Assembly: GCF_001735745.1 (NCBI RefSeq)
Contig: NZ_CP017260.1
Span: 1,020,001 to 1,052,000, forward strand
Length of the DNA: 32,000 nt
DNA from: Formosa sp. Hel1_33_131
GTDB taxonomy: Bacteria > Bacteroidota > Bacteroidia > Flavobacteriales > Flavobacteriaceae
Direction of reading: 5' to 3'
This document shows, piece by piece, positions 1 to 32,000 of the stretch (the first letter of the stretch is position 1; each line of letters starts with the position of its first letter). The position numbers were made by a program, and so were the translations under genes. The notes beneath the pieces are model-generated. The model made no database searches. It was not told the origin of the DNA and saw only the letters and a list, made by a program, of their open reading frames with translations.

Positions 1-584
1 ATAATTTAGCAACAACGCTTTATACTTTCACACCAGACGCTGGACAATGTGCAGACGTCACCACCATGACCATTGTGGTGAATCCCATCAGTGTTTTAAC
101 AATCGACGCTACAAAGCTGTCGGAAGATTTTGATGCGAATCAAGTTATTTCAGTGTCTGCTACGGGCGGAAGTGGGACTTATGAATACCAATTAGATGGC
201 GGTGTTTGGCAAAGCAATGCAACCTTTGAATATGTAATTGGATGTCAAGAACATACGGTGGCTGTACGTGATGCACTTGGGTGTAGCACAATCCCTGAAA
301 CAACAGTAATGATTATGGAATTTCCAAAATTCTTTACGCCAAATGGCGATGGGTATAACGACACTTGGAACATCAAATGTTTGAGAGATGACCCCACTGC
401 GTTGATCTCTATTTTTGACCGTTTTGGAAAACTACTGTTTCAATTTAAACCCAGTCAAAATGCATGGAATGGTGTGTTTAATGGATTGATGTTACCAGCG
501 ACTGATTATTGGTTTGTGGTAAATTACTTGAAAAGTAATGACGTACAAACGGAGTTCAGATCCCATTTTTCATTACGCCATTGA
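1..584 (+). CDS. C-terminal end of a large T9SS-secreted repeat adhesin paralog (5' end lies outside the window)
   Basis: Frame 3 is open from nt 3 (NLATTLYTFTPDAGQCADVTTMTIVV...), so the Met at 66 is internal. It contains the end of a 66-aa Cys-repeat, an SprB-like GGSGTYEYQLDGG segment, and FPKFFTPNGDGYNDTWNI...DYWFVV...HFSLRH, which fits the gliding-motility-associated / T9SS type B C-terminal domain pattern (TIGR04131-like). It is roughly 75-80% identical to the C-termini of the two downstream paralogs. Confidence 0.85.
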   Translation, partial: NLATTLYTFTPDAGQCADVTTMTIVVNPISVLTIDATKLSEDFDANQVISVSATGGSGTYEYQLDGGVWQSNATFEYVIGCQEHTVAVRDALGCSTIPETTVMIMEFPKFFTPNGDGYNDTWNIKCLRDDPTALISIFDRFGKLLFQFKPSQNAWNGVFNGLMLPATDYWFVVNYLKSNDVQTEFRSHFSLRH

Positions 585-751
585 AAACGACTAAAAAATA
601 GGGGGTATTTCTTCAACTCAAAAATTAAAAACCAATCTTCCTTAATTCTGTTTGATTTATTGTTTTTTAAAAGTAATATGAGGGTTTAAATACTTTGTAT
701 TTGGATTATTTTTCATTTCTTTGAAGGATTAACCAATTTTAAGCTTACATA

Positions 752-3700
752 TTGATATTAAACCCTAGTGCTTCGACCCGTATAGCGTTGTTTATTTTAA
801 CCATTATCTGTTTTCAAACAGCTTCCCACACACAAACCTTAAATACAATTCGAAATGGTACACCAGGCTCAGGAGTATGGATGGGAAATAATGGATTAGC
901 CCCATGGGTTTTGGGTAAGGGCGACGATTGTTATCGAATAACCACTTCAGACCAAGGTCAAGGTGGAGCAGTATGGTATAATCACCCGATCAATTTTAAT
1001 AATCCTTTCACGATTAGTTATCAAGCTTATTTTGGACTTAATCAAAGTGGTGGAGATGGTATGGCCCTTGTTTTTAAGAGTAATAACAATAATGAGTTAG
1101 GATCAACAGGTGAAGGTATAGGATATGGAGGAATTAGTCCTTCAATGATTTTTGAGTTTGACACCTATTGGAACAGCGGAAAAGGGGATCCTCGTCCTGA
1201 ACCTAATGAAGATCACGTCGCATTCAACTGGTGGGGAAATCCAAATCACAACACATCTGCAATATCAAGTGTTCAGTCTGTTCCAAATATTGAAGACGAC
1301 GCCTTCCATGAAGTTAAAGTGACGTGGGAACCAGCGCCTGTTAGTCGACTTAGGCTTTATTTAGATTGTGACCTAAAATTAAGTATTAATGGGTTGTATA
1401 TTCAAACTGGCGTTATGGGTGGAGATTATACCAATTATTATTTTGGTTTTACAGGCTCCACAGGGGCAAACACAAACGCACAATTTGTTTGCTTTAACAG
1501 TATTTCATTTGTTGATGGCCTTAATATACCAGATACCACCATTTGCGAGGGACAAACAGTAACATGGATAAACGCTTTAATCCCCTCTGGGACCTCCTAC
1601 AGTTGGAGTCCAACAACGGGCGTTAGCAACCCTAACATTTCAAATCCAACATTCACACCCACTACCACAACAACCTATACCGTTAGTATTAGCGATGTGT
1701 GTGGGGACGTCACAACTGAAGATGTTACAATCAACGTCAACCCAAATATAGTTCCTAGTTTTCTAGTTGATGTTGATCTTTTCTGTGTAGGAGATGCCAA
1801 CCCATTAAACAACACCTCTTTAGAAGGAATTACAGGCAGCTGGTCGCCTGCCTTTGACAATACAACTTCTGGAACCTATACATTTACACCAACTGCAGGA
1901 CAATGCGCAACTACAGCAACAAAAACCATCACAGTCAATCCGTTTATTGACTCTAACTTTAATACTGTTGCCGACATTTGTGATGGCGACCCTTTAGCAC
2001 AACTGCCAACCACTTCTAACAATGGTATTACGGGAACTTGGAGTCCTGCTCTTGACAATACGATCACGACAGAGTATACATTTACACCTGATGGAGGGCA
2101 ATGTGCAAACCCAGCGAACCTCACCATCACAGTGATCCAAAAAACAGACCCTACATTTACAGCAGTTGCCGACATTTGTGATGGCGACCCATTAGCACAA
2201 CTGCCAATTGTCTCTAACAATGGGGTTACGGGTATTTGGGCACCAGCGCTTGACAATACGCTCACAACTATTTATACCTTCACACCCGATGCAGGACAAT
2301 GTGCAGATACAGCTACCCTAACGATTACAGTCAATCAAAAAACAGAGCCTGTGTTTACCGCTGTTGCTGATATTTGTAATGGCGACGTTTTAAATCCTTT
2401 ACCAACCACTTCTAATGATGGTTTTACGGGAACTTGGACACCGGTTCTTGACAACACACTGACGACGGTTTATACCTTTACTCCGGATGCAGGCGAGTGT
2501 GCAGATCCAACAACGCTCACAATCAATGTGAATCAAAAAGTAGATCCTGATTTTAATATAGTAAATGATGTTTGTAATGGAGCTATTTTAGCACCCTTAC
2601 CGACACTCTCAAACGACGGCTTCAACGGAACCTGGAGCCCAGCGCTTGACACCACCACAACAACGACTTATACCTTTACTCCTGACTTAGGCGATTGTGC
2701 AAATCCAGTAACCTCCACCATTACGGTCAATCCGATTGTTGATCCAACTTTTGACCCTGTTGATGACATCTGTGACGGCTCTGTTTTAGCTCCCCTACCG
2801 ACCATTTCTAACGAGGGAGTTAACGGAACTTGGAGTCCTGCGCTTGACGCTACAGCAACAACGACTTATACATTTACACCTGATGTGGGAGAATGTGCCA
2901 ACCCAACAACGCTCACCATTACCTATGTTGAAAAAATAAATTCTTTCTTTACGCCTGTTAATGACATTTGTAATGGAGACGTTTTAACACCGCTTCCGAC
3001 CACTTCCAACAATGGGGTTATCGGAACTTGGACGCCTGCACTGGACGCTACAGCAACAACGACTTATACATTTACACCTGGTGTGGGAGAATGTGCGTTT
3101 CCAACTACCCTCACTATTGTGGTGAACCAGAAGGTAAATCCTGATTTTACCCCTGTAAACGACATCTGTGACGGCGATTTATTACTGCCACTGCCTATCA
3201 CCTCTAACGATGGGATTACGGGGAGTTGGAGTCCAACGATTGATAATACGATTACAACCACTTATACATTTACACCCAACACTTGGGAGTGTGCAAATCC
3301 AATAACCCTTACTATTACGGTTGAGCAGAAAACAGACCCTGTGTTTACAGCTGTTGACGACATTTGTAATGGTGACGTTTTAGCAGCACTGCCAATCACG
3401 TCTAACAATGGTGTGACTGGAACTTGGAGTCCTGCGCTTGACAATACCCTGACGACTTTTTACACATTTACGCCTACTGCAGGACTCTGTGCAAACCCAG
3501 CAACGCTCTCGATTGTGGTGGAACAAAAAGTAGATCCTGTTTTTATCCCTGTTGACGACATTTGTGATGGCGATATTTTAGTGCCACTGCCAACCACTTC
3601 TAACGACGGGATCAACGGAACTTGGACGCCTGCACTTGACAATACACTGACGACTGTTTATACATTCACACCTGATACAGGAGAATGTGCAAACCCAGCA

Positions 3701-5806
3701 ACGCTCACCATCTCTGTAAATCAAAAAGTAGATCCTGTTTTTACCGCTGTTGATGACATTTGTGATGGCGATGTTTTAGCAGCACTGCCAACAACTTCGA
3801 ACAATGGGATTGTTGGTACTTGGAGTGCCGCAATGGACAATAGGCTGACAACCACTTATACATTTACGCCTGATGTAGGAGAATGTGCAAACCCAACAAC
3901 GCTCACGATTGTGGTGAACCAAAAAGTAGATCCTGACTTCACCCCTGTGAACGACATTTGTGATGGGGATCTTATAATGCCGCTACCAATTACCTCTAAC
4001 GATGGAATTACAGGAAGCTGGAGTCCAGCACTAGACAATACGCTCACAACCACTTATACCTTTACACCCGAGCTATGGGAATGTGCAAATCCAGCAACAC
4101 TCACCATTACGGTGGAACAGAAAACAAATCCTGATTTTACGGCTGTGGATGACATCTGTAACGGAGATGTTCTAACGCCACTGCCAACGACTTCGAACAA
4201 TGGGATTACGGGGACTTGGACGCCTGCGCTTGACAATACAACGACGTCTGTTTATACGTTTACTCCGGATGCAGGACTTTGTGCGAATCCAGCAACGCTT
4301 ACCATTGCAGTGATTCAAAAAGTGGACCCAATCTTCACTCCTGTGGATGGCATTTGTGAAAATGATGTTTTAGCTCCTTTGCCGACGACTTCTAACGACG
4401 GGATCACAGGAACTTGGACGCCTGCGCTTGATAACACCATAACAACGCTATATACGTTTACGCCAGATGTAGGAGAATGTGCAAATACTGCAACGCTCAC
4501 CATTCTTGTTGAACAAAGATTAAATTCAGTGTTTACGCCCGTTGATGCGATCTGTAATGGAGAGGCTTTGACAACTTTACCAACGACTTCTAATAATGGG
4601 ATTACGGGAACGTGGAGTCCTATTCTTAACAATAGGCTGACGACGACTTATACCTTTACTCCGAATTGGTGGGAGTGTGCTCGTACAGAAATACTCACTA
4701 TTGAAGTGAACCAAAAGGTGGATCCAGACTTTACCCCTGTGGATGCTATTTGTGACGGCGATTTTTTAACCGCCTTACCGACCACATCCAACGAGGGAAT
4801 TACAGGAAGTTGGAGTCCGATACTTGACAATACACAGACAACGACGTATCGATTTGCGCCCAATCCGTGGGAGTGTGCCATTCCTACAACGCTTACCATT
4901 GTAGTGGCTCAAAAAGCAGATCCTGTTTTCACGCCTGTAAATGACATTTGTGACGGGGATCTTTTAACGCCTTTACCAACGGTTTCTAATGATGGTTTTT
5001 CAGGGGTTTGGAGTCCAGCGATGGACAATACCACCACGACGCTTTACACATTTATGCCTGACATTGGCGAGTGTGCAAATCCAACTACGCTTACCATTGT
5101 GGTGATTCCAAACAGTATTTCTACGTTTACTCAGATTGATCCTATTTGCGATGGCGACACGGTGGTGTTGCCGACGGTCACTAACGAAGGGTTTAGAGGA
5201 TCTTGGACGCCTGCCTTCAACAACAATGCAACAACGACTTATACGTTTACCGCAGATCCCGGTGAATGTGCTGAACCCACCACTATGACGGTGGTTGTGA
5301 ATCCGATCAATGTGTTAACGATCAGTGCCATTAATCAGTCGGAAGATTTTGATGCGAATCAAATGATTTCAGTTTCCGTAACGGGAGGAAGTGGTTCTTA
5401 TGAATATCAGCTAGATGGTGGAAATTGGCAACTCAGCTCTGTTTTTGAATATGTGATTGGTTGTCAGGAACATACATTTAAGGTCAGAGATGTAATTGAT
5501 GTCTGTAATACACAACCGGAAGCAACCCTCACTATTTTGGAGTTCCCAAAGTTTTTTACACCAAATGGCGATGGCTATAACGATACTTGGAACATCAAAT
5601 GTTTGAGAGATGACGCTTCAGCTTCGGTCACTATTTTTGACCGTTTGGGAAAATTGTTGTTTCAATTTAGTCCCAATCGCAGTGCTTGGAATGGAACTTT
5701 TAATGGATCGATGTTGCCAGGAACTGATTATTGGTTTGTGGTGACTTACTTAAAAAGTGATGGCGTACAAACGCAGTTTAGATCCCATTTTTCATTGCGT
5801 CATTAG
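752..5806 (+). CDS. Giant T9SS cargo / adhesin: signal peptide + L-type lectin domain + 18 x 66-aa two-Cys repeats + SprB-like segment + T9SS type B CTD (1684 aa)
   Basis: TTG start at 752 follows an in-frame TAA at 740. The hydrophobic N-terminus is IALFILTIICFQTASH. Legume-lectin-like motifs are present (GGAVWY, GGDGMALVF, GIGYGG, IFEFDTYWN...GDP...DHVAFN). The repeats follow the pattern xDICxGDxLxPLPTTSNxGITGTWSPALDNTxTTxYTFTPxxGECAxPxTLTI. The C-terminal part is FPKFFTPNGDGYNDTWNI...HFSLRH. Confidence 0.9.
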   Translation: MILNPSASTRIALFILTIICFQTASHTQTLNTIRNGTPGSGVWMGNNGLAPWVLGKGDDCYRITTSDQGQGGAVWYNHPINFNNPFTISYQAYFGLNQSGGDGMALVFKSNNNNELGSTGEGIGYGGISPSMIFEFDTYWNSGKGDPRPEPNEDHVAFNWWGNPNHNTSAISSVQSVPNIEDDAFHEVKVTWEPAPVSRLRLYLDCDLKLSINGLYIQTGVMGGDYTNYYFGFTGSTGANTNAQFVCFNSISFVDGLNIPDTTICEGQTVTWINALIPSGTSYSWSPTTGVSNPNISNPTFTPTTTTTYTVSISDVCGDVTTEDVTINVNPNIVPSFLVDVDLFCVGDANPLNNTSLEGITGSWSPAFDNTTSGTYTFTPTAGQCATTATKTITVNPFIDSNFNTVADICDGDPLAQLPTTSNNGITGTWSPALDNTITTEYTFTPDGGQCANPANLTITVIQKTDPTFTAVADICDGDPLAQLPIVSNNGVTGIWAPALDNTLTTIYTFTPDAGQCADTATLTITVNQKTEPVFTAVADICNGDVLNPLPTTSNDGFTGTWTPVLDNTLTTVYTFTPDAGECADPTTLTINVNQKVDPDFNIVNDVCNGAILAPLPTLSNDGFNGTWSPALDTTTTTTYTFTPDLGDCANPVTSTITVNPIVDPTFDPVDDICDGSVLAPLPTISNEGVNGTWSPALDATATTTYTFTPDVGECANPTTLTITYVEKINSFFTPVNDICNGDVLTPLPTTSNNGVIGTWTPALDATATTTYTFTPGVGECAFPTTLTIVVNQKVNPDFTPVNDICDGDLLLPLPITSNDGITGSWSPTIDNTITTTYTFTPNTWECANPITLTITVEQKTDPVFTAVDDICNGDVLAALPITSNNGVTGTWSPALDNTLTTFYTFTPTAGLCANPATLSIVVEQKVDPVFIPVDDICDGDILVPLPTTSNDGINGTWTPALDNTLTTVYTFTPDTGECANPATLTISVNQKVDPVFTAVDDICDGDVLAALPTTSNNGIVGTWSAAMDNRLTTTYTFTPDVGECANPTTLTIVVNQKVDPDFTPVNDICDGDLIMPLPITSNDGITGSWSPALDNTLTTTYTFTPELWECANPATLTITVEQKTNPDFTAVDDICNGDVLTPLPTTSNNGITGTWTPALDNTTTSVYTFTPDAGLCANPATLTIAVIQKVDPIFTPVDGICENDVLAPLPTTSNDGITGTWTPALDNTITTLYTFTPDVGECANTATLTILVEQRLNSVFTPVDAICNGEALTTLPTTSNNGITGTWSPILNNRLTTTYTFTPNWWECARTEILTIEVNQKVDPDFTPVDAICDGDFLTALPTTSNEGITGSWSPILDNTQTTTYRFAPNPWECAIPTTLTIVVAQKADPVFTPVNDICDGDLLTPLPTVSNDGFSGVWSPAMDNTTTTLYTFMPDIGECANPTTLTIVVIPNSISTFTQIDPICDGDTVVLPTVTNEGFRGSWTPAFNNNATTTYTFTADPGECAEPTTMTVVVNPINVLTISAINQSEDFDANQMISVSVTGGSGSYEYQLDGGNWQLSSVFEYVIGCQEHTFKVRDVIDVCNTQPEATLTILEFPKFFTPNGDGYNDTWNIKCLRDDASASVTIFDRLGKLLFQFSPNRSAWNGTFNGSMLPGTDYWFVVTYLKSDGVQTQFRSHFSLRH
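1736..5296 (+). repeat. In-frame tandem repeat array, 18 units with an exact 198-bp period (last unit 195 bp), with a superimposed 792-bp (4-unit) higher-order period
   Basis: Unit starts were checked at 1736, 1934, 2132 and 5102, all in phase with 198 nt. By my count unit 8 vs 12 is about 85% identical at protein level and unit 9 vs 13 about 80%. Adjacent units 8 vs 9 are about 64%. Antisense ORFs in the track recur at a 792-nt offset (3064 vs 3856, 3262 vs 4054). Confidence 0.9.
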
Positions 5807-6003
5807 AAGTCGTGACGACACTTGAAATTAACTTTTAAAATAGCATCAAAAGAAGAGGGCGATTTTCAACACATAAATTGAAAAACAACCCCCTTAACTT
5901 CATGTAATTTATTGCAGTTTAAAAGCAATTCAACCTCCTAATTGCTTAGTAATTAGATTATTTTTCATTTCTTTGGGGGATTAACCAATTTTAAGCTTAC
6001 ATA

Positions 6004-9000
6004 TTGATATTAAATCCTAGTACCTCGACCCGTATAGCGTTGTTTATTTTAACCGTTATCTGTTTTCAAACAGCTTCCCACACACAAACCTTAAATACAA
6101 TTCGAAATGGTACACCAGGCTCAGGAGTATGGATGGGAAATAATGGATTAGCCCCATGGGTTTTGGGTAAGGGCGACGATTGTTATCGAATAACCACTTC
6201 AGACCAAGGTCAAGGTGGAGCAGTATGGTATAATCACCCGATCAATTTTAATAATCCTTTCACGATTAGTTATCAAGCTTATTTTGGACTTAATCAAAGT
6301 GGTGGAGATGGTATGGCCCTTGTTTTTAAGAGTAATAACAATAATGAGTTAGGATCAACAGGTGAAGGTATAGGATATGGAGGAATTAGTCCTTCAATGA
6401 TTTTTGAGTTTGACACCTATGGAACAGCGGAAAAGGGGATCCTCGTCCTGAACCTAATGAAGATCACGTCGCATTCAACTGGTGGGGAAATCCAAATCAC
6501 AACACATCTGCAATATCAAGTGTTCAGTCTGTTCCAAATATTGAAGACGACGCCTTCCATGAAGTTAAAGTGACGTGGGAACCAGCGCCTGTTAGTCGAC
6601 TTAGGCTTTATTTAGATTGTGACCTAAAATTAAGTATTAATGGGTTGTATATTCAAACTGGCGTTATGGGTGGAGATTATACCAATTATTATTTTGGTTT
6701 TACAGGCTCCACAGGGGCAAACACAAACGCACAATTTGTTTGCTTTAACAGTATTTCATTTGTTGATGGCCTTAATATACCAGATACCACCATTTGCGAG
6801 GGACAAACAGTAACATGGATAAACGCTTTAATCCCCTCTGGGACCTCCTACAGTTGGAGTCCAACAACGGGCGTTAGCAACCCTAACATTTCAAATCCAA
6901 CATTCACACCCACTACCACAACAACCTATACCGTTAGTATTAGCGATGTGTGTGGGGACGTCACAACTGAAGATGTTACAATCAACGTCAACCCAAATAT
7001 AGTTCCTAGTTTTCTAGTTGATGTTGATCTTTTCTGTGTAGGAGATGCCAACCCATTAAACAACACCTCTTTAGAAGGAATTACAGGCAGCTGGTCGCCT
7101 GCCTTTGACAATACAACTTCTGGAACCTATACATTTACACCAACTGCAGGACAATGCGCAACTACAGCAACAAAAACCATCACAGTCAATCCGTTTATTG
7201 ACTCTAACTTTAATACTGTTGCCGACATTTGTGATGGCGACCCTTTAGCACAACTGCCAACCACTTCTAACAATGGTATTACGGGAACTTGGAGTCCTGC
7301 TCTTGACAATACGATCACGACAGAGTATACATTTACACCTGATGGAGGGCAATGTGCAAACCCAGCGAACCTCACCATCACAGTGATCCAAAAAACAGAC
7401 CCTACATTTACAGCAGTTGCCGACATTTGTGATGGCGACCCATTAGCACAACTGCCAATTGTCTCTAACAATGGGGTTACGGGTATTTGGGCACCAGCGC
7501 TTGACAATACAATTACGACACTTTATACATTTACACCTACTGCAGGACTCTGTGCCAATCCAACAACGCTCACCATCACAGTGATCCAAAAAACAGACCC
7601 TACATTTACAGCTGTGAATGACATTTGTAACGGGGATGTTTTAAATCCTTTACCAACCACATCTAACAATGGAGTGAATGGAACTTGGACACCAGCACTG
7701 AACAATACACTCACGACACAGTATACTTTTACGCCTGATGCAGGCGAGTGTGCAAATACGGCTACGCTCGTGATTTTAGTGAATCAAAAAACAGACCCTA
7801 CCTTTGCAGCCATCAACGATATCTGTAATGGGGCTGCTTTAGACCCCTTGCCAACGATCTCAAACAATGGAGTGAACGGAACTTGGACCCCTGCACTTGA
7901 CAATACGTTAACGACGACTTATACATTTACACCAACTGCAGGACTCTGTGCAAATCCAACAACGCTTACCATCACAGTAAACGATCAAGTAGATCCCTTA
8001 TTTACGGCTGTTGCGGATATTTGTAATGGCGACATTATAGCACCCTTAGCAACCACGTCTAACAATGGCATTACAGGAAGTTGGAATCCAGCTCTTGATA
8101 ACACACTCACAACGACTTATACGTTTACGCCCAGTCCAACCGAATGTGCAAATCCAACAACACTCACTATTGTAGTCAACCAAAAAGTGAATCCACTATT
8201 TACGCCTGTTAATGACATTTGTAATGGCGACGTTTTAGTGCCTTTACCAACCACGTCTAACGATGGTATTACAGGGACTTGGAGTCCAACACTTGACAAT
8301 ACAATCACGACGACTTATACTTTTACCCCAGATGTAGGGGAATGTGCAAACCCAGCAACGCTCACGATTACAGTGATTCAAAAAGTGGACTCGATATTTA
8401 ACCCCATAGGTGACATCTGTAGTGGCGGTCCTCTAGTGCCACACCCAACGACCTCTAATAATGGGATCACAGGAACTTGGAGTCCTGCGCTTGACAATAC
8501 AATCACAACCTTATATACGTTTACCCCTGATGCAGGCGAATGTGCAAACCCAGCAACGCTTACCATATTAGTGAATCAAAGAGTTGACCCGACCTTTATG
8601 GCTGTTGGCGGTATCTGTAACGGTGCAGTTTTAGCGCCTTTACCAACTACCTCTAATGAGGGTATTAACGGAACTTGGAGTCCTGCACTGGACAATACAA
8701 TCACGACCTTATATACCTTTACGCCTGATCCAGGAGAATGTGCAAACCCAACAACGCTTACTATTACGGTAGGTGAACCAGTAGATCCCCTATTTACGCC
8801 TATAAACGACATCTGTAACGGAGAAGCTTTAGCACCCTTGCCTCCAACATCTAACAATGGGATTACCGGAACTTGGAATCAAGCACCTAGCAATACGGCT
8901 ACTGCTGTTTACATATTTACGCCTAATGCGTGGGAGTGTGCAAACCCAACAACACTCTCCATTACGGTAAATCAGAAAGTAGATCCTGACTTCACGCCTG

Positions 9001-10265
9001 TGAATGACATTTGTAATGGCGACGTTTTAGCACCCTTACCAACCACGTCTAACGATGGCATTATTGGTACTTGGACGCCTGCTGTTGACAATACGCTGAC
9101 AACCACCTATACGTTTACACCAGATCCAAACGAATGTGCCAACCCAGCAACCCTTACGATTGTAGTGAATCAAAAAGTAAACCCTGATTTCACCCCTGTG
9201 GATGATATCTGTACTGGAACTGTTTTAGCGCCTTTACCAACGACGGCTAACAATGGTGTAACCGGAACTTGGAGTCCAGCACTTGATAATACAATAACTA
9301 CCTTATATACATTTACACCTGATGCAGGCTTGTGTGCAAACCCAGCAACGCTGACCATTTTAGTGATCCAAAAATTAGATCCTATTTTTGACCCTATAAA
9401 CCTCATTTGTGAAGGCGATTTATTAGCACCCTTACCAACAAATTCCAATCAAGGAATTGCGGGAACTTGGAGTCCTGCACTGGACAATACTGCAACTGGC
9501 ATTTATACATTTACACCCAATGCAGGCGAATGTGCAAATCCTACAAACCTAACCGTTACAGTCATTCCTAACAGCATTTCTACGTTCACACAAATAGACC
9601 CTATTTGTGCCGGCGAGACGATCACATTACTAACACAATCGAATCAAGGATTTAATGGAACTTGGAGTCCTGCTGTTGATAATACCACAACGACGACTTA
9701 CACCTTTACAGCAGATCCAGGCGAATGTGCAGACCCAACCACAATGACGGTAGTGGTCATTCCTGTAAATGTTTTAACGATTAGTGCTATAAATCTTTCA
9801 GAGGAATTTGATGCGAATCAAGTTATTTCCGTAACGGCATCAGGCGGAAGTGGTTCTTATGAGTATCAATTAGATGGCGGAGATTGGCAGTTCAGTTCTA
9901 TTTTCGAATATGTAATTGGATGTGATGAGCATACGGTGGCGGTAAGAGATGCCGTTGATAGCTGTAACATCCAGCCAGAAACCACAGTTGCGATTATGGA
10001 GTTCCCTAAATTCTTTACACCTAATGGTGATGGTTATAACGATACTTGGAACATCAAATGTTTTCTTGACGACCCTTTTGCAATGGTGCGTTTATCCGAT
10101 CGTTACGGGAAGTTATTGTATGAATTTAAACCAAGTCTAGACTCATGGGATGGCTCATTCAATGGCGAGATGTTGCCCAGTACGGACTATTGGTTTGTGG
10201 TAACCTATATAAACAGTAATGGAGTGGAAACGATTTACAGATCTCACTTTTCTTTGAGACGTTAA
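6004..10265 (+). pseudogene. Frameshifted paralog of the 752..5806 adhesin (lectin head + 14 x 66-aa repeats + T9SS type B CTD), split into ORFs 6004..6573 and 6570..10265
   Basis: Copy 2 reads acacctaTTggaacagc at 1161-1177, while copy 3 reads acacctaTggaacagc at about 6414-6429. This is a single T deletion at 6420/6421 inside the EFDTYWN lectin motif. The downstream ORF starts at a GTG with no signal peptide and continues the same protein. The surrounding sequence is otherwise identical to copy 2. A sequencing error cannot be excluded. Confidence 0.8.
6987..9755 (+). repeat. In-frame 198-bp tandem repeat array, 14 units, in the frameshifted paralog
   Basis: The phase is the same as in copy 2 (offset 5251 after the indel). 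The last unit ends at ...DPTTMTVV (9755), before VIPVNVLTISAINLS. Confidence 0.85.
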
Positions 10266-10448
10266 GAGACGTCAATTTTTAAGCTAAATAACAGACAGTC
10301 ACATTCTTTTGTGAAACTAAAATAATTGCTTTTTAAAATATTTTTTTGTACTTAATTACATATTTCTTAAATAAATCGTAAATTTATGAGAATAATTCAA
10401 TTTTATTCACTAAATTAGGCAGTAACCAAACTTTTAAGTAATATATAG

Positions 10449-11075
10449 ATGTTTTATCGTAATAACACAGCACTTGTAGCGTTGTTTGTTTTTGCCGCTA
10501 TAAGCTTTCAGACTTTATCCCATGCACAGTTAAATACCGTAACTGCTGGCAGTGCCTCAGACTTAGGAGGCAATTGTTATGAAATCACTCCTGATCAGGT
10601 TTACCTCTCTGTTGTAAATTCAATATTTTCTCCTACAATCACAACAACCTTTACAGTTAGCATTACCGACATTTGTGAAGACGTCACAACCGAGTGTGTT
10701 TTAATCACCGTCAATCCAACTATTACTCCAACATTTACACCAATAAACCCTATTTGTGAAGGAACTATTTTATTGAATTTACCAACCATATCAAATAATG
10801 GCTTTAGGGACACCTGATCTCCTGCCGCAAATAATAAAGTACCTACAGATTACTCCTTTACCCCCCAACCCCAATTCCGGGTGTTTGCTGTAATGATGGT
10901 AAAATGACCATTACAGTTTTTACAAAAGCAATCCTACTATTTACCCAAGTTGACCCCTTTTTTGCCTACGATTTCCAATGGTGGGATTATTGGTGTTTGT
11001 AGTCCTTCATTAAATAATTTAGAAAATACATTGAGGAAATTTCACTTAAAAAGTGGAGAGAATGCGTAAAGGGTA
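10449..11075 (+). pseudogene. Decayed 5' remnant of a fourth adhesin paralog (signal peptide, lectin domain deleted, degenerate repeats)
   Basis: ORF 10449..10817 has a signal peptide (ALVALFVFAAISFQTLSHAQ) and GGNCYEITPDQ, matching GDDCYRITTSDQ in the intact copies. It then jumps directly to SPTITTTFTVSITDICEDVTTECVLITVNP, matching TPTTTTTYTVSISDVCGDVTTEDVTINVNP, so about 230 aa of lectin domain are missing. A stop follows NNGFRDT. Downstream out-of-frame relics are SPAANNKVPTDYSFTP and LPTISNGGIIGVCSPSLNN...SGENA. Confidence 0.75.
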
Positions 11076-11144
11076 AGAAAACAAAATACGCTAAATCTAG
11101 AGTTACAAATAATCAATTTAAACTAAAAATTAAAAAACTAAGCT

Positions 11145-11483
11145 ATGAAAAACCTAATCCACATTATTATTTTTATGTTTGGAATTTCCATGTTAGGACA
11201 AACATTTATTCTACAAGAACGCGATAAACAATTACATTTTGCAGCTGGGAGTTTTGCTGGAGTGTTAGGTTACAGTTGGTCATATCATAGGTACCATAAT
11301 AAAACTAAAGCTATAATTACAGGTTTATGTACTTCACTTGTAGCTGGCGTTGCTAAAGAAGTATATGATAACTATCAAGGAGGCATTTTTGATAAAAGAG
11401 ATATATTAGCAACTGGAATGGGTGGAGTATTTGTAACATTTACAATACCACTATTTCAAAATAAAAAGAATAGGTCACAGTAG
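11145..11483 (+). CDS. Small YfiM/DUF2279-like membrane protein or lipoprotein (112 aa)
   Basis: ATG start and hydrophobic N-terminus. The pattern DKQLHFAAGSFAGVLG ... GLCTSLVAGVAKEVYD ... GIFDKRDILATGMGG parallels E. coli YfiM (DKAQHF...GASKELWD...WSWKDFAWDVAG). The assignment rests on motif memory only. Confidence 0.55.
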   Translation: MKNLIHIIIFMFGISMLGQTFILQERDKQLHFAAGSFAGVLGYSWSYHRYHNKTKAIITGLCTSLVAGVAKEVYDNYQGGIFDKRDILATGMGGVFVTFTIPLFQNKKNRSQ

Positions 11484-11578
11484 GAATTACATGTTCTAGT
11501 TTCGATCTATTTTATGCAGTTCATGTTAAGATTCTGTAAGAGGCAAAACAACAATAACTAAATCATTATTATAAATAC

Positions 11579-11760
11579 AATCCATCAAAATTAGCGATAC
11601 AAACCTATCGGAAGAATTAATGTCAATAAAACTATTTCAGCAATGGCATCGAGTAGATGTGGTACTTATGAATATCAATTAGATGGAGTAGATTGCCAAA
11701 CGAGTTCAGTATTTGAAAATGTGATTGGATGTGATGATCATAGGATGGAAATAGGGATTT
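11579..11760 (+). pseudogene. Decayed 3' remnant of the fourth adhesin paralog (SprB-like segment only; T9SS CTD absent)
   Basis: Nucleotide similarity to 81-270 of copy 1. tcggaagaattaatgtcaat...ggtacttatgaatatcaattagatgg translates to ...CGTYEYQLDGVDCQTSSVFENVIGCDDH, compared with GGSGTYEYQLDGGVWQSNATFEYVIGCQEH. There is no continuous ORF and no FPKFFTPNGDG domain after it. Confidence 0.7.
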
Positions 11761-11818
11761 GTTCATTAATGTATAAATTTAGATTGCACCAATTTTGACA
11801 AAAATCACACCAAAATAA

Positions 11819-14800
11819 TCAGAAATATGCTTTTAACTGCACAGTCCCCGTATGGATGGTGCGACTGGTTTCACTCTTTCTGCCAAAATAATTGATATTC
11901 AGATCTAAGAACTTCGTCAGTTTTTTTTGCGCAATTAAAGACCACGTAAAGTTAGTGCCAGGCTGTAAGCCTTCCATCATTTGGTAGGCAACCGGCGTAT
12001 TGGCATTTCCAGAAAAATCATTTGAAAAATAATTAAACTCTCCTGTAATGGCGGCTTTCTGATTTTGGGTTAGCGTAAACGATACTCCATATTTCTCTTG
12101 TGTGAGTTGTTCCAAACCTCCAATAGAATTGTCTTTCTTTTGATGTTGATAATACACATCAAAGCGTTTGTTATCATCCAGTAAATAGGACAGTTTGGGA
12201 TTCAAAAGCGTTTCATTAAGTTGATAATTTTTAGATGAAAAGTTTTGGCTTGCACTTTTATTTTTATCTAAGTTCGTTTGTAAATTGAGCAACCACTGCT
12301 CTTGAATTATATGTGAAAAATTAAGCTGATGACTAAACGTTTCCTGTTCCACATACCCAAATGACAACACATTCCGAGCGTTGGATTCCGAATAACTGTA
12401 GGAAACCGTATAATGTTGCTTCCCTCTGTTGTAAAACAACTGATTTCTAAAATTCGATTGCAATGCCAACTGATCTTCCGACGTTGAATGAAACGGATTT
12501 AGACGGATGGATGCACTGTTATTTTTATCCTTTCGATCGATTAAAAAAGAGGTTTGGTTATAAAAATGAGACCAAAACCGTTTGGAGGCTTGGGTCGAAT
12601 TGGCCCACTGAATTGGGTTTAAAGTCAGGGATTGACTCAGTTTATTTTGATGCGTTGGAATGTAAACTTGGTTGGGCAACAACACACGAACATAAGTCGC
12701 TAGATCTTGAAATTGAGCGATTTCAAATTCTTCTAATTCCTGAATACCGTTCTCATTATAATCGAACCAGACAAAACTTCCCTGACCAGGTTCTACTTCT
12801 ACATACGTAAAATCTTGTTGTGGCAAACGCCCTGCATTGGTTTCAAACAGTGTATTCCAATGGATCAAATTATTGACTAACTTTTGACTGTATTGCAATC
12901 GAGAATTGATTGATTTCTGAGTGGCCGTGGATGCGTTTGTAGATTTAAAAACCCTGTAATTTGCATATAAACTCAAATTCGTGTTTTGAGTTTGAATCCA
13001 TTTGGAATCCAAATAATAGGTGTCTGATGCGTTCACTTTGGCAAGGCGGTTATTCTGAATACTGTCATTCACCCTGTGAATATACCCTAGTTTCACAAAC
13101 ACCTTTGTTGAATCACCAATACCCGTAAACACTTCATAGGCTTGAAATTTCTGACTGATGGGGTCTAACTGATTTAATACAACATCCTTTTTTTCGTTGT
13201 GTTCCGTAGAAAATTTTACTCCCGACCAGCCTTTTTGATAACTGTATTTCAAGCGGTTATCAGACCTATAAAACATAGAATTCGAGTTGAATCCATCCGT
13301 TTCTAAGATGCTTGAATTCGTGTAAAACTGAAAGCGTTTCAAGTTGAGTTTTGTAAAGAGCACATGACGTCTCCCTTCGTAATTATCTTTGTAGTTCAAA
13401 TGTTGAAATTGATAATTGAACGTTCCTTTTTGGGCATGTGAAAATTTGGCACCTGCAACTGCAAAAACTTGATCGCCTAGATTAGGTACACTTTGATTTC
13501 CAGTTAGGGGTTCAACATTCCAATCCCGATTGAATTCGGGTCTGTAGAGTCTTTGGATTGTTCTGAAATCACTTTGTACATAATCGATGTCGGAAGTGAC
13601 ATCTAACGTCCAGTCTCCAGCCGTTTTAAGTAGTTGATGGTCTATAGACAGTTGACCCGCCACCCCTGTGTCATTCTCATCATCGAGCGATGAGTATAAA
13701 TTTAAGTCATTTTTACTGGCGGCAAATTCAAACTCAATAGCTGTTTTTTCATTGGGTTTAAAAGCCCCATTCACCACCGCCACTTGTAATTTTACAGGAG
13801 CAACGAGTTGCACAATCGGTTCAAAATCCCCTTGTTTGATCCCAGCTATGGGTGCGACATACTCGTAAATATTTGAAATGGCATTAGAGCTTGTTATCTT
13901 ATAATTACCTTGCATTGACCCTACCGCCGTGAAATTGACAAGGTACAATTCATCCTCAGCATTGTTTGAAAACTCAAATACTTCCACCCCGTTATCAATA
14001 ACTTTCTGATATAAAATTCGATTTTCGTTATACGCTTCAGGAGTGGCTGAAGGCGCCGTCATTAGGGTTTGGTCATCTCCTGCATTGGACAAAATCGCTA
14101 CTTGTTCCGAATTAAGAGATTGCTGAAGCGGTTGGTTTTTTAGATCATTTTCATTGTAAACAGAAACGCCCAGCGTCCATTTTTTATTTTTATAACGACT
14201 GCCCGCATACCCTATAAATCGAGAATAATTCCGCTCACTGTATTGATAATCGACCGTAATTCGCATTTCTGAATTGATGGGATAGGTGGCATTAAAAATT
14301 AGTTCCCCCGCATTATAATCAATAATATAATCCTCTGTGGCGCCACGTTGCAAAGGAATTCCATTCACATACACGGTTTCGCTTCCAGAAACCACTAAAA
14401 CATACAACTCATTATTTGGCCCAACAAGCTTATAAGGTCCTTGATTTCCTTCTTGCCCTACAAATTGACTTGATGAAAATTGACCACGCACCAAAGCTCC
14501 TGAGGCAAAAGCGGTAAACTCTGAATCTTCATTTTTAAAATTAGTGGTCAATGAAAGCCCTTGAACCCGTTTAGAAAATTTTGAGAAATAAGACTGCGTA
14601 TCTTCTAAATCAATATCCCCCGCTCTGATTCCCCAACGCTCACTAAAAACTTCAATAAACACCTGATCAAATTCATCCAACTGTTGTGAGTAACCGCTTT
14701 CCTGTAAGGGAATGTTTGAATCTTGAATGGACGCCCGCAAGGTCACTTTATCATTTAACTTGCCGCTAATTTGCAAATCAAGTTCACTGTTCAATACCGA

Positions 14801-15256
14801 ATTTTGATTGTTTCCAATAGTCACCCCTCTTGAGATACTTCCAGAAGACACCAAACCATCAAATGGCAGCACCACCCGTTTTGAGCTGGGTTGGGATAAC
14901 TGGTATAGTTTTTGAAGATTTCCAGTACTATTCACAATAATGCCTTCATCCAATTCTTGATACGTTTTGGTGATGAAACTCGGATAGCTTAAATAAGTGA
15001 CTACAATGGAATCTGTCTCCAAAGTATTAGGAAAGGTGAGCAGCGCATTTTCAAAATCTATCGTGTATAATGAGGGTGAAATAGTCTCATTTTTTAAATT
15101 TGATACAGAAAAATTAGAAGGATTAATGCTTACACTGTCAATTTGAAGGATACCGCTTACCGCTAGTTTTTTTGTCCTATAGAGAGACGACACCTCTTGA
15201 GACCAAGAATGTGTAAAAGATATAAGGAGTAAAATTGTAAAACAGTACTTCATCAT
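11819..15256 (-). CDS. Large predicted outer-membrane beta-barrel protein, family not identified (1145 aa)
   Basis: Long uninterrupted ORF with an N-terminal signal peptide (CFTILLLISFTHSWSQ). The composition is rich in alternating aromatic/polar and N/S/Q/Y residues, as is typical of beta-barrels. The C-terminus ends ...VQLKAYF with a terminal Phe. No TonB-box or plug motifs were recognised. Confidence 0.7.
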   Translation of the reverse strand: MMKYCFTILLLISFTHSWSQEVSSLYRTKKLAVSGILQIDSVSINPSNFSVSNLKNETISPSLYTIDFENALLTFPNTLETDSIVVTYLSYPSFITKTYQELDEGIIVNSTGNLQKLYQLSQPSSKRVVLPFDGLVSSGSISRGVTIGNNQNSVLNSELDLQISGKLNDKVTLRASIQDSNIPLQESGYSQQLDEFDQVFIEVFSERWGIRAGDIDLEDTQSYFSKFSKRVQGLSLTTNFKNEDSEFTAFASGALVRGQFSSSQFVGQEGNQGPYKLVGPNNELYVLVVSGSETVYVNGIPLQRGATEDYIIDYNAGELIFNATYPINSEMRITVDYQYSERNYSRFIGYAGSRYKNKKWTLGVSVYNENDLKNQPLQQSLNSEQVAILSNAGDDQTLMTAPSATPEAYNENRILYQKVIDNGVEVFEFSNNAEDELYLVNFTAVGSMQGNYKITSSNAISNIYEYVAPIAGIKQGDFEPIVQLVAPVKLQVAVVNGAFKPNEKTAIEFEFAASKNDLNLYSSLDDENDTGVAGQLSIDHQLLKTAGDWTLDVTSDIDYVQSDFRTIQRLYRPEFNRDWNVEPLTGNQSVPNLGDQVFAVAGAKFSHAQKGTFNYQFQHLNYKDNYEGRRHVLFTKLNLKRFQFYTNSSILETDGFNSNSMFYRSDNRLKYSYQKGWSGVKFSTEHNEKKDVVLNQLDPISQKFQAYEVFTGIGDSTKVFVKLGYIHRVNDSIQNNRLAKVNASDTYYLDSKWIQTQNTNLSLYANYRVFKSTNASTATQKSINSRLQYSQKLVNNLIHWNTLFETNAGRLPQQDFTYVEVEPGQGSFVWFDYNENGIQELEEFEIAQFQDLATYVRVLLPNQVYIPTHQNKLSQSLTLNPIQWANSTQASKRFWSHFYNQTSFLIDRKDKNNSASIRLNPFHSTSEDQLALQSNFRNQLFYNRGKQHYTVSYSYSESNARNVLSFGYVEQETFSHQLNFSHIIQEQWLLNLQTNLDKNKSASQNFSSKNYQLNETLLNPKLSYLLDDNKRFDVYYQHQKKDNSIGGLEQLTQEKYGVSFTLTQNQKAAITGEFNYFSNDFSGNANTPVAYQMMEGLQPGTNFTWSLIAQKKLTKFLDLNINYFGRKSETSRTIHTGTVQLKAYF

Positions 15257-15375
15257 GACTCTTAAACTAAAAACAACCTAAAATATTTTGTTGATAGTTT
15301 TCATTAAAACAAGACTAAATATTTAGGGTAAAAGTACTCTATTAATTATTTTAGCTGAAATTATTATCAGAATAG

Positions 15376-16137
15376 ATGAAAATTATTTCTTACAACGTTA
15401 ACGGGATTCGAGCTGCGCTCAAAAAAGGGTTTATAGATTGGCTAAAAAGTGCCGATCCAGACGTGATCTGTTTACAGGAAATAAAAGCCCAAGAAGACCA
15501 ACTCGATTTGAGTGTTTTTGAAGCGGCTGGTTATGCTTACAATTATTGGTTCAGTGCACAAAAAAAAGGATACAGCGGCGTGGCTATTTTATCTAAAACC
15601 AAACCAACCAATGTGGTGTTTGGAACAGGCATTGAGTCGATGGATTTTGAAGGACGTAACATTCGTGCGGATTTTGATGGCGTTTCAGTGATGAGTTTAT
15701 ACCTGCCCTCCGGAACAAACTTAGCGCGTTTAGAGCACAAACTCGAGTATATGGATTTGTTTCAAGGTTATATAAACACGCTTAAAAAAGAAGTTCCTAA
15801 TCTTGTTGTTTGTGGCGATTACAATATTTGTCATGAGGCCATTGACATTCATGATCCTGTGAGAAATAAAAATGTATCTGGGTTCCTGCCTGAAGAACGC
15901 GCTTGGATGACTCAATTTTTAAACAATGGTTTTGTAGATGCGTTTCGCGAATTTAATACAGAACCTGATAATTATAGTTGGTGGAGCTACCGTGCAAATT
16001 CGCGTGCCAATAACAAAGGCTGGCGTTTGGATTATACATTAGTTTCGCAACCATTACAAGAAAAATTAAAACGCGCCGTTATCTTATCTGAAGCGGTGCA
16101 CAGTGACCACTGTCCTGTTTTAGTTGAATTACAATAA
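15376..16137 (+). CDS. xth: Exodeoxyribonuclease III (AP endonuclease)
   Basis: MKIISYNVNGIRAA...DVICLQEIKA...GYSGVAILSK...WSYR...GWRLDY...SDHCPV is the canonical ExoIII/EEP family pattern. The length is 253 aa. Confidence 0.9.
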   Translation: MKIISYNVNGIRAALKKGFIDWLKSADPDVICLQEIKAQEDQLDLSVFEAAGYAYNYWFSAQKKGYSGVAILSKTKPTNVVFGTGIESMDFEGRNIRADFDGVSVMSLYLPSGTNLARLEHKLEYMDLFQGYINTLKKEVPNLVVCGDYNICHEAIDIHDPVRNKNVSGFLPEERAWMTQFLNNGFVDAFREFNTEPDNYSWWSYRANSRANNKGWRLDYTLVSQPLQEKLKRAVILSEAVHSDHCPVLVELQ

Positions 16138-16161
16138 ACATAATTTTATAAATTACATACA

Positions 16162-17121
16162 ATGATTAAAAGACTTTTAATTTTAACCCTCGTTATTTTT
16201 ACCTCAACCTCTTGTGTATCTTCCAAACTATACAAGGAACTAGAAGGCAAATACTCGAATCTTAAAAATGATTATGACACCTTAAATGCTGATAGCGAAA
16301 GTGTTTTAAGTGATAAAAATGCACTTCAAAATCAATTTGATCAATTGCAAAGTGAATATGATGCGACGGTTTTAGAACGCAATCAACTGCAACAAGATGT
16401 GACTGCGCTTCAGAAAAAATACGATGCACTGAATGATTCTTATACCGCCCTAGAGCAAAATAGTTCCAAAGCCATCGCTGATAATGTGCAAAAAAACAGA
16501 GAACTTTTAGCACAGTTAGACGCCAAAGAAACGGCCTTGGCAGCAGAAAATAATCGTCTTTTGAAATTAGAAGCCGACATGCAAGAACGCTCGCAACGCA
16601 TTGCAGAATTAGAAGCGCTCATCGCTTCCAAAGACCAAGCGATGCGCGACTTGAAAGATGCGATTTCAAATGCACTGACCGCTTTTGAAGGCAAAGGACT
16701 GACGGTTGAGCAACGCGATGGAAAAGTCTATGTGTCCATGGAAAATAAGTTACTTTTCAAATCGGGGAGTTGGGCTATTGGATCTGATGGACGTACTGCT
16801 ATTGAACAGCTCGGAACTGTTTTAGCTGATAACCCTGATATTGCGGTACTCATTGAAGGACATACGGATAATGATCCTTTTTCAAGTGGGGGACAAATTG
16901 CTAATAACTGGGATTTATCAACGAAACGTGCCACAGCAATCGTTCAAATTTTAAATGAAAATGAGGCGATCAACCCCGAAAGCTTAACCGCTGCTGGACG
17001 TGGTGAATTTGCACCAATTGCTACCAACGAAACGAACGAAGGTAAAGCCAGAAACAGACGTATTGAAGTAGTGTTGACACCAAAATTAGATGAAATATCA
17101 AAGCTTTTAAATAACGATTAA
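16162..17121 (+). CDS. OmpA-family lipoprotein with a long coiled-coil and a C-terminal OmpA/MotB peptidoglycan-binding domain
   Basis: Lipobox-like LVIFTSTSC. The central region is heptad-rich and Q/E/L/A-rich. The C-terminus reads IEGHTDNDP...NWDLSTKRATAIVQIL...GRGEF...NRRIEVVL. Confidence 0.85.
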   Translation: MIKRLLILTLVIFTSTSCVSSKLYKELEGKYSNLKNDYDTLNADSESVLSDKNALQNQFDQLQSEYDATVLERNQLQQDVTALQKKYDALNDSYTALEQNSSKAIADNVQKNRELLAQLDAKETALAAENNRLLKLEADMQERSQRIAELEALIASKDQAMRDLKDAISNALTAFEGKGLTVEQRDGKVYVSMENKLLFKSGSWAIGSDGRTAIEQLGTVLADNPDIAVLIEGHTDNDPFSSGGQIANNWDLSTKRATAIVQILNENEAINPESLTAAGRGEFAPIATNETNEGKARNRRIEVVLTPKLDEISKLLNND

Positions 17122-18158
17122 TGAACTACACCAAACTTCCAAGTACCGATATTAAAGTAAGTAAAATATGCCTCGGTTCTATGACCTGGGGAAATCAAAA
17201 TACAGAAGCTGAAGGCCATGCACAAATGGATTATGCGTTAGATCACGGGGTCAATTTTATTGACACTGCAGAGCTATATCCTGTGCCTGCTACCGCTGAA
17301 ACTCAAGGACGAACCAGTGAATATATTGGAACTTGGCTCAAGAAAAATAAAACTAGAGATAAGGTTATAATAGCCAGTAAAATTGCGGGAACAGGCGATT
17401 ATACAGCACATATCAGAACCAAAGGATTTAGTGCAGACACAATTAAGGAAGCTTTGGAATTAGAACTGGCACGCTTACAAACAGATTATATTGACTTGTA
17501 TCAACTCCACTGGCCAGAACGTCACACCAATACATTTGGCGTGCGCGATTTTAAACCCAGTCCAAACGATCCGTGGGTTGATAATTTTAATGAAGTCCTA
17601 CACGCTTTAAAATCCTTTGTGGATGCCGGTAAAATTAGAGCAATTGGTTTATCGAATGAAAAAGCCTGGGGCGCCATGCGCTGTGCAGAAGAAGTTCGAA
17701 AAGATAATTTAATCTCGATTAGCACCACTCAAAATGCCTATTCAATGTTGAATAGAGTGTTTGAAGGGGATTTGGCAGAAGTATCTTTAAGAGAAAATAT
17801 GGGGCTTCTAGCCTACTCTCCTTTAGCATTTGGAGTGCTTTCTGGAAAATACATTGAGGGCACTGCTGCAGACAATGCACGTCTGAAGTTGTTCCCCCGT
17901 TTTGCGCGTTATAGCAGTGAACAATCCACCGAAGCAGCCAAACAGTATTTACAACTCGCAAAAGAGTTGGGCATCAGTCTTACAACGCTTTCTTTGGCAT
18001 TTGTGAACCAAAGACCTTTTGTGACAAGTAATATTATTGGGGCTACAAATTTAGAGCAGCTAAAAGAAAACATAGCGAGTATTGATACGGAATTGTCGCA
18101 GGAAACTTTAGATCGTATCGATGCGATTCATGCAACGATTCCGAATCCAGCACCATAA
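17121..18158 (+). CDS. tas: NADP(H)-dependent aldo/keto reductase, Tas-like
   Basis: Collinear similarity to E. coli Tas as I recall it (LGSMTWGNQNTEAEGHAQMDYALDHGVNFIDTAELYPVP...ETQGRTSEYIG; LQTDYIDLYQLHWP; IGLSNE; QNAYSMLNR; FPRFARYSSEQ). The ATG overlaps the upstream TAA by 1 nt. Confidence 0.8.
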   Translation: MNYTKLPSTDIKVSKICLGSMTWGNQNTEAEGHAQMDYALDHGVNFIDTAELYPVPATAETQGRTSEYIGTWLKKNKTRDKVIIASKIAGTGDYTAHIRTKGFSADTIKEALELELARLQTDYIDLYQLHWPERHTNTFGVRDFKPSPNDPWVDNFNEVLHALKSFVDAGKIRAIGLSNEKAWGAMRCAEEVRKDNLISISTTQNAYSMLNRVFEGDLAEVSLRENMGLLAYSPLAFGVLSGKYIEGTAADNARLKLFPRFARYSSEQSTEAAKQYLQLAKELGISLTTLSLAFVNQRPFVTSNIIGATNLEQLKENIASIDTELSQETLDRIDAIHATIPNPAP

Positions 18159-18176
18159 TAATTTTTAGAAATTAAC

Positions 18177-19217
18177 TTAAGCCTTATTAGCGAGTTGTCC
18201 GCAGGCAGCGTCAATATCTTTTCCGCGTGAACGTCTAACGGTCACGGTGATGTTTTTGGCTTCTAGCATGGACACATACAAATCGATCGCCGTATCGTTG
18301 GCTTGTTGAAATTCGCCATCATCAATGGGGTTATATTCAATAAGATTGACTTTACTCGGGGCAAATTGACAAAACTTTATCAATGCCTCAATATCTGTTT
18401 TGGTATCGTTAATCCCTTCCCAAACTACATACTCATAGGTGATGATTCGGTTGGTCGCCGCATACCAATGTTGAAGCGCTTCACGTAAATCTTTCAAAGG
18501 AAAGGTTTCGTTGAATGGCATAATAGAAGTACGAACGCTGTCAATGGCTGAATGGAGTGAAACGGCTAAGTTAAACTTCACCTGATCGTCTGCCATTTTT
18601 CTAATCATTTTTGGAACTCCAGAAGTGGACACAACAATACGTTTTGGTGACATGCCCAATCCTTCTTTGGAAGTGATTTTATCAATCGCTTTAAGCACGT
18701 TATTGTAATTCATTAACGGTTCCCCCATCCCCATAAAAACAATATTAGAAAGTGGACGGTTGTGGTATAATTTACTTTGTTTATCAATGGCTACCACTTG
18801 GTCGTAAATCTCATCGGGGTTGAGATTTCGCATGCGTTTAAGACGCGAAGTTGCGCAAAATTTACAGTCAAGACTACAACCAACTTGAGAAGATACACAA
18901 GCGGTAGAACGTTTGGCAGTTGGAATCAGTACGGATTCTACAATCATTCCATCGTGGAGACGAATGCCATTTTTGATGGTTCCATCTGAGCTTCGCTGCA
19001 TAGAATCCACCTCGATATGGTTGATGCTGAAATTTTCATCCAACATCTGACGGGTGGCTTTAGACAAATTGGTCATATCTTCAAAGTGATGCGCGCCCTT
19101 TTGCCAAAGCCACTCATAAACCTGAGTACCTCTAAAAGCTTGATCTCCATGCGTAGCAAAAAAGGTTCTTAACTCCTCTTTTGATAATGCGCGTATGTCT
19201 TTTTTGGTGGAATTCAT
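18177..19217 (-). CDS. rlmN: 23S rRNA/tRNA (adenine2503-C2)-methyltransferase RlmN (radical SAM)
   Basis: Contains the radical-SAM motif CSLDCKFCAT and, at the C-terminus, RRSRGKDIDAACGQLA. The ORF track starts at a TTG (19226). I prefer the ATG at 19217 (MNSTKKDIRAL...). Confidence 0.9.
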   Translation of the reverse strand: MNSTKKDIRALSKEELRTFFATHGDQAFRGTQVYEWLWQKGAHHFEDMTNLSKATRQMLDENFSINHIEVDSMQRSSDGTIKNGIRLHDGMIVESVLIPTAKRSTACVSSQVGCSLDCKFCATSRLKRMRNLNPDEIYDQVVAIDKQSKLYHNRPLSNIVFMGMGEPLMNYNNVLKAIDKITSKEGLGMSPKRIVVSTSGVPKMIRKMADDQVKFNLAVSLHSAIDSVRTSIMPFNETFPLKDLREALQHWYAATNRIITYEYVVWEGINDTKTDIEALIKFCQFAPSKVNLIEYNPIDDGEFQQANDTAIDLYVSMLEAKNITVTVRRSRGKDIDAACGQLANKA

Positions 19218-19245
19218 ATTGGACAAAACAATTGATACCTAAAAA

Positions 19246-19376
19246 GAGGCTGTCTGGAAAGACTTTGTTTTGTCAATCTGAACTTGTTTCAGATTCTAAA
19301 AAAAATTGATTTCCAATACTCTGAGATTCTGAAACAAGTTCAGAATGACAAGTTTATTTACTTTCCAGACAGCCTC
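19246..19376. repeat. 131-bp nested palindromic (long hairpin) intergenic element between queA and rlmN
   Basis: The outer arms gaggctgtctggaaag (19246-19261) and ctttccagacagcctc (19361-19376) are perfect 16-nt complements. The inner arms tgtcaatctgaacttgtttcagattct (19271-19297) and agattctgaaacaagttcagaatgaca (19324-19350) are complementary with 2 mismatches. Each inner arm also contains its own mini-palindrome tctgaa-N5-ttcaga. Confidence 0.85.
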
Positions 19377-19387
19377 ATAATTTTTAA

Positions 19388-20437
19388 TTAAATGATCAGC
19401 ATGGCATCACCATAGCTATAGAATTTATATTTTTCTTTCACTGCTTCTTCGTAGGCTCTCTTTATAAAATCATGACCTCCAAAAGCGGCCGTCATCATTA
19501 AAAGTGTTGATTTTGGTGTATGAAAATTTGTGATCATACAGTTCGCAATTGAAAACTCAAAAGGAGGAAAGATGAATTTATTCGTCCATCCTGCAAATTC
19601 ATTTAAGTTGCCTTTAGAAGATACCGAACTTTCAATCGTACGCATGGCAGTGGTTCCAACAGCGCAAATGCGACGTTTTTCAACCAATGCTTTATTGATG
19701 GTCGTTGCGGTTGAAGCTGGTATAATAATTTCTTCACTGTCCATTTTATGCTTGGATAGATCTTCTACTTCAACAGAATTAAAAGTTCCCAATCCAACAT
19801 GTAAAGTGACTTCTGCAAAGTTAATTCCTTTGATTTCTAAACGCTTCAATAGATGCTTAGAAAAATGGAGTCCTGCGGTTGGCGCCGCAACTGCACCTTC
19901 ATTTTTAGCATAAATTGTTTGGTAACGCTCTTCGTCTTCTGGCTCAACTTCTCTGTTGATGTATTTTGGCAAAGGTGTTTGACCAAGCTCTGTTAATTTT
20001 TTTCTGAATTCTTCATAAGACCCGTCATATAAAAAACGAAGGGTACGTCCTCTTGAAGTTGTGTTATCAATGACCTCAGCAACTAGGGATTCATCTTCTC
20101 CAAAATAGAGTTTATTCCCAATTCTGATTTTTCGAGCTGGATCAACTAATACATCCCACAAACGTTGTTCTGCATTCAGTTCTCTAAGAAGAAAAACCTC
20201 AATTCGAGCCCCTGTTTTTTCTTTATTTCCAAACAAACGTGCTGGGAATACTTTGGTGTCATTAAGAATCATAACATCATCCTCATCGAAATAATCAATA
20301 ATATCTTTAAACATTTTATGTTCGATGGTTTGCTCTTTCCGATTTAAGACCATGAGTCGCGACTCATCTCTGTTTTCGGCAGGATATTCTGCTAATAATT
20401 CGTCTGGTAATTCAAAGTTAAAATGCGATAATTTCAT
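19388..20437 (-). CDS. queA: S-adenosylmethionine:tRNA ribosyltransferase-isomerase (queuosine biosynthesis)
   Basis: [31 protein letters not shown]... and ...AAPTAGLHF...[10 protein letters not shown]...VGTT are typical of QueA. The length is 349 aa. Confidence 0.92.
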
Positions 20438-20504
20438 GCTTGGTTTTTAATGTCGAGCTGCGAATATACAACCTCAAAATAGGCGTTGTCAAGTATTTGA
20501 ACCT

Positions 20505-21737
20505 TTATTTTTCGGATACGGAGGTATTGAAACCTAATTCTGCTAAATTGTTCCAAAAATCAGGGAAGGATTTTGAAACCACTTCTGCTTCTTTTATAGA
20601 GAATTCTGTTCTAAGTGCTAAGGGTGCAAAGGCCATTGCCATGCGGTGATCGTTATAGGTTTCTACAACGGGCCCCGATGTTAAGAGCTTGGAATCCGAA
20701 AGATGTAAACTGTCATCCGTAATATCAATTGAAGTTCCGAATTTATAGATCTCATTTTTCAACGCTTCCAAACGGTCGGTTTCTTTAATTTTGAGGGTAT
20801 GCAAGCCTGTGAGATTGCACTTCACCTGAAGCCCTAAACATGTTACGACAATCGTTTGTGCGATGTCAGGCGCATTGGCTAAATCTAAATCCAAGCTGTC
20901 TGGCACATTGGTGTTGATTTTTTTTAAGTTGATTTTAGAGCCTTCAAAAGTTGTTTGAACGCCCAAATGCGTGTAAATTTCCTGCAATACCGCATCGCCT
21001 TGTAAACTGTCTTTTTTGTAAGTACTTAAATTTATTTGAGTCCCTACTGGACTCAAGGCAACAATGCTATAAAAATAGGAGGCCGACGACCAGTCGGACT
21101 CTACAGTAAATGTTTTTGAAACGGTGTCTAAATAGGGTTTTACTCGGATCACTTGACCTTCAAAACTGGTTTCAACTCCGAGTTGATCCAATAATGAAAG
21201 GGTCATTTTAATGTAAGGAACCGAAGTGATTTTCCCCTCAAGGTGTAATGTCAATCCATTTTTAAGCTTGGTAGCCATCAGCAATAATGCGGAGATGTAC
21301 TGACTGCTGACATTCGCTTTCATTCGGACTTCGTCCTTGAGCAAGGTTTTTCCTGTGATTCGCAAGGGTGGAAATCCTTCTTCTTTGTCATACTCAATGT
21401 CTGCACCCAATGCTCTTAAAGTATCGACTAGAATTTTGATCGGACGTTCTTGCATTCTTTGAGAACCCGTTAGCAAAGTCGTTTTACCGTCTAAAGTCGC
21501 AAAATAGGCGGTCAAAAAACGCATGGCTGTACCCGCATGATGAATGTCAACAATGGGATTATCAGAATCCAATGCTTTGAGCATGTACTGACTGTCATCA
21601 GAATTGGAGACATTCTGAATTTCTAAATTTTTAAAAAGTGCTTTTAATAATAACAGTCGGTTCGACTCACTTTTGGACCCTGTAATCGTAATATCGGTAC
21701 TTGGGTTGATGCTTGAATTTTGAAGGAAAAGATGCAA
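20505..21737 (-). CDS. aroA: 3-phosphoshikimate 1-carboxyvinyltransferase (EPSP synthase)
   Basis: ITGSKSESNRLLLL near the N-terminus, then HAGTAMRFL, and DHRMAMAFAPLAL near the C-terminus. The start is TTG at 21737, and no upstream ATG is available before the conserved N-terminal motif. Confidence 0.9.
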   Translation of the reverse strand: MHLFLQNSSINPSTDITITGSKSESNRLLLLKALFKNLEIQNVSNSDDSQYMLKALDSDNPIVDIHHAGTAMRFLTAYFATLDGKTTLLTGSQRMQERPIKILVDTLRALGADIEYDKEEGFPPLRITGKTLLKDEVRMKANVSSQYISALLLMATKLKNGLTLHLEGKITSVPYIKMTLSLLDQLGVETSFEGQVIRVKPYLDTVSKTFTVESDWSSASYFYSIVALSPVGTQINLSTYKKDSLQGDAVLQEIYTHLGVQTTFEGSKINLKKINTNVPDSLDLDLANAPDIAQTIVVTCLGLQVKCNLTGLHTLKIKETDRLEALKNEIYKFGTSIDITDDSLHLSDSKLLTSGPVVETYNDHRMAMAFAPLALRTEFSIKEAEVVSKSFPDFWNNLAELGFNTSVSEK

Positions 21738-21740
21738 AAT

Positions 21741-22067
21741 CTATTTTAGTTTTTCGTTGCTATGATGACGGTTATGATCCCGTTTGGTTTTTATCTCTAG
21801 CTTTTTATCAAAAGCTTCTTGCAAATTTACACCAGTTTGATTGGCTAAACAAAGAACAACGAATAAAACATCTGCTAATTCTTCACCCAAATCTTTATTT
21901 TTATCACTTTCTTTTTCGCTTTGCTCGCCGTAACGTCTTGAGATGATGCGCGCCACTTCGCCCACTTCTTCAGTGAGTTGTGCCATATTAGTGAGTTCGT
22001 TAAAATAGCGAACACCGTGTGCTTTGATCCAAGTATCGACTGTTTTTTGTGCGTGTTGAAGGTCCAT
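21741..22067 (-). CDS. MazG-like nucleotide pyrophosphohydrolase (small all-alpha NTP-PPase)
   Basis: LTEEVGEVARII...LGEELADVLFVVLCLANQTGVNLQEAF carries the EExxE/ExxD MazG signature. The length is 108 aa. It is tightly packed between the DUF3858-type gene and aroA. Confidence 0.8.
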   Translation of the reverse strand: MDLQHAQKTVDTWIKAHGVRYFNELTNMAQLTEEVGEVARIISRRYGEQSEKESDKNKDLGEELADVLFVVLCLANQTGVNLQEAFDKKLEIKTKRDHNRHHSNEKLK

Positions 22068-24089
22068 TTATTTTTTCGTTAAAACTATTTGTTCGTTTTC
22101 TTTTTCTATTAGCTTGTTAAAATACGCTTTTAATGTGTCATAATGCATAGAAGATATAATTGGGGTGTTTATTTTAGACTCTATTACTAATTGTATTGCT
22201 GATTCGTTGTGAGATAAATTATATTTAAATAACCCAAAGTTTTCAGGCAAAGCAAAAGCTTCTGCTTTTGGTAATGACTCTACTTTATAACCTTCTGGCA
22301 AACTGATAGTCAATCTATATAAGCTAGTAGATGGATACCCGAAATCTACTGGGAATTCTCTTTTTTCTAATTTAAATGGATTTTCTTTCGATTTTAAAAA
22401 GAATAAAGGAGAAAAATATATTTTATCGCCTATAATATCCGCTTGATTATCTATAGCAAATTTATAAATTTCTATAATAGGTTTTGTCAAATCAACTAAG
22501 TTATTTACTTTAAAATCTGAACCTTCTAAACCATCATACTTGTTTTCTAACTTCTCTAGAAAATCGTTTTCATCTGTATTATTATATCTGTTTCTGTAAG
22601 ATAGGGCTGAGTGATTTGTTTTCACGCTTCGGATGCTTCCCTTTATACTTCCATCTTCAGATAAATTGACAAGCATTAAAGTGGTTCTTTTTGAGTTTTC
22701 TTTAGGATATAAATTAATTAAACTCGATGTTCCATTTTTTTTAATAATTCTTCCTTCCCAATTTAAAGCTGTATAAGGTAAAATGTTTGGAGAACCATAT
22801 TTATTAGTCGCATCTAATAAAACCTTACCCGTTGGCAACTCCACGCACGAAATAACATAATTATAGCCTTCTCTCGTTGGAAATAGTGGAATTCCATTAT
22901 CTCTAGTGCTTACCAAAACGGGGTTTGCGTCTAATCCTGCATAACGTAGCATTGAGGTTAACATTAAATTAATTTCGGCCACATTACCTACCTGTTCTTT
23001 GTATGCTTTTTTAACACCATCGCTGGTGTATTTACCATAATATTCATTCCATTTTACTTTGGATTTGACAAAATCGAAAATTAATGCTATTTTTTTACTA
23101 GGATCTGAAACCGTGCTTATAAGCGCATCTATATCATTTTTATAATACCCAGATTTATTTAATTCTGCGCCAAAATTAGAACTTTTATATATGGTTTGAA
23201 CCACATCTTCCCATGTTGTAGAGTAATGTTTTATTGGGGAGTTGGGTAATTTCACATAGGATAGTTCATATTTAACTGAAGATCTGTAATTATCAATATT
23301 GTTTACGTGAGGCTCTTCTTTTAAAGCAGGAATGTTTTCTAGATTATATGTGGATACTGTTTTTGTAAACTCTAAATCAGAATAGCTATAAGTTGTTGAT
23401 GTATGTGGAGTTACAGATCCCTTAGCTTCAGATCTGTGTTTATTTCTAAATGAAATTTTATCACTTCGTTTTTCTGTTTTAGGAGTGATTGGCAAAAAGC
23501 CTTTCAAGTTCATTTTAAAATTATAATACTCTGGAGCTTGAAACTCAGCTTCTAATTTTTTTATTGGGATGGCGTGCTGAAATTGAAATTCATCTATATT
23601 TTGATAAAAAGGAGATCGTATTTTGTATTCATACTCCACAATCGAACCTTCTTTAATATTGGGCATTGTGAATTTTGTTTCTTTACGGAATTTTGATTTT
23701 TCTGTTTTAAAAATACCGCTTTTTTTGAGTTTAACACCTTCCATTTTACCGTCAGTTAAATTGTAGGTGTAGGCTTTTAAACCCGTTACTTTCTCTTGAC
23801 TTGAACTGCTTTTGTAAAGACTTATGGCTTTTGTAGCATAATTAAATCCTTCTTGGTTGTAGATTTTGACACGTTCGTGCACTTCTGTTACTAGCTCAAA
23901 ACCGGTACTTTGATTATACTCGAAAAATGTTTTTCGATATTTATATAAATAAGTGGCGCTTGCCGACGAATCTAATGGATTAAATTTTTCTTGGAGTTCT
24001 TCTTTTGAAATTTTTCCAAATTTATAATTTTGTGAAGTTGTTATTTGACATACAAATAACACAACTAATAGGATGGCTGGGGTTTTCAT
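22068..24089 (-). CDS. Secreted DUF3857/DUF3858-type protein with a catalytically degenerate transglutaminase-like core
   Basis: Signal peptide ILLVVLFVCQITTSQ. The core VGNVAEINLMLTSMLRYAGLDANPVLVSTRD...YNYVISCV...LLDAT aligns with the Cys/His/Asp core of the upstream paralog but lacks the Cys and His. Confidence 0.65.
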   Translation of the reverse strand: MKTPAILLVVLFVCQITTSQNYKFGKISKEELQEKFNPLDSSASATYLYKYRKTFFEYNQSTGFELVTEVHERVKIYNQEGFNYATKAISLYKSSSSQEKVTGLKAYTYNLTDGKMEGVKLKKSGIFKTEKSKFRKETKFTMPNIKEGSIVEYEYKIRSPFYQNIDEFQFQHAIPIKKLEAEFQAPEYYNFKMNLKGFLPITPKTEKRSDKISFRNKHRSEAKGSVTPHTSTTYSYSDLEFTKTVSTYNLENIPALKEEPHVNNIDNYRSSVKYELSYVKLPNSPIKHYSTTWEDVVQTIYKSSNFGAELNKSGYYKNDIDALISTVSDPSKKIALIFDFVKSKVKWNEYYGKYTSDGVKKAYKEQVGNVAEINLMLTSMLRYAGLDANPVLVSTRDNGIPLFPTREGYNYVISCVELPTGKVLLDATNKYGSPNILPYTALNWEGRIIKKNGTSSLINLYPKENSKRTTLMLVNLSEDGSIKGSIRSVKTNHSALSYRNRYNNTDENDFLEKLENKYDGLEGSDFKVNNLVDLTKPIIEIYKFAIDNQADIIGDKIYFSPLFFLKSKENPFKLEKREFPVDFGYPSTSLYRLTISLPEGYKVESLPKAEAFALPENFGLFKYNLSHNESAIQLVIESKINTPIISSMHYDTLKAYFNKLIEKENEQIVLTKK

Positions 24090-24092
24090 TTA

Positions 24093-26009
24093 TTATTCTT
24101 TTTTAATTAATGCTATTTTTGAGGTATCTTGTTTTGAAACTTCTTTATAAAAATCTCTAAAACTACTATAGTCTTCTTTAGGGAATTCGCCATCGCTCAC
24201 AACAAATTCTCTTTTATAAATTAACGTATTTTCGTCTTTAGCGATTACTTCTGATTTATAACTGCCAAATTTGTTTTCAATTATTTTTTTATTTGGCAAC
24301 GATTCTACTTTGTAGTTTTGTGGCAATGTAATTTCTACCTCATCAATATCTTTAAAGCCTCTTTTAATTTTTAGCGGCAGTTTCCTGTTTCTGTAGCGGT
24401 CAGGTATATGTGTGTTTCTGTTTAAGGCATTAACTGTTAAAAGCATTCTATTCGCAATTATTTTAGAATAGTTTATAGCTTTAAATCTTACCGTTTCGTT
24501 AAACACAATACTCTCTTTGTCATTAACAATAGATATTTCATTGATAGAAATATCATTAATATACCCCCAGCGATTCTTGTAATGCTTATCTAAATCTCTC
24601 TCGGTTTCAGTTTCTAACCAATATTTATCATCGTACTGAATTCCTTTAGATTTAAGGGTTGCATTTACATCAATAGTACCATCATCAAATACTTTGTAAT
24701 TCGCTTTTATAAGCTGAGTGTTTTCCTCTGTCGTATATTTTTTGGTGTGTTTTATCTGACCCCCTTGTGGAGTAATTACTAACACATCTCTATTGTCAGT
24801 AAAGTCGCCAATAAAACCAAATGGTAGTTTTTGATTGGTACATTCTAACCAGATATCTTCTTTGTTTTTTTGGGGAATTGATAATATTGCATGATTCGCT
24901 TGCATTATTGTAAAGTCTTTTTCAATATCTCTCTGAGAGTTCCCTGCAAAAAGTAAAGTGAAATTTGAATTAACTCCAACAGCTTTTAATAGTGACATAG
25001 TATAATTAGTTAATCCTTTACAATCCCCATAACCTAACCGATCTACTTCTGATGCATTAAAAGGTTTCCAGCCACCAATACCAACTTGGACACTTATATA
25101 CCTAACCTTATCTTGAACGTATTGATATATTTTTTTCGCCTTACCTATATCAGTTTTCTCATCTTTTACTAAATCTTGAATATAAACAGCTGTACTTTCA
25201 GGTAAATCAATAGTACTTTCTATTAAATCAAAATATACCCATTTCCCAAAATCATTCCAGTTTTCAGCTTCAGCATAAACCCCCTCATAAGTAAATTCAT
25301 TTGCTGCTACCAAAATTTTTGGAGCAAAATCTACCATTGATGGACTGTACTCTTCTGGTTTAAGAGCATTCATGTTTTTAGTTTTATAAAATATTCTGCC
25401 CGCGACCGCCTCTATTTCAATATCTCTATTTTCAATATTTTTCTCTTTCTTTCTAATGGTAATATTTGTGGGGTAATTTAACGCATAAGTGCTTACTTCT
25501 GTACTTACAAAGTAATCATCAATTGGTACAAATGAAGGAATAAAAGCAGTATTGCCTGTGGTAGTTTCGCAGGTGAATTGTATTGTATAAGGATAGTCAA
25601 TTGGAGTGTATTCTAAATATTTTACTCTTGAATCAGAATATAGAGTGCCTCCATCTACAGCACTCACATCTTTAAAATCATTCTTTTTTATTTTTTTTAT
25701 TTGATTTCCTAAAGCATCAAAAGCTAAAACTTGAAGGGTTTTAATTTTAACATTTCTATCATAATACACAAAGGCGTCTATGTTTTCGTTTCCTTTTTTA
25801 TTTAATATGGTTATAATTCGTTTTTCTTTAACAGACATCTGGCTGGAAGATTTCAACGATACAATAACCTCATTGAGTCTTACAACCGCATTTGCGTTAT
25901 CCATCATCGCTTCATCTATATGAGATACGGATAATTCTGGACGGTCTTGAGAATAAACTAAAAACGCATTAAGTAAAAGGCAAAAGCCTATGAGCTTTCT
26001 GAAGGACAT
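24093..26009 (-). CDS. Secreted DUF3857 + transglutaminase-like cysteine-protease-fold protein
   Basis: Signal peptide FCLLLNAFLVYSQ. The core reads GYGDCKGLTNYTMSLLKAVGV...ANHAILSI...WLECT, giving a Cys-His-acidic triad arrangement typical of transglutaminase-like domains. Confidence 0.7.
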   Translation of the reverse strand: MSFRKLIGFCLLLNAFLVYSQDRPELSVSHIDEAMMDNANAVVRLNEVIVSLKSSSQMSVKEKRIITILNKKGNENIDAFVYYDRNVKIKTLQVLAFDALGNQIKKIKKNDFKDVSAVDGGTLYSDSRVKYLEYTPIDYPYTIQFTCETTTGNTAFIPSFVPIDDYFVSTEVSTYALNYPTNITIRKKEKNIENRDIEIEAVAGRIFYKTKNMNALKPEEYSPSMVDFAPKILVAANEFTYEGVYAEAENWNDFGKWVYFDLIESTIDLPESTAVYIQDLVKDEKTDIGKAKKIYQYVQDKVRYISVQVGIGGWKPFNASEVDRLGYGDCKGLTNYTMSLLKAVGVNSNFTLLFAGNSQRDIEKDFTIMQANHAILSIPQKNKEDIWLECTNQKLPFGFIGDFTDNRDVLVITPQGGQIKHTKKYTTEENTQLIKANYKVFDDGTIDVNATLKSKGIQYDDKYWLETETERDLDKHYKNRWGYINDISINEISIVNDKESIVFNETVRFKAINYSKIIANRMLLTVNALNRNTHIPDRYRNRKLPLKIKRGFKDIDEVEITLPQNYKVESLPNKKIIENKFGSYKSEVIAKDENTLIYKREFVVSDGEFPKEDYSSFRDFYKEVSKQDTSKIALIKKE

Positions 26010-26109
26010 AATAAAGTAGGTTTACGGGTGAAAAAGGGTATGATTTCAACTGAAATATTTTGATAGGTTGGGGTATAAAAATATTATTTGCAATAAATAT
26101 AAAAAAAAA

Positions 26110-26565
26110 TTATAGATCCCGCGCTTTTGAATCCATAATAATTGTGACAGGACCATCATTCAGAAGAGCGACTTTCATGTCTGCACCAAACGCGCCTGTT
26201 TGGACGGTCTGTCCTAAATCTGTTTCAAATTGACGAACAAATTGCTCGTAAAGGGGTTTTGCAATTTCGGGTTTGGCAGCTTTGATATAACTGGGGCGGT
26301 TGCCTTTTTTGGTTTGTGCGTACAGTGTAAACTGACTCACCACAATCGCCGATCCGTTGCTGTCTTTTAGAGAAGTATTCATCACGCCTTCGGCATCATT
26401 AAAAATACGGAGATTTGTCAATTTGTTGCTCAACCATTGAATGTCTTCTGTAGTATCGGCATCCATAATTCCTAAAAGCACTAATAATCCAGAAGCGATA
26501 TTCGCCACTTTGGTTCCGTCAATGGTCACACTGGCTTCCGTCACTCTTTGAATGACTGCTCTCAT
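26110..26565 (-). CDS. dtd: D-aminoacyl-tRNA deacylase
   Basis: MRAVIQRV...GLLVLLGI...VSQFTLYA...KGNRPS are classical Dtd motifs. The length is 151 aa. Its ATG overlaps the rsgA stop by 4 nt. Confidence 0.92.
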
Positions 26566-27512
26566 TTTGGCTCGTAATTATCCGTTCGGTAATGTTCGTC
26601 GTCGCCTTCCAAAATTTGGGTATAACTTTTATAGCGGGAAGCTGAGACTTCGCCGTTTTCGAGTGCTAATTTGACCGCACATTGAGGTTCGTGTAAATGC
26701 AGACAGTTATGAAATTTACAAGATTGTTTTAAGGCAAATAACTCAGGAAAATAATGATCCACTTCAGCAGGTTCCATATCCACGACGCCAAATCCTTTGA
26801 TGCCGGGCGTGTCTATAATTCGAGCGTCAAAACTCAAATCAAACATTTCAGCAAAGGTTGTGGTGTGTTGTCCTTGCTTGTGTTGCTCTGAAATTTCTTT
26901 GGTTTTGATATTTAAACCGGGCTCAATCGCATTTACTAAGGTCGATTTTCCAACCCCTGAATGTCCCGCAAACATGCTTGACTTTCCAGTCATCAAGGTT
27001 TTAACCGCTTCGATATTCTCGCCTGTTAAAGCAGAAATACTTAAACATGGATAGCCAATATTCTCGTAGAGTTCAGATAATTCGTGTACAATGTTTTGAG
27101 TGGCTTCGTCATTCACATCTGCTTTATTAAAAAGTAAAACGGCTTTAATGGCATAGGCTTCGGTAGTCGCTAAAAAACGATCAATAAAACTTGTGAACGT
27201 CGGAGGGCTATCGATGGTAATTAACAAAAACACTTGGTCAATATTACTCGCAATGATGTGGGTTTGCTTAGAAAGGTTGACCGATTTCCGAACGATGTAG
27301 TTGGTGCGCGGATGAATTGTTGTGATGACCCCTGTTTGGGTATTGTTACTTGTTTCTAAATCAAAATCCACACGATCGCCAACCGCAAGTGGATTGGTGC
27401 TTTTAATTCCCTGAATTCGGAATTTCCCTTTGATACGGCACTCGTAGAAATCCCCTTCCAGAGATTTAATAGAGTACCAACTCCCTGTAGACTTATATAC
27501 AATTCCTGTCAT
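26562..27512 (-). CDS. rsgA: Ribosome small-subunit-dependent GTPase A
   Basis: The OB-fold N-terminus is [13 protein letters not shown]...GDRVDF. The circularly permuted GTPase motifs are LLFNKAD and [10 protein letters not shown]...DTPG. The zinc knuckle is [15 protein letters not shown] start at the internal ATG at 27512, because the 58-codon upstream extension in the ORF track (to 27686) is non-homologous and would overlap the divergent gene. Confidence 0.88.
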
Positions 27513-27597
27513 TCTTGATTTTAAATATCTTAACAAAGAAACACATTTCTTTTTAATATATTTTGTTCTACCTTTGAAATCCAATTTAACTTTAGAT

Positions 27598-28404
27598 ATG
27601 AAAAAAACAACACTATTTGTTTTGCTACTTACAGTCGCATTACAATTCGCTAATGCGCAAGAGGTTATCACCAATGCCTCGATCATTCAAATGAAAGAAT
27701 TAGGTTTTGATGAAACCATTATTTTAAGCAAAATTAACTCTTCGGATGTTGATTTTGATTCTTCTATTACGGCACTGTCAAAACTAAAAGAGTCTGGAGT
27801 ATCTTCTGAGGTGATCGCCTTAGTGATGCAAAAAGCTGAGTTTAGCACAAAATCCAAAACAGGGATTTATTATTTAGCGGCAGACGATTCTCTAAAACCT
27901 ATTTTAGCTTCTGTATTTTCAGGAACGAATCAAAATGCGGTTGCACAACAGTTAGTTTCTGGTTTGATCAACGCGAAAGTAAAATCGCAATTACCAAAAA
28001 GAACATCTAACAATGTGATTAAATCAAGATCTCCAGAGTTTACATTTATCTTTGACCCCGCAACAGGCGGTGATAATATGCAAAATTTCCAAGGAGAAAG
28101 CCAAAGTTTGTTTAACTGGTGGTTTAGAGTTGCAACCTCTCCAAATGAGTTTGTACTGGTAAAAATGAGAGTGAAAAAGTCTAAAAACTTAAGAGAAGTA
28201 ATTACTTCAAAATCCAATATGTTTACAAGCAGTAATGGGATCGATCCAAAAGCATCCATTGCTTTTAAGATTGAAACGATTGGAAACAATAAATTTACAG
28301 TGGTTCCTGAAGGTTTAGAGCCAGGAGAGTATTGCTTTATTTACCAAGGAAATGTACCTAACGGACGTGAAAATCAGTCTGTATTTGATTTCTCTATTAA
28401 ATAA
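27598..28404 (+). CDS. Hypothetical secreted protein (268 aa)
   Basis: The ATG at 27598 gives a clean signal peptide (MKKTTLFVLLLTVALQFANAQ), whereas the track start at 27574 is a TTG. No family was recognised. A rho-independent terminator follows. Confidence 0.7.
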   Translation: MKKTTLFVLLLTVALQFANAQEVITNASIIQMKELGFDETIILSKINSSDVDFDSSITALSKLKESGVSSEVIALVMQKAEFSTKSKTGIYYLAADDSLKPILASVFSGTNQNAVAQQLVSGLINAKVKSQLPKRTSNNVIKSRSPEFTFIFDPATGGDNMQNFQGESQSLFNWWFRVATSPNEFVLVKMRVKKSKNLREVITSKSNMFTSSNGIDPKASIAFKIETIGNNKFTVVPEGLEPGEYCFIYQGNVPNGRENQSVFDFSIK

Positions 28405-28453
28405 CAATTCAGAGCCTAGAATGTAGGTTATACGTATTATTATAAAATAAATC

Positions 28454-28488
28454 AAACCCCCGTGGAGTGCGCTTCGCGGGGTTTTTTT
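28454..28488 (+). terminator. Rho-independent terminator after the 27598..28404 gene
   Basis: ccccg (28458-62) pairs with cgggg (28477-81), and the stem can be extended by g464-c475, a466-t473 and wobble pairs. It is followed by T7 (28482-28488). Confidence 0.7.
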
Positions 28489-28825
28489 GTGCGAAATTTT
28501 GAAGGTTTTCTACCTCTATAATTTATTTGTTTTAAAATGCAAGTAATTATCTGTCAGCTATTTAAATTAAGATTTGTCAGCTGTTTTTTTGGGAGATTTA
28601 AATATATGTTATAAGTTTGAGTGATGAAGACCCCAAATCTAAATCTTCAAAAGTAATTTGACCGAAGTTTTAGATATTGTTTTATTTGAATTACAAAATA
28701 CACTTGGGAACTAGAGTGGTACAATACACGCCGATTTGGGATGCATTGAACCACTCCAAACAAGATATAATGATAAGCACCACTAGTGGTTTATATACAG
28801 TAGTTATGCATTAATAAAAAAGCGA

Positions 28826-29683
28826 ATGATAAAAAAATTAACAATACCAAAAATAATATTACTATTTCTTTTTTTTGGATGTAGTTCCATGAAAATAAAA
28901 GAGAATGTTGAACGAAAACTACAAGCACTTCCACTAACAGAAAGTATAGTAATCATTGAAGAAAATGAAAATATAGTTATAGGCAATGATGATGTTAAAA
29001 TAGGGTTGTTTGAGATAAATGATGGTGGACTAACTTTTGATTGTAGTTATGATAAAGTAAAAAATTTAGCAAAGCAAAAAGCGAGAATATTTGGTGGAAA
29101 TTCTGTTAAAATTATTGAACATAAATTACCTAACACTTGGTCAACTTGTCATCGTATAAAATTTATAGTTTATAAATTAAAAAATATAGAAAATTATCAG
29201 ACAGAATTTGTATGGAGTAAAAAAAACAAACTAGAATGGGAATTGTTTAGAGGCACACCGAAAATTGACAAATCTTCTTTCTTTTGCGGTTACATAGATG
29301 TCGATTTTAATGAAATGAATTTCCCTAAAGGTAAAGGTAAAGTCGATATTACTCCTGTTTTTTTATTTGATTGCTCATATATTCAGCCTTTAAAAAAGAA
29401 TAAATATCTTCTTGAATATAATCAAGTGAAGTTTGATTTATTAGAGTTTTATTCTAGAAAAATGAGAAGTGAATTTCAAAAAGCAGATATTAATTCAGAA
29501 GACAAATGGCTGAAATTTGCTAAAAAAATATATGATAACATTTATAAAGAATTTGAAACAGATTTATTCAATTTAGAAACTGAAACAGACTTTGGAGAAA
29601 ATTATTCTGGTTTATTAAGCTGGAAATTTAAATCAGATGAAAATTTGAAGACTTTGAAAGAGTTTTCCGCTGAAAATTACTAA
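28826..29683 (+). CDS. Hypothetical lipoprotein; the C-terminal half is possibly DUF922-like with a degenerate metal-binding motif
   Basis: Lipobox LLFLFFGCSS. The sequence is AT-rich with K/N/I-rich codon usage. The second half (WELFRGTP...LLEYNQVKFDLLEFYSRKMR) resembles the DUF922 pattern W.dF.G.P...LL.HEQ.HFD..E.yaR..R as I remember it, but with YNQVK in place of HEQxH. Confidence 0.6.
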   Translation: MIKKLTIPKIILLFLFFGCSSMKIKENVERKLQALPLTESIVIIEENENIVIGNDDVKIGLFEINDGGLTFDCSYDKVKNLAKQKARIFGGNSVKIIEHKLPNTWSTCHRIKFIVYKLKNIENYQTEFVWSKKNKLEWELFRGTPKIDKSSFFCGYIDVDFNEMNFPKGKGKVDITPVFLFDCSYIQPLKKNKYLLEYNQVKFDLLEFYSRKMRSEFQKADINSEDKWLKFAKKIYDNIYKEFETDLFNLETETDFGENYSGLLSWKFKSDENLKTLKEFSAENY

Positions 29684-29940
29684 TGCCAACTCCGTGTATC
29701 ATTAATGACTAGTTTTATCATACTTACGAAATCCTAGCAGATTTTCTATTCGGTTTGTATTTGCTAAATTAGTTGCTGAAACACACAACGAAATCATACA
29801 CAAACACGTTAGGCACAAGCTGAGAAAAAAGCCAACCGCACATTCAAGTACATTTTATTTTGCTCCTACCTCACAAAATCAAAAGAGCTTTCACTTTCCT
29901 ACCCACTCCAATAATAATATTCTACATAAATTAGGTAGTT

Positions 29941-29967
29941 GTCCCAAATAATTACTAAATTTGGGAC
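29941..29967 (+). promoter_or_regulatory. Candidate abiE promoter/operator: 9-bp perfect inverted repeat overlapping a Bacteroidetes -7 box
   Basis: gtcccaaat (29941-49) and atttgggac (29959-67) are perfect complements with a 9-nt spacer. taaatttg (29956-63) matches the Bacteroidetes -7 consensus TAnnTTTG. The site lies 16-42 nt upstream of the abiEi ATG. Confidence 0.5.
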
Positions 29968-29982
29968 ATAAATAAGCGAACA

Positions 29983-30573
29983 ATGACTAAATCAGTTCAA
30001 ACTAGAATTGAAAACGAAATAAAATCAATGAAAAAAGGGCGTATTCTATTCCCATCTAACTTTGATGATATAGGAAATGTTGAAGTTGTGAAAAAATCAT
30101 TATTAAGACTTGAAAACAAAAAATTCTTAGTAAGACTAGCTCATGGAATATATTTATATCCAAAACAAGACAAACTTTTAGGAGTTTTATGTCCTACAAT
30201 AGAAGAAATTGCAGTTGCAATTGCAGAACGAGATAAAGCACGAATTATCCCAACAGGAACAACAGCTCTTAATAAATTAGGATTATCAACTCAAATTCCA
30301 ATGAATATTGTTTTCTTAACTGACGGAGCTCCAAGAAGTATATTGGTTGGTAAAAGAACAATAAAGCTCAAGCGAACATCTCCAAAAAACTTAGCTGTAA
30401 AAGGAGAAATTACAAGTTTAATTATTCAAGCTCTTAAGGAAATTGGAAAAGACAATGTAACAGCAGCCCAATTAGAAAAAATTAAAATACATCTTGAAAA
30501 AGAAAAACAAGAAATTATAAAACATGATGCTAAACTAGCTCCTGTTTGGATATCAAAAATCATGAAGAATTAA
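29983..30573 (+). CDS. AbiEi-like antitoxin / transcriptional regulator (DUF6088-type) of a type IV TA system
   Basis: The pattern GRILFPSNFDDIGNVEVVKKSLLRLENKKFLVRLAHGIYLYPK...PTIEEIAVAIAERDKARIIPTGTTALNKLGLSTQIP fits AbiEi/DUF6088 proteins. Its stop lies 2 nt before the AbiEii start. Confidence 0.65.
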   Translation: MTKSVQTRIENEIKSMKKGRILFPSNFDDIGNVEVVKKSLLRLENKKFLVRLAHGIYLYPKQDKLLGVLCPTIEEIAVAIAERDKARIIPTGTTALNKLGLSTQIPMNIVFLTDGAPRSILVGKRTIKLKRTSPKNLAVKGEITSLIIQALKEIGKDNVTAAQLEKIKIHLEKEKQEIIKHDAKLAPVWISKIMKN

Positions 30574-30575
30574 AT

Positions 30576-31589
30576 ATGAAAGCGTTTATACAACTTAATA
30601 ATAAAGATAAACTAAACATATTCAATCAAGTCAGTGAAAAAACTGGACTTCCATCCTCTGCAGTTGAAAAGGATTGGTGGGTAACTTTATCATTGAATAT
30701 TATATTTTCATTGTCTTATTCAAAACACATTGTTTTTAAAGGTGGTACATCTTTAAGTAAAGCATGGAATTTAATTGAACGTTTTTCAGAAGATATTGAC
30801 TTGGTAATTGACAGAAAACATTTAGGTTTTGAAGGCCAATTGAGTAAAACTCAAGTTAAAAAATTACGCAAAGTATCCTGTTCCTTTATTGGGAATGAAT
30901 TCTATAATGACATTAATCATGCTTTAATTAAACTAGGTGTTACAGATTATGAATTAGTTATTCAAGAAACAAAAGATACAGACACCGATCCCTTAGTTAT
31001 TGAATTACGATATAAATCTTTAACAGAAACATCTGACTATTTAAGACCTAGAGTGTTGATAGAAGTTGGCGCACGTTCCTTAATGGAACCTGTAGAAAAT
31101 AAAGCCATTATTTCTATGGTATCTGAAGGATTTAGAGAACTCCCATTTGCTGAAACAGAAATAACAATACCTGTTGTTTCTCCTAAGCGAACCTTTTTGG
31201 AGAAAATATTCCTATTGCATGAGGAATTCCAAAAGGACACTAAGTTTATAAGAGTAGAAAGAATGAGTCGTCATTTGTATGATTTAGAAAAACTAATGGA
31301 TACAATTCACGGTACAGATGCTTTGAAAGCTATTGAATTATACGATACAATTATAGAACACAGAAAGAATTTCAATGCAATAAGAGGAATTGAGTACGCA
31401 AACCACAGCCCTCAATTAATTAACATTCTACCACCAGAAAAAACAGTTAAAGATTGGGAAAAAGACTATAGAACCATGCAAGAAAGTATGTTTTATGGGA
31501 CTACTTTATCTTTCGGCAAATTAATGGAACGCATAGCTGAATTAAACGACAGAATTAAAACAATTTCATCATCATTACCACGATTTTAA
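30576..31589 (+). CDS. AbiEii/AbiGii-family nucleotidyltransferase toxin (DUF1814)
   Basis: EKDWWVTLSL...VFKGGTSLSKAWNLIERFSEDIDLVI...RTFLEKI..LH...RHLYDL is typical of AbiEii. I prefer the ATG at 30576 over the TTG at 30546, which would overlap the antitoxin gene. Confidence 0.8.
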   Translation: MKAFIQLNNKDKLNIFNQVSEKTGLPSSAVEKDWWVTLSLNIIFSLSYSKHIVFKGGTSLSKAWNLIERFSEDIDLVIDRKHLGFEGQLSKTQVKKLRKVSCSFIGNEFYNDINHALIKLGVTDYELVIQETKDTDTDPLVIELRYKSLTETSDYLRPRVLIEVGARSLMEPVENKAIISMVSEGFRELPFAETEITIPVVSPKRTFLEKIFLLHEEFQKDTKFIRVERMSRHLYDLEKLMDTIHGTDALKAIELYDTIIEHRKNFNAIRGIEYANHSPQLINILPPEKTVKDWEKDYRTMQESMFYGTTLSFGKLMERIAELNDRIKTISSSLPRF

Positions 31590-31721
31590 TTTAAGGTTAT
31601 TTCTGTTTTGCTAATCTAAAGGCTACCGCACGAATCCATTCGTGTGCTAACACATCCCAACCACGCTATAGCGTGGTGGCAACATTATTACCAGCTGCAA
31701 AGTCCTGACTTAGCAGAACAT

Positions 31722-31751
31722 AAAAAAAGGCCCGCATCGCGAGCCTTTTTT
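31722..31751 (-). terminator. Rho-independent (potentially bidirectional) terminator downstream of the chorismate-mutase gene
   Basis: The stem ggcccgc/gcgagcc (31729-31745) has 6 bp plus one mismatch and a 3-nt loop. It is flanked by A7 (31722-28) and T6 (31746-51) and lies 3 nt after the minus-strand stop codon. Confidence 0.6.
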
Positions 31752-31754
31752 GTT

Positions 31755-32000
31755 TTATTTATTCAAGATCAATTCTTGATGGTTGATCGATTCTTGGTGT
31801 ACTGCTTTAAACAGTTTGAGAATAAACTCTTCACTCAAATTGTGTTGTTCTCCTTCAAGAACCATCTTCCCTAAAATCTCATTCCAACGTTTGCTTTGTA
31901 ACACCGCCACGTTTTCTTGTTTTTTAAGAGCGCCAATACTTTCAGAAACTTTCATTCGCTTTCCTAAGGTTTCAAGCAATTGGTTGTCCATCACATCTAT
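31755..32000 (-). CDS. Chorismate mutase (type II) domain, C-terminal end of a gene whose 5' end lies outside the window; possibly a DAHP synthase/chorismate mutase fusion
   Basis: IDVMDNQLLETLGKRMKVSESIGALKKQENVAVLQSKRWNEILGKMV...LFKAVHQESINHQ fits the AroQ-class CM helix pattern. The frame stays open to the window edge, so the GTG/ATG at 31994/31991 need not be the start. Confidence 0.6.
   Translation of the reverse strand: MDVMDNQLLETLGKRMKVSESIGALKKQENVAVLQSKRWNEILGKMVLEGEQHNLSEEFILKLFKAVHQESINHQELILNK

Follow-up and report, generated by a model that had tools for sequence, protein, structure and literature searches.

The tandem array of lectin-headed adhesin genes in Formosa sp. Hel1_33_131 is a birth-and-death family with concerted evolution of its 5′ end, which is ordinary multigene-family evolution and not programmed switching. 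Gene conversion has recurred in both directions between two adjacent members, copies 2 and 3, and is limited to their 5′ ~1.5 kb. The mosaic formed by these two copies is the new result. The organism is a model marine flavobacterium responding to blooms, and the array occupies ~17 kb of its small genome. We consider it quite likely that the locus encodes functional surface adhesins, as a tandem family specific to this lineage.

The window analysed here is a stretch of 32,000 nucleotides (contig NZ_CP017260.1, positions 1,020,001–1,052,000). It holds four adhesin copies, all on the + strand, and the initial annotation of four consecutive same-strand copies agrees with these coordinates (Table 1). 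The accompanying descriptions of copy 1 as cut by the window edge, copy 2 as intact, copy 3 as carrying one frameshift and copy 4 as having lost its lectin domain, most repeats and the CTD were borne out as well. Copy 2 is a single ORF with lectin and CTD above the cut-offs; an exact look-up of it in the contig index returned no match. Only the tail of copy 1 lies inside the window, and the full gene, found in RefSeq and in L002, L007 and L057, encodes 873 aa with lectin and CTD (WP_069676331.1, FORMB_09530).

Upstream of the window, the array extends by a fifth gene, X (FORMB_09520), whose upstream neighbour is GlyRS. In Hel1_33_131 the array has five members, two of which (copies 3 and 4) are pseudogenes. 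Each of copies 1–3 has its own spacer (167–197 bp), start codon, signal peptide and CTD.

Table 1. Features of the adhesin array and its downstream neighbour, in window coordinates.
Feature	Position	Strand	Remark
Copy 1, 3′ end	1–584 (ORF 3–584)	+	Last repeat, SprB-like motif, T9SS type B CTD (~318–581); frame-3 translation; TIGR04131 and CHU_C matches
Spacer, copy 1–copy 2	585–751	+	167 bp; ~72% identical to copy 2–copy 3 spacer
Copy 2	752–5806	+	Intact, 1684 aa, TTG start; identical to WP_069676332.1
Copy 2, putative signal peptide	~752–835	+	Sequence features
Copy 2, L-type lectin	920–1501	+	PF18483
Copy 2, Ig-like 66-aa repeats	1712–5338	+	~18 repeats; 198-bp period
Copy 2, SprB-like motif	~5363–5425	+	Sub-threshold PF13573
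Copy 2, type B CTD	5540–5800	+	TIGR04131
Conversion tract, copy 2 side	804–2259	+	Identical to 6056–7510 save a 1-nt indel
Spacer, copy 2–copy 3	5807–6003	+	197 bp; 31-nt insertion relative to first spacer
Copy 3	6004–10265	+	Pseudogene in Hel1_33_131; lectin head; ~14 repeats; CTD 9999–10262; frame broken at 6420
Conversion tract, copy 3 side	6056–7510	+	Identical to 804–2259 save a 1-nt indel
Frameshift site	6418–6422	+	TATGG; copy 2 counterpart TATTGG at 1166–1171
Copy 4, 5′ part	10449–11096	+	Signal peptide, first ~27 lectin residues, linker, ~2 degenerate repeats with stops; tblastn against copy 1
Lipoprotein gene	11145–11483	+	112 aa, intact, inside copy 4 remnant; weak YfiM-like match
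Copy 4, 3′ part	11619–11753	+	45-aa SprB-like remnant; CTD lost
FORMB_09610	11819–15256	−	Convergent 1145-aa protein without family; conserved neighbour of lectin-headed adhesins

The copies had been assigned one shared architecture, and this stood for the L-type lectin and the type B CTD by HMM and for the 66-aa repeat stalk by its period. PF18483 exceeds the Pfam cut-off of 78.3 bits in copy 1 (142.2), copy 2 (143.8) and the N-terminal fragment of copy 3 (84.3). TIGR04131 exceeds the NCBIfam cut-off of 35 bits in the copy 1 tail (108.9, with CHU_C at 62.5), copy 2 (106) and copy 3 (98.1). PF00139 reaches only 16.8 bits on the lectin head, under threshold. The SprB-like segment did not stand, as PF13573 (cut-off 28 bits, Pfam) gives 26.3 in copy 2, 21.0 in copy 1 and 18.5 in gene X, and we treat the SprB assignment as a resemblance only. 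The lectins of copies 1 and 4 are of a different subtype, with ~47% aa identity to the head of copies 2 and 3.

The stalk consists of Ig-like repeats of 66 aa (198-bp period), and copy 1 has ~6 of them. An AlphaFold2 model of the repeat (pLDDT 87) shows three beta-sandwich beads; Foldseek weakly matched these to Ig arrays in tandem, among them GhpA, the grappling hook protein of Aureispira. Neither the PDB sequence search nor Pfam gave a family for the repeat. Matches to IGFL and NUP210-Ig were rejected as spurious or sub-threshold.

The N-terminus has a charged n-region, a hydrophobic core (IALFILTIICF) and ASH/TQ, consistent with a Sec signal peptide by which the proteins would cross the inner membrane. 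The type B CTD would then lead to secretion via the type IX system. The window ORFs include no PorP/SprF gene, so the adhesins count as 'orphan' substrates. In F. johnsoniae, one common PorP/SprF shuttle serves orphan type B substrates whose CTDs are related (PMC12618676). The Formosa adhesins are probably anchored by one common shuttle of this type, probably encoded elsewhere in view of the absence of a linked gene.

Once anchored, a stalk of 6–18 disulfide-containing Ig-like 66-aa domains would keep the L-type lectin head, predicted to bind glycans, off the cell. The locus thereby nominates candidate glycan-binding surface proteins for the attachment of the bacterium to algae or particles.

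Copies 2 and 3 share a tract of 1456 bp without a single substitution, flanked by sequence of ~70% identity, while the longest exact matches between their bodies are at most 29 nt. The dS is 0.25 in the head versus 1.41 in the body, and the head dN/dS is ~0.89, from 244 codons only. The heads were compared by pairwise alignments, the multiple alignment having lost register in the repeats. Exchange is restricted to a single tract.

An identity tract with sharp, strain-variable borders, the mark by which we tested for birth and death with concerted evolution, is present. Its boundaries vary across near-identical environmental contigs, which make up at least four haplotypes with transfer in both directions. 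L001 has 37 clustered SNPs at 7511–7637, each of which replaces the base of copy 3 by that of copy 2, and L012 is homogenised over 804–1734 only. In L057–59 copy 2 sequence overwrites copy 3, leaving an identical run of 1626 bp. The sister lineage L011/L061, at 95% identity, has no tract, and its heads are 72% identical in aa.

The varying borders, the haplotypes and the sister lineage without the tract together indicate that the conversion is recurrent. Its effect is to give copies 2 and 3 one lectin head on stalks of unlike length. The locus is a clean natural example of recurrent two-way gene conversion between adjacent adhesin genes in wild strains from one North Sea sample series.

It is hardly credible that the tract and the haplotypes were produced by assembly or polishing, through collapsed repeats or mis-mapped reads. 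Such errors do occur at this locus: L002, L007 and L056 are short-read assemblies, in which the identical tract can give rise to chimeras, and all three are very probably such graph chimeras or have collapsed where sequence is identical; the long-read contigs have scattered 1-nt insertions. However, three long-read contigs (209–475 kb, three samples) span both genes and the 1626-bp identical run. The copy 3 tract boundary of Hel1_33_131 is exactly reproduced in L003, L004, L006, L007 and L008, and three assemblies share the L001-type boundary. Short-read contigs start one k-mer (141 nt) ahead of each boundary, and contig break points agree with the predicted repeat ends.

The three-gene contigs L002 and L007 might be taken for deletion haplotypes. 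Both genes are present in all long-read contigs, however, and we therefore attribute L002 and L007 to a collapse of the identical tract in short-read assembly. In practice, short-read metagenome assemblies of this adhesin locus should be read with caution, as they collapse or chimerise it.

Homologous recombination with imported strain DNA, allelic or ectopic, might also have made most of the haplotypes in place of conversion within the genome. Several haplotypes and the 95%-identity lineage occur in one sample series, and the adhesin orthologues have a dS of 0.13–0.15, lower than the 0.25–0.31 of some neighbouring genes, hinting at between-lineage exchange. We judge this origin unlikely, because copy 2 sequence in copy 3, and the reverse, still needs paralogue-to-paralogue transfer, the tract ends at paralogue identity breakpoints and the within-genome tracts are perfectly identical. 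Some of the haplotype diversity could stem from between-strain recombination.

Copy 3 is split into ORFs of 189 and 1231 aa by a single T missing relative to copy 2, and restoring the T gives 1420 aa. Its frame is uninterrupted in all other strains whose sequence includes the site: the frameshift is missing from L001, L002, L007, L012 and L057–59, and intact orthologues of 1420 or 1424 aa are found in L001, L007, L012 and L057–59. The frameshift allele appears also in the independent Logan contig L056, itself a short-read chimera. That contig's placement of the frameshift in copy 2 was rejected as a k=31 graph chimera across a 37-nt identical stretch (726–762). The copy 3 frameshift is a recent, strain-specific inactivation, later than the last conversion.

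Two other readings of the broken frames were discarded. Programmed frameshifting does not suit a site without slippery heptamer or homopolymer. That the broken copy differs by strain was suggested by extra frameshifts in long-read contigs, but these are 1-base insertions (one G6 to G7) in contigs where housekeeping neighbours also look truncated, so they look like assembly errors. The 'graded states' first proposed for the array, with intact, frameshifted and decayed copies, do exist in Hel1_33_131, but the frameshift is strain-specific, so part of the gradation belongs to one isolate.

Copy 4 is a pseudogene of long standing that is fixed in the Hel1_33_131 lineage. Its signal peptide and ~27 lectin residues occupy 10449–10610, the lectin core is deleted, and the post-lectin linker and repeats follow at 10608–11096; no TIGR04131 match was obtained. 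It is identical among related strains, and its 122-aa ORF, FORMB_09570, occurs in all related loci. In the sister MAG L019 copy 4 is nearly intact, and the lipoprotein gene lying inside the Hel1_33_131 remnant is missing there.

The family evidently evolves by tandem duplication and loss. L019 has an extra gene of 1731 aa, and copy 1 is missing from the 95%-identity lineage L011/L061. More distant genera have a single gene at the syntenic site, and arrays are confined to Formosa-like genomes. The cross-strain comparison recommended for detecting mosaic content and copy-number change was also positive, with mosaics and changes of length seen among the copies. The birth-and-death reading that the initial annotation offered is well supported by lineage-specific gain and loss, pseudogenes of unlike age and the single gene in distant genera.

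The orthologue dN/dS of copies 2 and 3 is 0.16–0.18, which indicates that both are under purifying selection. In published Formosa proteomes, gene X and copy 1 are sporadic and copies 2 and 3 are never listed; with K or R occurring about once per 66 aa of the repeats, few tryptic peptides are expected. Promoter scans for sigma-70 and the Bacteroidetes −7 motif TAnnTTTG gave hits at or below chance, none in the spacers.

The other reading offered was that of one expressed gene and silent donor copies, as in pilE/pilS, vlsE and tprK, and it went unsupported. Programmed surface variation, in which one expressed gene is rewritten from silent or defective donors, would fit the non-reciprocal segmental transfer between copies, which is real and recurrent, the two pseudogenes among five members in Hel1_33_131 and the head dN/dS of ~0.89. 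It is nevertheless very improbable here. Each of copies 1–3 is a full gene that comes with a spacer, a start codon, a signal peptide and a CTD of its own. All three are intact in L057–59, and copy 3 is so in other strains as well; purifying selection acts on copies 2 and 3. Copy 4 has no exact match of ≥20 nt to any other copy.

The transfer itself raises likeness, not diversity, and affects one tract only, and over 4 kb the copy 2 body does not differ from that of L001 by a single SNP. The locus showed neither an inverton nor a recombinase, the inverton search of the spacers giving weak AT-rich inverted repeats only. Birth and death with concerted evolution of the 5′ end is thus our reading of the family.

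It is rather unlikely, though conceivable, that the 5′ conversion tract is a selected, fast device for module shuffling, by which lectin heads and loss-of-function alleles would often be swapped ectopically between promoters and between stalks of unlike length. If so, several surface types would always coexist in a bloom population, for instance as a defence against phage or grazers or to follow changing algal glycans. Conversion could then restore copy 3 as well, or inactivate copy 2.

Like the SprB/RemA-type adhesins of F. johnsoniae, the Formosa proteins are large, repetitive, predicted cell-surface T9SS substrates with a TIGR04131 type B CTD. RemA is a precedent for a lectin head on a mobile adhesin, and its lectin type differs from the L-type (legume-like) PF18483 head. 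The Formosa stalk differs in its 66-aa Ig-like repeat without Pfam family, the SprB repeat being sub-threshold. The Formosa genes also form a head-to-tail array with gene conversion.

For the stalk, a parallel is Aureispira GhpA (PDB 9flx and related), a surface filament of Bacteroidota that is secreted by the T9SS and consists of small Ig-like domains in tandem. Foldseek placed it with the best matches to the model of the repeat, although the match is weak (E ~3e-3, TM 0.37); GhpA is also far larger, with a different head and function. For the exchange, Porphyromonas gingivalis kgp, rgpA and hagA are a parallel: recombination or gene conversion swaps the domains of these T9SS cargo adhesins among paralogues and across strains (PMC5266723). 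These differ in their type A CTDs, dispersed loci and host-associated pathogen, and in having haemagglutinin/cleaved-adhesin domains where Formosa has a lectin and an Ig stalk.

Helicobacter pylori babA/babB and Neisseria opa are complete paralogues, each with its own promoter, in which 5′ or central segments are exchanged; the resulting chimeric or homogenised alleles vary with the strain. Immune pressure, and often phase-variable repeats, are linked to these exchanges, whereas the Formosa locus is without a repeat-tract phase switch and belongs to a free-living marine bacterium. In pilE/pilS, vlsE and tprK, as in the Formosa array, segments are copied unidirectionally between related sequences within one genome. 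Their donors are truncated and promoterless and frequent transfer brings diversity to one expression site, whereas the Formosa copies are full genes and the transfer homogenises them.

Five related T9SS adhesin genes stand in tandem in Formosa sp. Hel1_33_131 (complete genome, 2,735,158 bp). Of the four-copy array in the initial annotation, ORF listing and translation recovered all four copies, but the array is longer, with gene X as a fifth member. The adhesins are already annotated in RefSeq as lectin-like or T9SS type B proteins. Copy 2 is labelled there 'lectin-like domain-containing / T9SS type B sorting domain-containing protein', and it was a 1463-aa 'mucin 2' in the original GenBank annotation.

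Coordinates of the array members and adjoining genes
Feature	Position	Strand	Product and identity
Copy 1 tail	3-584	+	ORF listing and translation; full gene FORMB_09530, 873 aa in RefSeq
Copy 2	752-5806	+	Intact, 1684 aa; WP_069676332.1
Copy 3	6004-6573 and 6570-10265	+	Two ORFs; N-terminal fragment FORMB_09550
Copy 4 ORF	10449-10817	+	122 aa; FORMB_09570
Lipoprotein gene	11145-11483		112 aa, FORMB_09590-like; intact, between the two parts of copy 4
Neighbour gene	11819-15256	-	1145 aa; FORMB_09610
Gene X	Just upstream of the window; contigs L011 7136-9802, L057 1-1819		888 aa; FORMB_09520

The domain architecture of the adhesins is established. HMM searches upheld both the lectin head (PF18483; copy 2 143.8 bits, copy 3 fragment 84.3 bits; Pfam threshold 78.3) and the type B CTD (TIGR04131, 98–109 bits; NCBIfam cut-off 35). 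The proposed SprB-like segment is a sub-threshold resemblance, the SprB repeat scoring at most 26.3 bits against a threshold of 28. TRF recovers the 66-aa repeat stalk as a 198-bp period. By an HMM of the repeat unit, copy 2 has about 18 units, copy 3 has 14, copy 1 has 6, gene X has 3 and copy 4 has 1–2. Gene X joins its repeats of this kind to Ig_7 and a type B CTD, and its C-type lectin match is near threshold (21.8 vs 22.6 bits).

Three repeat units are modelled by AlphaFold2 as three small beta-sandwich beads (pLDDT 87). The Foldseek matches, all weak, are to tandem Ig-like arrays, including the T9SS-secreted Aureispira grappling hook protein. The 66-aa repeat is common in the T9SS cargo of Bacteroidota, alongside either CTD type.

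In the alignment, copies 2 and 3 share 1456 bp (804–2259 and 6056–7510) with no substitution and one 1-nt indel. Around this tract the upstream spacers are ~72% and the gene bodies ~70% identical, and the longest exact match between the two bodies outside it is at most 29 nt. No exact match of at least 20 nt was found between copy 4 and any other copy. Synonymous divergence between copies 2 and 3 is 1.41 in the bodies and 1.9 in the tails. With bodies and tails so divergent and 5′ ends identical, the two copies are duplicates of long standing, homogenised only recently at their 5′ ends.

Environmental contigs 95–99.9% identical to the window, retrieved via the neighbour gene and a homologue search, resolve pairwise into five homogenisation states. 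The ~95%-identity lineage (L011, L061) has none, its copy 2 and copy 3 heads being 72% (aa) and 81% (nt) identical. Contig L012 is homogenised over 804–1734 only, and each of its genes holds a separate allele of 1735–2259. The window, with L006 and L007 on the copy 3 side, has the copy 3 allele of 1735–2259 in both genes up to a border at 2259/7510, a transfer from copy 3 to copy 2. Contig L001 adds to this state 37 clustered sites at 7511–7637, all with the copy 2 base, a transfer from copy 2 to copy 3. Long contigs from three samples (L057–59) carry the copy 2 allele in both genes through ~2398, an identical run of 1626 bp.

Three of the five states are independently corroborated by MEGAHIT contigs beginning 141 nt, or one k-mer, ahead of the predicted borders (L003 at 6845, L006 at 7370 and L005 at 7522). 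The gene conversion is recurrent, bidirectional and limited to the 5′ ~1.5 kb of copies 2 and 3. Outside the tract the array genes are very stable, with 0 SNPs between the window and L001 over 4 kb of copy 2 body. Of the mosaicism sought across strains, the contigs show the differing tract states and a repeat count differing by one, exactly one 198-bp unit missing from L012 copy 2 relative to L057. Over their last 900 bp, gene X and copy 1 share 92% identity, rising locally to 98–100%, indicating a second, older and partial conversion tract.

In L002 and L007, copy 1 is followed by only one gene, which joins the copy 2 head to the copy 3 body. Every long-read contig has both genes, so this layout was rejected as a true haplotype and is most likely a short-read collapse. 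Short-read assemblies chimerise or collapse the array at identical sequence that need be no longer than 37 nt (L056, L002, L007), and gene counts from them are unreliable here. Extra frameshifts in long-read contigs were also discarded, being single-base insertions (one G6 to G7) where housekeeping neighbours look truncated too.

The single frameshift ascribed to copy 3 is one T gone from a TT dinucleotide (TATGG at 6418–6422 vs TATTGG at 1166–1171 in copy 2), with no homopolymer or slippery site there. It is probably genuine and not an error of the reference, because a Logan contig (L056, SRR12829168) carries the same allele. Elsewhere L056 is identical to the window, except that it passes from copy 2 into copy 3 context over 37 nt common to both, a chimera of the de Bruijn graph. 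The T is kept in L001, L002 and L007, copy 3 is one uninterrupted ORF (1420/1424 aa) in L012 and L057–59, and its orthologue dN/dS is 0.16; hence the inactivation is recent and strain-specific.

Copy 4 is decayed as initially described. Its alignment to copy 1 covers residues 1–54 and resumes at residue 276, the lectin core having been deleted; downstream it decays through about two repeats to a 45-aa SprB-like piece (11619–11753), and no CTD is left. All close relatives share this remnant unchanged, and in the 95% lineage it is 94% identical (aa). In the sister Formosa MAG (L019) the orthologue (8350–10173) is nearly full-length, with signal peptide, lectin, repeats and CTD, complete but for one in-frame stop in the lectin. 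The lipoprotein gene (weakly YfiM-like, 28.5 bits vs cut-off 117) is present in the Hel1_33_131 and 95% lineages and absent from this MAG, which suggests that it took the place of the middle of copy 4.

The array itself is dynamic among relatives. Between copies 3 and 4, the same MAG carries a further lectin-headed paralogue of 1731 aa (2956–8151). In a scan of species-representative genomes, many genera of Flavobacteriaceae have lectin-headed type B adhesins, almost always just one copy, and arrays occur in Formosa-like genomes only. In L026, L046 and L049 the adhesin gene adjoins the same 1145-aa neighbour. This FORMB_09610, with no Pfam or NCBIfam family and a C-terminus of ...KAYF, stays convergent to the adhesins down to 59% aa identity and could be their functional partner.

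Elsewhere in the window, two adjoining paralogous DUF3857/transglutaminase-like genes (22068–26009, minus strand; 673 and 638 aa) lie in 30–31% GC vs 36–45% elsewhere, and L005 is highly divergent at 24500–25136. A DUF6088/AbiEi-like antitoxin and an AbiEii nucleotidyltransferase toxin (29983–31589), a type IV TA or abortive-infection pair, stand in another low-GC stretch (28–31%).

The bodies and tails are under purifying selection (dN/dS 0.09–0.20). Non-homogenised heads give dN/dS ~0.89 at dS 0.25 (L011 copy 2, 10001–10900, vs a copy 3-type head, window 752–1651), which hints at divergence in specificity and earlier exchange rounds and may stem from selection on the lectin that is diversifying or relaxed. 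In published proteomes, FORMB_09610 is listed consistently, gene X and copy 1 sporadically and copies 2 and 3 never, the last being weak evidence because the repeats have about one K/R per 66 residues.

The adhesins would be exported by Sec, secreted by the T9SS and anchored through a PorP/SprF-type shuttle that they share and whose gene would lie elsewhere; none was found linked to the array. In F. johnsoniae, one shuttle is common to three orphan type B substrates (PMC12618676). The heads may bind glycans, and the same head would be shown at two heights, on 18 vs 14 Ig-like domains.

In the literature searched, no paper joins L-type lectin, Flavobacteria and T9SS. The array is of value mainly because it records gene conversion at the population level with unusual clarity. 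It lacks the defining feature of silent-cassette systems, which disfavours the initial alternative of one expressed gene with silent donors. Instead, its behaviour is that of other families of adhesin paralogues whose members trade segments, such as the H. pylori bab genes. The P. gingivalis kgp/rgpA/hagA genes are likewise such a family (PMC5266723).

Follow-up and report, generated by a model that had tools for sequence, protein, structure and literature searches.

Interlocus (ectopic) gene conversion and concerted evolution are known in bacteria from Salmonella tufA/tufB, the Neisseria opa genes and rRNA operons, and the bacterial cases were reportedly reviewed by Santoyo and Romero in 2005. 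Programmed antigenic variation by cassettes is also well established, for example in Neisseria pilE/pilS and Borrelia vlsE. In Porphyromonas gingivalis, recombination of related T9SS genes, with domain rearrangement and allelic exchange, has produced strain variants in the adhesin domains of Kgp, RgpA and HagA, and that work stresses exchange between strains (PMC5266723). Fibrillar adhesins combine an adhesive tip domain with a repetitive stalk (PMC8286594).

Here, we consider a locus of tandem genes for T9SS type-B cargo in a 32,000-nucleotide stretch of the Formosa sp. Hel1_33_131 genome (the window; Table 1). The genes encode a putative signal peptide, an L-type lectin and 198-nt repeats (16 or 12). 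The evidence supports the conclusion that these tandem lectin-adhesin genes share 1.46 kb because DNA was copied from one into the other, a real event of an ordinary kind. The best overall explanation, to which we assign a probability of roughly 85%, is that they are old tandem paralogs whose 5' parts stay similar through recurrent gene conversion within the chromosome.

Table 1. Features of the tandem lectin-adhesin locus, in window coordinates.
Feature	Position	Strand	Basis or remark
Paralog 1, C-terminal end with T9SS type B sorting domain	66..584	+	TIGR04131 E 9.6e-32, CHU_C
Older homology layer: copy 2 5' leader and first codons	704..772	+	Highly identical to 5956-6024 of copy 3
Copy 2, intact, 1684 aa	752..5806	+	ORF, domain matches
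Shared head tract, copy 2 (partner in copy 3, 6025-6985)	773..1734	+	Haplotype comparison
TT in copy 2, single T in copy 3 (~6420)	1168..1169	+	Alignment
Alpha cassette within copy 2, strain-specific converted patch	1735..2248	+	First 2.6 stalk repeats
Copy 2 array, 16 units x 198 nt (66 aa)	1742..4909	+	Repeat analysis
CTTGACAATAC, coding LDNT, right exchange interval in copy 2	2249..2259	+	Parental differences
Copy 3, frameshift-split (ORFs 6004-6573 and 6570-10265)	6004..10265	+	ORF list
Alpha cassette in its native site, copy 3, patch donor	6986..7499	+	Haplotype comparison
Copy 3 array, 12 units x 198 nt	6993..9368	+	Repeat analysis
CTTGACAATAC in copy 3, end of identity	7500..7510	+	Alignment
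23-nt stretch common to copy 2 (2387-2409), reverse-conversion end	7638..7660	+	L010, L014, L016
Fourth-paralog remnant, 122 aa	10449..10817	+	Signal peptide plus fragments

Paralog 1 is represented in the window by its C-terminal end; in full it is an 873-aa lectin/T9SS gene located 5' of copy 2 in contigs L008-L016. Copy 2 runs from a signal-peptide-like N-terminus through an L-type lectin (aa 57-250), one Ig-like segment and 16 repeats of 66 aa to a T9SS type B C-terminal domain. The two reading frames of copy 3 encode 189 aa (FORMB_09550) and 1231 aa, and the gene is unbroken (1420/1424 aa) in L002, L009, L010, L014 and L016. A hydrophobic N-terminus, the putative signal peptide, is visible in the translations of the copies, which agree with the proteins quoted in the first-pass annotation. 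The adhesive tip matches the PF18483 L-type lectin (E 9e-42) and the legume lectin 7elv in the PDB (E 1e-29), and the type B sorting domain (TIGR04131 / CHU_C) scores above the curated cut-off in both copies (E 8e-31 in copy 2 and 2.5e-28 in copy 3). One 66-aa unit is beta-rich in an AF2 model (pLDDT 88); it belongs to no Pfam family and matched no PDB fold significantly. Judged by these domains, copies 2 and 3 are probably fibrillar-adhesin-like proteins with predicted T9SS export, in which a stalk of 66-aa modules carries the lectin head. Neither was found in the published proteome tables searched. The fourth-paralog remnant is identical across all related contigs and has no lectin domain.

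Local alignment of 600-5900 (copy 2 side) with 5851-10400 (copy 3 side) bears out the earlier description of 804-2259 and 6056-7510 as free of substitutions, with one 1-nt indel as the sole difference. This run of 1456 columns is the longest without a substitution; when variable sites were permuted (n = 5000), the substitution-free run had a mean of 39 and a maximum of 83. The previous estimate of about six substitutions in the first 100 nt is exact, with differences at 724, 725, 763, 770, 772 and 803 within 704-803. Upstream of 704 divergence leaps to 34% (34/99 sites in 604-703, identity ~66%). At the other end, identity stops directly 3' of CTTGACAATAC and is 63-78% per 100 nt past 2259, so that the abrupt switch to paralog divergence proposed at this 11-mer stands (0/1456, then 27.7% downstream). 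Identity is thus far above the paralog background and bounded on both sides, as in gene conversion. The accompanying statement that the 11-mer recurs in most repeat units is true only in relaxed form: it occurs in 27 of the 28 units with at most two mismatches, in perfect 198-nt phase, but exactly in just 11 (11 exact matches against 0.07 expected).

Comparison with close strains recovered from metagenomes, whose housekeeping genes have 99.1-99.8% identity to those of the window's genome, divides the tract into two layers. The head, 773-1734, encodes the signal peptide, lectin and Ig-like segment. In all of the close strains the heads of the two copies are identical or almost so, and in every lineage-A strain the two are identical or at most 7 sites apart. 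The comparison shows head identity to belong to a homogenised block, either older or continually renewed, that the whole strain cluster shares. Five of the six differences in 704-803 (724, 725, 763, 770 and 772) are copy-specific and fixed in all close strains, and the A at 803, private to the isolate genome, could be an error. An A/G polymorphism at 1470 is found across both copies and may point to repeated exchange within the isolate's lineage.

The adjoining 1735-2248 region exists in two versions 35% apart (186/526 sites different; protein 61% identical), alpha being native to copy 3 and beta to copy 2. In most strains copy 2 carries beta, which is 12 nt longer than alpha. The window carries alpha in both copies. 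These are mutually identical (0/526) and 14-16 sites off the alpha of L009, L012 and L013. Because the head is shared by all close strains and only 1735-2259 is specific to the isolate's lineage, the recent block is the first 2.6 stalk repeats, and not the lectin head as the first-pass annotation had it. Its proposal of gene conversion ending at a microhomology is upheld by the parental haplotypes, but the 1.46 kb cannot be read as one recent event.

The direction of the exchange can be read from 331 diagnostic sites that separate native copy 2 from native copy 3 in L012. By these sites, window copy 2 is of type 2 up to 1733, and of type 3 at 177/177 informative sites in 1734-2259. At 2260 it returns to type 2 and matches L012_c2 without a single difference over 2260-2700. 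Copy 3 of the window retains the native arrangement, alpha followed by type-3 sequence, as in copy 3 of L009, L012, L013 and L004. Window copy 2 is therefore a native copy 2 with an alpha patch, and the direction was from copy 3 to copy 2. The transfer was non-reciprocal, since the recipient kept its own flanks and the donor is unaltered, and the patch is identical to the resident copy-3 allele, as expected of a donor in the same genome. In copy-2 coordinates, the copied stretch covers at least 1735-2248 and at most 773-2259, and it replaced the native beta cassette. Its left end lies somewhere within 773-1734. On the right, position 2248 still separates window copy 2 from the beta parent and position 2260 already separates it from the alpha parent, which places the switch inside CTTGACAATAC. 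Both parental sequences are found among the population haplotypes.

The unconverted state, with beta in copy 2 and alpha in copy 3, is found in L009 (clean) and L012. The reverse transfer, of beta from copy 2 into copy 3, is found in L010, L014 and L016. In L010 and L014 (contigs of 209-475 kb), beta occupies both genes and copies 2 and 3 show 0 differences over 773-2386. A deletion in L008 left a single copy2/copy3 fusion gene whose switch lies within the same 23-nt stretch at which the reverse conversions end, and L009 has lost one 198-nt repeat unit. In the sister lineage (L001, L013 and L017), the copy-2 head is ~13-15% off the shared head versus a 5.5% genome background, a divergence that fits overwriting of the copy-2 head in the window's lineage. 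L013 and L017 have 94.5% housekeeping identity, yet are ~100% identical to the window over 6100-12400, including copy 3, which shows that transfer between lineages occurs at the locus.

How far can the assembly be trusted? The source genome was assembled with Newbler from 454 reads (~645 nt), with gaps closed by PCR/Sanger. The tract is longer than such reads can bridge, which may have hidden a few genuine differences, and exact perfection is not guaranteed. The earlier worry about an assembly artefact is thus warranted as regards the perfection of the identity, but the block structure is seen in independent assemblies. A stronger form of the concern is that assembly and finishing collapsed the repeat, or pasted it into both positions, so that the copies are not truly identical or are mis-joined. 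Besides the read length and the finishing by PCR/Sanger, this would accommodate the short-read metagenome contigs that stop at the tract borders (L007 and L005 break exactly one k-mer, 141 and 55 nt, before 7511) and a frameshift confined to the isolate genome. Yet the alpha/copy-2 junction has only 11 nt in common with the alternative path, not enough for an assembler to create it, and the same junction is present in L002, an independent SPAdes contig with 0 differences from window positions 1820-5806 (3987 nt). The indel within the tract indicates that the copies are not one pasted consensus, and large contigs of other samples carry the same gene pair with equally perfect tracts (1614 nt). 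A wholesale artefact is unlikely, and we give collapse or pasting very little credence.

The 66-475 kb 'contig_N' assemblies are probably long-read, to judge from their naming, size and indel noise. The window's exact combination was absent from all of the long contigs recovered. Alpha in both copies is otherwise found only in L002, which is short-read and has a copy 3 that departs from the window's over 7511-7637; this difference may be a strain-mix path. Among the independent assemblies, L004 equals copy 3 from 6845 for 1421 nt, and the break points of L005 and L007 also fit the block structure. Copy 2 reads CCTATTGG where copy 3 reads CCTATGG, and the single T shifts the frame of copy 3, so that the indel has a coding effect. 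Every other assembly shows TT in copy 2 and copy 3 alike; the frameshift of the isolate genome is accordingly less certain and could be an error. Slipped-strand phase variation was rejected as its cause, because TT versus T within CCTATTGG is not a long homopolymer or short tandem repeat.

Other routes to an identical segment fit the haplotypes less well. Unequal crossover is known at this locus, from the L008 fusion gene and the repeat-unit deletion in L009, and a recent tandem duplication or reciprocal unequal crossover could in principle have made the identical segment. However, duplication would have left the whole 5.25-kb unit identical, whereas both flanks are 28-34% diverged, and a single crossover would have changed the gene number and made one flank identical, whereas copy 2 keeps both of its flanks and the count is unchanged. 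We consider such an origin highly improbable. Import of the alpha patch from another cell, through transformation or other transfer with ectopic homologous recombination, draws some plausibility from the inter-lineage segment in L013 and L017, but the patch differs from resident copy 3 at 0 of 526 sites and from the alpha of other sampled strains at 14-16. This makes resident copy 3 the most economical choice of donor, and import is improbable. That purifying selection on the lectin head kept the copies identical with no exchange of DNA is scarcely credible, even though the tract spans a recognisable ligand-binding domain. There are zero synonymous differences in 1456 nt next to coding sequence that is 28% diverged, the tract begins in the 5' leader and ends mid-module, and the orthologous head of the sister lineage is 13-15% diverged.

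We suggest that RecA-type pairing in the ~960-nt identical head would start the exchange. The cassette, 35% diverged and different in length by 12 nt, would be crossed by DNA synthesis on the donor, rather than by heteroduplex correction, possibly through gap repair, synthesis-dependent strand annealing or template switching. A short conserved motif could then let the new strand re-pair with the recipient, and copying would stop. It is doubtful, though conceivable, that the locus goes beyond passive homogenisation and acts as a population-level cassette-exchange system. In such a system two proximal-stalk cassettes (alpha and beta) and a common head would be shuffled between two expressed genes and whole genes would sweep across a 94.5%-ANI species boundary, with the conserved motif-coding microhomologies as preferred switch points and maintenance by selection for surface variation. 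The selecting agents in such a system might be, for example, phages or grazers that use these proteins.

Intrachromosomal conversion between old paralogs has several consequences. The same lectin head is presented by both genes, a whole cassette is exchanged at the stalk base, and copy 2 has a chimeric third stalk module. Deletions use the identical tract as their substrate, and it could also repair the frameshifted copy 3; it also causes short-read metagenome assemblies and MAGs to break at the locus. The locus provides a clean natural case of interlocus conversion in an abundant bloom-associated marine flavobacterium, with parental haplotypes, both directions and nucleotide-level junctions all visible. 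It shows that in populations of this kind genes for surface adhesins are hot spots at which strains differ, and that copying can traverse a heavily diverged segment and end within 11-23 nt of identity.

In architecture, the proteins resemble fibrillar adhesins and the SprB-like T9SS type B cargo of Flavobacteriia, in that a binding domain at the N-terminus is followed by a long stalk of small tandem beta modules and, at the C-terminus, by a type B sorting domain; the stalk unit, however, is without a Pfam family or a significant PDB fold match. As in P. gingivalis, the genes encode Bacteroidota T9SS cargo with repeated adhesin modules, and recombination between related genes gives rise to differences among strains. 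However, the P. gingivalis proteins have gingipain/haemagglutinin domains and a type A CTD in a host-associated pathogen, whereas here an L-type lectin, 66-aa modules and a type B CTD occur in a free-living marine bacterium. The copying of surface-protein segments at one locus, which changes part of an exposed protein, recalls pilE/pilS and vlsE. Unlike in those systems, both partners are full genes with their own starts, signal peptides and a conserved 5' leader, and transfer proceeds in both directions, so programmed variation of the pilE/pilS type, with one expression locus fed one way by silent, promoterless donor cassettes, was rejected. The locus showed neither an archive of silent cassettes nor a dedicated cis element, and in no case was the 122-aa remnant the donor. 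The event is conversion of an already known kind, and no new kind of mechanism is revealed: the non-reciprocal patch, identity far above the paralog background, retained recipient flanks, unaltered donor, varying endpoints and deletions between homogenised copies are all shared with known interlocus conversion. Unlike in tufA/tufB, opa and rRNA operons, the evidence is drawn from the haplotypes of a single locus in natural populations and includes both directions, and the segment crosses a 35%-diverged cassette of different length and ends in microhomologies of 11 and 23 nt rather than in long homology.

Local alignment of window positions 600-5900 against 5851-10400, which hold the tandem lectin-headed genes copy 2 and copy 3, finds zero substitutions between 804-2259 and 6056-7510, matching almost to the base the tract that the first-pass annotation had described. 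The sole difference within it is a single 1-nt indel (copy 2 CCTATTGG at 1162-1169, copy 3 CCTATGG), as had been reported, and the 'about 6' substitutions counted in 704-803 are exactly six, at 724, 725, 763, 770, 772 and 803. The copies differ at 34 of 99 aligned sites 5' of 704, and past 2259 identity falls as abruptly as claimed, to 63-78% per 100 nt (27.7% divergence). The longest substitution-free run covers 1456 columns, compared with a mean of 39 and a maximum of 83 when the variable sites were permuted 5000 times. The tract ends directly 3' of the 11-mer CTTGACAATAC (2249-2259 / 7500-7510), again as first noted; the window contains 11 copies of this 11-mer, where 0.07 would be expected. 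Its supposed presence in most repeat units does not hold for exact matches, which are found in only 11 of 28 units, but does hold when up to two mismatches are allowed (27 of 28, at a constant 198-nt phase). An effect absent from the earlier description is that the 1-nt indel frameshifts copy 3, leaving ORFs at 6004-6573 and 6570-10265; the 189-aa protein encoded by the first of these matches FORMB_09550 of Formosa sp. Hel1_33_131 at 100% identity.

Features of the locus in the window and in related contigs
Feature	Position	Description
C-terminus of another paralog	66-584	at window start
Copy 2	752-5806	1684 aa
Copy 2 N-terminus		hydrophobic
Copy 2 L-type lectin domain	aa 57-250	PF18483, E 9e-42; nearest solved relative legume lectin 7elv, E 1e-29
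Copy 2 short Ig-like segment	between lectin domain and repeats	
Copy 2 repeat array	1742-4909	16 tandem units, 198 nt (66 aa) each
Copy 2 T9SS type B sorting domain	C-terminal	TIGR04131, E 8e-31
Copy 3	array 6993-9368	plan as copy 2, but 12 units
Truncated fourth-paralog remnant	10449-10817	122 aa; signal peptide + head/stalk fragments, without lectin domain
Segment near-identical in L013 and L017	~6100-12400	copy 3, remnant ORF, two small ORFs, 3' end of 1145-aa gene
P0/paralog 1 similar ends	L008 1542-2611 vs 4292-5361; L001 4416-9833	

The 66-aa stalk unit has the consensus QKVDPxFTPVxDICNGDxLAPLPTTSNNGITGTWSPALDNTxTTTYTFTPDxGECANPATLTIxVN, with two conserved Cys. Pfam holds no family for it, and matches to IGFL and Cas9_b_hairpin look spurious. 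An AlphaFold (AF2) model, for which the input was the window's 26 distinct units (the first two are identical between both genes), is confident (pLDDT 88) and rich in beta structure; a PDB fold search with this model returned nothing significant (best E 0.9), the weak matches being Ig-like. Antisense ORFs of 105-129 aa within the arrays (1876-2265, 4315-4632 and 7127-7507, all on the minus strand) are most likely by-products of repetitive, stop-poor sequence. Sigma-70 promoter and terminator scans of 500-6100 gave counts at or below shuffled expectation and are uninformative, as Bacteroidota promoters lie outside the scan's models.

Exact look-ups of two neighbouring window proteins gathered the locus on 16 metagenome contigs: the short-read contigs L002-L007, and L008-L017, 'contig_N' records of 66-475 kb that belong to eight ENA assemblies. 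In these contigs paralog 1 is followed by copy 2, copy 3 and the remnant, in that order; L002, L009, L010, L014 and L016 carry copy 3 as an intact gene of 1420 or 1424 aa. The housekeeping genes (15376-20437) of L002-L012 and L014-L016 share 99.1-99.8% identity with the window, and those of L013 and L017 only 94.5%; the latter two contigs belong to a sister lineage. The window segment at ~6100-12400 is nonetheless ~100% identical in L013 and L017 despite that figure, and ~6.5 kb around copy 3 looks to have been recently transferred between lineages. The 122-aa remnant ORF is 100% conserved across all related contigs, sister lineage included. Also kept in all of them is the 1145-aa ORF adjoining the array (11819-15256, minus strand), which reached the threshold of no family in Pfam or NCBIfam and drew only very weak phage-tail-like matches. 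Upstream, the 888-aa P0 (Ig_7 + CHU_C) and the 873-aa paralog 1 are 89% identical over the last 1070 nt, well above other paralog pairs, and paralog 1 is wholly absent from L013 and L017; these observations suggest further exchange or deletion in the upstream part of the array. Of the wider searches, a GTDB genome scan with head peptides recovered the sister-species MAG L001 alone, exact look-up of the copy-2 protein returned no record, and a search of JGI metagenomes with a degenerate pattern for the junction did not find the window's junction again, its sole contig (L018) being of beta/native type with the sister-lineage layout. The noisy contigs L011, L015 and L017 (copy 3) were left out as evidence, given mixed type-2/type-3 patterns and many frameshifts.

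With all heads aligned and scored at the 331 sites that separate copy 2 from copy 3 in L012, the tract resolves into two layers. In layer one, 773-1734, encoding the signal peptide, lectin and Ig-like segment, the copies differ at 0-7 positions in every close strain; five differences at 724-772 are fixed between copies in all close strains, and only the window has A at 803. Layer two, 1735-2248, encodes the first 2.6 stalk units and exists in two versions, alpha and beta, that differ at 186 of 526 sites and by 12 nt in length, with 61% protein identity. Alpha occupies copy 3 in L009, L012, L013, L004 and the window, and beta occupies copy 2 in L009, L010, L011, L012, L013, L014, L016 and L017. 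Within 1734-2259, all 177 informative sites of the window's copy 2 are of alpha type; ahead of 1734, and again from 2260, that copy cannot be told from native copy 2, with 0 differences to copy 2 of L012 over 2260-2700. Because it is alpha inside and native on either side, the strain-specific event is best read as a copy 3 to copy 2 patch whose length lies between 514 nt (1735-2248) and 1487 nt (773-2259). The first-pass annotation had taken the whole 1.46 kb as one recent conversion. That is supported as a strain-specific patch for 1735-2248, but identity or near-identity of the head is common to every close strain.

At the right end of the patch, copy 2 departs from the beta parent at 2248 and from the alpha parent at 2260, so the switch point lies inside the 11-mer; the proposed microhomology junction is borne out, as both parental sequences bracket 2249-2259. 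No difference separates the two alpha copies of the window, but both differ at 14-16 sites from the alpha of other strains, which points to the resident copy 3 as the donor. Among strains, an A/G polymorphism at 1470 (and 6721) is common to both gene copies: the two window copies have A, as does copy 2 of L012 and L016, and G is found elsewhere; it points to more than one exchange within the head tract.

Other strains preserve other outcomes. The unconverted state, in which copy 2 has beta and copy 3 has alpha, occurs in L009 (with clean reading frames) and L012, and the opposite direction, beta in both genes, in L010, L014 and L016. Copies 2 and 3 of L010 and L014 have zero differences over 773-2386 (1614 nt), and the reverse event returns to copy-3 sequence inside a 23-nt shared stretch, 2387-2409 (7638-7660 in copy 3). 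A T-to-A change at 2387 (7638), at this junction, is present in copy 3 of L010, L014, L016 and L002 and absent from the L008/L006 junction; it could have been made during the conversion event or have arisen later. In L008, a 311-kb contig, one fusion gene (5542-9817) that follows copy 2 through 2409 and then copy 3 replaces both genes, as expected if a crossover between homogenised heads caused a deletion, and contig L006 starts with the same fusion junction. Because all of these outcomes are found among strains <1% apart, exchanges at the locus are both recent and recurrent. Copy 3 of L002 passes from alpha to copy-2 type over 7511-7637, then to the A, then to copy-3 type, which would reflect either one more conversion or a contig path that joins different strains of a mixture. 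Stalk repeat number is also polymorphic: copy 2 of L009 is without exactly one 198-nt unit (gene offset 1288-1485 relative to L010), giving 1622 aa compared with 1688 aa, and in the sister lineage copy 2 has 1624 aa.

In that lineage (L001, L013, L017, L018), divergence between the copy-2 head and the shared head stands at 13-15%, against a genome background of 5.5%. Paralog 1 was ruled out as the origin of the diverged L013/L017 head, at only ~71% identity. This excess divergence suggests that the copy-2 head was overwritten by the copy-3 type in the window's lineage.

Could the tract be an assembly artefact? The source-genome reads are too short to span it, so not every base inside it is certain, and the frameshift and base 803, both unique to the isolate genome, may be errors. 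The single-T deletion at 6420 in copy 3 (compared with 1168-1169 in copy 2) occurs in the isolate genome only, with TT in every metagenome assembly; either it is a new mutation that makes copy 3 a pseudogene, or it arose as an error of 454 sequencing or finishing. The block structure appears to be independently supported by other assemblies. SPAdes contig L002 has zero differences to window 1820-5806, alpha/copy-2 junction included, and an assembler would not have made this junction because only 11 nt, too few, are common with the alternative path. Equally perfect copy 2/copy 3 tracts occur on contigs hundreds of kilobases long, which we infer from names, lengths and indel noise to be long-read assemblies. 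L004 matches copy 3 from 6845 onward (1421 nt), L007 (k = 141) starts 141 nt before 7511, L005 starts 55 nt before 7511, and L002 starts at the equivalent of 773; these break points are where graph branches at 772/773 and 7510/7511 would put them. The short-read contigs L002, L005, L006 and L007 end either exactly one k-mer (55 or 141 nt) from the conversion junction or at the base with which the shared tract begins, and the locus systematically fragments short-read assemblies.

A tandem duplication or single unequal crossover as the source of the identical tract does not fit, as both flanks are diverged and gene number is unaltered, and selection alone cannot keep the copies identical, being unable to erase all synonymous differences. 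Import of the alpha patch from another cell is possible, given that the locus moves between lineages (~100% identity of 6100-12400 in a 94.5% lineage), but the match between the patch allele and the resident copy 3 speaks against import. As far as sequence can show, the locus displays a patch with a microhomology junction and transfer both ways. The gene-conversion reading is upheld in that the patch is non-reciprocal and the donor copy unaltered. The process is interlocus gene conversion with concerted evolution of tandem paralogs, which is well known in bacteria.

Conversion would begin with pairing within the ~960 nt of perfect head identity. Because the cassette is 35% diverged and unequal in length, it was probably replaced by DNA synthesis on the donor and not by heteroduplex correction; candidate routes are gap repair, synthesis-dependent strand annealing and template switching. 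Synthesis would stop at a conserved motif (LDNT; LNPLPTTS in the reverse event) with identity enough to re-pair. Both genes present the same lectin head, the stalk base is swapped as a unit, and copy 2 thereby has a chimeric third module. Deletions are favoured by the shared tract, and a copy 2 to copy 3 event over 6420 would mend copy 3, if the frameshift is real.

Porphyromonas gingivalis offers a described case of domain exchange among T9SS surface proteins (PMC5266723); our literature search on gene conversion in flavobacterial or T9SS adhesins found nothing specific beyond this, and no report for flavobacterial lectin-headed type B cargo. The Formosa locus is of value because parents, products and junctions are all preserved in nature, an unusually full record. 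Unlike the partners in the programmed pilE/pilS system, those at the Formosa locus are both complete genes and transfer is bidirectional, so the locus is not a programmed system of the pilE/pilS type.
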